Source: Candidatus Poribacteria bacterium (GTDB lineage Bacteria > Poribacteria > WGA-4E > PCPOR2b). Taken from it: DNA of 64,000 nucleotides. A program made the position numbers and the translations under genes. Shown here one piece after another: positions 1 to 64,000 of this stretch (its first letter is position 1; the number at the start of each line of letters is the position of its first letter). The DNA lies in contig OZ242351.1 of the NCBI GenBank assembly GCA_965208675.1, positions 64,001 to 128,000 of the forward strand, read 5' to 3'. The notes under the pieces are model-generated. The model was given only the letters and a program-made list of their open reading frames with translations, did not search any database and had not been told where the DNA came from.

Positions 1-486
1 TATGATTCTGCAATTCAGCACGGCTACTTCCCTTCCACAACTTACGATATCTCAATGGCATCGTGGTTTAATATTCCTTGCGGAACCCTCAATTTACTTC
101 AGGCAGCAGCGATGCCGCAGCAGAGTTTTATCTCAAAACCTAATGCCGGAATCACCGATTTAGAATTGCTTCCCCTTTCGTTATTTCCTGACCTGTTTGA
201 ATTCGAACAGAATATTGAGAACGTGACATATCAGGATCAGGTGGAAAAGGGGTTGCTCAAGGTGACGGGCAAAGGTGAAAACTGGTTGCACTGCGAGGAC
301 GATGGGTTGAAGCAACATTTGACTGAAGTGGCACGCGCTGACTTCAATAGCGACGGTATTGAAGATATCCTGCTCTCTGAGGGCGTCTCTGCTACACAAG
401 GTTCATTCCGCAGCTACAAGATTACCATCTTAACTAGGAAATCAGTGGACGGAAAGTTCGAAAAGGTGCCATCGCACCAGCCCTAA
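1..486 (+). CDS. Hypothetical protein, 5'-partial (frame open to window start); FG-GAP-like DFNSDGIEDIL motif
   Basis: No stop in frame between positions 1 and 54 upstream of ORF 55..486; DxNxDGxxD motif. Confidence 0.6.
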   Translation, partial: YDSAIQHGYFPSTTYDISMASWFNIPCGTLNLLQAAAMPQQSFISKPNAGITDLELLPLSLFPDLFEFEQNIENVTYQDQVEKGLLKVTGKGENWLHCEDDGLKQHLTEVARADFNSDGIEDILLSEGVSATQGSFRSYKITILTRKSVDGKFEKVPSHQP

Positions 487-563
487 TTTAGCAAAACCAC
501 AAGTCATTTTTTGCACTGCGGCAGGTGCGGTTTCTTCGCCGAACTGGGATTCATTCGGTCCGC

Positions 564-586
564 CGGTGCGGTTGGAAACCACACCG
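564..586. repeat. REP-like palindrome family GGTGCGGTT(T/G)..AACCGCACC; related copies at 524, 15778-15796, 15817-15838, ~19965
   Basis: Imperfect palindromes seen in several intergenic gaps. Confidence 0.6.
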
Positions 587-663
587 ACCGAAACCAGTGA
601 AATTATGAATGGATCTGACTGTAGTCTTCCTTGATCGCGCATTGGGAGAAAAAAGGCAAATTT

Positions 664-3306
664 ATGACAGATATTCCAAGTGCTTACTCACCGCATGAAA
701 TCGAAAAGAAATGGTATACATTCTGGTTGAATAAAGGTTACTTTCGCGCCGCAGATAAATCGGATCGCCCGCCCTATTCAATCGTCATCCCGCCGCCAAA
801 CATCACCGGGAACCTCCACGTCGGCCATACGCTGAATAATTCATTGCAAGATGCGCTCATCCGCTGGCGTAAATTGCAGGGTTACAATACACTGTGGATG
901 CCGGGCGTTGACCACGCAGGCATCGGTACAGAGATAATCATGGAGCGAAAACTTGCCGAAACGGGAACGAGCCGGGATGCACTGGGGCGAGAAAAGTTTA
1001 CCGAACGGATGTGGAATTGGAAGGCGGAAACGCACTCAACTATCAGAGAGCAACTTGGACAGCTTGGTTGTGCTTGTGATTGGGCGCGGGAGCGGTTTAC
1101 GATGGATGAAGGACTCTCAAAAGCTGTCCGCACTGCGTTCGTCAAGTTGTATGACGACGGTCTCATTTATCTCAGTACGAACCTCACCAACTGGTGCCCG
1201 AATTGCCGCACTGGAATCTCCGATCTGGAAGTCAACCCTGTCGAAATTGACGGGAATCTCTACCACATCAACTATCCAATCGAAGGATCGGGCGAATTCC
1301 TTGAAATTGCGACTACCCGACCGGAAACGATGCTTGGCGATACAGCGGTTGCTGTGCATCCTGAAGACCATCGGTATCAGCATCTCATTGGCAAGACCGT
1401 GATACTCCCAATTCTTGAACGTAAACTGCCGGTCATCGCCGACGAATACGTGGACCGCGAATTCGGCGTCGGCGCGCTAAAAGTCACACCCGCACACGAT
1501 CCCAACGACTACGAAATTGGTCACCGACACAATCTGAAACAGATGAACATCCTCAATCCCGACGGCACACTGAACGAAAACGCCGGGCAAGCATACCGCG
1601 GCATGGATCGATTTGCCTGTCGAGAAAAACTTGTTGAGGATTTGGACGAACGCGGATACTTAATCAAGATTCTGCCGCATCGCCACACGGTAGGGCATCA
1701 CGAACGGTGCAATCAAATCATTGAACCGTACATTGCGCCGCAATGGTACCTGAACGTCAAGCCGATGGCAGAACGCGCCATTGAGGCCGTCCGGAAAGGC
1801 GAAATCGTCATTCTTCCGAAACGTGAAGAAAAACGCTTCTTTCAGTGGATGGAAGACATCGAGCCGTGGCCGATTTCACGTCAGCGTTGGTGGGGGCATC
1901 TCTTACCGATGTGGCACTGCCATGATTGCGGTGAGATTACTGTAGCCATTAATACTCCGCACTGTTGCCCTCATTGCGGTTCAGAAAACTTTAGTCAGAG
2001 CGAGGAAGTGCTAGACACTTGGTTCAGTTCAGCGCTCTGGCCATTTTCCACAATGGGATGGCCAGATGAAACTCCCCTCCTGGATACATTTTATCCAACT
2101 TCCGTACTGGTTACCGGCTGGGACATCCTCTTCTTCTGGGTTTCGCGCATGACGATGTTTGGTCTACAGTTTATGGATGAGGTGCCGTTCCGCCACGTCT
2201 ACCTTCACGCATTAGTCGCCGATGAACAAGGACAAAAACAGAGTAAATCGAAGGGCAACGCCATAGATCCCGTGCCAACGATTCAAGAGTACGGGGCAGA
2301 CGGTTTTCGGTTCGCGCTCAGCTATTCAAACGTACCTAATCCTTATATCGCTTTAGGGCAACCTCAGATTGAAGCGGGGAAACGGTTCGCAAACAAGATT
2401 TGGAATGCTTCTCGATTTCTACTAATGAATCTTGATGACTATGACAGTTTTGAGCCCGTTGGCGGCAATTTTCTCCTTTGCGACCGATGGATTCGTAGTC
2501 GGTTTAATCACACCGTAAACGATGTTACAGCCGCCTTCGAAGAGTACCGATTCAGCGATGCGGCGCACGCACTGTATGAATTTTTGTGGCACGAATTCTG
2601 TGATTGGTATATCGAAATCATCAAGCAACGGTTGTATTACATGGACCAACCCGATGCGAAACACACGGCGCAAACTGTCGCCGCCCAAATCCTCGAAAGT
2701 ACGATGCGCCTGCTCCACCCCATGATGCCGTTCATCACTGAAGAAATTTGGCAGCAACTCCCCCATCAGGGAAAGAGCATTTTAGACGCCAGTTGGCCAA
2801 CGCCCGATGCCGCGCTGGATGATTTAGAGTCTGAAAATGCCATGAAAACCATCATGAGTGTTATCGACAGTATTCGCAGCATCCGTGGTGAAATGAATGT
2901 CCCGCCAGCCAGCGAAATCGAGGTGCTGATTCAAGCTCCGGACGCTGATACTCGCGAACTCCTAACGAATCACCTGGAAGAATATCTTCCGGCGTTCACA
3001 CGATTCTCAAGAATCTCTACCGCGGCGCACCAATCGAAACCTGATGCCGCCGCCGCCGCGGTGATTGGCGAGATTGTGGTTTATATCCCGCTTGCGGGAC
3101 TAATTGACATTGAGAAGGAAAAAACGCGTTTACAAAAACGGATGGACAAGGTAATTAAGGATTTAGACAGCACCCAGAAAACACTCGACAATCCGAACTT
3201 CATTGAACGGGCACCGGAGGCAGTTGTCGAACAGAGGCGCGCTCGATTTGAGGCGCTTGAATCGGAGAAGGAGAAGTTAGATGCGAATCTGCGGATGTTG
3301 GCGTGA
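664..3306 (+). CDS. valS: Valine--tRNA ligase
   Basis: PPPNITGNLHVGH (HIGH), DHAGI, ATTRPETMLGD, LDTWFSSALWPF, KQSKS (KMSKS variant), C-terminal coiled coil; ATG at 664 preferred over TTG 631. Confidence 0.97.
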   Translation: MTDIPSAYSPHEIEKKWYTFWLNKGYFRAADKSDRPPYSIVIPPPNITGNLHVGHTLNNSLQDALIRWRKLQGYNTLWMPGVDHAGIGTEIIMERKLAETGTSRDALGREKFTERMWNWKAETHSTIREQLGQLGCACDWARERFTMDEGLSKAVRTAFVKLYDDGLIYLSTNLTNWCPNCRTGISDLEVNPVEIDGNLYHINYPIEGSGEFLEIATTRPETMLGDTAVAVHPEDHRYQHLIGKTVILPILERKLPVIADEYVDREFGVGALKVTPAHDPNDYEIGHRHNLKQMNILNPDGTLNENAGQAYRGMDRFACREKLVEDLDERGYLIKILPHRHTVGHHERCNQIIEPYIAPQWYLNVKPMAERAIEAVRKGEIVILPKREEKRFFQWMEDIEPWPISRQRWWGHLLPMWHCHDCGEITVAINTPHCCPHCGSENFSQSEEVLDTWFSSALWPFSTMGWPDETPLLDTFYPTSVLVTGWDILFFWVSRMTMFGLQFMDEVPFRHVYLHALVADEQGQKQSKSKGNAIDPVPTIQEYGADGFRFALSYSNVPNPYIALGQPQIEAGKRFANKIWNASRFLLMNLDDYDSFEPVGGNFLLCDRWIRSRFNHTVNDVTAAFEEYRFSDAAHALYEFLWHEFCDWYIEIIKQRLYYMDQPDAKHTAQTVAAQILESTMRLLHPMMPFITEEIWQQLPHQGKSILDASWPTPDAALDDLESENAMKTIMSVIDSIRSIRGEMNVPPASEIEVLIQAPDADTRELLTNHLEEYLPAFTRFSRISTAAHQSKPDAAAAAVIGEIVVYIPLAGLIDIEKEKTRLQKRMDKVIKDLDSTQKTLDNPNFIERAPEAVVEQRRARFEALESEKEKLDANLRMLA

Positions 3307-3405
3307 ATTGTGAAGGGAAGCTTGGCGTGGTATGAATGGGAATACTGAGCGGCAGGATTTAGGAGCCGTTGTGAACTTCTCTACGCTACTCTTCAATGTT
3401 AACGG

Positions 3406-4866
3406 TTATCTCTGTTGAGGCTGGGTACGCTTGTTCGGCAGGGCGAGCCGCGGGTGCCGCCCCAACTTTTTCAGTAGTGTATCAACTTCTTTGCCGTATG
3501 TATTGAAAGGATCCTGCATTTCAAATGGGTCTTCATGAGTAAAGTAAATTTGATGCCAATCAACAATGCAAGGCAAGCGATTTTGGGATAGATAACGCAT
3601 CACCTGCGTTCGTGCTTTTGCTCTTGTGTCCTCGGGGGCATTCTGGATTGCTATATTAAGTTGCTGATCGCTTGTTACCCTCCTGGCATGACCTTGATTC
3701 TCCAATTCGTAATAAAGTCCCTTTTCCGGATGCATGTGGTGATACTGAAGATCGAGGCTCTCAAGCCATGGATCGTCCCAATCCAATCCTTCCTCCGCCA
3801 TGAAGGTTTCAAGCAGCCACTTTTTTGCTACCCAATCCACCCGATCAGTTAAACGCTCCCAATCCGTTTCTAAGTCGTCCAAGACACATTCCCATTCGGT
3901 CAAAACCCAATCAGTGTCTTCATCCCGACCCTTTAGTAACTTCTGCGCCAGATTTAGGTACTCTCGCTGCAGATCGACGGCGGAGATAGTTCCTCCCGAA
4001 TCTAACTCGACCATCCACTTAAACGTCTGATCTCGCGAAATCTGTTTTATGGCTTGAACCGGATTAAGAAGGCTCAAATCGCGGGGACGATGCCCTTCTT
4101 CAATCAGATCAAGGATTAAAGACGTCGTGCCGACCTTCAAGGCAGTTACGTATTCAGACATGTTGGAATCACCAACGAGCAGATGGAGACGTCGATATTT
4201 GGTGTGGTCGCCTAGCGGTTCATCTCGAGTGTTGATGATTGCACGGCTAAACTGGATCCATTCATAAATTTCTGTGACGATGTGATCTGCACGTTGAGAA
4301 ATTTGGAAACCTACAAAGTCGTCGCGGCGGCAATGGGCATCTCCAAACTCAAGAATCTCTTCGTGTCCGCCCACGCGACCTGCGCCCGCAAAAATCTGCC
4401 GTGTAACAAAAAAGGGCATCAATGTCGGAATTACAACCTTGTAGAAAGGAATATCCCGCCGGAGTTGGTAATTTTCATGGCATCCGAATGTCGCCCCGGT
4501 GAGGTGATCCACGTTATTCTTGAAAAAAGAAACTTCTTCACCTAACCCAATGTCGTTTAGAACGTCAGCGAGCAACCGTTCAATAGATTTATCGTAAGCG
4601 AGAAGATCGAAGAGCTTAACGCATTCCGGCGTTGCATATTCCAGATGACCCATATCAATATACAGCCGCCCTCCATTGAACAGGAAACCGCCGTTGCCCG
4701 GCGGTTCGCCCCAGTCACGATAGTGCATGTCAGAGATACCGAGTTTTAACTCGTGGAAAACATAATCTCTGACTCTGGCAGCGACCCCTTCAGGCGTGCC
4801 AAAGGATTGGTCGATGTTCGCCAAACATCCATATTCCGTTTCAATTCCAAATATGCGTCTACTCAC
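3406..4866 (-). CDS. pafA: Pup/UBact--protein ligase (PafA family)
   Basis: GIETEYG, NGGRLYIDMGHLEYATPEC, KNNVD..GCHENY, RAIINTRDEP, RRLHLLVGDSNMSE; lacks the Dop loop. Confidence 0.9.
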   Translation of the reverse strand: MSRRIFGIETEYGCLANIDQSFGTPEGVAARVRDYVFHELKLGISDMHYRDWGEPPGNGGFLFNGGRLYIDMGHLEYATPECVKLFDLLAYDKSIERLLADVLNDIGLGEEVSFFKNNVDHLTGATFGCHENYQLRRDIPFYKVVIPTLMPFFVTRQIFAGAGRVGGHEEILEFGDAHCRRDDFVGFQISQRADHIVTEIYEWIQFSRAIINTRDEPLGDHTKYRRLHLLVGDSNMSEYVTALKVGTTSLILDLIEEGHRPRDLSLLNPVQAIKQISRDQTFKWMVELDSGGTISAVDLQREYLNLAQKLLKGRDEDTDWVLTEWECVLDDLETDWERLTDRVDWVAKKWLLETFMAEEGLDWDDPWLESLDLQYHHMHPEKGLYYELENQGHARRVTSDQQLNIAIQNAPEDTRAKARTQVMRYLSQNRLPCIVDWHQIYFTHEDPFEMQDPFNTYGKEVDTLLKKLGRHPRLALPNKRTQPQQR

Positions 4867-4885
4867 AACATCCCCTCACAGCGGG

Positions 4886-5734
4886 CTAAAGCCAATCTGC
4901 AATAGCTGCATCAATCTCTTCCGCAGAAATCGATCGAAATTTGCTATTGCTTCGGCGGGATTCCTGCAAGACACCTACATTAATCTGCCCTAGATTCAAC
5001 TCTTTTTTGAGCACGCCGTGTATGTGCTCTCTGTCCATATTAATTTTACCGGAATTCTCCTCGTCGCAGCGGCTGTTACTATCCTCAGCTTGTCCCGAAT
5101 CTTCCGTCCCGATATAGTTCGAATTTTCACCGTTCGGGCTTACATCCCAACCCACTGCCCACGCTTCTAGACCCAATCGCAACGCGGACGTAAACGAAAG
5201 GCCGGCTGAATTCGAGTTTGATAAGTAATTTTTCATCGCCGTTTCAACTTCCTCTGTGCCGCCAATAACTTCCGCCGACTGATTTGGCCGAGTTGTGCCA
5301 TCGTAGTTTAGCGCAACGAATTGATGTCCTTGTCCATGGCTGCCCAGTTCAGCCAGCAACATTTTTATGATATAAGCGGATGCAAAAACGGCTTCAAAGG
5401 CCTGTTTTATAGTAGGTCCCAGTACAAAATTTGAGAGTCGGTGCAGAGTGACATCATCCACCGAACTTTGAAATCCTTGTACTGATGCTGTATCTGTTGC
5501 CAGCATGCGCAATCGTTCAATATCTGCCGTGTGTCCAATAGCAGACAGCGCAAGGCGGTCGTGGACTTCGAAGATTTTGCGCTGACCGCGCCCGATTGTC
5601 AAAAGCAACATACCCTCATCGTAGCTTAATCCAATTACAGGGCTTCCCATTCGAAGTTGGTCTTCAATGTAGTCGCGCCGATTGTTGATTGCTTCAATCC
5701 AGCGATATGGCTCATCCAACATGGTCTGTCTCAA
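4886..5734 (-). CDS. prcA: 20S proteasome alpha subunit
   Basis: EPYRWIEAINNRRDYI..GSPVI, KIFEVHDR; adjacent to the beta subunit. Confidence 0.85.
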   Translation of the reverse strand: MRQTMLDEPYRWIEAINNRRDYIEDQLRMGSPVIGLSYDEGMLLLTIGRGQRKIFEVHDRLALSAIGHTADIERLRMLATDTASVQGFQSSVDDVTLHRLSNFVLGPTIKQAFEAVFASAYIIKMLLAELGSHGQGHQFVALNYDGTTRPNQSAEVIGGTEEVETAMKNYLSNSNSAGLSFTSALRLGLEAWAVGWDVSPNGENSNYIGTEDSGQAEDSNSRCDEENSGKINMDREHIHGVLKKELNLGQINVGVLQESRRSNSKFRSISAEEIDAAIADWL

Positions 5735-6518
5735 CGGATTGACTATAGATTTGGCTCAATTGTTCAACCGAAAGATCGCGAATCCCGTCTTTGGTAATAG
5801 TTTTAACAGTTGGGAAAATTTTCGATTTTGGATTGTATCCGCTTGTCGCGGAATCATATTCCGAAGCAGCATCAAGAAGTCTTAAGATATTGATTGTAGC
5901 CTGACGCTCGTCCATTTCGATAAGACGAATATCTCCCCAGCGATTCACATGGTACAACACACCCCGAATCCACACGGAACCAGAACCGGACGTTGCAAAA
6001 TCTGCGCTTTCAAAGTGAGCACCGAGCGCATCGTAAAAAAAGATTTGCCCCCCGTTTGTACCTCCGCTCTGCAGATTATAGACGGCGAAGATTGGAATTA
6101 CGCCTCCAATGCCTTGCAACGCCATTGGCAAATTCTCGCGAATCAGGCGGGAGAGCATTCGAAGCTTACCCTCAATGCTCAACTCTTGAAGCTGGCTGCG
6201 GCGAAAATACTGGAACGAATGTTCTAACACACGCGCCATTTCATAAGCCACAGCAGGCGCTCCCGAGATGGCTAAAACGGAAAATTCATCGATTTGCAGG
6301 ACTTTTTCCGCGCGATCATAAATGACCGCTGTGCCCGCGGTCGCACGTCGATCGCCGCCGATGATGACACCGTCCTTGTACCGCGTCGCGACTACTGTTG
6401 TACCTTCTGTCCATTCGGGGTGATTCGAAGGGGTGTTTATAAATCCGGCAGGCGGATCAATCTGAATCTGGCAGTCATGTGCTTTCAAGAGATCAAGAAA
6501 ATCACCCTTATACTCCAT
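5712..6518 (-). CDS. prcB: 20S proteasome beta subunit (39-aa propeptide, G|TT nucleophile)
   Basis: EG-TTVVA..GVIIGGDRRATAG, SGSGS, DSATSG. Confidence 0.93.
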   Translation of the reverse strand: MEYKGDFLDLLKAHDCQIQIDPPAGFINTPSNHPEWTEGTTVVATRYKDGVIIGGDRRATAGTAVIYDRAEKVLQIDEFSVLAISGAPAVAYEMARVLEHSFQYFRRSQLQELSIEGKLRMLSRLIRENLPMALQGIGGVIPIFAVYNLQSGGTNGGQIFFYDALGAHFESADFATSGSGSVWIRGVLYHVNRWGDIRLIEMDERQATINILRLLDAASEYDSATSGYNPKSKIFPTVKTITKDGIRDLSVEQLSQIYSQSVETDHVG

Positions 6519-6520
6519 GC

Positions 6521-6721
6521 CTATTCACCTGTTCGCTGACGATAACGCCGCGATTGATCTTTATCAACGCGCTTCATCCGGCGGAGCAACTCTTTTGTGT
6601 CTGGCTTATTGACATCCGGACGTTTCGGCCCCTCATCTTCACCATCGCCGCCGCCGCTATCAAGCGGCTTTGTGGGCCTCCGGATGCGGTCTCGAAAAAG
6701 GGCAATATCATATGTAGTCAT
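6521..6721 (-). CDS. ubact: Ubiquitin-like (Pup-analogous) protein UBact, 66 aa
   Basis: ELLRRMKRVDKDQSRRYRQRTGE C-terminus (R[T/S]G[E/Q]); CAGGAGG RBS before ATG 6721; directly upstream of prcB. Confidence 0.9.
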   Translation of the reverse strand: MTTYDIALFRDRIRRPTKPLDSGGGDGEDEGPKRPDVNKPDTKELLRRMKRVDKDQSRRYRQRTGE

Positions 6722-7187
6722 GCGTATTACCTCCTGTAAGGAAATTGATGGATTTGGCAACCCCGACAGTCATCCTATATATCTTCTAGGTTACGATTTT
6801 ATCTGAATTTTACAAGTCAGCTACTCAATTGCAACGAGAATATTGACTTTGTAAAACTAGGGGGTGTTGACATTTGGCATCCCGTAGGTTGAATTGAACG
6901 GTTAAACGGCAGTCTTTATCAAGTACAAAGGAATCTTTTGTAACACAATCTGTTAGATTGTGATCCGAGCCCGCAAATTAACAGTTTGCGCTACTTATAT
7001 CAGATTATCCAATGGTGACAACGTTTGCCGAATCAGTAGCCTCGAAATGTCAACAGAACCTAGTATAATTAACTTTCGGTATATACAATTCAACTTGGGA
7101 AAACGAATTTTGCATTCGTTATACACGTGATACACCCGTTGTGCTACCCACGTTGAAAAATCTCTTGCTGCGGCAGCCTGCCTCTCC

Positions 7188-8708
7188 CTACGCCTTACAC
7201 AAGCCCAGATTCTCACGTAACGCTTCAACTGTTTGAGACTTGTTTAGAATACGGTTATATTTTTCTGAAATTTCTGGACTGGCAAGTTGGTTCATGTTCA
7301 CCGTAAACGGTTGCCCTTTGGAGTTGAATGTGATACTGTCCCATTGCACAGATTTGACTTGAGAACGAAATTTATGCAGCGATTTACCTCTAAAATATGC
7401 GCGAGTGTCCGCCGGCGGATTCTGAATTGCTTCTTCAATCTGTTGATCGGTAACGACGCGCTGCATTAATCCTTGGGCTTCCAATCCATAATATAACCCT
7501 GCGTCGCAATCAATGTTGTGATACTCCAGGTCAAGGCTCTGTAACCACGTATCGTCCCAACCAAGATTCTCTTCATCAATAAAGGTATCTAGCAGCCACT
7601 TTTTGGCGACCCAGTCGAGCTGGCTTCTCAGCTTCATCGGTTCTTTATCAAGCGAATTTAGAACGGATTCCCATTCGACTAGTACCCAATCCGTTTCATC
7701 GTTTTTTGCATTAAGATGTTTTTGGGCTAATGCGAGATATTCCCGCTGAAGATTTACCGCCGAAATTGTCTTACCGTTATTCAACTTCAACATCCATTCA
7801 TAAGTCTGATCGCGGGAAATTTCTTTAATTGTGTGAGTCGGCCGGTGGACTCTAAAATCGTCTGGGATTCGATTCTCCTCAATTAAATCTATGACTAGCG
7901 TCGTCGTGCCAACCTTTAGCGCCGTAGCATACTCTGACATATTCGCATCACCGACAATGCCGTGCAAGCGGCGAAATTTTGTGGGATCAGCATGTGGTTC
8001 GTCCCGCGTATTCACAATTGGGCGGTTGTGCATCGTATCAACGCTCGCTTCAACATGAAAAAAATCTGAGCGCTGCGCGAGTTGAAATAACCCCGCTGAA
8101 TTCAGGCCCGACTCAGTTTCGATGCCTACCTTCCCGGCGCCTGCAAAAATTTGCCGCGTAATCAAAAACGGCATGATACTCTCTTTGAGATATTCAAAAG
8201 GGATGTCACGCCGCATTAGGTAATTGTCATGACAGCCGTAACTGTGTCCGTGAAAATCCGTGTTGTTTTTATATAGGATTACCCGCTTGCCTAATTCTTG
8301 ACTCCGTCTCGCCGCGCATCGTTGAAGTATCCGCTCGCCGCCCTTATCATGGGCTACTAGCTGAAAAAGACTGCGGCATTCAGCCGTAGAGTATTCAGGA
8401 TGTGCATGGTCGTTGTATAGACGAGCACCGTTGTTTAGAATTAAATCGCTTTTGATTTCAAGTGCAGACAGATTGCGATGCCGGTCTGCTGCCTGGTGAG
8501 TCCGCTCATCTGGGTGTTCCTCCAATGTCTTTGCCCGGAAGCCGCGCACATCTTGTAACGGGTCCTCGCCGCTGTAATCCCACATCGGATAAAAATCGCC
8601 GTGTCTATAACTCTTGATTAATTCGATGGATTGTTGGACTGGATCGATGTTCTCCTCGCCTTCAATTGTAATGCCGTATTCCGTTTCGATTCCCAAGAGT
8701 CTTTGCAT
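7188..8708 (-). CDS. dop: Dop-family deamidase/depupylase
   Basis: MQRLLGIETEYG start at 8708, Dop loop WDYSGEDPLQDVRGF, NGARLYNDHAHPEYS. Confidence 0.9.
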   Translation of the reverse strand: MQRLLGIETEYGITIEGEENIDPVQQSIELIKSYRHGDFYPMWDYSGEDPLQDVRGFRAKTLEEHPDERTHQAADRHRNLSALEIKSDLILNNGARLYNDHAHPEYSTAECRSLFQLVAHDKGGERILQRCAARRSQELGKRVILYKNNTDFHGHSYGCHDNYLMRRDIPFEYLKESIMPFLITRQIFAGAGKVGIETESGLNSAGLFQLAQRSDFFHVEASVDTMHNRPIVNTRDEPHADPTKFRRLHGIVGDANMSEYATALKVGTTTLVIDLIEENRIPDDFRVHRPTHTIKEISRDQTYEWMLKLNNGKTISAVNLQREYLALAQKHLNAKNDETDWVLVEWESVLNSLDKEPMKLRSQLDWVAKKWLLDTFIDEENLGWDDTWLQSLDLEYHNIDCDAGLYYGLEAQGLMQRVVTDQQIEEAIQNPPADTRAYFRGKSLHKFRSQVKSVQWDSITFNSKGQPFTVNMNQLASPEISEKYNRILNKSQTVEALRENLGLCKA

Positions 8709-8910
8709 AATTATTAGAATGCGTCGTGCTGAGTCCTCCACCTTACGAAGGGGGAGTTGGAGGGGGTGAAAACACAGTTGCAGCAATTCCACCGGGATGC
8801 CCAATCGTAGGGGTTGGGTCTCCCTATCCACTATTCCGAGTTTCCTTCCCCTAGCGAAGGGGACGTTAGCGGGGGCATAATCACGTTTACGGACAGATTC
8901 GCACCGATTT

Positions 8911-10701
8911 CTAGATTACCTGAGTCACGGCAGTTTTTCTGCGGGTTGATTTGTCAGGGCGAAATGGGGTTACCTTGACAACATTCTCAGGATCATAATC
9001 GAGCAGTTTCAGCCAATCTTCCACACTATCTGTCGCCGGGAAAATTTCATTTTCGCGGTATTCTGCCGCAACTGCATCTAGAAGATCGCCTGCACGAATG
9101 CCGATTCCATCCTCGCCAGGGGCATCACTTTCTTTAATATGTTCGCTGCGTTCAATTGCCCTTTTGATTGCGGATTCTTTGGCACGTTGAATAATGGAAG
9201 CAATAATCGCACCATTACAAAGATCGCCCCGATACAACGTATCACGACGACCGCTTTGCAAAACAACCTCTAAGAACTTGTTACCTTCTGTGCGCTGAAA
9301 CAGTTCGCTGCAGACCAAATCAATGAGGTGCGAAACAGCGTCTTCTGAATTGCCGTTGTGATTTTCTAGCATTTCAGGATTGATAGGCAAATCTGATGTG
9401 AGATAAATGCGGGCGATTTCCGCCGCCCCTTCTTTATCCGGCCGCCTGACCTTTATCTTTCGGTCAATGCGTCCAGGACGCAAAATCGCAGGATCGATGA
9501 GATCCGGGCGGTTCGTTGCGAGAATTATCACGACGTCTTTCAGCGACTCGAGACCGTCCATTTCGGCACAAAACATCGGTACAACCGTGTTTGAAATGTT
9601 ATGGGAGCGGAAGGATCGGCGTGTTCCTAGGATAGACTCTGCTTCGTCAATAAAAACAAACGGTAGGAAACCCTCGTGTCGCTTTTCACGCGCAATCTGG
9701 AAGATTTCACGCACCTTGCGTTCCGATTCACCAAGCCACATGTTTAAAATTTCCGGCCCCTTGATGTGGAGGAAACACCCTGTGACGTCAGTTCCGGTCT
9801 CCTTTCTCATGCGCTGGGTCAGATTGTAGGCAGTGGCTTTGCCAATGAGTGTCTTGCCGCAACCGGGAGGACCATACAACAGAAAGCCCTTGGGAGGCGC
9901 ATATTGAAAGCGATTAAAGAGATCAGGGTAGAGAATCGGAAGCTCAATGGTATCTTTAATCAGTTGAATGGTATCATTCAATCCTCCAATTTTTGTCCAA
10001 GGCACCTGTGGCACGTCTTCGAGGAAGTAATCTTTCACTTCTTTAACTTCTAGTCGTTCAAGCGCAACTCTAAAGTTTGAATCAATACGAATTTCTTCGT
10101 TCGCTTTGAGTTTTGCGTTGGCGAGATCGGTCGACCGGTTTAATACAACCGCCTGCAATCCATGTTCCTGCCCAACCCGCAGTCGACCGTCAGGCATCAC
10201 ATCAACAATCTTACCAGTTGGTCCGGACTGGTTGTAACCTAGCTCGCCAACTACGACATACGCCTCGTTAAGCAGTACACTGAAACCGATTTTCAGAGAC
10301 GAGGGATCCATTTGTGGATGAAGGTTTGCAAAATACTCTGAACCGCCTACAATCACATGGGCAACATCTTTTTTCGGCAAACCTAGCAGTGTCCCAATTC
10401 GATTTGCGGGGGCCGTGAGTTTTTCAACGACCTGCTGCATTTCGACAATTGTCTGTCTCGCCTCTTGAAACGTCATTTCATCTTCTAAGATGGCACGCCG
10501 CAGTTCATACAGAAGCGGGCGAATGCCGTCGTCTTCGGGGGTTGCGAAGATGAGTTGGTCGACTAACATCAGAGAGCGAGGTAATCCTGCAGTATCCTCA
10601 TCGTCTTCCCCTATCTCTTCTTCAAAGTCCTCATTGTCGAATAATCGTATGCGCTCCTCGGATTTTTTCTCATGCCGGTTAACATCTTTTTTGTTTTGCA
10701 T
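8911..10701 (-). CDS. arc: Proteasomal AAA+ ATPase (ARC/Mpa family)
   Basis: Coiled coil, EKLTAPAN, OB region, Walker A GPPGCGKT, IKGPEILNMWLGESER, Walker B VFIDEAE, ATNRPDLIDPAILRPGRID. Confidence 0.92.
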   Translation of the reverse strand: MQNKKDVNRHEKKSEERIRLFDNEDFEEEIGEDDEDTAGLPRSLMLVDQLIFATPEDDGIRPLLYELRRAILEDEMTFQEARQTIVEMQQVVEKLTAPANRIGTLLGLPKKDVAHVIVGGSEYFANLHPQMDPSSLKIGFSVLLNEAYVVVGELGYNQSGPTGKIVDVMPDGRLRVGQEHGLQAVVLNRSTDLANAKLKANEEIRIDSNFRVALERLEVKEVKDYFLEDVPQVPWTKIGGLNDTIQLIKDTIELPILYPDLFNRFQYAPPKGFLLYGPPGCGKTLIGKATAYNLTQRMRKETGTDVTGCFLHIKGPEILNMWLGESERKVREIFQIAREKRHEGFLPFVFIDEAESILGTRRSFRSHNISNTVVPMFCAEMDGLESLKDVVIILATNRPDLIDPAILRPGRIDRKIKVRRPDKEGAAEIARIYLTSDLPINPEMLENHNGNSEDAVSHLIDLVCSELFQRTEGNKFLEVVLQSGRRDTLYRGDLCNGAIIASIIQRAKESAIKRAIERSEHIKESDAPGEDGIGIRAGDLLDAVAAEYRENEIFPATDSVEDWLKLLDYDPENVVKVTPFRPDKSTRRKTAVTQVI

Positions 10702-11211
10702 CAGACTTCTCCTTGGAACAAAATGATGGCTGATTAAATAGTTGCACTCAATACGTAAGTTCTAATTGCAATGTAACAAGTTGGCGCTGAACTCCATCCC
10801 GGAAAGACCGTTAATGGTTAACGCGAAATGCAAAATTTCAAGTCAATCTCAATGCTGCCAAGGATATTCGTTAAGTTACGAGTGGACTCTTGAAAATAGC
10901 TGGTTTGAATCAAACCGGCCGAACAACTTTCTTTGTCTAGGTTGGGGACTCAGCGGTTCTCCGAACACGTGCTGGTTAGGTATCCTAGGGAGACAAAATT
11001 GCAATTCTGATTCGTGAAAACGTACGACTTTTTGTCATGTGAGGACATACGTATTCTATCACAACCCCAAAAAAACATCAACTCAAAATCGAAATTTGGG
11101 AATGTGCTTATTCTTTAAAACCTGTACGAAAATACATCTTTTTTCAGCACTAGTTGTTTTAAACCAAACCCCCAGCGGGGCGACAGGTATTTACAACTCA
11201 AACGCCCAAGA

Positions 11212-11415
11212 ATGGCTTGGTCAACTAATATTCAAACAGGTACTGAATCCACTGAATGTGAGACGCTCGAACAGACAGCCGAAAATTTCGGTTTGCCCCC
11301 TGAAGCGGTCGTGGAAGCAATGCGCTATTATACGCTGCACAGTGACATCGTCGAAGCGGACGTGGAAGCGGAAAAGCGTATTTTCCAGAAGGAATTCGGT
11401 GCCACGGTGGAGTAG
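11212..11415 (+). pseudogene. Probable C-terminal remnant of a DUF433-like antitoxin
   Basis: TLEQTAENFGLPPEAVVEAMRYY resembles the DUF433 C-terminal helices; a REP (CCCCAGCGGGGCGACAGG, ~11170) lies just upstream. Confidence 0.4.
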
Positions 11416-11460
11416 ATCGGACTGTTGCTGACTACTTTATGGCGACCTTGTTCTGTCTTC

Positions 11461-12132
11461 TCAAACCGGCAAAATGCAATTTGGTGTATCGTTGCTCGGT
11501 TTATTCACCAGACGAGACACCGCGTAGGCAGTCATCTCATCAGCGGGATACGGCTGGAGTAGGTGATTCAGCTCGGCGGGTGCTTGGTCGGTCGGATTTA
11601 ACCATAGGTCATACGCATCATTATCCAGGATGACCGGCATTCGATGATGTATCTGCTCCAGCATCTCGTTCGGCGGGCACGTAATGATTGTGCATGACAA
11701 GACGGCGTCTGACTCCTGTGTTGGTTTCCACTGCTCCCACAGCCCGGCGAAGGCGAAAGGCTGCTCCGATGCCATGCGGATGTAATACGGTGTTTTAGCG
11801 CCGCCGCCCGGATCTTTACACCACTCGTAATATCCGTCTGCCAGGATGAGGCATCGCCGACGCTTGTATGCGGTTCGGAAGGAAGGTTTCTCCGCCAACG
11901 TCTCTGATCGTGCGTTTATCATTCGATTGCCGATTGCCGGGTCTTTTGCCCACGACGGAATCAACCCCCACCGGAAGAATTCTATTTTGGCGTGCTTGTT
12001 GTTCGCAACAACAGCGACGTCTTGGGTAGGTGTAATATTGTAGCGTGGGTTGGGTTGGTCGGCAAGTTCCAACCCAGGGAAAGTTTCTGTCAATGTGGTG
12101 GTAGTAGCTGTAAGTGTGAATCGCCCGCACAT
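11461..12132 (-). CDS. SOS response-associated peptidase (SRAP/YedK/HMCES, abasic-site protection)
   Basis: N-terminal MCGRF, RYNITPTQ, WGLIPSW, INARSET, RCLILADGYYEW, IHHRMPVIL. Confidence 0.95.
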   Translation of the reverse strand: MCGRFTLTATTTTLTETFPGLELADQPNPRYNITPTQDVAVVANNKHAKIEFFRWGLIPSWAKDPAIGNRMINARSETLAEKPSFRTAYKRRRCLILADGYYEWCKDPGGGAKTPYYIRMASEQPFAFAGLWEQWKPTQESDAVLSCTIITCPPNEMLEQIHHRMPVILDNDAYDLWLNPTDQAPAELNHLLQPYPADEMTAYAVSRLVNKPSNDTPNCILPV

Positions 12133-12280
12133 TTCTTACCTCTGTAATGCCATCGGAAATTTAGGCCAGTGTCTTGACCAAGATTTGTATAGTGTTTTGT
12201 ATTTGCTAATTATGTAGTTAATAATGTATACTGAAACGCATAAATACAAAAATGTTTAAGGTAGATAAGGAGGTACTACA

Positions 12281-12496
12281 ATGAATTGGAATGTAACGCT
12301 GCAAGTAGCTATACTGGTAATTGCTTACATTGGAGGCGTTGCTTCTATTGGATACTATATTACTAATTCACTAGGTAAGCGTATTGAGGATTTACGTTCT
12401 CAAATGACCAGAGAGCATGACTCCCTATCAGGCAAGGTTGATAGGATTCATGATTTGCTTATTGACCATGTTAAGGATCGCAATCTGCACAATTGA
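12281..12496 (+). CDS. Small single-TM protein with coiled-coil tail
   Basis: AAGGAGG RBS; upstream TTGCTA..TATACT promoter-like hexamers; hydrophobic N-terminus. Confidence 0.7.
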   Translation: MNWNVTLQVAILVIAYIGGVASIGYYITNSLGKRIEDLRSQMTREHDSLSGKVDRIHDLLIDHVKDRNLHN

Positions 12497-12582
12497 TGGA
12501 TTCATGTTTATCGCCCTTCTGCATTTACTGCGCCTACGCTTTGTGCTTGTGCCGGTATTCTATTATATTTTACCGTTTGGTT

Positions 12583-15500
12583 TCAAGTCCAATTGTTCTG
12601 GCGCCCACTATTCCCGCTTCTGCCTGAATCCGCTGCTGAACCTTTGTTGAAAGACATTTCTGTAAAATACTGTGCTTGGATGTTAATCAACTCGCCCTCA
12701 CGCTGCAAGATGCCGCAAACGCACACAAACGGCGAAAGCTTGAAAATCGATCGGTAGCGGTTATAAACATCGCGCGAAATAATCACATTGAGCAGGCTTT
12801 CCTCGTCCTCAATTAGCATGAAGGCGACTCCCTTCGCCGTGGCAGGTTTTTGTATACACACGACTAGCCCCGCTACGCAGGTTCTTACGCCGTTTCGAAG
12901 GTTTTTCAGCGTGTCGCCGCGCCGGACACTCTTATTGAGCGTATTCCGAATGTACTGCATCGGATGCGTGTGCGTCGAAAACCCCTGAACGCGGCACTCC
13001 CACGCCAACTGAGACCATAAGTCAATTCTTGGCAGCGGCGGCGCGGTGATGTCCGGATGGATGAGCAAATTCTTATCTCGCCACCGGTCAAGTATCCACA
13101 GTTGCCACGACAGTTCCCTGCGCGGCAAACCAAAATCATCGAACGCGCCGGCGCCAATCAGATTTTCGATATTAGATGAACTGAGTTGTGTCCGTAGGAC
13201 GAAATCCTGCAGCGACTTGAACCGCCCGCGCTCACGGGCATTCACAATTGACTCGGCTTTCGCCGCACTGATACCTTTCACACAGACTAAACTTAATCGA
13301 ATAGCTTGCGGTTCTGTATTTTCGAGAAAACAACGGCCCCCGCTGCGATTAACGTTCACGCTTAAGATTTTTACCCCGCTGCGTTGGGCGTCGGCTATCA
13401 AGATTCGCACCGGATAGAACCCAAGCGGCTGATTGTTAATGAGCGCTGCAGTATAAGCGGCTGGATAGTAGCGCTTAAGCCATGCCGACTGGTAAGCGAG
13501 CTGGGCGAATACCAGAGCGTGCGATTTACAAAATCCGTAGCCTGCAAATCCTTTAATACAGTCGAAAATCTGGAGCGCATCGCTGCGCGAAACCCCGTTT
13601 CTGACCGCGCTGTCCACGAAGTCGCCTTCCATCTTGTCAACAACTTTCTTAAAGCGGTTTTTATCCAAATCGCGCCTCAAATTTTCAGCCGCGCCAGCGG
13701 TGTAACCGGCAATGGCGCAAGCGATTTGGATGATCTGTTCTTGAAAGAGCACCACCCCTAGCGTCTCTTCAAGAATCGGCTCAAGCAGGCGGTGCTGATA
13801 CTGAATTCTCTCACGCCCCTGTCTTCGCCGAATGTAGGGGTTCACGGCGCGTCCTTGTACCGGCCCCGGCCTTATTATCGCCACTTCAATCGCTAGGTCT
13901 AACAAACTGTGCGGTTTGACGCGCGGTAACGTCTGCATTTGGACGCGGGATTCGATCTGGAACAACCCAATCGTGTCGGCGCGGGCAATCATATCGTATA
14001 CGCCGGCATCGTCAGTATTAATGTCCGCTAGGTCAATTTTAAGCCCGTAAGCCTCGGCAATCAAAATAAGGCATTCTCTAATGACGGCGAGGATGCCCAA
14101 GCCTAATAAGTCCACTTTGATCAGACCCGCGGTTTCAACATAATCTTTGTCCCATTGGCAGATTCGTTGCCCTTGTGTCGTTGAATACTGCAGCGGTACT
14201 AACTTCGTAAGTTCGCACGAAGTGATTATCATCCCGCCCGGATGGGTTGAAACGTGGCGGGGCGTTCCGATTACCGCCTGAACCTGATCGCGGAAATGCC
14301 GCCACTTTGCTTGTTTGGTATAACAATCAAACTGCTTGAATGTCTCAATCTTGCTAAACGCAGGTTCTGGATCTTTTCGTCCTTCCGTGAAGCGTGACAT
14401 CGTTTCCAACAGAGATTGCGGGTAGCCAAAAACCTTGCCAATCTCGCGGATAGCCATCTTGACGCCGAAGGTGATGAACGTGCAGGTCAATCCTACACAA
14501 TCAACGCCGTATTTACGCTGAACGTAGTTCAGGACATCATCTCGATCGGGCAGCCGAACATCGCGGGCAGAGGCGAAATCGAGGTCAATGTCCGGAATTG
14601 TAGATCGCTCTTCGTTGAGAAAACGGGCAAATACCAAATTATACGCAATCGGATCCACTGTCGTGATATCAAGAAGATAGGTCACAAGCGAATTCGCCGC
14701 CGAACCGCGGCCCTGTGTCGGGATGCCTTTAGATTGGGCGAATTGCACGATATCCCACACCATTAAGAAATATCCGGCAAGACCTAGACGCCCGATAAGC
14801 GTAAGTTCCTCGCGCAGTCTAGCTCTAATCCGGTCTGTTATTGAGGCATACTTTTTGGAGAGCGATGCCTCACATAGCATGGTCAAATATGTGCTTTCCG
14901 TATAGCCCGCAGGCACGGCATAGTTCGGGAACCGATATTTAGAAAAATCGAACTCAACATTGCATTGCTCGCTGATTAGCCGCGTATTTTTCAACGCCGA
15001 CGGCATTTCTCTGAATAGCGCCGCCATTTCCTGAGGCGGCTTGAGATAGCGTTGATGGTTTGTGGACCGTATGCCGTCCGATTCGTCTAGGGGCACTTTA
15101 TGGACGATGCACCGCATCACATCGTGCAATCGCGCCTTATCCTCAGTCGCATAATGCACCGCATTGCTAGCGGCGCACGGCAGGCATAACTCGTGCGCTA
15201 GTTGACACAGTGCCTTGCAGAGACCGGTATCGCCGGGTTCGAGATGGTTGTTGAGCTCGATATAGAGATGGTCATCGGGAAAGATTTGGCGGTACGCATC
15301 TAAACGCGCCCGCGCTAATTCAATCTGATTCTGCTGCAAGAGCGCGGCGGCGTGGCTCTGTTTTCCAATCAGGCAAATGAGATTACGTGAGCATTCGCTG
15401 AGTTGCTCTGCTGTTACTTGCGGATCGGATGCTGAGTTGGCGTGAGCCTGAGTGATCAGCCGCGAAAGTTGATGATAACCCGTAATGTCTTGGCACAATA

Positions 15501-15738
15501 AAACGACTTTATCAATTTTATCGTCTAAGGCTACGGAAATGACAGAACCGACAATGCTGTGAAGCCCAATCTCTTCGCACCGGTTAATAAACGGAATCAC
15601 GCCGTACAAGCCGGCTGTGTCCGTTAACGCCAACCCCTTCAATCCCAGTTTCTGCGCCCGCTCGGCAAGTACACCCGGGCTGGAAGTGCCATCCAAAAAA
15701 CTGTAATAGCTATGACAGTGAAGTTCGGCGTAATCCAT
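12583..15738 (-). CDS. dnaE2: Error-prone DNA polymerase III alpha (DnaE2/ImuC)
   Basis: YAELHCHSYYSFLDG PHP domain, GRGSAANS, PDIDLDF, KVDLLGLG, C-terminal OB fold ..PATAKGVAF. Confidence 0.93.
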   Translation of the reverse strand: MDYAELHCHSYYSFLDGTSSPGVLAERAQKLGLKGLALTDTAGLYGVIPFINRCEEIGLHSIVGSVISVALDDKIDKVVLLCQDITGYHQLSRLITQAHANSASDPQVTAEQLSECSRNLICLIGKQSHAAALLQQNQIELARARLDAYRQIFPDDHLYIELNNHLEPGDTGLCKALCQLAHELCLPCAASNAVHYATEDKARLHDVMRCIVHKVPLDESDGIRSTNHQRYLKPPQEMAALFREMPSALKNTRLISEQCNVEFDFSKYRFPNYAVPAGYTESTYLTMLCEASLSKKYASITDRIRARLREELTLIGRLGLAGYFLMVWDIVQFAQSKGIPTQGRGSAANSLVTYLLDITTVDPIAYNLVFARFLNEERSTIPDIDLDFASARDVRLPDRDDVLNYVQRKYGVDCVGLTCTFITFGVKMAIREIGKVFGYPQSLLETMSRFTEGRKDPEPAFSKIETFKQFDCYTKQAKWRHFRDQVQAVIGTPRHVSTHPGGMIITSCELTKLVPLQYSTTQGQRICQWDKDYVETAGLIKVDLLGLGILAVIRECLILIAEAYGLKIDLADINTDDAGVYDMIARADTIGLFQIESRVQMQTLPRVKPHSLLDLAIEVAIIRPGPVQGRAVNPYIRRRQGRERIQYQHRLLEPILEETLGVVLFQEQIIQIACAIAGYTAGAAENLRRDLDKNRFKKVVDKMEGDFVDSAVRNGVSRSDALQIFDCIKGFAGYGFCKSHALVFAQLAYQSAWLKRYYPAAYTAALINNQPLGFYPVRILIADAQRSGVKILSVNVNRSGGRCFLENTEPQAIRLSLVCVKGISAAKAESIVNARERGRFKSLQDFVLRTQLSSSNIENLIGAGAFDDFGLPRRELSWQLWILDRWRDKNLLIHPDITAPPLPRIDLWSQLAWECRVQGFSTHTHPMQYIRNTLNKSVRRGDTLKNLRNGVRTCVAGLVVCIQKPATAKGVAFMLIEDEESLLNVIISRDVYNRYRSIFKLSPFVCVCGILQREGELINIQAQYFTEMSFNKGSAADSGRSGNSGRQNNWT

Positions 15739-15836
15739 TATAGTCTATGCCATACATATTTACACATGTTTCGGTAAGTGCGGTTTCCAACCGCACCTAT
15801 GGACTGGACAAATACCGGTTCGGTTAGGAAACTGAA

Positions 15837-16637
15837 CTATCGGCATAGCTTCCAATCGTCACGGACAAGATCGTGGCAAACTGTTAACTCGCGTCCGGAA
15901 GTATACAATTTGAAGTAAATCAACTCTTGCGGTTTTTCTGTCCACCAAGCATCCTCTAGCTTCCAGACATCTATGATGCTGTCAAAATATAGCCACTTGT
16001 CATCGTATCGCATGCGCTCGGGAAAGTCGATGCACCCAATTTTTTTTGACGTTACCGAAATTCGCTCTGAATAGCCGCTGAGTTCCTTGCCCCAGATGGT
16101 TAAGTGTTGTGCAGTGGTGTCAGCCGTTATTGGCGGTCGATAGAACGTGAGCGGGGATGGGTCAACGCCTTTGCCCAACTCTGACATCGCAGCCCCTTGC
16201 TTTCCAAATTGCCGGATTAGATCCGCCTTTTTGATGTTAGCCAACTGTCCGAGCATGCAGAGCCCTAATCTGTCCAGACGCCTATGCAGCTCGGCATCGA
16301 GCGGCAGAAGCGAAACGCTCTGATTTGCCATAAACGCCGGCGTCTCCTCTGATGATACGACGCACGGCGCATCCGGGGTTGCGTTTTGCGCTGCGGCAAG
16401 ACTGGCGAAACGGGACGATGCGACACCGACGCGGACATCGGGGCAAATCCCTTTCAACTCGCCTCGTAAATGTCTGATGAAATCGTCGGCTTCGTCCGTA
16501 ATTTCGGAAACCCCTAAATTTAAATAGATGCAGTTACTTTTGATTTCACACCTCAGACAGCCAGCCTCTTCCGTCAATATTTCTTGAATCTTTTTTAATT
16601 GAGTCTTAAGGTTCTCTACCAGCAAGCAAGCAATCAT
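15837..16637 (-). CDS. imuB: Shortened ImuB-like (inactive Y-family polymerase) with C-terminal WW/DUF6504-like module
   Basis: RVGVASSRFASLAAA, LDRLGL..LGQLA, QFG; tail DVWKLEDAWW..YFKL; directly upstream of dnaE2. Confidence 0.7.
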   Translation of the reverse strand: MIACLLVENLKTQLKKIQEILTEEAGCLRCEIKSNCIYLNLGVSEITDEADDFIRHLRGELKGICPDVRVGVASSRFASLAAAQNATPDAPCVVSSEETPAFMANQSVSLLPLDAELHRRLDRLGLCMLGQLANIKKADLIRQFGKQGAAMSELGKGVDPSPLTFYRPPITADTTAQHLTIWGKELSGYSERISVTSKKIGCIDFPERMRYDDKWLYFDSIIDVWKLEDAWWTEKPQELIYFKLYTSGRELTVCHDLVRDDWKLCR

Positions 16638-16678
16638 AATTATATGAATTCCTAACCCAGCCTAAAATACTTAACTAA

Positions 16679-16707
16679 ATAATACTATTTATGAGTTACC
16701 CAGTCAA
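16679..16707 (-). promoter_or_regulatory. Sigma70-like promoter of imuB-dnaE2 (TTGACT-17-TATTAT)
   Basis: Read on the minus strand about 40-70 bp upstream of the ATG. Confidence 0.5.
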
Positions 16708-16825
16708 GAAAAAAATCACCCCGAATAATCTTCTGTCGAATTCTCCCGAAAAGGCGGCAACGAATGCCGTGCCGCGGTGCGTTACGGCTGGCCAATGCGG
16801 GTTGGGGGATTGGAGGAAAGCTTCT

Positions 16826-17600
16826 GTAGGTTGGGTTGAGCAATCAAGTGAACGAACAGTCTTTGAAACCGAGTTTTTTTCTTCAAAACTCGGTTTCTTA
16901 ATCGCAGCAAACCTGTACTTTAGCCCCAGCGGGGCGGCAGGTATATAGAAAACACAGTAACCCAATCCCCAAAGTTTTTGTAGGTTGGGTAGGGCGATCA
17001 ACTGAGCGGATAGGGAGCCCAATAGTCTTCCCATTAAAATCCTCCCCCTTGCCAAGGTGGGATCAACCGACCGAATAGGATCAACTGAGTGAATAGCGAA
17101 GGCGATAGTTTTCCTATAGTCTTCTCAAGTTATTGTAGTTCTTGTAGGTTGGGTTGAGCGGATTTCACAAAATAACGTGCATTTTTACTTTGCGCTCCGG
17201 AGGACTAACGCCGTACAAGATTCGATGCACCGAGCGTAACCCAACGCTTTTCGAATTTACGTAACGCTTCCAATAAATCAAACGCCCCGAACTATCCAAA
17301 AACGTTGGGTTCGCTAGATCTTAACAAATACCAAACAACCTCTTATACCAATATCCATTCAACATTTTTCGCGTCTTTCATTTACTCCGCTTAACCCAAC
17401 CTACAAAAACTACGCTTCAACACCGAATGATTATGTGCACCCTTAGTCATAGCCCATCATTCAATCATAAAAATCACAGTTCAGACAGCTTTTGTAGGTT
17501 GGGTAGAGCGGATTCATCCAAAAACACTCATGAAAACGAACCGCCCCGTCAACCTCACCGCGTACAAAACTCGATGGATATAGCGAAACCCAACGCTTTT
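16826..17600. repeat. Cluster of GTAGGTTGGGT(T/A)GAGCG...AACCCAAC REP-like elements (16826, 16980, 17144, 17393 inverted, 17494; also 19698, 20597)
   Basis: Repeated GTAG-initiated imperfect palindromes. Confidence 0.8.
16865..16897. repeat. Palindromic repeat GAAACCGAGTTTT-ttcttc-AAAACTCGGTTTC; copies at 22246-22279 and 37054-37085
   Basis: Three near-identical hairpins. Confidence 0.85.
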
Positions 17601-17651
17601 CAAACCTCACCCATCCCAATTGATTACCAAACACCAACACCGCTGCTAATC
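17584..17651 (+). repeat. 68-bp direct repeat, copy 1 (copy 2 at 19751-19818)
   Basis: CGAAACCCAACGCTTTTCAAACCTCACCCATCCCAATTGATTACCAAACACC..CCGCTGCTAATC, 2 mismatches. Confidence 0.85.
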
Positions 17652-17666
17652 GCCGATGTCCGAGCG

Positions 17667-17700
17667 AAAAAAAAAGCCCCTACTCCATACCAATAGGGGC
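17667..17700 (-). terminator. Rho-independent terminator
   Basis: GCCCCTA/TAGGGGC stem followed by T9 on the minus strand, downstream of the protease pseudogene. Confidence 0.7.
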
Positions 17701-17797
17701 ATTTACACCATGTCAATGTTCTGCTGCTGCTCCATCTAATTCATTGCCAACCTAACGCGTTAAAGAAATCTCCTTGCCTTTTCGCTCATTTGCTGCC

Positions 17798-18822
17798 TTA
17801 TTCTACTATTTCAAAATCAAGGATTCTAAACTCAAGCCTTCCTGCTGTAATTGGGTCGTCAATTTTATGACAGCACATGCTCCAAACATCCCATGAGACA
17901 TGAAAACTATGTCTTTTTGCTAGTCCCGCCAGAATTGTGTAAAAATACCCACCTGAAAACGTGTCAATTGGGTCACCTAGCTCATCGTAGAAGATAATGA
18001 GGTATTTAACTTTCTTCACGTCCTTACGCAGGTGATTCCGCAAAGAAAATCAGATCCAATACTTCGGTGCAAGACGAAAGGGATATTTAAACTTTCCCGC
18101 CGTTACTCCTTCCACACCTCGACCGCCGTAGTTGGATAGAATAGAACGCCGAGATTTGCCGTGTTGCGTCTGCGATAAGGGGTCGGGGCGCGAATTTTTG
18201 AAATCAAAGCCGTAAGATAGTTTGAAGGGATAGCAAAATTCAGATTTTGGCCCTTGCGAAACGTGGCGACTGAAACCCCTATTACGTTTCCGCTATCATT
18301 CAGCACGGGACCGCCGCTGCTACCCGGAGAAATCGGAGCGGTAAGCTGGATCAACTTGTCCGTTCCGACAGTTCGCACACCGCTGACAATCCCTTGCGAA
18401 AACGTCCCTTCCAAACCGTGTGGGTTACCCACAGCGTAGACCGTCTCCCCGACCAAAACCGTATCGCTGTCTCCCATTGGGAGTGCCCGCGTCCCCAAAT
18501 CGGCGACATTCAGAATCGCAAGATCCCTTTTCTGATCAATCGCGGAGACACCTACAATCTCGTACTTTGTTTTTTGACCCACTAATTTCGCATATCCGCT
18601 CGCTGACCCTTCTACGACGTGAAGGTTGGTTGCAATCTGCTGAGGTTGTACAAAAAAACTGCTGCCCAATCCAACCGGTTGACCGTTGGCATCTTCCATG
18701 ATTAAGAGCACAGTAGAATCAAACGCACTTTTCGCAATCTGTTGGGCAGTCTGTGCATCCGCAAGAGGGATTCCGCAAATCAGAAAAAACCAGAACACCA
18801 TAAGCCGTTGCTTTGTAACCAT
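17798..18822 (-). pseudogene. Secreted trypsin-like (S1C/Trypsin_2) serine protease, interrupted by a frameshift (~18180) and an in-frame TGA (18050-18052)
   Basis: Signal peptide, ATNLHVV, RDLAIL, ISPGSSGGP; shifted frame LSQTQHGKSRRSILSNYGG..KYWI*FSLRNHLRK runs into ORF 17798..18043. Confidence 0.7.
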
Positions 18823-18836
18823 AATTACCTTTCGTG

Positions 18837-19559
18837 CTAGTTTAGATACAAACTCCCTTCCTGCAGAAGCGCTTGCTGAATTTCAGGAGAAAATAACTCT
18901 CTTGTAATATACCGATATTCATCTTCAGTTGTTGTCGGGTCGTTTTTGAGAATGTTGACCATTATCCGCGCCTCTTCAAGAGTGAGGGTTGCGACAGCCG
19001 CTTTCACACGGGAATCGATAGCATTTTCAACGGCTTGCATATTAGCCAGCAACTCATCATACTGGTCGAGGCTTATATCTGGATTGAATGGAACGAAAGC
19101 CATAACCTGCTCAAGTGCTTCATCAGATAATCCCGAGTCCCGCCACAAATCTCGCAAAGTCCGATATGTCTGCGGTTCACTGATATCTATATCGGGTTTT
19201 TCACGCATTTCCGCTATCTCACGCCGAATTTTGGACACATCATCTTCAATGCTTAGGCTATGCGACGAATCATCACTGGCGCCTTCTTGAAGCGTTGGCG
19301 ACGCTACAGAATCGCCGCCCATTTCTTCCGATGATGGAGTGCCTGAAATGCCGGGTTTGGTTGGACCAGGTTCGAATGAATAATTGGACTTAACCCCGTT
19401 CGTTTTGGATTCTCCATTAAACGGTGGAGTGGGTACGTCATTCACTATAACGGTTTCGGTAACAGGTACTCCACGATTGTATTGGTATAGCACAAACGTA
19501 ACGGCTAGAATACCGATAATCCCTATACATACCGTAAAGAGCAATTTCCTTCGCATCAT
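18837..19559 (-). CDS. Membrane-anchored hypothetical protein (N-terminal TM, P/S-rich linker, helical C-terminus)
   Basis: 240-aa ORF with GGAG RBS; co-oriented with the protease. Confidence 0.7.
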   Translation of the reverse strand: MMRRKLLFTVCIGIIGILAVTFVLYQYNRGVPVTETVIVNDVPTPPFNGESKTNGVKSNYSFEPGPTKPGISGTPSSEEMGGDSVASPTLQEGASDDSSHSLSIEDDVSKIRREIAEMREKPDIDISEPQTYRTLRDLWRDSGLSDEALEQVMAFVPFNPDISLDQYDELLANMQAVENAIDSRVKAAVATLTLEEARIMVNILKNDPTTTEDEYRYITRELFSPEIQQALLQEGSLYLN

Positions 19560-21069
19560 GATTATTCTCCGTCTGTGTAGTGGATTAACGTTGAAACATC
19601 ACCCGATTCTCCGCGCGCAATCTACAGGATACTACTGTCGAATAGAACTGTCAAGAATTATGCCCCGACCGGAGACCAATACGGGTTTTAAGCTCCTGTA
19701 GGCTGGGTAGAGCGATCAACTGAGCGAATAGCGAAGGCGATAGTCTTCTCCGAAACCCAACGCTTTTCAAACCTCACCCATCCCAATTGATTACCAAACA
19801 CCGAAACCGCTGCTAATCCCGGACAACCCTTTTTCCATGTACCTACCCCCAATGTTTGGACAGTCATACTTGTCCATTAAGGTGTAAGCGTTGAAGATTG
19901 GTTAATCAACCCTGTATCGGAGATTGAAGTTGAATAAACTGCGCGGTCCATCCCGGTAGGCTCTGTTTCCAACCGCAACGCACAATACACATATCCTAAC
20001 CGTTTACGCATTTCGCTTTACCCTTTACTCTTTACCGTAAACGCGACCAAGCGAGTGGATAGCGAACGCGATAGAGATCCCCTTCCTACCCGCACCCGAT
20101 ACCGCCCGGTAATTACCGGAAAAAATTTAATTTTTTTCTTGAAAACGTCTGTCCCACAAAAAAAGTTATCCATTGACTGACATAATCCTCCCCTAATAGC
20201 TCCTCATGTGTCCCAATATGGGACGAAATCCCATATTGGGAAAACGCCCCCATCCCGCGTCATTACAGGCTTATCCGCTATTTCTGCCAATCTTGTCAGT
20301 CCCATTATGAGACTTTTTCAACCCGCACCCTGTCACGTTACCGTCCGTCTGACTCCTTCCCATACCCATCAAAGCCAAGCTACCACTGGATTTCTATGCC
20401 TCTACAGAGTTGCACCCTTCCTTAGTCCGACCGTTGGCACGGTTTTTGCCATAGTAAAGAGGAGGCAGATCGTCTTTCTCTGATCCGGCTGGTTCCGGAG
20501 ATTTACGCATCTTATAATCTTTCCCGCGGCAGGAGGCGGCATCACGGCTCCGTGATGCCTGCCGCTCCCCTTCTCCGGGGAATGGAAGGAGTTCCTGTAG
20601 GTTGGGTAGAGCGGAAATGGTAAACAGATGCAGAAATTTGTAGGCGGTTCGTATGTTGAGGTTGTCCGGTAAATGTTTATGGTGTAGCGAAACCCAACGA
20701 TTTTGAAACCTTTCGATTGCCGAATGCCAGTCGCCCACCGCCGGGACAATCAGAACAATAAAAACGATGAGTATGTTAGAAAATCCGGGCGGTGCATTGG
20801 ACACGGAATTTGGTTGGAATACAGAAGGAAAAAAAATGCGTTGGGTTTAGCTCTTGTCGGCGTGTTTCTCGCTGGAGCCAATGGCGGTCGATTGGGCATG
20901 AATTACGCATTTACTTGAGAGTCCAGAGGTAACTTTTTTTATCTTGTAACGTTAGTGTTTACATCTGCCATATCACGGCGACTGATGTAGATGGCGAATC
21001 ACAAACCGTGGTGACGAAATTCAACCTGATTCGTTAGGTTTTGGCCGAGGGTCTAGGAGAGAACGAAGA

Positions 21070-22215
21070 ATGCACACGACAGTCAATCATCAACCTACAC
21101 CAAAGCATGTTCTCATCAGCGTTGTCGGACTCTCACCGCAAGTAATCACGGAGACCCTCTACTACTACTGGTGCATCGCCTCGCCGCCTATTCCAATCGC
21201 CGAAGTATTTGCCTTGACTACACTGCGCGGCAAGCTGGCTTTGGAAGATACACTTCTCGGTGATAACGGAAAACTCAATGCTCTTTGCAGCGACTACAAT
21301 CTACCGCCAATTCGCTTCGATCTAGCGAATATTCATCTCCTCAAGGGTGCAGACGGACAGCCGCTAGCGGATATTTCGAGTGTGATTGACAACGAAGCCC
21401 TTGCAAATCAACTTTTCGCATTCATCCGAAAGTTGGCGGCTTCAACCGATATTTGTCTGCACGCTTCTATCGCGGGTGGACGCAAAACTATGGGGTTTTA
21501 TATCGGCTTGGCGATGCAATTTTACGGCAGACCGGGCGATAAACTTTCTCACGTCCTCGTGAATCCTGAACTTGAAAATCAGGAGTTTTTCTATCCGCCG
21601 CCAAACGGTGCCGATGTTGTTTTGAGCGATGGACGGATAATCCCTGCGGGCGAGATTCGACTTGAGTTGGCAGAAATCCCGCTCTTGCTACTTGGGGAGA
21701 AAATCCCTTTTATTGAGAAACATGTTGGTGCCGGCTACACGGAGTTAATCGAGATTGCTCAAAGGGAGTATGATGCGTTGCAAGCGATCGCCCCCGTCGT
21801 TGTTAACATATTTTCTCGTTGCTTAGAAATTGGAGACGTTACTATTAATCTCACACCCCTTGAACTCGCACTCTATCTGTTTTTTGCACGCCGACATATA
21901 GAAGAGGGAGGGGACCAAAGATATTCCATTTCACGTTCTGATATTCGAAGGGGACTTCTAACAAATGCACTTATAGAAATGGTCTCTCAAATTCCCGCGC
22001 GTGACTACCGCCTAGAGAGGTTGATAGGTTGGAAAAACGATTCAATTGCCCGCTTTTCGCAAACTCGATCGAATATCAACAGAAAAATTGGAGAAGGACT
22101 AGGTGAAGCCCACTCTACTCACTATCAAATCCAAGCTTGGAATCCTTTATCAAACCAAGACGAAATCTGTTATGGACTGACAATTGCCAAGGATCGTATC
22201 CATCTGCATTCATAA
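21070..22215 (+). CDS. CRISPR-associated CARF protein, NE0113/TIGR02584 type, with C-terminal wHTH-like region
   Basis: GLSPQVITETLY, HASIAGGRKTMG, DKLSHVLV..EFFYP; C-terminal LTPLELALY..SNINRKI; no RxxxxH HEPN motif recognised. Confidence 0.85.
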   Translation: MHTTVNHQPTPKHVLISVVGLSPQVITETLYYYWCIASPPIPIAEVFALTTLRGKLALEDTLLGDNGKLNALCSDYNLPPIRFDLANIHLLKGADGQPLADISSVIDNEALANQLFAFIRKLAASTDICLHASIAGGRKTMGFYIGLAMQFYGRPGDKLSHVLVNPELENQEFFYPPPNGADVVLSDGRIIPAGEIRLELAEIPLLLLGEKIPFIEKHVGAGYTELIEIAQREYDALQAIAPVVVNIFSRCLEIGDVTINLTPLELALYLFFARRHIEEGGDQRYSISRSDIRRGLLTNALIEMVSQIPARDYRLERLIGWKNDSIARFSQTRSNINRKIGEGLGEAHSTHYQIQAWNPLSNQDEICYGLTIAKDRIHLHS

Positions 22216-22308
22216 GGACATGTTCATGTTAAGAAATCATGCTATAGAAACCGAGTTTTTTCTTCAAAACTCGGTTTCTCTTCGTGCTCTTTTTCCAAGA
22301 ACCGTAGA

Positions 22309-22378
22309 ATAAAAACTGAGTTGCTACGATAAAAACTGAATTGTTAACCTTGAATGCTCGCAAAATGGGGCGTATATT
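22309..22378 (+). promoter_or_regulatory. Two direct repeats ATAAAAACTGA(G/A)TTG(C/T)TA, 20-bp period, immediately upstream of a TTGAAT-17-TATATT promoter for cas10
   Basis: Repeats at 22309 and 22329; -35 at 22350, -10 at 22373. Confidence 0.6.
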
Positions 22379-22413
22379 TTACGTCAAAATCTCGAAACTC
22401 TAAAGGTGACCAC

Positions 22414-25204
<2,791 letters not shown>

Positions 25205-25225
25205 ATGTAACGAAGGAGGACAGAC

Positions 25226-26035
25226 ATGGCAAGTATTCAACTTCAAGGGAAAATCTTTATCATAGGCGAAATTGAAACGACTACAGGGTTGCACATCGGC
25301 GGGAGTGCTGGCGAATTAGACATAGGGGGCGTCGATAACCCTGTCATCCGAAATCCGCTCACTCGTGAGCCGTATATCCCCGGTTCATCTCTGCGCGGCA
25401 AGATGCGGTCCCTGCTTGACCGACACCACAGCAGGGAATTAAATCAACCTATAAATCAAGTTCGTATTCATCAATGTAAAACACCTGATGCTTACAGAGG
25501 TTGTCCTATTTGTCCTGTGTTCGGTGTTGCGGCTGAGTTTAGCGGTTTACTCCCCACACGCCTGATTGTCCGCGACGCACTGCTTACGTCTGAAACGAGA
25601 GAACGGTTTGACGAAATAGATACCGACATGCCGTACACTGAGATCAAAACCGAAGTCGTAATCGACCGCATCACTTCCGCAGCAACGCCGCGCCAAAACG
25701 AGCGTGTGCCCGCAGAAGCAACGTTCGGTCCAATGGAGATGGTTCACAGCCTTTATTCCATAGACACCGATGCCGAGGGAAACCTTGACCGTGAAATCGC
25801 ACTTTTTGACACGGTATTGACGGGCATGGAACTGCTCGAAGATGACTACCTCGGCGGCTCCGGATCGCGCGGCTCCGGGAAAATTGCCTTCCGTGATTTG
25901 GAGATGACTTTCAAATCCCGCAAACATTACGAGGATTCGCGGTCAGTACCCATTACGCTTGCCGAAGGGGATGGAGTTGCAGCCTTACGGAATGTGGATT
26001 ACCAAAGCCAAATTTCAGAAGCAGTCCAAGCATAG
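25226..26035 (+). CDS. csm3: Csm3 backbone RNase
   Basis: TGLHIGG, IGGVDNPVIRNP (catalytic Asp), PYIPGSSLRGKMR, YLGGSGSRGSG. Confidence 0.95.
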   Translation: MASIQLQGKIFIIGEIETTTGLHIGGSAGELDIGGVDNPVIRNPLTREPYIPGSSLRGKMRSLLDRHHSRELNQPINQVRIHQCKTPDAYRGCPICPVFGVAAEFSGLLPTRLIVRDALLTSETRERFDEIDTDMPYTEIKTEVVIDRITSAATPRQNERVPAEATFGPMEMVHSLYSIDTDAEGNLDREIALFDTVLTGMELLEDDYLGGSGSRGSGKIAFRDLEMTFKSRKHYEDSRSVPITLAEGDGVAALRNVDYQSQISEAVQA

Positions 26036-26046
26036 GGAGGGGCTTC

Positions 26047-27033
26047 ATGTCAACACATGCCACCTACTATCTCAACTTCCGTTCCCCTCTCCATCTTGGG
26101 CGGCGCGGAGTTGGGTTGGAGGAAACCGGAATTTCAATCCCTGCTGACACCCTCTTTTCGGCAATTTGTCAAACGTGGCGGACGTTTTACGGGGAAGAGT
26201 CTCTCACCGCTTTTTTGGCTCAATACGAATCCGATGAACCGTTTCTGTTGACCTCCGCCTTTCCATTTGCGGGGGACACCAGATTCTTCCCCAAGCCGTT
26301 AATCGATCTTGATGTTAATGCGGACGATGACCGCAAAACACTCAAGAAAGTTCGTTATCTCTCCGAGAGTCGTTTTCGTCAAATTGTGGACGGTAAGTTG
26401 AGTGCGCCTCACCACGCTGACTCAATAACGGACAAAGACTTAATCAATGACGGGCAACTCTGGGTGCACGACGATGACAAGTGCCCGCGCGCGGTTTGGA
26501 AAACGGACAAAAGACCGCGCGTGACGCTTGACCGTCAATCGTCCGCATCGGAAATTTGGCACCTGAAAGCTGTCAAGTTCGAAGAAGAATGTGGGCTGTG
26601 GTTCGCTACAAAATTCGAGGCAGAGGAGATTCAATCGCAAATCGAAACGATTCTCCGTGTCCTCGGTGACACGGGCATCGGTGGTGAGCGGAGTGCGGGG
26701 TACGGCACCTTCGATTTCCATAGTAAAACTGCCGACATTGAACCAAACTCGGGATTGAATCGGTTTGTCACGCTTTCACCAATCTGTCCGCGAAATGCCG
26801 AAGAGTTGGAATGTCTCCTCCAAGGCAATGTCGGATATACGCTAGAGGAACGCTCCGGCTGGATCGGTTCTACTGAGGGGAATGGCCTGCGTCGTCGGCA
26901 GGTCTGGGCGTTTGCTGAAGGCTCCGTGTTAAGCGGGAATGGCGCGGGAGTTGGTCGTCTCGTTGACCTACAACCGGAGGCATGTCCGCATCCGGTCTGG
27001 CGGTACGCCTACGCTTGGCCCATAAAGATATAG
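26047..27033 (+). CDS. csm4: Csm4
   Basis: ADTLFSA, LTSAFPF, FFPKP, GIGGERSAGYG, FAEGSV, HPVWRY. Confidence 0.95.
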   Translation: MSTHATYYLNFRSPLHLGRRGVGLEETGISIPADTLFSAICQTWRTFYGEESLTAFLAQYESDEPFLLTSAFPFAGDTRFFPKPLIDLDVNADDDRKTLKKVRYLSESRFRQIVDGKLSAPHHADSITDKDLINDGQLWVHDDDKCPRAVWKTDKRPRVTLDRQSSASEIWHLKAVKFEEECGLWFATKFEAEEIQSQIETILRVLGDTGIGGERSAGYGTFDFHSKTADIEPNSGLNRFVTLSPICPRNAEELECLLQGNVGYTLEERSGWIGSTEGNGLRRRQVWAFAEGSVLSGNGAGVGRLVDLQPEACPHPVWRYAYAWPIKI

Positions 27034-27338
27034 AAAACGCAAGCGCTAACCCGACCTAATGTCCGTAAGTCGAGATTTATTTCTCGACACCAAATGTCTT
27101 TCGCTCCAGAGGAGCGATATGTCTATAGAAGGATGATACGTCCAATGCTCGCGCTCCAGCGGAGCGCAATTTACAGGATTCACGAGTTCAGTCAACCAAT
27201 GCGCGGACAAAATCATTGCAATATGAGACTTTACGTTTTCTATCCTGTAAATCCTTAAATCCTGAGCATCCTGATTCAGACAATATCATCATTTCAATCA
27301 GCCAATGGACTAATGAACCACTACAATTGGAGTGAATT
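27034..27338. repeat. REP-filled intergenic gap inside the csm operon (GTAAGTCGAG..CTCGAC; two CTCCAG(A/C)GGAGCG hairpins; AATCCTG units)
   Basis: Non-coding gap with several short palindromes. Confidence 0.55.
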
Positions 27339-28448
27339 ATGAAATACCAACTAAAAACCATCACGCCCGTCCATATCGGTACGGGAGAAACGTTAAGCCA
27401 AATTGACGGATTCTACGACAATGGAGGTTGGCATCGGATTGACATTGATGCGGTACTGGCAGCTATCCCTGAATCTGAACTAAATCGCCTCACCAATGCG
27501 ATGGGCGGTCGCGACTTTCAATGGGGGAGATACCTTCCAACGAATCAACCATCAGCGCGTTATTCGCTCACTTGCCCCGAAGACCCGCGGGAAACGGAAA
27601 TCCGTGAGGCGATTAAACACCCTTCAAACCGACCGATGATTCCCGGCAGCAGCATCAAAGGCGCGATTCGCACCGTATTGCTGTGGGATCTCATCGGTGA
27701 TAGTAATCAGGAATCCTTCAAGTATTCAGTCAACTATTTGAAAGAACAACTACAGCGGAAACCGAATCGGAGTTGGGTCGGACAAAAAATTGAACGCCGC
27801 GTGCTTGGCAAAGATCCGAACCACGACGTGATGCGAGTTGTGCAGATCAGCGATACCGCGCCAATTCCTATCGAAGCCCTAAAAATAAGCGTGGCGTGGA
27901 CCGTTACACTTAATCAAAAGGGTGAACTTATTCAGAAAATGGAAACTGGACGTGAGTACAAAACCTTTGTTGAACATATCCGCGCCGAGCAGACATTCGA
28001 CTTCTCAATCAAAATTGATAAATCTCTATTCGGTCAGCGAGAAAAACGCGAACTCGGATACAACGATCAGCAGGAGCAGGTGGTCTGTGGTGAACTCGCC
28101 GATGTGTGCAATTTCGTGGCGAAAGATCTTGCGGATGAGGAGGCAAAGTTCTACGGTTATTACAGCATGCCTGAACTTACTAATTTTTATGAATCACTCT
28201 CAAACCAATTCGAGAATTTACGAGATGGTGCATTTATCCTTCCAATTGGTTGGGGAACAGGGTATCGCGCTAAAACGGTCACCGAACTGTTGACCCAAGA
28301 TGACAATGATTTATTGGGGGATTTGCGGAGACACTACCGTCTGGGCAGAAGACACCATACTGAATTCCCGAAAACCCGTCGGATTTTGTATGACGGACAA
28401 AAACCAAAATCCCCGCTCGGCTGGGTACAAATCACACCCAAGGAGTAG
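27339..28448 (+). CDS. csm5: Csm5
   Basis: TITPVHIGTG, IPGSSIKGAIRT, IGWGTG, FPKTRR, PLGWV. Confidence 0.93.
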   Translation: MKYQLKTITPVHIGTGETLSQIDGFYDNGGWHRIDIDAVLAAIPESELNRLTNAMGGRDFQWGRYLPTNQPSARYSLTCPEDPRETEIREAIKHPSNRPMIPGSSIKGAIRTVLLWDLIGDSNQESFKYSVNYLKEQLQRKPNRSWVGQKIERRVLGKDPNHDVMRVVQISDTAPIPIEALKISVAWTVTLNQKGELIQKMETGREYKTFVEHIRAEQTFDFSIKIDKSLFGQREKRELGYNDQQEQVVCGELADVCNFVAKDLADEEAKFYGYYSMPELTNFYESLSNQFENLRDGAFILPIGWGTGYRAKTVTELLTQDDNDLLGDLRRHYRLGRRHHTEFPKTRRILYDGQKPKSPLGWVQITPKE

Positions 28449-28453
28449 ATGCC

Positions 28454-29698
28454 ATGAAAGCATTCACATTTCTCGGACGCGGCAAACTTTACGAAAGCAT
28501 TTACACCTACGATGAGCAATTTTGCAAAACTCGATTTTTTGCGGAAGCACTCGTCTCGTTTTTTGAGCCCGATACACTCGTTGTTCTCACCACAGATAAA
28601 GCGTCTCAAGAATCCGTATCCGAAACGGATAAAACCGATAGGCTCGCCGCCATTCAGAATCTATTAGACGGTAAAACGGAGGTTATCCCGGTAACAATTC
28701 CAGAGGGCGAAAGCGAAAATCAACTGTGGGAGATTTTCAACACAGTTGTCAGCGAAATCCAAGATGAGGACCGCGTGCTATTCGATATCACGCACGGCTT
28801 CCGATCGCTTCCATTTCTGACGTTTCTCGCGTTGGCATACGTGCGGAATGTCAAAAGAAACGTAGAGATTGAGCGAGTGGTCTACGGCGCGTATGAAGCG
28901 GTTGAACGAGATAATCCGTACAAACCTGTCTTTGACCTGACACCGTTTATCGGCTTATTGGATTGGATAGGAGCTGTCTCTGTGTTTCAGCAAACAGGTA
29001 ATGCACAAACCATCGCTAAACTTATAGCAGATGCGCAAAATCGGCCTTACCGGCTCCGCTTGTCAGGTGATTTACCTACCCGTTTGCAGAGTCTGGCACG
29101 CGGATTAAGCAATCTATCCGATGCACTTCTGACCAACCGCATCCTAGAGACACAAACCGCCGCCGCGAATTTGGCAACTCAACTTGATAAAGCGAAACCG
29201 GAGGTTGATGAGTGGGCGAAACCTTTTGATGTCCTACTGAATCAGATGCGGAGGACCTATCAACCGCTCGCACTTCAAAACCCGGAAACGCCAGAGAACC
29301 GGAGGGAAAGCTTGATTGGGCAGTATCACCAGATTAAATGGTATATACAGAATCAGCAGTATCTTCAAGCTATCACGCTTGCAAGGGAATGGCTAATTTC
29401 TTTTGGTTGTTATCAATTAAACAGGGATTGGATTCGCGAGCGGAGAAAGGTTGAAGAGATGATGGGAGAATGCGGGCGTGCAAAGCGCGAGAAACGCGCT
29501 TTACCAAATCTTCCAATAATTAATATAAAGCACGGCGTGAAATCTATTGAACTCTTTAATGACCTGCACAATCTCAGAAATGACCTGGCACACTGTGGTA
29601 TGCGTTCCAATCCAATATCTGCCAATCGAGCAATCATTCAGGTCGAAAAGATCGTTGAGAGGTTAAACGACCTCGTTCGCGACATTCAAAGTGCCTAA
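28454..29698 (+). CDS. csx1: Csx1/TM1812-type CARF-HEPN cOA-activated RNase
   Basis: FDITHGFRSLP (DxTHG), VYGAYEA, FDLTPF, HEPN RNDLAH. Confidence 0.9.
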   Translation: MKAFTFLGRGKLYESIYTYDEQFCKTRFFAEALVSFFEPDTLVVLTTDKASQESVSETDKTDRLAAIQNLLDGKTEVIPVTIPEGESENQLWEIFNTVVSEIQDEDRVLFDITHGFRSLPFLTFLALAYVRNVKRNVEIERVVYGAYEAVERDNPYKPVFDLTPFIGLLDWIGAVSVFQQTGNAQTIAKLIADAQNRPYRLRLSGDLPTRLQSLARGLSNLSDALLTNRILETQTAAANLATQLDKAKPEVDEWAKPFDVLLNQMRRTYQPLALQNPETPENRRESLIGQYHQIKWYIQNQQYLQAITLAREWLISFGCYQLNRDWIRERRKVEEMMGECGRAKREKRALPNLPIINIKHGVKSIELFNDLHNLRNDLAHCGMRSNPISANRAIIQVEKIVERLNDLVRDIQSA

Positions 29699-29713
29699 GT
29701 TTCGGAGCTAAAA

Positions 29714-30166
29714 ATGCACATTTTCATTACCCCGTTTGGTATGTCCTACGGTGTACTCTACTCAGGTATCCTCCTCACTAAACCTGACCACGCCATCGTG
29801 TTGACGAGCCCGGTGGCAGCAAAAAACGTGGAAATCACCGTCGCCGCCGCACGGAAAATTCATCCTAACTTCACTGTTGAAATTTACACGATCGAAGACC
29901 CGTTCGCTGGGTTTGTACAAGGCCGTCAGTTGGCAATAATGCTCGCACAGCAACTGTGTGCGCATGAAGATGGGAATGAAAACCGATATACTGTTTCGAT
30001 TACGGGCGGCACAACCGCGCTGCAAGATGCTGCCAAATGTCTTGCAGATCAACTTCAGGCGCGTCAGGTTGCATTAATCGATCGGCGCAATTAGGAGGAA
30101 AAACGGACGAATCCATTAGTGGTCGGTGAATTGATTGAGATTTCGAAAGGTTGTACTTCCTCATAA
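29714..30166 (+). pseudogene. Small standalone CARF-fold protein (putative ring nuclease) with an internal TAG at 30092-30094
   Basis: ITPFGMSYG, VSITGGTT; frame continues past the TAG as EEKRTNPLVVGELIEI to TAA 30166. Confidence 0.55.
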
Positions 30167-30259
30167 CATTCCCCGCTAGGGACAAACTTAGATGATAGAT
30201 CCACATAACCGAACACGGTTTCCTTGTTCACTCACGAATAATGTCCCGGAGGTAACCCC

Positions 30260-31027
30260 ATGCGAATCAAAATAACATGCGGCATCGGCAAGGGCATTGT
30301 CCTTCCGATTAACTACAACCACCTTCTTACAGGGGTTATCTATCAATTCCTCAAGGAATCCGATCCCGAATATGCCGATTTCCTCCACCATACCGGCTAT
30401 GAACTCGAGAATCGGCGTTTCAAACTGTTCACATTCTCCCAGCTAATGGCAAAACGGCGAGAAATCCGAGGCGATCGAATCCACTTCCGTTCACCGCTGA
30501 CGTGGTTCGTCTCCTCCTCCCAGGAGCCGTTTCTACAAAACTTCGCTGCCTCGCTGATGGGGACTGGAATCCTACGAATTGAGCGTCACAGCCTTCGCGT
30601 CCAAGATGTCGAGGCACTGCGTCAACCCCGCTTTGGACAGAAGATGGCTTTCCGATGCATTTCGCCGATTACAATGTCCACCAAACGCGAGCACGACGGC
30701 AAACTGGGCGCGCACTACTGCCTCCCCGATGACCCGCAGTTTTCCGACTTGGTTCGGCAGAACCTAATCCGGAAATTCGAAGCAGTGCACCAACGCCCGC
30801 CGACGGATAAATCGTTTGCGATGACCTTCGATCAGGCGTACATCGACAAACGGGAGGGACGCGTGACACGCTTAGTTGACTACAAAGGCATCAAAATTCG
30901 TGGTGTCGTCTCTCCCTTTCACGTCATCGGTGCACCCGAGTTAATCCGCGTCGGCTACGAATGCGGCTTTGGCGATAAAAATAGCGCGGGATTTGGGATG
31001 GTGGAGGTTTTAAGGCAAAAAGTGTGA
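30260..31027 (+). CDS. cas6: Cas6 endoribonuclease
   Basis: LPINYNH, FKLFTFS, GYECGFGDKNSAGFG. Confidence 0.95.
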   Translation: MRIKITCGIGKGIVLPINYNHLLTGVIYQFLKESDPEYADFLHHTGYELENRRFKLFTFSQLMAKRREIRGDRIHFRSPLTWFVSSSQEPFLQNFAASLMGTGILRIERHSLRVQDVEALRQPRFGQKMAFRCISPITMSTKREHDGKLGAHYCLPDDPQFSDLVRQNLIRKFEAVHQRPPTDKSFAMTFDQAYIDKREGRVTRLVDYKGIKIRGVVSPFHVIGAPELIRVGYECGFGDKNSAGFGMVEVLRQKV

Positions 31028-31097
31028 AATATATGTTGACTTAATATGTGCGGAGAGATTTGATTATGATTCAGTTTTCGCTGAAGGAAGGATACGA

Positions 31098-32480
31098 ATG
31101 GCAATATATGAAAAACTGATGGGCAATCCATTTGTTGATGCGGGGGTGAGTGCGATTTGTGCGTGGCTGGGACCAGGTACTCAACCAGAAGAGATCTCAA
31201 CCGAAGATTTGCAAATTCTGATAAATCAATTTGCTCCAATTTATTGTACCCCTGAATGGATTAAGAATCTCTATTCAATTTTTCCAAACAGTCCTGTTAC
31301 CTATACTGCGCGTGGAAGCAACGATAGCGTAACAAAACTTGTATCTAAATGGTCGAACTGGTGCAAGAAAATCGCGCCAATGAGTAAAACAGGTGATTGC
31401 CTTGGATGTGGACGCCGAGTGACAATGGAGAAATTACTTACAAAAACTGATGTGCCCTTAACCGGTTCGGGCAGCCTACGAAATTTCTTTCCGTTGTTTA
31501 GTGATGGGCAAGGGTATTGTGCCGCTTGTGCCTTGGCGGTTCAGTTTGTGCCGCTTTCCTTGGTTTCTAGTGGCGGTAAATTCCTTATGTTGCACTCAAA
31601 CGGTTGGCGGGTTCAAAGGAAGTGGTCGCAGATTTGCGTTTCCGATATTCAAAGTCGTGCTGCGCGAAATGAAATTACTGGCTGTTTCAGCCCGGGATAC
31701 ATCAATCCGCGTAACGGTCTATTTTACATGGCGAGACAATTGATTGATTATGAGGAACGTCGTGCTACCGAAAATATAACGATGCAAATTTTCTATTTTT
31801 CCAACTACAATCAAGGTCCAGAGCTTGAAATCTTTCATCTGCCAGCGCCGGTCTTCCGCTTCCTACGTTACGCTTACCAGACCGAATTTCGCCGGCCATG
31901 GCAACGAATCGTCCGAAGCGGATATCGGTATGTCAAATGGGACAAAGTTGAATCAGAGGAGGATTACAAAAACAAGATTAATCTCATTTACGAATTTTTG
32001 TTGCAAGGGCGATCCATCCTCCGATTTTTCATCAATAAACCTACTCGGAAGGCACGCAGTAACTGGGAATTACTTTCTCTTTACCTAAAGGAGGTTCGCA
32101 ACATGGATGAATCAAGACTTAACGCCATAAAGCAAGTTGGAGACTCGATCGCCGAAAGTATTCGTAAATCCGAACGTGACCGACGGCTCCGACAACTAGA
32201 ATCCGCCGCGAGTTATGGGCAATGTCGAAACGTCCTGCGGTTCGTGATTCGAGACCGTATTCAGCAAGGTGAGGAAAAACCACTCTTTTCGCTGGATGAC
32301 TACATTGAACATCTGTTTCCGGCATCGGCGGATCAGACGACATTTTGGCGGGAGACTCGTGACCTACTCGTTTTTCGGATTTATGAAACACTTCACGATT
32401 GGTTAGTTGCAAGTGGGTTTGCTGATGATACGGACGACCAATCTGAACAATCAACAGATGAATCACAGGAGGAAAATTAA
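31098..32480 (+). CDS. cas8b1: Type I-B large subunit Cas8b1/Cst1 (CxxC-CxxC)
   Basis: GNPFVDAG, CLGC..PLTGS..NFF..CAAC, FSNYNQGP. Confidence 0.85.
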   Translation: MAIYEKLMGNPFVDAGVSAICAWLGPGTQPEEISTEDLQILINQFAPIYCTPEWIKNLYSIFPNSPVTYTARGSNDSVTKLVSKWSNWCKKIAPMSKTGDCLGCGRRVTMEKLLTKTDVPLTGSGSLRNFFPLFSDGQGYCAACALAVQFVPLSLVSSGGKFLMLHSNGWRVQRKWSQICVSDIQSRAARNEITGCFSPGYINPRNGLFYMARQLIDYEERRATENITMQIFYFSNYNQGPELEIFHLPAPVFRFLRYAYQTEFRRPWQRIVRSGYRYVKWDKVESEEDYKNKINLIYEFLLQGRSILRFFINKPTRKARSNWELLSLYLKEVRNMDESRLNAIKQVGDSIAESIRKSERDRRLRQLESAASYGQCRNVLRFVIRDRIQQGEEKPLFSLDDYIEHLFPASADQTTFWRETRDLLVFRIYETLHDWLVASGFADDTDDQSEQSTDESQEEN

Positions 32481-32482
32481 TC

Positions 32483-33472
32483 ATGTCGAAGCATGTTATA
32501 GGTTTGGTACTGATCGATGCACCGCACTCCGCACTCAATAACGCAGGAACTGAGCCATCCCAAGCAACAGAAAACATCGTGGTGGTCAAAACGCTGCGCA
32601 AAGGGAATCAAACGTATCCGTACGTATCGGGACAAGCGTGGCGAAATTGGTGGCGCACGACATTAGACCAAGAATTTAATTGGAAAATTTCGCCGATTGA
32701 ACGTGACAAGAAAATTGCCTTTACCGCCGCTGATCCTATTGCTTACGATGACGATGATGTTTTTGGTTACATGCGAGCGGTGAAGAAAGAGACTTTGACT
32801 CGGCTCTCACCGTTGAAAACCTCACCGCTAATTGCGATTGAACCCCAACGTCCCACGGACGACTTTGGTGTGATGGCACGTCACAAGGGCGATCCAGTCC
32901 CCTACGAGCATCAGTTTTACTCATGCCCACTTAAGGGCATCTTTTCCCTTGACCTTGATGCTGTAGGTGCTTTGTGGAACGTTGATAAAACCGGATATAA
33001 AAACATCACTGATACACACATTCCGGATATTGAAGCGATTGGCGGTTTGCAGGTAGACGAAAAATCTCCATGGGTCCTACCGCAAGACATCCGCCAACGG
33101 CGTTGCCGCGAAACACTCGAGGCACTCCCACTACTCAGTGGCGGCGCGAAGTTGACCTCACATTTGACCGACGTGACGCCTAAACTTATCATTCTATCTG
33201 TTCTCAATGGCGGTAATCATCCCTTCATGAATGTGATGGTTGAACAGGATGGACAGGGTAAGTTAAGTATTCCGGCGCTACGGCAGGTTATCGCCGATTA
33301 TGAGAGTCGTTTCCTAGATTCAATTTTTATCGGTCGCCGTGAAGGGTTTATGGATGCATTAGATGAACCATTGCGCCAATTGGCAGAAGATGAAGCCGTG
33401 ATATACGATTCACCTAATCAGGTCATTGCACAACTAGTCGGTGGACTTTCAAAATACTTCGGGGTGGAATGA
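32483..33472 (+). CDS. cas7: Type I-B Cas7/Cst2/DevR
   Basis: SALNN, YPYVSGQAWR, DDDVFGYMRA, RLSPLK, GGAK..HLTDVTP. Confidence 0.92.
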   Translation: MSKHVIGLVLIDAPHSALNNAGTEPSQATENIVVVKTLRKGNQTYPYVSGQAWRNWWRTTLDQEFNWKISPIERDKKIAFTAADPIAYDDDDVFGYMRAVKKETLTRLSPLKTSPLIAIEPQRPTDDFGVMARHKGDPVPYEHQFYSCPLKGIFSLDLDAVGALWNVDKTGYKNITDTHIPDIEAIGGLQVDEKSPWVLPQDIRQRRCRETLEALPLLSGGAKLTSHLTDVTPKLIILSVLNGGNHPFMNVMVEQDGQGKLSIPALRQVIADYESRFLDSIFIGRREGFMDALDEPLRQLAEDEAVIYDSPNQVIAQLVGGLSKYFGVE

Positions 33473-34098
33473 TGAAAGTTCTTCGTGTCCTCATCAACGG
33501 CTGGGTGGCATCATTTCGGAATCCGCTATTCATCAGCGGATTCCAACCCACTCTTCCTCTACCGCCACTTTCGACGCTCTACGGCTTGCTATCGGCGGCG
33601 CGAGGCGATTGGGTAACACCTGACGATGCAGCAGTTGGATTTATCTTTCAAAGCCAAGGTAAATTCGTAGACCTGGAAACGGTGTACGAGTTCGATCAGA
33701 CCCGACTTAAGGCAAAACCAAACGTCTGTAAACGTGAATTTCTCGTGTCACCTGAGCTTTATCTCTACACGCCTGCGCTGTGGCTGAGACCCCATCTTGA
33801 ACTCCCTCATTATCCATTGCTGCTGGGGCGTTCGACGGAATTAGCAACGGTTGCGTCGATTGTTGAAATTGAGTTAGAGAAGGTATCCGAAACCAAATAT
33901 CGAGATACACTTCTACCATTTCCAAATGAACAGATTTACGGTCAGATACAGGCGCTGCCAACTCATTTTACACAGGAACGTCCACGTAGTCCGCAAGGCA
34001 TCCGCCCCTTCTACATGCTGACGGACAAAATTTCGTACAGCGGTCCCGCATTACAAGATCCGGAAATGGGTTGGGGAGTGCATTTGCACGGAAATTGA
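33469..34098 (+). CDS. cas5: Type I-B Cas5
   Basis: ASFRNP..QPTLPLPPLSTLYGL, LLLGRS. Confidence 0.92.
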   Translation: MMKVLRVLINGWVASFRNPLFISGFQPTLPLPPLSTLYGLLSAARGDWVTPDDAAVGFIFQSQGKFVDLETVYEFDQTRLKAKPNVCKREFLVSPELYLYTPALWLRPHLELPHYPLLLGRSTELATVASIVEIELEKVSETKYRDTLLPFPNEQIYGQIQALPTHFTQERPRSPQGIRPFYMLTDKISYSGPALQDPEMGWGVHLHGN

Positions 34099-34105
34099 GT
34101 AAATT

Positions 34106-36334
34106 ATGACAGAACTACTTGCCAAAAGCGCCCCGCCTGAAACACTGATGAAACACACGGAAAACTGTCTTTCAGTCTGTTTCAGTATGCGGGAAACAAT
34201 GCCGTTTCTCGCGGAGATTTCCGGCGATCCGGATTTTTTCGACCATCTTTTCTATACGGTTGCCCTTCACGATTTCGGCAAGGCAGCAGCCGGGTTTCAG
34301 GAACAACTCAAACCAGCTGCCGCCCCGTGGAACTATCGTCACGAAATTTTATCGGCAGGATTTGTGGCTGGGTTGAATCTGCCGTTGCGAATCAAACAAG
34401 CAATCGGTTTGGCAATTCTGACTCACCACAAAGATATTAAAATATTAAGAGATCGTTATCCATGCTTCCCCCCACACAATCCAGGTTATGCAACATGGAA
34501 ATCACGAATGGCAGAATTAGAACCGAATTGGGATGCCTTGATGCGAATTCAAGAGCAGATCGATCTCTGGCGTCCAGACGAGAATTGTCACTTTATACCT
34601 CTGCCCTCGCTTGGTGGATTAATTAACGGGTATAAGGATTTCCTTGTGCCATATCTTAACGATTTTGAGGACGGCGAATTGACGGCGTTGCATGGTCGTT
34701 ACGGTATGTTGTTGCGCGGTTGTATGATTGCGTGTGACCATCTCGCATCAGCAGGAAAAACTAAGATTTACCGTGCGCTTGACAATCTGGATGGGCATCT
34801 TCGCATCCAAATTGAGCAAAAGGGGCGGGTGTTTCGAGGTTGGGATGCATTTCAAGATGCCGCCGCAACGACATCGGGGCACCTATTGCTCTCCGCGCCA
34901 ACTGGTTCGGGCAAGACCGAAGCCGCTATGCTTTGGTCCGATGCAAATGAGAGCGAATCGCATGGACAGCGTGTATTTTATGTTTTGCCCTACACCGCAA
35001 GCATCAATGCGATGTATGACCGCCTGCTCAATCTCGTGTCCAAAGACCGCATCGGATTGTTGCACGGCAAGGCAAATTACTTCCTCTATAGGTCAATGGT
35101 GGATAAAGAATACACCCCAGACGAAGCGAGAGCAGAAACCCGGGAAACGCAAAACCTGACACAAAAAATCTACCGGCCGTACAAAGTATTGACACCGTTC
35201 CAACTGCTCAAATCCTTTTTCGGTACGCGCGGCTTTGAGATGCAATTCGCGGAGATGGCGGGTGGCTTGTTCATCTTCGACGAAATCCACGCCTATGACC
35301 CGCATACTACCGCACTCATTTTGACAATGGTTAAGAAACTTTGTCAAGATTACGGCTCGCAATTCTGCATTATGACTGCAACAATGCCGAAGTTCCTCAA
35401 GGAGATGTTTGTAGATGCTACCGGTGAGACTGCTAAAGTTGAGATGTCTCCTGAGAAACGAGATCAATTCACACGCCACCACGTTCGCTTGTTTGAAGGT
35501 GGAATCATTGACTCAATTCCAAAGATTACCGAACGATTGGAAGGTGGGAAACGGGTATTGGTTGTTTGTAATACAGTCAAAAAGGCACAGACAGTTTTTG
35601 AGCGATTATCCCCACGTGCGACCAATCCGCAGCTTCTCCACAGTCGTTTTATCCTCCGAGACCGAGAGCGAATCGAGAGAGAGCTGGCAGATGCGGACTT
35701 GCTTGTTGGGACACAAGCCGTTGAAGTCTCACTTGACATTGACTTTGATGTGCTGTTTACCGAGCCCGCACCAATTGATGCCCTGATACAGCGATTCGGA
35801 CGGGTAAACCGTAGAGGCGAAAAAGAAATTTGTGATGTGTGCATCTGTCGCGAAGGTGGTGATAACGACAAATACATCTACTCCATAGACCGTATAAAAC
35901 GGACGCTTGATGCTTTCGCCGAAGTTAATATTTTGTATGAATCGAAAGTTCAATATCTGATTAATACGGTTTACGGCGAGAGCTACGATTCAAAGGAACA
36001 GGAAATGTTTGATAACGCTAGAGCGATTTTCAATCAACACGTGCGAAACATCGTTCCGTTCATTGAGGACACATCAGCGCACGAGGAGTTTACCGGCCTC
36101 TTCAAAAGCATAGAAGTAGTTCCATCAGTTTATGAAGATGAATTTCTGATACATATCAACGCAAAGCAGTTTTACGAGGCAATGGCGTACGTCACCTCAA
36201 TTTCTGATGGACAATTCGCGCGACTCCACAAAGAAGGTCAGTTATACAAACAACAGGGGCAATGGTTCGTGCGAGTCCGCTACGATTCTGAGCGTGGGTT
36301 GGCACTTGATGAGTTGGCGGAAAATGTGTTGTGA
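34106..36334 (+). CDS. cas3: Cas3 HD nuclease-helicase
   Basis: LHDFGKA, APTGSGKT, DEIH, MTAT, QRFGRVNR. Confidence 0.96.
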   Translation: MTELLAKSAPPETLMKHTENCLSVCFSMRETMPFLAEISGDPDFFDHLFYTVALHDFGKAAAGFQEQLKPAAAPWNYRHEILSAGFVAGLNLPLRIKQAIGLAILTHHKDIKILRDRYPCFPPHNPGYATWKSRMAELEPNWDALMRIQEQIDLWRPDENCHFIPLPSLGGLINGYKDFLVPYLNDFEDGELTALHGRYGMLLRGCMIACDHLASAGKTKIYRALDNLDGHLRIQIEQKGRVFRGWDAFQDAAATTSGHLLLSAPTGSGKTEAAMLWSDANESESHGQRVFYVLPYTASINAMYDRLLNLVSKDRIGLLHGKANYFLYRSMVDKEYTPDEARAETRETQNLTQKIYRPYKVLTPFQLLKSFFGTRGFEMQFAEMAGGLFIFDEIHAYDPHTTALILTMVKKLCQDYGSQFCIMTATMPKFLKEMFVDATGETAKVEMSPEKRDQFTRHHVRLFEGGIIDSIPKITERLEGGKRVLVVCNTVKKAQTVFERLSPRATNPQLLHSRFILRDRERIERELADADLLVGTQAVEVSLDIDFDVLFTEPAPIDALIQRFGRVNRRGEKEICDVCICREGGDNDKYIYSIDRIKRTLDAFAEVNILYESKVQYLINTVYGESYDSKEQEMFDNARAIFNQHVRNIVPFIEDTSAHEEFTGLFKSIEVVPSVYEDEFLIHINAKQFYEAMAYVTSISDGQFARLHKEGQLYKQQGQWFVRVRYDSERGLALDELAENVL

Positions 36335-36371
36335 TTAGGGCGTTTTGACCTCTGTACAGCCATCTACAATC

Positions 36372-36470
36372 GTAGAGGCGAGGTTACCTCGCCCGGTGGT
36401 TTTGAAATACCCAACCGCTACGAAAAATCACACCTCTATCAAGTCCCCCTGACAAGGGGGATTTAGGGGG
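36372..36470. repeat. REP-like hairpins (GTAGAGGCGAGGTTACCTCGCCC; CCCCCTGACAAGGGGGATTTAGGGGG); relatives at ~8741, ~8807, ~38148
   Basis: Palindromes in the cas3-cas4 gap. Confidence 0.65.
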
Positions 36471-36533
36471 TTAAATTTAAAATCCGCCATAGTAATATCA
36501 ATAAGCAGTCTAACTGACTAAAAGGATGTATCA

Positions 36534-37043
36534 ATGCAAAACCCAAATGAACCCCGTATCACCGGCACAACAATCGGCTACCTCTACGTCTGTCCGCGCG
36601 AACTCTGGTTCTTTCAGAACCATATCGAAATGGAACACACCTCAGACCTCGTTTCTATGGGGAAACTCCTACACGAGGAGAGTTATCCTCGTGAAAAACG
36701 GAAGGAACGCCCGATTGATGATCGCAACCTCATTGACTTCATTGACAAAGACGGCATCCTGCACGACGTAAAGTCAAGTCCATCAGTGCAGAAGGCTCAT
36801 GAAATGCAAATCCTCTACTATCTCTATCTCCTCAAACAGAAAGGGTTGCCAAATCGGAAAGGGGTGATTAACTACCCGCGCCAACGGCGGACCGTTGAGG
36901 TCGAGTTGACCCCTGAGAAAGAGTGCGAAGTCGAGGAAGCGATCGGAGAGGTCAAGAGAATATCCGACCTGCCTACACCTCCAGATGTGGAGTTCATGAA
37001 TATCTGTAAATCGTGTAGCTATATGGAATTGTGTTGGAGTTGA
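36534..37043 (+). CDS. cas4: Cas4
   Basis: CPRELW, GKLLHE, IDFID, QILYYL, CKSCSYMELC. Confidence 0.95.
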   Translation: MQNPNEPRITGTTIGYLYVCPRELWFFQNHIEMEHTSDLVSMGKLLHEESYPREKRKERPIDDRNLIDFIDKDGILHDVKSSPSVQKAHEMQILYYLYLLKQKGLPNRKGVINYPRQRRTVEVELTPEKECEVEEAIGEVKRISDLPTPPDVEFMNICKSCSYMELCWS

Positions 37044-37134
37044 ACGCCACTAAAAACCGAGTTTTTTCTTCAAAACTCGGTTTCTCTTTGCATCTTGTAC
37101 TTTATTTTTATAGGAGTTTAGGAGAACAACAACC

Positions 37135-38130
37135 ATGTCTCGTAACTACTACATTAGCCAGTCAGGCAGATTGCGCCGAAAAGACAACACCATCTATCTC
37201 GAAAAAGAAGACGGGTCCCGGGTGCCGATTCCGATTGAAGATGTGGATGCATTCTACCTCTATGGCGAACTGGACATGAACACCCGCATTCTCAACTTCA
37301 TGGCGCAGAAGCATGTACCTATTCATGTGTTCAACTACTACGGCTACTATTCCGGCACGTACTATCCGCGGGAATACCTGAACTCTGGATTCCTCACCGT
37401 CAAGCAGGTGCAGCACTACGAACGAAAATCGAAACGTCTGCCAATTGCCCGCGAATTTGTTTCAGCGGCAGTGGCGAATATCCTGCGAAACCTCCGTTAC
37501 CGTGCGAATCGCGACAGCGATTGTTCCGAGCAACTGAGCATTATTGAATCCATCGAAGCCGAGATTCCGCACGCGCAGACTGTTGACCAACTGATGGGAT
37601 ATGAGGGAAACGTCCGCGAAACCTACTACCGCGCCTTCAACGCCATTATCAATCTACAAACTCCTTTTGACAAACGTGTCCGCCAACCGCCCGATAACCC
37701 CATCAACGCCACGATCTCATTCGGAAATTCGCTAATGTATACCGCCTGCCTGACAGAGATCTACCGAACGCAGCTGAATCCGACGATTAGTTTCCTGCAT
37801 CAACCGGGGGAACGCCGATTCTCCCTGAGCCTCGATCTGGCAGAAATCTTCAAACCGATAATTGTTGACCGAGTGCTATTCCGATTGTTCAATCGAGGGC
37901 AACTCAAAGAATCCAAGCACTTTGAAACCGAGACTGGAGGCTGCTATCTAAACGAGAGCGGAAGGCGCCTATTTCTCCAAGCCTTCGACGAACAGCTCAA
38001 GCAGACAATCGACCATCGGAAATTAAATCGGAAAGTCTCCTACCAACGTTTGATCCGCCTTGAATGCTACAAGTTGATTAAGCATCTTACAGGAATGGAG
38101 ACCTATCAGGCATTTCGGGCATGGTGGTAG
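37135..38130 (+). CDS. cas1: Cas1 (type I-B)
   Basis: GRLRRKDNT, FNYYGYY, LMGYEG, PPDNPINA, SLSLDLAEIFKP. Confidence 0.97.
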   Translation: MSRNYYISQSGRLRRKDNTIYLEKEDGSRVPIPIEDVDAFYLYGELDMNTRILNFMAQKHVPIHVFNYYGYYSGTYYPREYLNSGFLTVKQVQHYERKSKRLPIAREFVSAAVANILRNLRYRANRDSDCSEQLSIIESIEAEIPHAQTVDQLMGYEGNVRETYYRAFNAIINLQTPFDKRVRQPPDNPINATISFGNSLMYTACLTEIYRTQLNPTISFLHQPGERRFSLSLDLAEIFKPIIVDRVLFRLFNRGQLKESKHFETETGGCYLNESGRRLFLQAFDEQLKQTIDHRKLNRKVSYQRLIRLECYKLIKHLTGMETYQAFRAWW

Positions 38131-38236
38131 GACGAGAAAATCCCTTCGTAGGGGCGGGGTTCCCCCGCCCGTAGAATTTGGGGGCAACCGTAGGTAGGGC
38201 TTCCTAGCCCGACTGAATCAATAAACCGTAGTTTTT

Positions 38237-38271
38237 TTACGCATTACTCATTACTCATTACGCATTTTACA
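38237..38271 (+). repeat. Heptamer tandem repeat TTAC(G/T)CA, about 5 copies
   Basis: ttacgca ttactca ttactca ttacgca ttttaca. Confidence 0.6.
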
Positions 38272-38332
38272 TACTATACTTTCTTTTTCAATTCACCTCA
38301 TTTATCCATTACTAGCGTAGGAGACCGCCACA

Positions 38333-38596
38333 TTGTATGTCATTATCGTTTACGACATTGACGTAAAGCGGGTTGCGAAAGTCTGCAAATACCTGCGTCA
38401 ACACCTCAACTGGGTACAAAACTCCGTCTTTGAAGGCGAACTGACAAAGGCTCAATATGCACGAGTGGAATCAGGACTTTTGGGAATCATTGATGAAAAT
38501 CAAGATTCGGTGCTCGTTTACCAAATGCGTAATGAGAAATGGATGGACAAGCAGGTTATCGGCATCGAAAAAAATCCGGTCACAAATCTCCTATGA
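38333..38596 (+). CDS. cas2: Cas2
   Basis: YVIIVYDI, WVQNSVFEG; TTG start after AGGAG. Confidence 0.95.
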   Translation: MYVIIVYDIDVKRVAKVCKYLRQHLNWVQNSVFEGELTKAQYARVESGLLGIIDENQDSVLVYQMRNEKWMDKQVIGIEKNPVTNLL

Positions 38597-38876
38597 CCGA
38601 ACACTACAGCAAAAGTAGTAGGCATACGCCGTATGCCGTAAAGAGTGTTTCTGAATGGATCGTATGTCGTCAACCCCAGTTTCTGCGGCAATTTTCCTAA
38701 TTCATAAAGCACCATTTTTTCCCGACTATTTTGGATTTGAATCGCAACCACGTGATGTCGTCAACCCCCCGTCTGTTTTGCACAATCGAACGTTGACGAC
38801 TTTTGAGAGCACGGAGAATTTACTCTTTGCAGTCGTGGCGCGGGTTTGCTTTGTTATTTTTCGCCGATTTTGCGGA
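38597..38876 (+). promoter_or_regulatory. CRISPR leader with GTCGTCAACCCC motif (38666, 38757) and inverted GTTGACGAC (38792)
   Basis: Lies between cas2 and the first repeat; the degenerate repeat is at the opposite end. Confidence 0.7.
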
Positions 38877-41800
38877 CTTCTAATCGAACCATACTGGAAT
38901 TGAAACGTAAGCTCCTCTTCGGTTCGGTAAGGTTAGGAAAAACTTCTAATCGAACCATACTGGAATTGAAACATTTCCCTTTACTTTTAGCCGAGAGTAT
39001 AGTAGCCTACTTCTAATCGAACCATACTGGAATTGAAACGTTAATCTCTATAATCTCGCCGTATACCTTATTTCCCTTCTAATCGAACCATACTGGAATT
39101 GAAACATTTCCCTTTACTTTTAGCCGAGAGTATAGTAGCCTATCTTCTAATCGAACCATACTGGAATTGAAACTTTACTATCGGCCCTATTCCTAGAGTT
39201 ATATCGTAAGACTTCTAATCGAACCATACTGGAATTGAAACACGTATACGATTACTCCTACTCGTACGGCGAATATACTTCTAATCGAACCATACTGGAA
39301 TTGAAACAGCGACGGCGTTTCGATTTCGCCGTTCTCGTATAACTTCTAATCGAACCATACTGGAATTGAAACTATTCCGTAACGACGGTATAAGTTACCT
39401 CGCCGACTTCTAATCGAACCATACTGGAATTGAAACTTAGTAGACGGCGCGCCCCGTTCGAGTTCTAAGGTTTCCTTCTAATCGAACCATACTGGAATTG
39501 AAACTCGGTTAATTCCTTTTCGGTTAGAGGTTAGGAAACGCCTTCTAATCGAACCATACTGGAATTGAAACTTAAGATTCTTACCGCCATCGGATTTTAG
39601 GTTATTCTTCTAATCGAACCATACTGGAATTGAAACGTATAACCTTATAAACTATATCCCCGTTTTCCGTCCTTCTTCTAATCGAACCATACTGGAATTG
39701 AAACACGCTCCGCCGATATAACCGCCGTAACTATAACTATCTTCTAATCGAACCATACTGGAATTGAAACTATGAAGAGTGGGGAGACGACTGAGATGTT
39801 TAGGAAACTTCTAATCGAACCATACTGGAATTGAAACGATATAACCTCTCTATAAGTTTAACGTTACCGCTATCCTTCTAATCGAACCATACTGGAATTG
39901 AAACTCGGGTGCTCTATCATATAATCCTTTAATCTCTAATCTTCTAATCGAACCATACTGGAATTGAAACATTATTTTACCGATGAAATAACCTTAGATT
40001 CCTATATACTTCTAATCGAACCATACTGGAATTGAAACGGTTTAGGAAAGTTAGAACACAGTAGCACGGGTTTACCTTCTAATCGAACCATACTGGAATT
40101 GAAACTTATTAACCGCTTCGCGTATTCCGTTATCGAATAGACTTCTAATCGAACCATACTGGAATTGAAACACATCCGTTTGTATGGCTAAAGCGAAACG
40201 ATTTTAGCCTTCTAATCGAACCATACTGGAATTGAAACACGCCATTTGCTCATGTGCCGTCTGAATCTTCTTAACCTTCTAATCGAACCATACTGGAATT
40301 GAAACTCCTCTGAGACTAAAGCTCTTGAGACAGCAAACGCCGTCTTCTAATCGAACCATACTGGAATTGAAACAGAGACGTTGCAACCGCTTTCGTTAAA
40401 TCCATTCTGACTTCTAATCGAACCATACTGGAATTGAAACCTTTACAAGGCGGGAATTGTAACAGTGGACGATGTTCTTCTAATCGAACCATACTGGAAT
40501 TGAAACGCAACAAAGCTCTTTTCCATTCCGCAGATTTCATATTCTTCTAATCGAACCATACTGGAATTGAAACTAGAATTATTAAGCAATTCTGGATTAT
40601 CAGATTTATCCTTCTAATCGAACCATACTGGAATTGAAACCCAGCTTTGACTGCGTTATTTGCTGCTCTCAACTTCACTTCTAATCGAACCATACTGGAA
40701 TTGAAACCTTGGATGCGTAAACTATTGATGGCTTCGCTTTTCTTCTAATCGAACCATACTGGAATTGAAACTCATTTCGCCGCGTGCTAGTTGAAAACAC
40801 TCGTCTAAACTTCTAATCGAACCATACTGGAATTGAAACAGATACTTCATTGTGTTACCTCCTTAAAAAAGAGAGCTTCTAATCGAACCATACTGGAATT
40901 GAAACAACTACCGGTGCTGCGCCCACAAGGCTCTCTTTCGCTTCTAATCGAACCATACTGGAATTGAAACAACGAAATTATACATCTTCCAATTGCGCTC
41001 GATATAATCTTCTAATCGAACCATACTGGAATTGAAACGGTGCTTACGACGAGGCGGAGCAGCGGCGCGTCAGCCTTCTAATCGAACCATACTGGAATTG
41101 AAACAGATCTGCGTGTACTGTGACTGTCGCCTTCATCGTAATCTTCTAATCGAACCATACTGGAATTGAAACCAGGCTCCTTAGCAGCTCTTGGATTTGC
41201 GCTTGGACTTCTAATCGAACCATACTGGAATTGAAACCCACCTTATTGCCAGTTGTTTCAATCGCCTCCTTAACACTTCTAATCGAACCATACTGGAATT
41301 GAAACTTTTGTGGTGCGGTTAGAACTGTCCGAGCCAGATGCCTTCTAATCGAACCATACTGGAATTGAAACAGGCTTTCGCCTCGTCTAGTAAATCGTTG
41401 CGTTGTTCCTTCTAATCGAACCATACTGGAATTGAAACCAGGTTGTCAAGCGTTTTTCCGAATTATTTTGCTATCCTTCTAATCGAACCATACTGGAATT
41501 GAAACAAAGTTGCGGGCGTTTGTCTTGGCGCGTCTCGACTTGCTTCTAATCGAACCATACTGGAATTGAAACTAAGCTATTAACATCGCCGTCTGCGATA
41601 TAATCGTGCCTTCTAATCGAACCATACTGGAATTGAAACAGGCTTTCGCCTCGTCTAGTAAATCGTTGCGTTGTTCCTTCTAATCGAACCATACTGGAAT
41701 TGAAACAAAGTTGCGGGCGTTTGTCTTGGCGCGTCTCGACTTGCTTCTAATCGAACCATACTGGAATTGAAACTAATGTGTGCGCTCAAGGTGTAACAGA

Positions 41801-42041
41801 ATTTTTACTTCTAATCGAACCATACTGGAATTGAAACATTCCTTCGGATAGATTTCATACGCGACGCCGGCAAACTTCTAATCGAACCATACTGGAATTG
41901 AAACTTGGCAACCAGCCTTCAGGATATTTGAAAAGCACCATCCTTCTAATCGAACCATACTGGAATTGAAACATTAGCATTACGAATGTGGAAGGAGGTA
42001 GACGGTCGTCCCTTTTAATCGAACCTTACGTTGAATTTCGG
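38877..42041 (+). CRISPR. CRISPR array: 47 perfect 30-bp repeats CTTCTAATCGAACCATACTGGAATTGAAAC plus a degenerate terminal repeat at 42012; 47 spacers of about 34-39 nt
   Basis: Counted manually; 3' ATTGAAAC handle typical of I-B/III systems. Confidence 0.99.
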
Positions 42042-42226
42042 AATTCCGCCCCAAGTGCAACCTCGCCTGCCTGCTCCCGTATTCCCAATCGTCAATCCCA
42101 ATCCTCCATTTACCCGCAAACCAAATCAATCAAAAGTCCGCCAAAAATAACTTTATATATGTTAAGTATCACTTTCCTGCCGTGGCGACAAATATACCGC
42201 ATCTGAAATATCCAAAAAATTAAACC

Positions 42227-42441
42227 TGTTAAATCTGTTAAATTTTGTAAACTTTTGTAAACCATTTTGCTGCTACTATCCTCGAAAATTCAACGGCGGG
42301 CAGTAAAGAAACCCCATTGCTGTTAATGGTTAGTAACGACAAATACGGGGATTTTACTTTGACAAAATACGTACCCTCAATGTATAATTGCACCCAAAGC
42401 AAAACATGTTAAATCTGTTAAATTTTGTAAACTTTTGTAAA
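42227..42441 (+). promoter_or_regulatory. TTGACA-18-TATAAT promoter (42359-42388) flanked by two identical 35-bp boxes TGTTAAATCTGTTAAATTTTGTAAACTTTTGTAAA
   Basis: Boxes at 42227-42261 and 42407-42441. Confidence 0.8.
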
Positions 42442-42456
42442 GGAATTGGTTAAATT

Positions 42457-43008
42457 ATGCCTACTAAAACCGAACTGAAAAAACGTGAAGCGATTTCTCT
42501 GATGTTAACGGGAAAGACTACCAAGGAAGTTGCAAAGGCGGTTGGAGTGACCCGCCAAACAATTTGGAAGTGGAAGCAGCAGGAAGATTTTAATCATGAT
42601 ATTGTCGAGGCTGGCGAGAGCATTCTCTCGGAACACACATTGGCAGTTTCAAAACTCGTTGATGAAGCCATCACCGTCATGTCCGAACTGCTTAAAAGCG
42701 AAGACGAAAGCATAAAGATTAAAGCCGCGACGAGCGTGCTGAACGCCGCCAAGAATTGGGGTGCGGATCGCCCAAAGGCCCCGGGGCACTCAAGAGCTGA
42801 AGATGAAATCCACAAAGAACGAATTGAAGCCATAATGCACATTGAGCGGAAGAGGAAAATATTTGAAGAGCAAGGCGGCAAACCCGAAGATTTCTTGATG
42901 TGGTCTTTATTTGGGGACAGCAAAGAGAACGGCAATGGCACAGAGAACTCAACATCAACCGCTTCCGAAAAAACAGAAAAACCGGAATCTGCAAAAACGC
43001 CTGATTGA
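42457..43008 (+). CDS. HTH protein (phBC6A51/terminase-small-like N-terminus)
   Basis: GKTTKEVAKAVGVTRQTIWKWKQQEDF; LLKSEDESIKIKAA. Confidence 0.7.
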   Translation: MPTKTELKKREAISLMLTGKTTKEVAKAVGVTRQTIWKWKQQEDFNHDIVEAGESILSEHTLAVSKLVDEAITVMSELLKSEDESIKIKAATSVLNAAKNWGADRPKAPGHSRAEDEIHKERIEAIMHIERKRKIFEEQGGKPEDFLMWSLFGDSKENGNGTENSTSTASEKTEKPESAKTPD

Positions 43009-43835
43009 TGAACGCCGGAACCACCAATCTACCAGATGCCCGCCAAAAATCATTAATGGGGGAAAAACTATTGCCTATGAAAAGCGACCTTAAAGCAGCA
43101 ATTGATCACTTGACCGTTTACGGATACTGCATTCTGGAAGATCGCATTCCCGAGGACATGGCGTTAAGCATGGCGGATCGCTTCCTCGAATTGCACGCTG
43201 ACCCGATGTGCCAGCCCTACAACACGGGGGACGAGCATTATCAGACGCTGTTTGGCATGACGAATTTCGACGACCGAGTCTGGACCTGCGCTAGTCATCC
43301 GGACACCGTTGCAATCGCGGAGCATTTTCTAGGGCAAAACTGCCGCATTCCCGATGCGTGTTCCAAGCCCACGTGGCCCGGTGCGCCGCATGGCGGGCTG
43401 CACGTTGATTCCGCGCACTACTTCAAGGTCGTGCCCAATGTGCCTTGGTTGATCAACAGCATTTGGATGTTAACGGAGTTCACCGAGGAGAACGGCGCAA
43501 CCGGCGTCGTGCCGCTGAGCCACCGCACGCGCCTGCATGAACCTCCGCCGGACATTACTCCAAACAGCCCGCTAGTGAAACCCATCACCGGACGCCCGGG
43601 CACGGTGATGATGTGGCACGGCGGGCTATTCCACATGTCGCGCGCTAACACCACATCCAACGAAATTCGTGTCGGTCTCAACATAGGTTACTGCCCGCGC
43701 TGGTTCAATACCTGGGTAGAGGGCGGACATCAGCCGGTGTGGCACGAGACATACGAGCGAATGCCGTCTGAAATGAAGCGGCTGTGCCTCGGAAAATTGG
43801 GCCGCGACCGTGCAGAACTGTACGAACGGTTTTAA
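43008..43835 (+). CDS. Phytanoyl-CoA dioxygenase (PhyH) family Fe/2OG oxygenase (start may be 43077)
   Basis: GYCIL, LHVD, NSIWML.EFTEENGAT, distal His in GLFH. Confidence 0.88.
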   Translation: MNAGTTNLPDARQKSLMGEKLLPMKSDLKAAIDHLTVYGYCILEDRIPEDMALSMADRFLELHADPMCQPYNTGDEHYQTLFGMTNFDDRVWTCASHPDTVAIAEHFLGQNCRIPDACSKPTWPGAPHGGLHVDSAHYFKVVPNVPWLINSIWMLTEFTEENGATGVVPLSHRTRLHEPPPDITPNSPLVKPITGRPGTVMMWHGGLFHMSRANTTSNEIRVGLNIGYCPRWFNTWVEGGHQPVWHETYERMPSEMKRLCLGKLGRDRAELYERF

Positions 43836-43898
43836 ATAACTATTTGGCTCTTAAATCCTACGAGCGCCGCAAAGGTGGGGTTGTGTGTACCGGCGCCG

Positions 43899-44672
43899 TC
43901 ATGAAAAGATGTCGCGAAAGCGAGTCATCGCCTCCATATCGTCGCCTTTCGGGAACGCTTCCAAACCGATGACCCCGTCATAGTTCAACTCGCGCAAGAC
44001 GCGGCCAATTCCCGGATAATTCATCTCACCGGTGCCCGGCTCGTGGCGCCCGGGCACATCCGCTACGTGCAAATTGCCGATGTAATCGTAATAGTCCCGG
44101 ACAGTCTGGATGACATTGCCCTGTTGGAGCTGCATGTGATACAAATCGCAAAGCAGTTTGATGCGCGGACTGCCAACTTCGTCAAGAAGATTCGTGACAT
44201 CCGCGGTATTAGGGAAGGGATATCCGGCGTGATCAACCTTGATGTTTAGTTGCTCCACATGGTACACGGTATCGTGTTTTTCGGCAAGTTCAGCCACGCG
44301 GCACAGTGTCTTGTAGGCGGTAATCCACATCGTAGCCGGATGCGCCGCAATGGGGTGCACAACATTGCCGGCTTCGTCCAATTCCCCGGTCAATAGGCAC
44401 AGATTCCGGCAGTCCAGCCGCCCGGCAAGGTCGAGGCATTGCTTAACCCCATCCATGAACAGCTCGACGCCGTCGGGGTGTACCATACTCCCGCCCATAC
44501 ATCCCGGTATGGCGTTGACTTCGATATTGGGATCAGCGGCGATTCGGTCAATCGCACTCTCTTCCGAACCCCAAAAATCAACAAGAAACCCGGCTTGGGC
44601 AATCTCTCTAACTCGCTGTTCAAAGGGAATATTTTGCAGAACCGTGCCTGCGGACACAGATAAACGATACAT
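43899..44672 (-). CDS. Hydroxypyruvate isomerase-like TIM barrel
   Basis: EQLN, DLYHMQ, HVADVPGRHEPGTGE, GLEA. Confidence 0.85.
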   Translation of the reverse strand: MYRLSVSAGTVLQNIPFEQRVREIAQAGFLVDFWGSEESAIDRIAADPNIEVNAIPGCMGGSMVHPDGVELFMDGVKQCLDLAGRLDCRNLCLLTGELDEAGNVVHPIAAHPATMWITAYKTLCRVAELAEKHDTVYHVEQLNIKVDHAGYPFPNTADVTNLLDEVGSPRIKLLCDLYHMQLQQGNVIQTVRDYYDYIGNLHVADVPGRHEPGTGEMNYPGIGRVLRELNYDGVIGLEAFPKGDDMEAMTRFRDIFS

Positions 44673-45214
44673 GGACAACTCCTTTTGGGCTTTGGGAGAT
44701 TTATCGGCTGCTAACAACATCGCCGTGAAAAACACTGAGATTGATGGCACACCGAATCAAAGCATTATACCACGTTTTTTGGGAATACTGTCAACCGATT
44801 TTAGCGCGCCGCGCTGCTGCTGAATGTACATTGTGATTCACCGGTATAATGTGGTATCATTCTAGGGCGAGTTGACATTTTTTTGGAGTTGTCCGAAACC
44901 GTAAGGATGGGTAGTCACTGCCCGTTGGCCAATCACGGGAAGCGTATTCACGACCATTAAGAATTGATTGGGAACAAAGGGTTGGGCAGCCCAACCCCTA
45001 CGAATGGTCATGTGGCTGTACGCAGTCCTTGATAGTTCCGATGTGATGAAATGTCAACAGAACTTAATCGGACCCCAAAATTTTGGTCCCGAGATACGAC
45101 AGCGCTTCAACCGATTCACTGGAATTCATCTATCTCATTTTCGGTAGAAGACAACCGCTTTTCCGCATGTAATATTCGTACCGGATTCCGCCCGATTACG
45201 CAAGGAGGCAAAGG

Positions 45215-47014
45215 ATGCAACCCGATTCTGCCGAAGAAACCATACAACGGCTAACATTCAGTCTGTCAGAGCTTGAGCAGCTTGGCGAAGCAATTCTTTC
45301 TGGCGGGGGAAACTTTAATGTGTCAAGTAAAACTTACCTGCGGGTGATTCTTGGAACATTAGGCGTAACTAAGGGCGCAATTTTTTCTTTCGATACGGCG
45401 GAAAGCCATCTCACTATTGAAGCGGAGATTAACCTCAATAATGGTTCGCTAATAATTCCAGTGGCTTCGGACGAAATTTCCATCATACGCGGTTCCTCAA
45501 TTATTGAAATTTCTCAGCCTCCCCACCTGCTGGAACCGTTGTTTAACAGCATTCAGCCGCAACTGCAAAACCTTGACGCTCGACTCTGGGCGCCGCTAAA
45601 AATCCGTGACGAACTTCTGGGAGTCATCAGTCTAGGTCCGTTTCTGTCCGGAATGAGAATTGAATCGTGGGCGCGCGGCGTGTTAAGTGTATTAGCCAAC
45701 CAAACCTCGATTGCAATGGCATATTCACGTTTGATGGATGAGATGCGCGCCGACAAGTTTCACCTCTTTCTCCTTTCTGATATAACCACCCAGATATACA
45801 AACAGTTGAACACGGAACGTCTGGAAGAGGAAATCATAAGCCATGCGGTAACGCTGTTAGACGCCAACTCGGGTTACCTATTCCTCACCGATCCGTTTAG
45901 CCGCCAACTCGAAATGAAGAGCAGCCTTAACCTCAATCCGACAATCGACTCCGACCTGACGGCAAATTCCAGCGAAATGGGTGAATTGTCGGTCCATGCC
46001 ATGGTTAGCGATGTTGCCGCAGACGGGAGAACATTGGTGTGCAATGACGATAAAACCGCCGCGCCTTTCGGCAGGGCGAACCTGATAGCCGCTCCGATTT
46101 TTGGGCGTGAGGAAAATTTGGGGGTTCTCGTTGTATGCGACAAAGAGGATCGGGGCGGCATTCCGCGTAAACTGACTTCTGAGGACAGAATTCTGCTTGA
46201 AGCCTTTTCAAACCAGGCGGGGGTAATTGTCGAAAATGCGCGCCTTTATCAAGAGGCGCTTGAACGTCGGCGGATGCAAGCAGAAATGGAGGAAGCGGAA
46301 AAAATTCAGAGAAACCTCCTCCCGGATGAGCCGCCTGAAATCGCCGGTTATGAACTTGCGGGGATATCTGTACCGCGGGGCGGGGTTGGCGGCGATTACT
46401 ACGATTACATTCGTGAACCCAATGAACGTTGGGGTCTCGCGATTGCCGATGTCTCTGGAAAAGGCATGCAGGCCGCACTGCTTATGGCGACGCTGCGAGC
46501 CGGTTTGCTTTCAGAAGTGGCGCGGCGAAAAGATTTGCCGAGCATGGCAATCACTCTGAACTCTCTGCTTTATGAGAGCAGTACACTCGGCAAATTCGCA
46601 ACCTTCTTCTATGCACAGTTGAATCCGGAAACCGGTATGTTGACTACAATCAATGCAGGGCATAACTACCCCCTGGTTATTCGAAGTAATGGAAGTTTAG
46701 AGCGGTTAAAGATCGGTGGGGTTATGTTAGGCATGTTTCCGGATGATATGATCAATCACGTTTCGGCGTATGAGCAGGAGACGATTAAACTTGATCGCGG
46801 CGACATCGTTTTGTTTTATACCGACGGCGTGACCGAAACATTCAACATCAACAATGAGCTATATGGAGAGAAACGGTTGGAACACCTCGCCAGCCAGATT
46901 CATCACCGAGATGCAAAGGAAATTTGCGGCACAGTACATAATGCAGTGTTGGAATTTCAAGGCGAAGCCCAGCAGTTTGACGATTTAACGCTCATGGTGC
47001 TTAAGAAAACGTAA
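45215..47014 (+). CDS. GAF-GAF-PP2C (SpoIIE/RsbU-type) phosphatase
   Basis: VGGDYYD, IADVSGKG, NAGHN, YTDGVTE, DDLT. Confidence 0.9.
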   Translation: MQPDSAEETIQRLTFSLSELEQLGEAILSGGGNFNVSSKTYLRVILGTLGVTKGAIFSFDTAESHLTIEAEINLNNGSLIIPVASDEISIIRGSSIIEISQPPHLLEPLFNSIQPQLQNLDARLWAPLKIRDELLGVISLGPFLSGMRIESWARGVLSVLANQTSIAMAYSRLMDEMRADKFHLFLLSDITTQIYKQLNTERLEEEIISHAVTLLDANSGYLFLTDPFSRQLEMKSSLNLNPTIDSDLTANSSEMGELSVHAMVSDVAADGRTLVCNDDKTAAPFGRANLIAAPIFGREENLGVLVVCDKEDRGGIPRKLTSEDRILLEAFSNQAGVIVENARLYQEALERRRMQAEMEEAEKIQRNLLPDEPPEIAGYELAGISVPRGGVGGDYYDYIREPNERWGLAIADVSGKGMQAALLMATLRAGLLSEVARRKDLPSMAITLNSLLYESSTLGKFATFFYAQLNPETGMLTTINAGHNYPLVIRSNGSLERLKIGGVMLGMFPDDMINHVSAYEQETIKLDRGDIVLFYTDGVTETFNINNELYGEKRLEHLASQIHHRDAKEICGTVHNAVLEFQGEAQQFDDLTLMVLKKT

Positions 47015-47068
47015 TCGCCGTGTAACTGCGCCATTTGGCGCCATGCGCATGATAAGGAAGTTGAGAAC

Positions 47069-47097
47069 TTGACAAAACGATGTATATCAATTAAAAT
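47069..47097 (+). promoter_or_regulatory. Sigma70-like promoter TTGACA-17-TAAAAT
   Basis: Upstream of the STAS gene. Confidence 0.6.
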
Positions 47098-47231
47098 AGT
47101 GTAAGCCAACGTAGAATAACAATCGTCAAGTGATTTGAAAATCAACACGGGACAATTAGCGCGTGCGCGACTAACCACCAAAACAGCACAATTTGCCATA
47201 GATTAGGAATTTACTTTAGGAGGAAATTCTA

Positions 47232-47582
47232 TTGAAAATCAATGTTAGCCAACGCGATGATGTCATCATTTTAACGCCGATTGGCAAAATCATTGGTCCG
47301 GCTGTCAGCGATCTCAGAAAGACGATTGATGAACAACTTGCTAACTTTACCGATGCGCCCAAATTTCTAATCAATTTTGCCGACGTTTCGATGCTGGATA
47401 GTTCCGGGCTCGGAACGCTTATGGGGACGCATGTATCTGTTGTGCGCAAAAATGGACGCATTGCCGTCATAAATGTTGGTGCGAACATCAAGAACCTTAT
47501 AGTTAGAAGCCGATTAATCAGCGTCTTCGAGCATTTTGACAGTGAAGACGAAGCCATCGCATCGCTTACATCGGACGGATAA
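47232..47582 (+). CDS. STAS anti-sigma factor antagonist (RsbV/SpoIIAA-like)
   Basis: DVSMLDSSGLGTL; AGGAGG RBS with TTG start. Confidence 0.9.
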   Translation: MKINVSQRDDVIILTPIGKIIGPAVSDLRKTIDEQLANFTDAPKFLINFADVSMLDSSGLGTLMGTHVSVVRKNGRIAVINVGANIKNLIVRSRLISVFEHFDSEDEAIASLTSDG

Positions 47583-47707
47583 CTGCCCTCATGGGCGGCG
47601 ATGAATAGACAGATTGAAATTTTCGGCAACTCAGAGGAAGTCTAAGAAGGATAAAAACTAACTGCTTTTGCACATCCAATCTGCCTAAATAGAATGGAGA
47701 TGCTAAG

Positions 47708-49519
47708 ATGCAGTCTGCTTCTGCTGAAGAAACCATTCAACGACTAGTCCTCAATCTGTCTGAACTCGAACATCTCGGTGAGGCAATTGTTTCCGGCCAG
47801 GGCAACTTTAGTGCGTCGAGTCAAGCCTATCTACGGATAGTCCTTGAAACGTTGGGTGTGGCAAACGGGGCAATTTTACGCTTCCATCCGAATGCTAACG
47901 AACTTACCATCGAATCGTCAATCAATGTCGATGATGATTCACTCGTGATTTCGGTGCATCCCGGTGAGATTGCCGCCATGATTCAGTTTCCGGTTCTCGA
48001 TCTGTCACGCCCGCCGCTTGTCTTGGAGCCGTTTTTTGATGCTATTCAACCTCAGTTGAAGCTACTTGGCGCCCATCTATGGGCTCCATTAAAAATTGGC
48101 GAGGAATGTTTTGGCGTTATCAGTTTAGGTGCATCTCCCACCCGCATCAAAATGGCATCATGGAGCAGGAAACTTGTGAATGTGCTTGCCGACTATGTCT
48201 CAAGGCAGATTGCACATTCGCGGGCGCTGGAAGAGATGAAAACTGCCAAGTTTCAGCTCTTTCTGCTTTCCGATATCGCCGCACAGATGGGCAAGTTGTT
48301 GGATACGGCGCACCTTGAGAGTGAAATAGTGCACCACGCTGTCAGTCTCTTTGACGCACGCGGCGGTTGTTTACTGCTTATGGATTCAATGAGCCAACGG
48401 CTCGAGATGAAAAGCAGCTTTGTTATGGAGGCAGAATCCAATCCTGAATGGGAAGACCTTTCGATTTCACTTCAAGGCAATGGAGAAGTTCATCCCGCGG
48501 TTTCCCTGCTCCGCGGAGTCGCGGCGCAAGGTAAAACGCTCATTCGCAACCGCGAAAAAGAAGCGGAGTTTTTCGGCGGAAAAAATCTCATGGTGGTGCC
48601 GATTTTTGGACGTGAGATTCTGGGCGTATTGGTTGTTTATGATAAGGAAGAGCAGCACGGAGTTACGGCAGACTTTACGCAACGAGATGGGATTTTGTTG
48701 GAAGCCTTCGCCAATCAGGCAGGGGTCGTCATAGAAAATGCGCGGCTGTATCAAGAAGCTAGAGAACGCCGCCGGCTACAAACAGAAATTGAGGAAGCGT
48801 CAAAAATACAGAAAAATCTCATCCCCGCCACGCCGCCGGAAATCCCCGGTTACGAGGTCGTCGGATTGAGTGTTCCCCACCACGATGAAGTTGGCGGAGA
48901 TTATTACGATTATATTGAAGAACCAAATGGATCGTGGGGTTTTGCGGTTGCTGATGTTTGTGGAAAAGGCATGCAAGCCGCGCTGCTTATGGCGATGCTT
49001 CGGATGGGACTGCGTGCAGAGGTAGCTAGACACAAAGATTTGCGGTCAATGGCGGCAGCGCTCAATGCGCTGCTTTATGAAGGGAGTACCGCGGACACCT
49101 ATGCTACCCTTGTTTACGCGAGGTTGGATCCGGCACGGGGGTTGCTCACTTCTATCAGCGCGGGGCATAACCTCGCGATGGTTGTCCGTCGCGACGGCAA
49201 AATTGAACGACTGGAGAAGGGTGGTCTGGTTATAGGAATGTATCCTGATGACATGCTTCGTCAAATTGTAGAATATGAACAGGAAACAACACTACTGTCG
49301 CGTGGAGACACGGTTCTGCTTTACACTGATGGAATTACCGACACCCTTAACATCCACGATGAGATGTTTGGAGAAGCGCGCTTAGTTGAACTGGTAGTGG
49401 AGCGGCGCAATGCAACCGCCAACGATATTTGCGCGGAAATTTACAACGCTGTACAAAATTTCCAAGGGGAAGCGAATCCATTCGACGATTTAACGCTGAT
49501 GGTTCTCAAGAGAAAGTGA
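47708..49519 (+). CDS. GAF-GAF-PP2C phosphatase, paralog of 45215..47014
   Basis: Shared SAEETIQRL..LSELE.LGEAI N-terminus; VGGDYYD, ADVCGKG, YTDGI, DDLT. Confidence 0.9.
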   Translation: MQSASAEETIQRLVLNLSELEHLGEAIVSGQGNFSASSQAYLRIVLETLGVANGAILRFHPNANELTIESSINVDDDSLVISVHPGEIAAMIQFPVLDLSRPPLVLEPFFDAIQPQLKLLGAHLWAPLKIGEECFGVISLGASPTRIKMASWSRKLVNVLADYVSRQIAHSRALEEMKTAKFQLFLLSDIAAQMGKLLDTAHLESEIVHHAVSLFDARGGCLLLMDSMSQRLEMKSSFVMEAESNPEWEDLSISLQGNGEVHPAVSLLRGVAAQGKTLIRNREKEAEFFGGKNLMVVPIFGREILGVLVVYDKEEQHGVTADFTQRDGILLEAFANQAGVVIENARLYQEARERRRLQTEIEEASKIQKNLIPATPPEIPGYEVVGLSVPHHDEVGGDYYDYIEEPNGSWGFAVADVCGKGMQAALLMAMLRMGLRAEVARHKDLRSMAAALNALLYEGSTADTYATLVYARLDPARGLLTSISAGHNLAMVVRRDGKIERLEKGGLVIGMYPDDMLRQIVEYEQETTLLSRGDTVLLYTDGITDTLNIHDEMFGEARLVELVVERRNATANDICAEIYNAVQNFQGEANPFDDLTLMVLKRK

Positions 49520-49603
49520 CCATCAGCAGTCGGAGGCTCATTCACGGGCTGATTCTAAATTGACCGCATTTGAAATTGCGTCGTTCGCAATGCGGAGGGC
49601 ACT

Positions 49604-51841
49604 ATGGATAGAGATGTTTCTAAACGCATGCAGAAGTCTATTATTGCGTATTCTGCATTAGGAATTTGCGCGATCGGCTTGATCGTTTCATTCATCAGCA
49701 TCTCCTCGTTTTATCAAAAACTCAAGGAATTAGCGGAAAATAATCTCGTCCAGACGGTAGATGCCCGAGGTATAGCCGTTGATGAATATCTGTCTCGTTT
49801 GAAAGATATCGCCCAACTAATTACTAGCCAAACCGAAGCGCGCGAAAAACTTGAAGCATACAGCAACGGGGAGGTGAAGCGGGAAGAATTGACCCGTTTT
49901 ACCGGAATCACATTGAATAATGCCATGCAAACATCAGAGCTAGTGGACGGCATCGTTCGGATCGATGCAAATGGTGAATCCATCGTTCGTGTCGGGTTGC
50001 AGATACCGGAAAACGAGTGGCCCTCATACGCTGGAAGATTCAGACGCATGATTGTTCACGGTCCAGTGTCCTTGTATGGCGAACCCTACGTAATTGTCAG
50101 CGCGCCTATTTTTGGGGTAGAAGCAGAACGTATCGGTACTGACTTGGTACTGTTCAAAATGTCTGCCTTGCAGAAACTAGTAAAAGATTACGCCGGACTG
50201 GGAGAGACCGGAGAAATTATTCTGGGGCGGTACAAAACTCGCGGAATTGAAATATTCTTCCCCATGCGGGGGAGTGAAAGCACACTCGTTGAAGATGTCC
50301 CCAAGGATTCCTCGATTGGGATCGCGCTCAAAGCTGCCGCGGGAGGAAGTTTTGGCGTGATCGGTCCTGATAATTTTCCAAATAGCCTGGTCGTTATTGC
50401 CTATAGTCCCGTTAATGATACAGAATGGGGTATTCTTGCAAAGATGGATAAGGATGAGCACTTATCGGAAATCAATCGCAGAATCCTTGAAATCGGCAGC
50501 GTCATTATAGGTCTCACCTTAGTCGGCACCTGCGGAATGGTGCTGCTGCTTCGTCCGCTTACAGGCAGGATTATCATCCATACTGATGAGTTGGAGACCG
50601 AGATTGAAGAAAAGACCGTGGATTTGCAAAATGAAATTGAGGAACGCAAAAAGACCGAAGCGGCGCTCGTTCGATTAGCCTCTTTGCCCGAACAGAGTCC
50701 CGATCCTGTTATCGAAACCGACCTTAAAGGAAAAGTGAACTATCTCAACCCGGCTGCACAACTACAATTTGCGAGTTTGGATGAGATTGGACTTGAACAC
50801 CCGACACTGGAGGGATTGCAGCCAATCATAGCCTCATTTCACGGTGATAAAGAGGAATCCTTCACCCGTGAGATTGATCTTGGCAGTCTCGTATACGTGC
50901 AGAAAATCTGCCATGTTTCGGACAGTCACCTAATCCGAATCTATATGACCGACATTTCAGATCGCAAGTGGGCTGAAGCGGAATTGCAAGGGGCAAAGGA
51001 AGCTGCCGAATATGCCAACCGCGCCAAGAGTGAATTCCTCACAAATATGAGCCATGAACTTCGCACCCCGCTAAACGCCATCATCGGATTTTCAGAGATT
51101 TTGAGAGATGCCATTCTCGGTCCCGTAAACGAAAGTCAGGAAGAGCTGATTCGCGACATACACACCAGCGGGCACCACCTTTTGGATATGATTAACGGGA
51201 TTTTGGATTTGGCAAAAATCGAAGCGGGAAAAATGGATTTACAGCTGGAGATGTTTTCCGTCGAGATGGCGATGGCAGAGGTGAATGCAATCGTTAATGC
51301 AATCGCAAACAAAAAACAGATTGAACCCGCGCTTGAATTCGATCAAGATGTCTCAATAGAAGCGGACAAGGTCAAATTCAAACAAATTCTCTACAATTTG
51401 CTTTCAAACGCTATCAAATTCACCGGTGAACGCGGTCAAGTTACCACGAGATTTAGCGTCTCTGAAAATGAGCTGGTGACTCAAGTGACCGATACTGGAG
51501 TAGGCATGTCGCCGGAGGATCAAGCAAAGTTGTTTCAACCATTCATGCAACTTGATGCCTCCAAGTCCCGCGAATATAGCGGAAGCGGATTGGGACTCGC
51601 CTTAACCAAAAGATTGGTGGAAATTCATGGCGGGACAATTTCGGTTGAGAGTGAAAAAGGAAAGGGGAGCACCTTTCAGTTTACACTCCCTTTGAGTCAA
51701 ATGTCAAAGTCACCGCAGCCTGCAACGGTCGAATTTTCTGCATCAATTCACAGTGATGACACAGTTCACGCCCAAGATGAGAACAGAACAGCGGCCCCCG
51801 CATCGGAGTCTGTTGAATTTTCAGATAACGAAGAGCGTTAA
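49604..51841 (+). CDS. Membrane sensor histidine kinase (Cache-like, PAS, HisKA, HATPase)
   Basis: Two TM segments, [30 protein letters not shown]. Confidence 0.93.
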
Positions 51842-51922
51842 TACAAATTTGATACCGATAATTTGATTGCCGGACCTGCAAGCCATGTTCGGAAAACCAG
51901 ATGGGAAGGAGAACTCCTGCTC

Positions 51923-52300
51923 ATGAGTGCCAAGCGCGTATTAGTGGTCGAAGATGTTGAAATGAATCGTAAGCTCGTGCGAATCGTATTGACGACAAAG
52001 GGTTATGAAGTGATTGAAGCCACGCATGCGGAAGAGGCACTCGAAATCCTGCAAACCGAGGTGCCCGATTTGATTCTGATGGACATCGCTCTGCCCGGAA
52101 TAAGCGGAGAAGAATTGACGCGCCAGATAAAAGCTGATCCGCGGTGGTGTCATGTGCCAATCATCGCTTTAACTGCGGCGGCAATGAAAGGCGATCGAGA
52201 ACAGTTTCTCAGTGCGGGCTGTAACGATTATATCAGCAAGCCGATTGATACGCACGCCCTTGGAGATATAATAGATCGGTATCTCTTAAAGGAATTCTAG
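51923..52300 (+). CDS. Single-domain response regulator (DivK-like)
   Basis: VVED, LMDIALP, ALTA, ISKP. Confidence 0.92.
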   Translation: MSAKRVLVVEDVEMNRKLVRIVLTTKGYEVIEATHAEEALEILQTEVPDLILMDIALPGISGEELTRQIKADPRWCHVPIIALTAAAMKGDREQFLSAGCNDYISKPIDTHALGDIIDRYLLKEF

Positions 52301-52304
52301 TGTA

Positions 52305-53483
52305 ATGAAAGAACCTAGCCCAAAAATTCTCGTTGTTGACGATGAACCCAGAAATATCCGGGTGCTTCAAATTCTACTTGAGGCAAAAGGGTACACTGTT
52401 ATCACCGCAGAGAATGGACAAGAAGCGCTAGACCATGTAAAAGCCGGCCCTCCGGATCTGATTTTGCTGGATATTATGATGCCGCGGATGAACGGTTTTG
52501 AGGTCTGTCAAAGGATTCGTGCGGATGAAGACGCTAAATTCGTTCCAATTGTAATGGTTACCGCACTGACAGAAGCTCATGACCGAATCAAAGCCATTGA
52601 GGTCGGAGCCGACGATTTTATCTCTAAACCGTTTGACAGTTACGAAATTATCGCCCGTGCGCGCTCCCTGTTGCGCGTCAAACAATACCACGACGCACTC
52701 AAACAAGCCAATCAAAAACTCGCAGAGCACAATGCCCGCTTGGATATGGAATTGCAAATGGCGCAAGAGGTGCAGGCGAGCCTGATGCCGCAACGAATCA
52801 CGAATATGGCAGGGTTTCAAATTGTCTCCCACTATTCGCCAGAAATCGCCGTGGGAGGCGACTTTTTCGACCTGTGGGAGGTGGGGCCAGGTAAATTGGG
52901 AGTCTTAATCTCCGATGTGATGGGACACGGCGTGCCCGCCGCTTTCGTTACCGTGTTCATCAAGACTATTGTGGAGGAAATGAGGGAACAGACCGATGAT
53001 CCCGGACAGATACTAGAAGTGTTAAACTCACGTTTCGACAAATCCATTAGCTTAGAATTGGCAATTTTCGCTACAGCTTTCTGTGCGGTTATAGATCAAT
53101 CCGACCAAACGATTCGCTGGGCGAATGCGGGGCATCCCTTCCCATTTCTTATCCGTCGAGGACAGGGCGTCTGTGAAACCGTTGAAAACGACTCCATCGG
53201 TGAAGGGTTGGGAATCCTGTCCGATTCAATCTATCACACGTTTCACGTTCCTTTCAATCCGTCGGACGGTTTGTTTCTTTACACTGACGGTGCGCATGAA
53301 CTTCAGAATTCCCAAGGCGAGGAATTTAGTCCGGAACGCCTTCAGGACGTTCTCGTCGAACAAAACTCAAACCCTGCAACGGTTCTTGTGGATAGAGTCG
53401 TGCAGGCAATCGATCAGTTTAGCGCGGGAATACCAAGGGAAGATGACGTTACAATCGTAGCGATAGATGCGAATGCTGGATAA
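52305..53483 (+). CDS. REC-PP2C phosphatase
   Basis: VVDDE, LLDIMMP, SKP; VGGDFFD, SDVMGHG, YTDG, DDVT. Confidence 0.92.
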   Translation: MKEPSPKILVVDDEPRNIRVLQILLEAKGYTVITAENGQEALDHVKAGPPDLILLDIMMPRMNGFEVCQRIRADEDAKFVPIVMVTALTEAHDRIKAIEVGADDFISKPFDSYEIIARARSLLRVKQYHDALKQANQKLAEHNARLDMELQMAQEVQASLMPQRITNMAGFQIVSHYSPEIAVGGDFFDLWEVGPGKLGVLISDVMGHGVPAAFVTVFIKTIVEEMREQTDDPGQILEVLNSRFDKSISLELAIFATAFCAVIDQSDQTIRWANAGHPFPFLIRRGQGVCETVENDSIGEGLGILSDSIYHTFHVPFNPSDGLFLYTDGAHELQNSQGEEFSPERLQDVLVEQNSNPATVLVDRVVQAIDQFSAGIPREDDVTIVAIDANAG

Positions 53484-53590
53484 TGTGTACGTTGGGCATA
53501 CTTTACCCTCACGTGCACTATTAGGAAGAATTCCTTTATCACACCTAAAGCGCATCTTCGTCGTGTCCCGTGGAGGAATTCACAGTCTGA

Positions 53591-54046
53591 TTACATGGTA
53601 TGATACACTGAATCAGGTATTACTACGAGCGAAAACGTGATACGAACATCGGTGCCGCCGTGAGGATTGGGTTGCATCTCCATGTGGTCTGAGAGTTTTT
53701 TCGCAAGATAAACGCCGTGGCCGCGATCGGTACCGGGCGTTCGATTTGTAAGAAAATCATCAACCCATCCTTCGGTAAGCCAGTCGTTTTCGGAGTCTTG
53801 TCCTTTATCTCGAACCAAAACCTCTAGTTGGCTTGAGTCGCAATGAAATGTTAAATCAATTCCTGCGGTTTCGCTGGGCGATCCGTGCTCAATTGCATTA
53901 CTGCACACTTCATCGATAACCGATGTTATATCATTCATGCGTGTCTGAGAAAAACCGATTTGTTGAGCCAACCGCCTTGCAAATGCCAGAATAGAACTCA
54001 CGTACAAGAGGCGACTGGGCATCTTGAGGTCAATGTACTCTTGCAT
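53591..54046 (-). CDS. Anti-sigma Ser kinase (RsbW/SpoIIAB-like HATPase_c_2)
   Basis: EVCSNAIEHG, VRDKG, RGHGVYL. Confidence 0.88.
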   Translation of the reverse strand: MQEYIDLKMPSRLLYVSSILAFARRLAQQIGFSQTRMNDITSVIDEVCSNAIEHGSPSETAGIDLTFHCDSSQLEVLVRDKGQDSENDWLTEGWVDDFLTNRTPGTDRGHGVYLAKKLSDHMEMQPNPHGGTDVRITFSLVVIPDSVYHTM

Positions 54047-54244
54047 TTTTTTCCTGTCCTTGGGTTTTTATTTTGAGATGGTTAATGTATTCAATAGAGG
54101 CTCGGCATAGAATCGTACCCTCTGTGCTAAGCCCTAGACTGAATAGTTCAAACGCTAACGTGACAAAAGCGGAATCCAAATCAATCCGCTGCAATCTGCC
54201 GCAACATCCTTGACTGAAACCAGAATTGGAGGCAGCCAGAGGTA

Positions 54245-54589
54245 CTATTTAAAACCAGCTAGCGCGCTGGTCTCCGATTCATAAAGTTCGAGAACTCTGG
54301 ATGCGCCAATCATATCGAACGTCCGCTTGATATGATCAGCAGTTCCGAAAACCTTAAGGTCTCCACTTTTCTGGCGTAGCCGCTTTGCAACGCCAACTAA
54401 TGCGCCGACTGCGGTACTGTTGATATGTTGAACTCCGTTCAAATTGACAACAATTTTCTCGGCTTCCTGACCAATCAACTCCTGAAGCCCTCTCCGTAGT
54501 TCGGCAGCCTCATAGCTTCCAAGGTCGGTGTTGACATCAACGATTATTACGTCTGAATCTTCACGCAAGGTTAAAGATTTCGTTGGCAT
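54245..54589 (-). CDS. STAS anti-sigma factor antagonist
   Basis: VVNLNGVQHINSTAVGALV, GDLKV. Confidence 0.88.
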   Translation of the reverse strand: MPTKSLTLREDSDVIIVDVNTDLGSYEAAELRRGLQELIGQEAEKIVVNLNGVQHINSTAVGALVGVAKRLRQKSGDLKVFGTADHIKRTFDMIGASRVLELYESETSALAGFK

Positions 54590-54777
54590 AACGAAGACAT
54601 CTGCTCCTTTCAATTGGTGTGCTCTTGAGTACACCCCATGCAAAATTGATGGTTGTACCTAAATGTCCCTCAAGAGGTAAATTAGTGATTTCTCAGAATT
54701 TGGATGGCTAACGATTAGGATTAAAAGATAACATTTTACAAAAAAAAATGCAAGAAATTTAATTGCAAGAGGATATA

Positions 54778-55542
54778 ATGAAATTTGGAGACAATTGCTG
54801 GGTTGACATTCAACAAGCGGATAAGAATAAGATTGTCGTGATACCGCTCGGATCGATGGAACAACATGGTCATCACTCTCCGCTTTTAACTGATACATAT
54901 CTTGTGACGGAAGTTGCGGTACGGGTGGAAGAACATCTCGGCGAGCAAATCTACATGCTGCCGACGATGTGGCTCGGTGCATCGGATCATCATTTGGATT
55001 TACCCGGCACCGTAAGCGTTACAAACAGCGTCTACACCGCTATAATCAAAAACATCGTTAGGTCAATCGCCCAAGCGGGCTTTCGCCGACTTGTCTTTCT
55101 TAACGGTCATGGCGGAAATGTCACGCCCGGCACGCAAGCGATCACGGAACTTACTAACGAGTCTGACGTTTACAACGACATGTGGATAGCACTATCTTCT
55201 TACTGGACGGTAGCTGCACCGGCGATTTCGCCGGAAAATCACGGTATGCAGACCAAAAAGCTTACGCATGCTTGCGAATATGAAACTTCTATGATGTTGT
55301 TCCTGCATGGCGAAATAATGCGAATGGATCGAGTCGAGTCAAGTCCTCCGTTAATCAATTCTCCGTTTTTCCACAGCGAACATGGCGGACGCCTCAATGT
55401 CGCAAAACGGATGGCAACACGCACGCCAACTGGGGCAATGGGTGAACCGCAATATGCAACACCGGAAAAGGGCGAATCACTCCTGAATGCCATCACTGAT
55501 GAGGTGATTGCTTGTATCGAGGATTTTGCAACTTGGTCGTAG
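54778..55542 (+). CDS. Creatininase-family amidohydrolase
   Basis: PLGSMEQHG, LNGHGGN, HACEYETS. Confidence 0.92.
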   Translation: MKFGDNCWVDIQQADKNKIVVIPLGSMEQHGHHSPLLTDTYLVTEVAVRVEEHLGEQIYMLPTMWLGASDHHLDLPGTVSVTNSVYTAIIKNIVRSIAQAGFRRLVFLNGHGGNVTPGTQAITELTNESDVYNDMWIALSSYWTVAAPAISPENHGMQTKKLTHACEYETSMMLFLHGEIMRMDRVESSPPLINSPFFHSEHGGRLNVAKRMATRTPTGAMGEPQYATPEKGESLLNAITDEVIACIEDFATWS

Positions 55543-55642
55543 TCAACACGTAATCGCAGTTATATTGAGAACGACTCATTTCGACGCAACGTAGTTTCAA
55601 CTGTCAACTTTTACCGAATCCGCAAACGGCTACAACACCTTT

Positions 55643-56137
55643 ATGAACAAGCTGACTCATTTTGACCAAGAAGGTCGCGCTCGAATGGTCGATATCACTC
55701 CGAAATCCGAAACACTGCGGGTAGCCGTGGCGCGCGGCCATATTTCCGCCAAACCGGAGACAATCCGATTAATCGCTGAACATAGCATTGCAAAAGGGGA
55801 TGTCCTTGAGACAGCGCGGCTCGCAGGCATCACGAGCGCCAAGCGTACGGGAGATTTGATTCCGCTCTGCCATCCGATACCGCTGACGGCTGTCAGAGTA
55901 GATCTGTCGATCAACGAAGCGGAATGCCGGATCGAGATTGAGGCAGAGGTGCGAACCATCGGTCGTACTGGGGTGGAAATGGAATCTTTAACCGCCGTTT
56001 CGGTTGCTGGTTTGACTGTCTATGACATGTGTAAAGCGGTCGATCGAGAGATGGTTATCTCCGATGTTCGGTTAATCAAAAAAGTTGGCGGCAAAAGCGG
56101 GTCGTTTACTCGCGGTGATTGCGGCGCGGATTACTGA
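55643..56137 (+). CDS. moaC: Cyclic pyranopterin monophosphate synthase
   Basis: LTHFD..ARMVD, LIPLCHP, TGVEME, YDMCKAVD. Confidence 0.97.
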   Translation: MNKLTHFDQEGRARMVDITPKSETLRVAVARGHISAKPETIRLIAEHSIAKGDVLETARLAGITSAKRTGDLIPLCHPIPLTAVRVDLSINEAECRIEIEAEVRTIGRTGVEMESLTAVSVAGLTVYDMCKAVDREMVISDVRLIKKVGGKSGSFTRGDCGADY

Positions 56138-57030
56138 TGACCCCGGCTTTTGTTTTTCTGGTTCTACTTTCTGCCTGCATTCACGCCCTGTGGAACTGCT
56201 TCAGTAAAGCCAGCCGTTCACCGCAAATCTTCTTCTTCTGGACCGGTGTATTTACTGCAACAATTGCAATTGTCATCTTTGTGGTTCGGCAGCCAACTAT
56301 CCCCCCGTCCGTTCAATTGTACGTCGCCGCGTCCGGGTTGGTTCATTCCGTATACTGGTATTCATTGAGCCAAGCCTACTCGTCAGGCGATGTGTCCTAT
56401 GTCTACCCTATCGCTCGATCGGCACCAGGGTTTGTACCTCTATTTGCGTACCTGTTTTTGCACGAGGCAATCTCAGCCCGAGGTCTGATTGGTATCCTCT
56501 GCGTGGTATTCTCCATTTATCTGTTTCAACAAGGAGGCGGCCGCTTACAGCTTTACGATCTCATCCGGCGTATTGGACAACGAGATGCAATTTGGGCGAT
56601 TTCAACGCTTGGCACGGTAATTACTTATTCGCTGATTGACAAGAAGGGTATGTCCGAATTCCATGCCGCCGGCACAACCCAACTCGCTGTTTGGCACGCC
56701 GTAAGCTACTATTTGACACAAGCGGCAATTTCCGCCGTATTTTACGGTGTGTTTACCTTTCGGCGTTTTGAAAAGCGGGAAATTACGGATATCGCACGGA
56801 GAGAGTGGAGGACAATCATTTTGGCATGCTGGTTGGTACTCATTTCTTACACGATAATTCTATATACATTTATCACGCAAAAAGTGAGTTATGTCGTGGC
56901 AATTCGTCAGAGTTCCGTGATTTTTGCCGTGTGGTTGGGAGCCTATGTGTTAAAGGAATCCAATGCAAAATTGAGATTCGCCGCGGCCGGCGTGATGGTT
57001 GTCGGCGTGTTTTTAATCTCGACAGCGTGA
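56137..57030 (+). CDS. EamA/DMT transporter
   Basis: HALWN, YVYPIARSAP, YSLIDK, VAIRQSSV; about 10 TM segments. Confidence 0.88.
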   Translation: MTPAFVFLVLLSACIHALWNCFSKASRSPQIFFFWTGVFTATIAIVIFVVRQPTIPPSVQLYVAASGLVHSVYWYSLSQAYSSGDVSYVYPIARSAPGFVPLFAYLFLHEAISARGLIGILCVVFSIYLFQQGGGRLQLYDLIRRIGQRDAIWAISTLGTVITYSLIDKKGMSEFHAAGTTQLAVWHAVSYYLTQAAISAVFYGVFTFRRFEKREITDIARREWRTIILACWLVLISYTIILYTFITQKVSYVVAIRQSSVIFAVWLGAYVLKESNAKLRFAAAGVMVVGVFLISTA

Positions 57031-57061
57031 ATTTTCGGTAGGTTGAAAAATTGGTGAGCAT

Positions 57062-57733
57062 TCAGAACGGAAGGGATTTAATAGTATCCCCTATCCAATC
57101 ATTCACTAAAAAATCTACGCGTTGAATCAGCAACGAAACACGCCCCATCACAGTATTGCCGAACGCTGAACCAAATCCGACCATCAGGAATACAATTCCA
57201 ACTTTGGAAATCCCGCCGACAACTCCGCGATGTTCGACCGAGAAAAAGAAATAGGTCAGAGTCGCAACGACTCCAATGAACATTAGTATTGCGCCAAAAA
57301 TTTCAAACGGACCTAGTTTTCCAGCGTAAATCTGCGCGAACGGCACGAGTGTTCCATGAAGCTGACGAAAAATACTTGCATCCATTACATTGGGGATTGC
57401 CAAACCAGAACCTACGCCGATTAGGATTGCGAACGGATATCGAATTATCCATGCGTGTTTTGGAACGAGGCGCGCAAAAAACATCAGGCCAATTGCAATA
57501 GGGATGAGTTTCAGTAAACCTGCAGGCTCCCGCTCCGTCACCGCCTTCCAGAATGGATTCCACGCAAAAGGAATCAACCCATCATGGATTGAAAGTACGA
57601 TGCCGTAGCCTACCGAAACTCCGAGGAAAAGATGCTCGGCGAATCGATAAAATGGATTGTCACGGTAAAGGAAACTGTAGATGCAGAGTGTGAGAAATGC
57701 GGCTACCCAAACACCAAATAATTCCATACGCAA
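57062..57733 (-). CDS. Uncharacterised multi-pass membrane protein (gene 4 of operon)
   Basis: YSFLYRDNPFYRFAEH, YFFFSVEH, FGSAFGNTVMGR. Confidence 0.8.
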   Translation of the reverse strand: MRMELFGVWVAAFLTLCIYSFLYRDNPFYRFAEHLFLGVSVGYGIVLSIHDGLIPFAWNPFWKAVTEREPAGLLKLIPIAIGLMFFARLVPKHAWIIRYPFAILIGVGSGLAIPNVMDASIFRQLHGTLVPFAQIYAGKLGPFEIFGAILMFIGVVATLTYFFFSVEHRGVVGGISKVGIVFLMVGFGSAFGNTVMGRVSLLIQRVDFLVNDWIGDTIKSLPF

Positions 57734-57743
57734 CCCTCCAGGT

Positions 57744-58559
57744 TTATTGTTCTTTGCGGCGCCGAATAAAAAATGCCATATTGCCGAAAATTACCAATAC
57801 GACGATTAGCAGGTGCACAAAAGATTGAACGCTCATTCCTTCGGTCCCCTTCTCGGGTGTGTTAATCAGTTTTTCGTATTCCGCCGCTCCTAAGAGTCCA
57901 GGCATCAGTCCCACCAACTGCTTCGTTTGGAGATAGGGATACAACTCCGATACCATCACACCGGTCACGCCCGCAGCAATCTGTTGGTTATACCGCGTAT
58001 TCGTGTAAGTAATCCACCAAGCCGGTGATGAAGATGACGCCAGGTCTAAAACCAAGTCTATCTGATCATAGTTTTTGATGTCTGCCATCATGGGTATGTC
58101 TCGCAACGGCTTATCGGCATAGTCGCGCTCGTAAACACTTTCGATTGAACTGCCCATACCGAGAAGTACTTGTATCCTGCCGGGGCGATATCCCAAATAC
58201 ACATATTCTTTACCGTTTACCGCGCCTGTTTCTTCCGCGACGTCTTTTATAACTTCATCTCCCAACGTTGCTCCATCCGGAAAAAGCGTCAAACCGATAA
58301 CGCGAAGCCCCTTCTTAAAGCAGTGCCGCAATACAGCGGCCGCCATTGGTTCTAGTTCCGCTAGCGATGAGGGGCCATAGTTAAACGCCATCAAAACGGT
58401 GGCGTTCGGTGGAAGTTCTTCAATGTAGTTGTAAATTTGGCGTGTCGGATCTGAGACTGTGATGGGAAAACTGACTTTTAAGAATGTCGGGATGATTACC
58501 GCGAGTGCTACCAAAATGAATATAATTCGTCGATCGATATTCATCAATCTTTGAAGCAT
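57744..58559 (-). CDS. Uncharacterised membrane protein with soluble alpha/beta domain (gene 3)
   Basis: N- and C-terminal TMs; YVYLGYRPG, PYLQ..GLLGAAEYE. Confidence 0.8.
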   Translation of the reverse strand: MLQRLMNIDRRIIFILVALAVIIPTFLKVSFPITVSDPTRQIYNYIEELPPNATVLMAFNYGPSSLAELEPMAAAVLRHCFKKGLRVIGLTLFPDGATLGDEVIKDVAEETGAVNGKEYVYLGYRPGRIQVLLGMGSSIESVYERDYADKPLRDIPMMADIKNYDQIDLVLDLASSSSPAWWITYTNTRYNQQIAAGVTGVMVSELYPYLQTKQLVGLMPGLLGAAEYEKLINTPEKGTEGMSVQSFVHLLIVVLVIFGNMAFFIRRRKEQ

Positions 58560-58564
58560 CGCCT

Positions 58565-59209
58565 TTAATCTCCTCCACCAAGGTAGGACCGCTCAATCCC
58601 CAAAATAATGCGGATTGATTGAGAAATAACACCGAGGCTGATACCAAGTATGATTCCTCTCCTGGACGAAAGGTTCGGATTATCCAAAATCCACTGCCGC
58701 GCCGTGGACGGCAGGTCATCTCCGAATGGAATTATCTTATTCCAGATAAAATCACCCACCGGCACATTCCCAATCATTACGATCAGCGCGGCTGCAAGTA
58801 GCAATGACGCTTCAAACGTACGTGCCCGGAAGGCGCGGTATGCCGCAGACGCTATAATGAAAGCCAGAAGCGAAAACATGGTTGCATCCATTGGAACTTG
58901 GACATTTTCAAACATCCACACGAATGCAGGGTGACGCTTCCCAAAGGGAATACCAATCACCACCATGGCAATCATTCCAATAAAAACTAGATAACTGTAT
59001 TGCCAATATTCGGCGCGGCGTCGAATACGAACCCAGTGTGTGTGGACAAGGGAGGCAACCGCTAACACGAGTGCAAATGGCCATATGATCAACGACCAAT
59101 CGATAATCTCTTTCCTGATTCCTTGAGATACAGGGTGTGGACTAAACTCGGCGAGCATCATCACAAGACCAAAAAAGAAGCATAGTGCCAACGGAACTTG
59201 TCGTCTCAT
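58565..59209 (-). CDS. Uncharacterised multi-pass membrane protein (gene 2)
   Basis: MFSLLAFIIASAAYRAFRART, RIILGIERSYL. Confidence 0.8.
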   Translation of the reverse strand: MRRQVPLALCFFFGLVMMLAEFSPHPVSQGIRKEIIDWSLIIWPFALVLAVASLVHTHWVRIRRRAEYWQYSYLVFIGMIAMVVIGIPFGKRHPAFVWMFENVQVPMDATMFSLLAFIIASAAYRAFRARTFEASLLLAAALIVMIGNVPVGDFIWNKIIPFGDDLPSTARQWILDNPNLSSRRGIILGISLGVISQSIRIILGIERSYLGGGD

Positions 59210-59275
59210 TCCACCTCCATATCGAAAGCTTGCAACATAAAACGGATTGGGATATTGTGCGTACGGTAGAGATAA

Positions 59276-60442
59276 TCAGACTCGCTGAAAAAACGTGGTT
59301 ACCCACGTTATCCCGAAAAGTTCAAGAATGACTCCAACGATGAGGGCGCCAAAGATTATTAACTTTCCATAATCCTGCCCTCGTAAACTCCCGATCAACA
59401 TCGGCTCGCGTGACAAATACGCGCTTGCGGCGTACAATTCTTCCCCAATCAGCGTGTAGTCGCATGCAGCGATAAAGAACGGCAGTTGCGAGTCAGAGTC
59501 AGTGCCAGCTATTTGTATTGCACCAACAGAATTTCCAGTTTCGGCAAGAATTAGAGATTCCGCGTAGAATGTACCCTGCATGAATATGGCGGCGGGTTTT
59601 TCGCGAATCATCATCCCATCAACGCCAGCCGCATAAGCGAACTGACTTTCAGTTAAGAAAAAGATATCATCCTCCTGATACGCGTCCGGGCGGCCTTCGT
59701 TAACATATGCAGTTCTCACCATCTCACGAACGACGTTCAACACAATTGGATCGTTGCACGGTACCCGTAATGGCATTTCGTAGTCAGCGGTTTTCCGTGC
59801 AACTTGGCTGAGAATGTTCATGCTCGCAATTGTTGCGACGTCACTCACACTTCCCAAGCCCAATATGTACATAATTGGGCGTCCCATCTCGGTCGATCTC
59901 CCGATTGCCTCATCTACTGCCTCAAGCCCAGGAATGCGGCGGATGAATATTTCCTTCCCGCGGCGAGCATGGTAGATAGAGTAAACTACAGCAACCGAAA
60001 ACAGAATAAGCGCGAGGAAAATCCATTTTTTCCCGACGTGGAACCAGTTCCCAACCGCTTTCACAGGCGCTGTCTCTGCGGAATTTACTGCTGCTTCGGA
60101 AGCAGTGATAGCTTGGACGGTATATGTATAAGCAGGACCGCCTTTGGCGCTTTTATCGACATAACGTGTTTCACCCGCTTTGAGAGGGGATTTTGTAATC
60201 ACCTCAAACTCCGAGTCACCTGACTTGCGAAGGACGTGGTACCCGGTGACAGATTCTGAGCCCGCACCATCGTCGGGTGACTTATCCCATGTGATGGTAA
60301 TACTCGCTCCGTCATCATTGGGTGTATCGAATGCGCTAACGTTTTCCGGTGGCCCCGGCGGCTGCGAAAAACCGACACTACAGCCGAAAACTAGTATGAG
60401 AGCGTACACAACAAATTTTTGACGCATCTGTTCAAAATTCAT
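59276..60442 (-). CDS. Signal peptide, fibronectin type III domain, TM and DUF6754-like domain (gene 1)
   Basis: FN3-like pattern (ITITW..YHV..YTYTV); IRRIPGLEAVDEAIGRSTEMG, CDYTLIGEELYAASAY. Confidence 0.75.
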   Translation of the reverse strand: MNFEQMRQKFVVYALILVFGCSVGFSQPPGPPENVSAFDTPNDDGASITITWDKSPDDGAGSESVTGYHVLRKSGDSEFEVITKSPLKAGETRYVDKSAKGGPAYTYTVQAITASEAAVNSAETAPVKAVGNWFHVGKKWIFLALILFSVAVVYSIYHARRGKEIFIRRIPGLEAVDEAIGRSTEMGRPIMYILGLGSVSDVATIASMNILSQVARKTADYEMPLRVPCNDPIVLNVVREMVRTAYVNEGRPDAYQEDDIFFLTESQFAYAAGVDGMMIREKPAAIFMQGTFYAESLILAETGNSVGAIQIAGTDSDSQLPFFIAACDYTLIGEELYAASAYLSREPMLIGSLRGQDYGKLIIFGALIVGVILELFGITWVTTFFQRV

Positions 60443-60580
60443 TCGCTTTCACAGCCTCCTAACGATTCCCATTGTGTCTCTGATTGTTGCCGCGGCAATT
60501 GGCTGCGTCCACCAATCTACCGATAAAACTGTCAACACCGCTGTATTCTAACACATTGGCGCCATCTTTCCAAGACCTAA

Positions 60581-61642
60581 TTAAACCCGCGGTGTCGGGA
60601 CACCAAACGAGGATGCTGTTTCAACTAGTTGATTCCATGTTTTCTCTTCAATTGGAATTCCGGATTTCAACCGTTCTTGCCGGCTTAGAATTTCGTATTC
60701 ACCCGGGGCATAGATGTCTTCAATGCCCGGCAACCGTGGGGACGATTTTACCCAATCAATTAGAGCTTCGATCTCCTCACAATATACTTCTATATCGATA
60801 AAGTCCTCTATTCGTATAGCAATCATAACGATACCGCTGGCACCGCGTGTCGGATTGGCTTGGCTGCATCCCGCCCATGAGAGGCCTCCAGCGATAGCAT
60901 CAATCATGAATCCCAGGCCGAAGCCTTTGTGGCCGAATTGGAAACCGCCGAGCGGCATAATCGCAGAACCGTCCGGGCAATCCCGTAGTACAGATGGATC
61001 AGTTACGGCGTTCCCGTCCCGATCAATCATCCATCCCTCCGGCATTTTTTCATTCCGTGCTGCCTTGAGGAGAACCTTACCGCCCGCCACAACAGTAGTT
61101 GTCATATCGAGTGATAATGGTTCACCACTTTTGCGGGGAACAGCAATGGCAATCGGATTGGGAGGCAATCGCCGAGCGGAACCGCCAAATGCGTGCATCA
61201 ATTGACCGCCGCCATTCAGCAGTACGATGCCAATCATCCCCTCCCTTGCAGCTCTCGGCGGATAATCTCCCATGCGGCCAGCATGCCCGCAGCCGTGCAG
61301 CCCAATGGCGCCAATCGTGTTCGTTCTTGCTTTTTCTATTGCGAGTGCCATCCCCTTGCACGCCGCTACCATCCCAAGCGCCCCGTTCGCATCAATAACG
61401 GCACTCGCCGGTGTCTCGCGAACAATCTCCAACTTATTCGCAGATGCGCCGCCTAGCATTTCATTGACATAAGTAGGGGCGTTAATTACGCCGTGAGAGT
61501 CGTGTCCTGCAAGATTAGAGTCTACAACGTGGTCGCTGACGATTCGGGCATCTTCCTCAACACCGCCCGCCGCAATGTACATATCATTTACAAATTTCCT
61601 GAGAACATTATGTTGAATTACATGCATGAATTTCCTCTTCAC
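60581..61642 (-). CDS. Ldh_2 family oxidoreductase (malate/L-lactate/ureidoglycolate dehydrogenase-like)
   Basis: GHDSHG, HAGRMG, NPIA, LDMTT, GHKGFGL. Confidence 0.9.
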   Translation of the reverse strand: MKRKFMHVIQHNVLRKFVNDMYIAAGGVEEDARIVSDHVVDSNLAGHDSHGVINAPTYVNEMLGGASANKLEIVRETPASAVIDANGALGMVAACKGMALAIEKARTNTIGAIGLHGCGHAGRMGDYPPRAAREGMIGIVLLNGGGQLMHAFGGSARRLPPNPIAIAVPRKSGEPLSLDMTTTVVAGGKVLLKAARNEKMPEGWMIDRDGNAVTDPSVLRDCPDGSAIMPLGGFQFGHKGFGLGFMIDAIAGGLSWAGCSQANPTRGASGIVMIAIRIEDFIDIEVYCEEIEALIDWVKSSPRLPGIEDIYAPGEYEILSRQERLKSGIPIEEKTWNQLVETASSFGVPTPRV

Positions 61643-61691
61643 TAATACTCAGTACCCCGCAAAATCATCTATGCAAGGTCATTATGATTCG

Positions 61692-62774
61692 TTACGCATC
61701 ATATTTCGGCTGGTTGGCTCCACGGTTTCTTTGCAGTCGCAACTTGCATTCCTTTAACGGAATATCTACCCGAGCGCCATTTTGCAGATGCGATTCCATG
61801 AACGCAAAGATTAACTCTGTGCTTGCGTGTGCTACCCGCACACCGCCGCGCGTCGGTTCGCCGGTATCTAAAGCGTGAACCAAATCCTTAATGAGATTCG
61901 CCGTGCTGCTTGTGTTTTCAAATTCGGGAAATCGCTCAAGTGCAAAACTAGCGCCCCATCCGGGAATATTTGTTTGGCGGCGCAAATTCCACCGCCAGCC
62001 GTTGTTGAAACACGCGAGACTGCCTCTTTCACAAATGGCTTCCCATTCGCTCGAACGCGGCGATAAAAGCGCGTAACCCGTTACGCCGTTTTGGAACTGA
62101 ATCATTCCGTGAGCTACAGGATCTTCACGCACAATATCACCGTCGAATACCCCTTCGCTATTGGGGACATGTGCCGACACCCATGACGCAGGCACATCAG
62201 AATTTAATCGAAGGATCAGATCAAAGTTATGACTGGCGGTGTTGAAAAGGGTTCCATTAGCGTAGACAATCAAAGTTTTGAGCGAGCCTAACTCGCCGCT
62301 GTCGATGATTTCTTTCATTGTGTCGAAGCCCACATCCCAACGGCGGTTTGTACCCAAGTTAAAAAAGACACCGTTGCGTTCAACGGATTCTACCATCGCC
62401 TCCGCTTCGTCCATTGAGGCAGCCATTGCCTTTTCAGCGTAGATTGCTTTTACATTGTGTTCAGCAGCATGGATGACGATTTCTGCACGTTGTTCCGGCT
62501 GCGTCGCGATACTCACGATATCGGGTTGTTCCTTCTTGATTAACTCTCGGTAATCGATATATTGCCGTTTTTTTGGCACTTCGTACCGCGTCCCGAATAC
62601 CGCCATAACTTCAGCGCGAAGATCCGAGCAGGCGATAAGGTCAATTCGCTCTTCCGCGTAGAAACCCGCTGCGTGCGAATACGGTAGTGCAATCCCGCAG
62701 TTGCCGATAACTTCGTTGTCAATGAATGCTCCCATTCGGCTACAGCCAATTACAGCAGCACGGTATGTTTTCAT
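61692..62774 (-). CDS. Gfo/Idh/MocA oxidoreductase
   Basis: AAVIGCSRMG, PDIVSIAT, YAEKAMA. Confidence 0.9.
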   Translation of the reverse strand: MKTYRAAVIGCSRMGAFIDNEVIGNCGIALPYSHAAGFYAEERIDLIACSDLRAEVMAVFGTRYEVPKKRQYIDYRELIKKEQPDIVSIATQPEQRAEIVIHAAEHNVKAIYAEKAMAASMDEAEAMVESVERNGVFFNLGTNRRWDVGFDTMKEIIDSGELGSLKTLIVYANGTLFNTASHNFDLILRLNSDVPASWVSAHVPNSEGVFDGDIVREDPVAHGMIQFQNGVTGYALLSPRSSEWEAICERGSLACFNNGWRWNLRRQTNIPGWGASFALERFPEFENTSSTANLIKDLVHALDTGEPTRGGVRVAHASTELIFAFMESHLQNGARVDIPLKECKLRLQRNRGANQPKYDA

Positions 62775-62828
62775 AATCTAAACTCCTATACCTCGAACTT
62801 GAGCACGAGTTTAAAAATTTTACCTGAT

Positions 62829-63944
62829 TTACACAAGTGCCTCACCTGTTTCGTTGTCAAAAAGATGTATCCGTTCAGGAACGAAACTCATCCAAATCTT
62901 CTGTCCATTCCGGACTTCATGGGTAGGAGCTGTACGGGCTTTTACGATAACATCTGTACCTTCTTCATTTTTTCCAAGCAATATATCAACAATAGTTTCG
63001 GCGCCGAGAGGTTCAAAGCCATAGACCTCCGCAGCGATGCTGCCTTCATCCTGTTCGGAACTTACCACCACATCCTCTGGATGCACTCCCAAAATTAGCT
63101 TGCTACTCACACTAGACTCGATCAGATCGTGAGCAATCCGCTTATCTTTAATCTCAATCTGGGGTTTTCCAATTAGTGTCAATACTGTACTCTCATCAAC
63201 GATAGCAAAATTACAAGGGATTAGGTTTATGCTGGGATTGCCAATAAAGTTCGCGACGAGAATATTGGCCGGTGATTGATAAATGTCTGTTGGCGTACCG
63301 ACTTGCTGGATGCATCCCCGGTCTAACACCGCGATTCGATCTGCCATCGACATGGCTTCAATCTGATCATGCGTAACATATAACGTAGTTGCCTTTAGTT
63401 GACGCTGCCGCCACTTAATTTCCGCCCGCATCTCGGCGCGAAGTTTTGCATCAAGATTAGAAATTGGTTCGTCCATTAGAAAAAGCCGCGGGTGCCGCAC
63501 CATGGCGCGGCCTAGCCCAACGCGCTGCGTTTCACCGCCGCTAAGTTGATTCGGTTTGCGCTGCAGGAGGTGCCCGATGTGCAACATCTCGGCAATGTCG
63601 TTCACCCGACGATTGATTTCTTCTTCCGGCATTTCACGTGGATACAGCGGGAATGCCATGTTCTGGTAGACCGTCAGATGCGGGTAGAGTATGTGCGATT
63701 GAAACACAAAGGCGACATCTCGTTCAGCCGGGATAAAATCGTTGATTCGCTCACCATCAAAATAGATTGAACCCTCATCGGGGCGGTCAAGTCCAGCGAT
63801 GCACCGCAGTGAGGTCGTCTTACCTGCTCCCGTTTGACCAAGTAACACGAAGAATTCCTCGTTTTTTATCTCTAAATTGATGTTGTCAAGGGCTACAACT
63901 TCATCAAATCGTTTCGTGAGGTTTTCCAGTTTAACGGCTGTCAT
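62829..63944 (-). CDS. MalK-like sugar ABC transporter ATPase
   Basis: GQTGAGKT, LSGGE, LMDEPISNLDAKLR, YVTHDQ, TOBE-like tail. Confidence 0.93.
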   Translation of the reverse strand: MTAVKLENLTKRFDEVVALDNINLEIKNEEFFVLLGQTGAGKTTSLRCIAGLDRPDEGSIYFDGERINDFIPAERDVAFVFQSHILYPHLTVYQNMAFPLYPREMPEEEINRRVNDIAEMLHIGHLLQRKPNQLSGGETQRVGLGRAMVRHPRLFLMDEPISNLDAKLRAEMRAEIKWRQRQLKATTLYVTHDQIEAMSMADRIAVLDRGCIQQVGTPTDIYQSPANILVANFIGNPSINLIPCNFAIVDESTVLTLIGKPQIEIKDKRIAHDLIESSVSSKLILGVHPEDVVVSSEQDEGSIAAEVYGFEPLGAETIVDILLGKNEEGTDVIVKARTAPTHEVRNGQKIWMSFVPERIHLFDNETGEALV

Positions 63945-64000
63945 AGGACGATTGTAGAGAAACAGGGACATTTACAAACGACAATATGCTCAATTATGAA

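What the first reader, a model, noticed from the sequence alone, without database searches (positions are those of the whole stretch)
38907..40141. Newest spacers come from an invader almost devoid of CA/TG dinucleotides
Seen (manual count): spacers 1-13 (about 470 nt) contain one CA (spacer 11) and no TG, where several dozen would be expected. Spacers 15 and 19 also have none, 16 and 17 have 1-2, and only 14 and 18 look normal. The older spacers (20-47) that I counted carry 2-6 each, and the host DNA shows no such bias. The depleted spacers are rich in CG and TA yet read as coding in reverse complement (GNKVYGEIIEIN, LYENGEIETPS, DSGNVKLIERLY, IVIVTAVISAER). Inference: the recent targets are a phage or mobile element lineage with genome-wide CpA/TpG purging. 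That implies an unrecognised force such as a CA/TG-directed DNA modification or restriction system, a context-specific mutator encoded by the element, or escape from CA-containing PAMs. The sharp switch along the array records its arrival.
Basis: partly seen in the sequence, partly recalled or inferred. Interest (0 to 1): 0.88.

Follow-up and report, generated by a model that had tools for sequence, protein, structure and literature searches.

The report
CRISPR spacers lacking CA and TG
The newest entries in this bacterium's CRISPR memory come from foreign DNA in which the dinucleotides CA and TG are almost completely missing, a composition not known for any phage, plasmid or bacterium, and its source could not be found.

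Summary
The array has 47 exact repeats and lies behind a type I-B cas operon next to a type III-A operon. It is the only array found in the 4.89 Mb genome. Of its 19 leader-proximal spacers, 14 have no CA or TG. None of the 27 older spacers do, and only 12 of 2563 spacers from arrays of the same repeat family do. The interleaved repeats keep their CA/TG, and contigs built from the reads of a public run reproduce several of these spacers exactly. So the bias was in the captured DNA.

The depleted spacers have a normal number of pyrimidine-purine steps, but all are TA or CG. They also look protein-coding on the minus strand. CA/TG-free windows picked from four ordinary DNA sources have fewer such steps, so an acquisition filter on a normal invader is disfavoured. 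One control does not agree.

A viable genome cannot lack all Met, His, Gln, Cys and Trp codons. My best reading (about 0.35) is therefore a RIP-like C-to-T conversion at CpA on both strands of an otherwise host-like mobile element. No protospacer was found anywhere, and the older normal spacers also hit nothing. The mechanism stays open.

The parts
38907..40141 (+). The 19 leader-proximal (newest) spacers with their repeats. Spacers 1-13, 15 and 19 are essentially CA/TG-free, 16 and 17 carry 2 and 1, and 14 and 18 are normal.
   Evidence: 14 of 19 have zero CA/TG; 4 observed against about 72 expected in the 17 depleted spacers.
38877..41972 (+). CRISPR array of 47 identical 30-nt repeats and 46 spacers of 34-38 nt. 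It is the only array found in the genome.
   Evidence: 47 forward matches, none elsewhere; a single cluster genome-wide.
41973..42041 (+). The 47th (oldest) spacer followed by a degenerate terminal repeat. This marks the old end of the array.
   Evidence: Sequence read. Coordinates of the degenerate repeat are approximate (about 42012-42041).
38597..38876 (+). Presumed leader between cas2 and the first repeat.
   Evidence: Position only. The leader role is inferred, not tested.
30260..38596 (+). Type I-B cas operon: cas6 (30260-31027), cas8b1 (31098-32480), cas7 (32483-33472), cas5 (33469-34098), cas3 (34106-36334), cas4 (36534-37043), cas1b (37135-38130), cas2 (38333-38596).
   Evidence: NCBIfam hits above the curated cut-offs, for example cas1b at 457.6 bits against a cut-off of 304.1.
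21070..29698 (+). Type III-A (Csm) module: Cas_NE0113-family protein (21070-22215), cas10/csm1 (22354-24759), RAMP protein (25226-26035), csm4 (26047-27033), csm5 (27339-28448), TM1812-family protein (28454-29698). It has no array of its own, so it presumably uses this one.
   Evidence: Sharing of the array is inferred from the absence of any other array.

Best explanation
The newest spacers were cut from foreign, protein-coding-like DNA in which nearly every CpA/TpG step had already been replaced, mostly by TpA and partly by CpG. I think the most likely cause is a context-specific C-to-T transition at CpA acting to completion on both strands. That is the mutational signature of fungal repeat-induced point mutation (RIP), here acting on a mobile element whose composition was otherwise like that of this host's usual invaders. 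Because both CA and TG are gone, the element must have been replicated after conversion. The type I-B adaptation module then sampled the mutated copies repeatedly.

Shown: the depletion itself, its foreign origin, the normal count of pyrimidine-purine steps, and the coding-like signals. Inferred: the direction of change (C to T), that the mutated copies were defective or hypermutated rather than a viable lineage, and where the enzyme comes from. No candidate enzyme was identified.
For: (1) The depletion is nearly absolute and includes codons a living genome cannot avoid. There are 4 CA/TG in 621 nt. No Met, His, Gln, Cys or Trp codon is possible in about 171 predicted codons, where ordinary proteins have roughly 11% (recalled figure).

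(2) Pyrimidine-purine (Y-R) steps per 35 dinucleotides are normal: 8.41 in the depleted spacers, 8.56 in the old spacers and 8.61 in random host windows. CA/TG was therefore replaced by TA or CG, not skipped.

(3) The bookkeeping fits C-to-T. The old spacers have CG 2.35, TA 1.92, about 4.3 CA/TG and GC 0.45-0.46. The depleted spacers have CG 3.12, TA 5.05 and GC 0.40. Converting random host windows CA,TG to TA gives CG 2.59, TA 6.02 and GC 0.37.

(4) Coding-like signals survive. The minus-strand coding score exceeds all but 3 of 500 dinucleotide shuffles, and the best frame is on the minus strand in 12 of 16. The phase of CG steps shows 3-periodicity (reached by 7 of 1000 shuffles). Sixteen of 17 depleted spacers are pyrimidine-rich on the + strand (binomial 1.4e-4).

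(5) In the predicted frames Tyr is 12 of 171 codons, ATA is 9 of 16 Ile codons, CTA is 7 of 11 and GTA is 8 of 14, while NCG is 11 of 27, about the host level. This is what conversion of His/Cys to Tyr, Met/Thr to Ile and NTG to NTA would give.

(6) The likelihood statistic comparing a converted-coding model with a synonymously recoded model is +11.0. That is above all 300 recoded simulations (maximum -6.2) and inside the range of the converted simulations (minimum 6.2).

(7) The repeats between the spacers keep their CA/TG, and contigs of run X1 reproduce five of these spacers with no differences. In-array mutation and assembly error are therefore excluded.
Against: No source sequence was found, so nothing here is direct.

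The statistic lies 3 sd below the mean of the converted simulation (38.5, sd 9.2). It is also largely a measure of TA richness, which was already known.

Codon counts rest on predicted frames, and any TA-rich sequence yields Tyr, ATA and NTA codons.

A RIP-like conversion should put stops (from Gln and Trp) in about 5% of codons (5.1% in the converted table). With 12-codon windows I could not test this.

TA contexts do not discriminate between models (log-likelihoods within about 2.5 units).

CG is somewhat higher and TA somewhat lower than pure C-to-T conversion predicts.

The host shows no obvious enzyme. It has two C5-methyltransferase genes and two CDA-fold deaminase genes, in open frames of 166 and 456 aa. 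There were no matches to four toxin-type deaminase families, although the DddA-like search rang in no control genome and is uninformative.

Fifteen to 17 acquisitions interleaved with other spacers suggest a persistent replicating source, which fits a viable lineage at least as well.

No RIP-like process is known in prokaryotes. My searches found none in their listings.
Confidence: 0.35

Rival explanations
1. A viable phage or plasmid lineage has purged all avoidable CA/TG under selection or long-term mutation pressure, for example from a nuclease or modification system directed at CA/TG. This may be combined with capture only of fragments lying between the residual, unavoidable sites. It is essentially the first reader's reading.
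For: The source DNA itself is depleted, with a normal Y-R count. Coding-like signals and a consistent strand orientation suggest real, transcribed genes. Repeated acquisitions over time, interleaved with other spacers, suggest a persistent replicon. Spacers 14 and 18 have normal CA/TG but share TTAGGAAA with spacers 1 and 10, which would fit a mosaic genome. Modification at a dinucleotide motif at near saturation exists in phages: phage iggy carries dPreQ0 at GA, with at least 97% of sites modified (PMC10484667, passages read).
Against: A coding genome cannot lose Met, His, Gln, Cys and Trp codons or the usual start codons, and none occur in about 171 predicted codons. The three or four residual CA/TG appear to sit at synonymous positions; this is my reading of the frames. 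Purging through synonymous transitions should raise CG about as much as TA. The TA excess is instead about four times the CG excess, and NCG codons are not raised. The host genome does not avoid TGCA (ratio 1.01) and barely avoids CATG (0.83), so no host restriction system acting at these sites is indicated.
Confidence: 0.25
2. The cause is an acquisition or survival filter. The invader has ordinary composition, but only its rare CA/TG-free stretches become, or persist as, spacers. This could happen if its DNA carries a bulky modification at CA/TG that blocks integration or Cascade binding, or if a nuclease cuts it at those sites.
For: Conditioning on 'no CA/TG' alone raises CG and TA. CA/TG-free 36-mers of the host genome (15192 of 4892003 start positions) have rho CG 1.89 and TA 1.22, against 1.22 and 0.66 genome-wide. 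The same protospacer was captured twice (spacers 2 and 4), as expected from a small pool. Real spacers from other arrays that happen to have at most one CA/TG (n=74) have a mean of 8.08 Y-R steps, and a mean of 8.41 for 16 such spacers is reached with P=0.22. Glucosylated phage DNA impairs type I and II effector binding (PMC5778469, abstract seen in the listing).
Against: CA/TG-free windows drawn from any single ordinary source have too few Y-R steps: host 6.87 (6.60 when GC-matched), pooled metagenome and viral loci 6.35, lambda 5.93, and the first 50 kb of T4 6.29, against 8.41 observed. The probability that a mean of 16 reaches 8.41 is at most 5e-5 in each. The pool is also small: 15 non-overlapping windows in 48.5 kb of lambda and 42 in 50 kb of T4, before any PAM requirement, while 16 different spacers were taken. 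The control mixes invaders of extreme GC content, which probably explains its higher value. In phage iggy, dPreQ0 inside the protospacer did not block Cas9; only modification in the PAM did.
Confidence: 0.12
3. The spacers come from eukaryotic DNA that has undergone true RIP, that is, relics of fungal repeats taken up from the environment.
For: The composition matches the RIP signature: CA/TG lost, TA gained, GC lowered. Spacers 1 and 10 are diverged copies of one sequence, and RIP acts on repeats.
Against: No fungal or other eukaryotic match was obtained. The only eukaryote-like loci (L052, L053) were chance hits of a short motif and have normal CA/TG (0.82-0.90). Seventeen of 19 consecutive spacers taken from rare relics of another kingdom is hard to picture. 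The consistent strand orientation fits a co-directionally transcribed prokaryotic element better.
Confidence: 0.04
4. The pattern is a sequencing, assembly or binning artefact.
For: The genome looks like a metagenome-derived assembly. The only public run that holds the array, X1, has 4.29 million contigs.
Against: Contigs built independently from the reads of X1 reproduce pieces spanning spacers 4, 6, 11, 13 and 17 with zero differences; X1 may, however, be the same sample. The repeats interleaved with these spacers carry normal CA and TG in all 47 copies. No base-calling error could act on the spacers alone.
Confidence: 0.02

Closest known systems
Repeat-induced point mutation (RIP) in ascomycete fungi (recalled knowledge)
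   Same: CpA becomes TpA on both strands, taken nearly to completion. The result is loss of CA/TG, excess TA, lower GC, and a CG ratio that stays high. Here the symmetrised ratios are CA/TG 0.06, TA 1.62 and CG 2.12, with an unchanged Y-R step count.
   Different: RIP is known only in fungi. It acts on duplicated DNA during the sexual cycle and depends on RID/Dim-2-type methyltransferases. None of that is shown here. GC here is 0.40, which is not extreme, and the DNA still looks coding.
APOBEC3-type hypermutation of retroviral DNA (recalled knowledge)
   Same: A defence that deaminates cytosines of an invader in a fixed dinucleotide context and leaves defective, mutated copies behind.
   Different: That process is eukaryotic, acts on single-stranded DNA on one strand, reads the 5' neighbour and converts only part of the sites. 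Here both strands are affected, the 3' neighbour defines the context, and conversion is nearly complete. No extra deaminase was found in the host.
Avoidance of restriction sites by phages (PMC6286503, abstract seen in the listing)
   Same: A short word is depleted in foreign DNA symmetrically on both strands.
   Different: Known cases concern 4-8 bp sites, are partial, and leave the coding capacity intact. A 2-bp word whose loss removes five amino acids and all usual start codons is of another order. The host shows no avoidance of TGCA and little of CATG.
Dinucleotide-motif DNA hypermodification in phages (dPreQ0 at GA in phage iggy; PMC10484667, passages read)
   Same: It shows that an enzyme can mark one dinucleotide genome-wide at at least 97% of sites, and that such marks interfere with restriction enzymes and with Cas9 at the PAM.
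   Different: That is a modification and leaves the sequence unchanged. Here it could explain the data only through a filter on spacers, which the Y-R test disfavours.
CpG depletion by 5-methylcytosine deamination in vertebrates (for example PMC7140373, abstract seen in the listing)
   Same: Context-dependent C-to-T decay reshapes dinucleotide content.
   Different: The context is different (CpG) and the direction is opposite for CA/TG, which rise there. Depletion there reaches about 0.2 (recalled), not 0.06.

Membership tests
Type I-B CRISPR-Cas locus with array | cas8b, cas7, cas5, cas3, cas4, cas1, cas2 and cas6 lie next to a repeat-spacer array. | tested here: met
   all eight genes hit the corresponding NCBIfam models above their cut-offs; 47 identical 30-nt repeats.
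Type III-A (Csm) effector module sharing the array | cas10/csm1 is present together with Csm RAMP subunits. | tested here: met
   Cas10 palm2, Csm1_B, HD, Csm4_C, RAMPs; Csm5. Use of this array by the module is inferred only (no other array).
RIP-like mutation | CpA/TpG is lost with a matching gain of TpA on both strands and a drop in GC. | tested here: met
   rho CA/TG 0.06 and TA 1.62; Y-R steps unchanged (8.41 against 8.56); GC 0.40 against 0.45-0.46 in the older spacers.
RIP-like mutation | An unmutated progenitor exists that differs from the mutated copy only by C-to-T and G-to-A changes. | tested here: not met
   No match was found in the host genome even when every TA and CG was allowed to be any Y-R pair: best 26-30 of 34-38 positions, against 25-29 for reversed controls. 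There is no relation to converted older spacers. The 19-nt hit in G020 does not extend under transitions. The public collections do not cover this mobilome, so the failure is weak evidence.
RIP-like mutation | The mutated genes are disabled by stops from Gln and Trp codons. | tested here: inconclusive
   Spacers span only 11-12 codons, and 15 of 16 have an open minus-strand frame, which both models allow. Several otherwise good frames carry one TAA or TAG (spacers 2, 12 and 17).
RIP-like mutation | A RID/Dim-2-type or other cytosine-modifying enzyme is responsible. | tested here: inconclusive
   The host has two C5-methyltransferase genes of unknown specificity and two CDA-fold deaminase genes. 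It has none of four toxin-type deaminase families (the DddA-like search had no positive control).
Restriction-site avoidance | The host encodes a cognate system and avoids or methylates the same word. | tested here: not met
   Host rho CA/TG is 1.03, TGCA 1.01 and CATG 0.83. The methylome cannot be tested with these tools.
Spacer filter caused by motif-specific DNA modification | The spacers are ordinary CA/TG-free windows of a normal genome, and so have fewer Y-R steps. | tested here: not met
   5.9-6.9 expected, 8.41 observed, P at most 5e-5 with four sources. The mixed real-spacer control does not reject it (8.08, P=0.22).

The most novel reading that the evidence does not exclude
A living lineage of phage or plasmid in this community keeps its DNA essentially free of CA/TG because a dinucleotide-directed nuclease or modification system acts on that step. 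The few unavoidable sites are where its DNA is cut, so only CA/TG-free fragments enter the CRISPR array. This would imply a restriction-like force with 2-bp specificity and a proteome reshaped to live almost without Met, His, Gln, Cys and Trp codons over long stretches.
Probability: 0.2. Interest if true: 0.95.

Novelty: categorically new. Interest (0 to 1): 0.8.

Why it matters
If the captured DNA was hypermutated at CpA, this array would be the first record of a RIP- or APOBEC-like editing process acting on mobile DNA in a bacterial community, and it would show CRISPR adaptation feeding on the debris. If the invader instead lives with that composition, a force with dinucleotide specificity must exist that reshapes both codon and amino-acid usage. 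Either way, 580 nt of spacers give a precise and cheap handle. The source reads of one metagenome can be searched for the protospacers, with and without allowing TA to pair with CA or TG, and the answer separates the three models at once. The result also shows that the dinucleotide content of spacers can flag unusual invaders that never appear in assemblies.

Tried and rejected
Protospacer searches, all negative.
- blastn of spacers 1-19 against 50,697 phage records gave no match.
- The same query against 72,556 plasmid records gave one hit, to a Fulvitalea plasmid at 70% identity, read as repeat-like.
- IMG/VR: spacer 2 exact, spacer 3 with Y/R letters and spacer 7 back-translated all gave 0.
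- IMG/VR with a motif shared by spacers 1 and 10 gave 2 loci with normal CA/TG, 1.00 and 1.09.
- JGI metagenomes: 30 nt of spacer 5 gave 0. The motif gave 46 loci, all with rho CA 0.82-1.22, read as chance. L052 and L053 carry TTAGG-like repeats.
- Genome contigs: back-translated spacer 7 gave 0.
- 60-nt windows around spacers 6, 7, 9 and 13 (4 of the 16 unique spacers) were searched against 28 genomes of the family. Only weak hits appeared, some inside other arrays, plus a 19-nt match inside a glycosyltransferase-like gene that does not extend.
- The order-wide search with the whole block was swamped by repeat matches and cannot be read for spacers.
- The older normal spacers also hit nothing in phages, and in plasmids only chance or repeat-like matches. 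The negatives therefore say little about the depleted spacers in particular.
- Only one public run held at least a twentieth of the sampled words. Laid on the array it shows pieces of the array, and I could not see protospacers (8 of 68 pieces were listed).

Ideas rejected.
- Self-derived spacers, with or without conversion.
- Converted versions of the older spacers' targets (only k=9 was marginal, 22 of 400).
- Similar runs of spacers in related arrays.
- TA and CG tetranucleotide contexts as a way to discriminate the models.
- A cyanobacterial host: the HIP1 motif is not enriched, 81 observed against 70 expected.

Papers. Searches showed nothing in their listings on CA/TG-free prokaryotic DNA or such spacers. 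I saw listings and abstracts only, except for passages of PMC10484667. Supplements were not opened.
Full report
WHAT IS THERE. The finding lies in a CRISPR array of 47 identical 30-nt repeats (38877-41972), followed by a 47th spacer and a degenerate repeat. Directly upstream is a complete type I-B operon, cas6 through cas2 (30260-38596). Before that lies a type III-A Csm module (21070-29698). My genome-wide scan found no other array in the single-contig 4.89 Mb genome.

CA+TG counts for spacers 1-19 are 0,0,0,0,0,0,0,0,0,0,1,0,0,4,0,2,1,3,0. The 27 older spacers carry 2-7 each. The 17 depleted spacers (621 nt) hold 4 CA/TG where about 72 are expected. Their symmetrised odds ratios are CA/TG 0.06, CG 2.12 and TA 1.62. 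The older spacers give 0.96, 1.37 and 0.72, and the rest of the window 1.03, 1.22 and 0.66. The four lowest 500-nt windows of the whole genome for this ratio all lie in the array.

I used two sets of control arrays. In seven arrays from genomes of the same order, 1 of 354 spacers has zero CA/TG. In 119 loci from public genomes that share the repeat core, 12 of 2563 do. Here it is 14 of 19 (binomial 2.8e-29). No control array shows a run of such spacers.

IT IS A PROPERTY OF THE CAPTURED DNA.
- The 30-nt repeats between these spacers contain CA and TG and are unchanged in all 47 copies, so nothing mutated the array in place.
- Contigs built from the reads of the one public run that holds the array reproduce pieces spanning spacers 4, 6, 11, 13 and 17 without a difference. 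That run may be the source sample.
- The host genome has no region like it.
- The host also has no sequence that matches the spacers, even when every TA or CG is allowed to be any pyrimidine-purine pair.

IS IT A FILTER ON A NORMAL INVADER? Merely choosing CA/TG-free 36-mers from ordinary DNA already raises CG and TA: host windows reach rho CG 1.89 and TA 1.22. Such windows are also poor in pyrimidine-purine steps altogether. Per 35 steps, the values are:
- host 6.87 (6.60 when GC-matched);
- pooled metagenome and viral loci 6.35;
- phage lambda 5.93;
- the first 50 kb of T4 6.29;
- unselected DNA 8.1-8.9.

The depleted spacers have 8.41, the same as the old spacers (8.56). The probability that a mean of 16 reaches 8.41 is at most 5e-5 with each of the four sources. 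Such windows are also scarce: 15 non-overlapping in lambda and 42 in 50 kb of T4, before any PAM requirement.

One control disagrees. Real spacers from other arrays with at most one CA/TG average 8.08 (n=74), and the test then gives P=0.22. That set mixes invaders of extreme GC content, which I think explains the difference. Even so, the filter model is disfavoured rather than excluded. The double capture of one protospacer (spacers 2 and 4) fits a small pool.

WHAT KIND OF DNA IS IT? It looks protein-coding, read on the minus strand.
- Sixteen of 17 depleted spacers are pyrimidine-rich on the + strand.
- A codon score trained on host genes is higher on the minus strand than in all but 3 of 500 dinucleotide shuffles, and the best frame is on the minus strand in 12 of 16.
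- CG steps show three-base periodicity (reached by 7 of 1000 shuffles). TA steps do not (365 of 1000).

If the crRNA is the + strand, as the position of the leader implies, the guides are antisense to the putative mRNAs. That orientation would suit the type III-A module, but this is inferred.

Spacers 1 and 10 are diverged copies of one sequence. The 8-mer TTAGGAAA occurs, always in the same orientation, in spacers 1, 10, 14 and 18 and in no older spacer. The two 'normal' spacers therefore probably belong to the same invader family.

HOW DID IT BECOME CA/TG-FREE? A working genome cannot be free of CA/TG, because Met, His, Gln, Cys, Trp and the start codons ATG, GTG and TTG all contain it. About 171 predicted codons hold none of them.

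The bookkeeping points to C-to-T at CpA on both strands. Relative to the older spacers, TA rises by about 3.1 per spacer, CG by about 0.8, and GC falls from about 0.46 to 0.40. Converting CA and TG to TA in random host windows gives CG 2.59, TA 6.02 and GC 0.37.

In the predicted frames, Tyr (12 of 171), ATA (9 of 16 Ile codons) and NTA codons are high, while NCG codons are not. Indiscriminate conversion predicts this, and a purge through synonymous changes does not. A likelihood comparison gives +11.0. That lies above all 300 simulations of synonymously recoded genes and within, but low in, the range of converted genes.

These last arguments share a weakness. They depend on predicted frames and on TA richness, and the tetranucleotide contexts do not discriminate.

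I therefore rank the models as follows: a RIP-like conversion of an otherwise host-like element first (0.35), a viable purged lineage second (0.25), and a filter third (0.12). The host offers no clear enzyme. It has two C5-methyltransferases, two ordinary-looking CDA-fold genes, and none of four toxin-type deaminase families.

THE SOURCE WAS NOT FOUND. Searches of phage, plasmid, IMG/VR, JGI metagenome and GTDB-genome collections, and of 28 genomes of the family, gave only chance hits. The older, normal spacers also match nothing. The collections simply do not cover this organism's mobile elements.

The repeat core is common in records titled Candidatus Poribacteria (29 of the 80 rows shown), so the host may be a sponge symbiont.

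COMPARISON WITH WHAT IS KNOWN. The array and cas genes are ordinary members of types I-B and III-A. The composition of the captured DNA works like fungal RIP, or like APOBEC-type hypermutation. Membership in either is not established: no progenitor sequence, no enzyme and no disabled genes were shown. Restriction-site avoidance and dinucleotide-motif hypermodification (GA in phage iggy) are the nearest prokaryotic phenomena, and they differ in kind or in degree. The listings of my literature searches showed no report of CA/TG-free prokaryotic DNA or of such spacers.

VERDICT. This is a real, extreme and unexplained signal. The decisive test is simple and is set out under next steps.

Noticed in passing
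window 3406-10701 (- strand): A Pup-proteasome gene cluster: two Pup-ligase family genes (3406-4866, 7188-8831), two proteasome subunit genes (4886-6518) and a proteasomal AAA ATPase (8911-10701). This is unusual outside Actinobacteria and a few other phyla (recalled).
   Followed up: no
window 38568-38701 (in the presumed leader): In run X1 this bin has a summed depth of 1631, against about 15-24 for the array pieces, with loose ends at 38611/38612 and 38642. A short palindromic element there seems to be highly repeated in the sample.
   Followed up: no
window 41372-41743: Older spacers 38 and 42 are identical, as are 40 and 43, with the same lengths. This is probably an internal rearrangement or duplication of the array rather than re-acquisition.
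   Followed up: partly
window about 42229-42262 and 42409-42440: A direct repeat of about 33 nt (the string containing ...gttaaatctgttaaattttgtaaacttttgtaaa...) occurs twice downstream of the array, just before an HTH/transposase-like ORF at 42457-43008.
   Followed up: no
window 39771-39807 and 40039-40075 (spacers 14 and 18): Spacer 14 has 4 TG and no CA, and spacer 18 has 3 CA and no TG. DNA deaminated on one strand only, without a further round of replication, would look like this. However, by my count, about 5 of 25 unique older spacers are one-sided too, so this is only a hint.
   Followed up: partly
window 45215-47014 and 47708-49519: Two adjacent paralogous GAF-SpoIIE (PP2C phosphatase) genes, followed by a Cache-domain histidine kinase at 49604-51841.
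   Followed up: no
loci L065-L183 (genome contigs): The same repeat core occurs in arrays of MAGs titled Poribacteria, Acidobacteriota (Blastocatellia, Pyrinomonadaceae), Bacteroidota, Armatimonadota and others. This I-B repeat family therefore crosses phyla.
   Followed up: partly
L052 and L053 (JGI metagenome contigs): Runs of TTAGG-like tandem repeats (telomere-like, probably eukaryotic) were caught by the short motif. Their CA/TG content is normal.
   Followed up: partly
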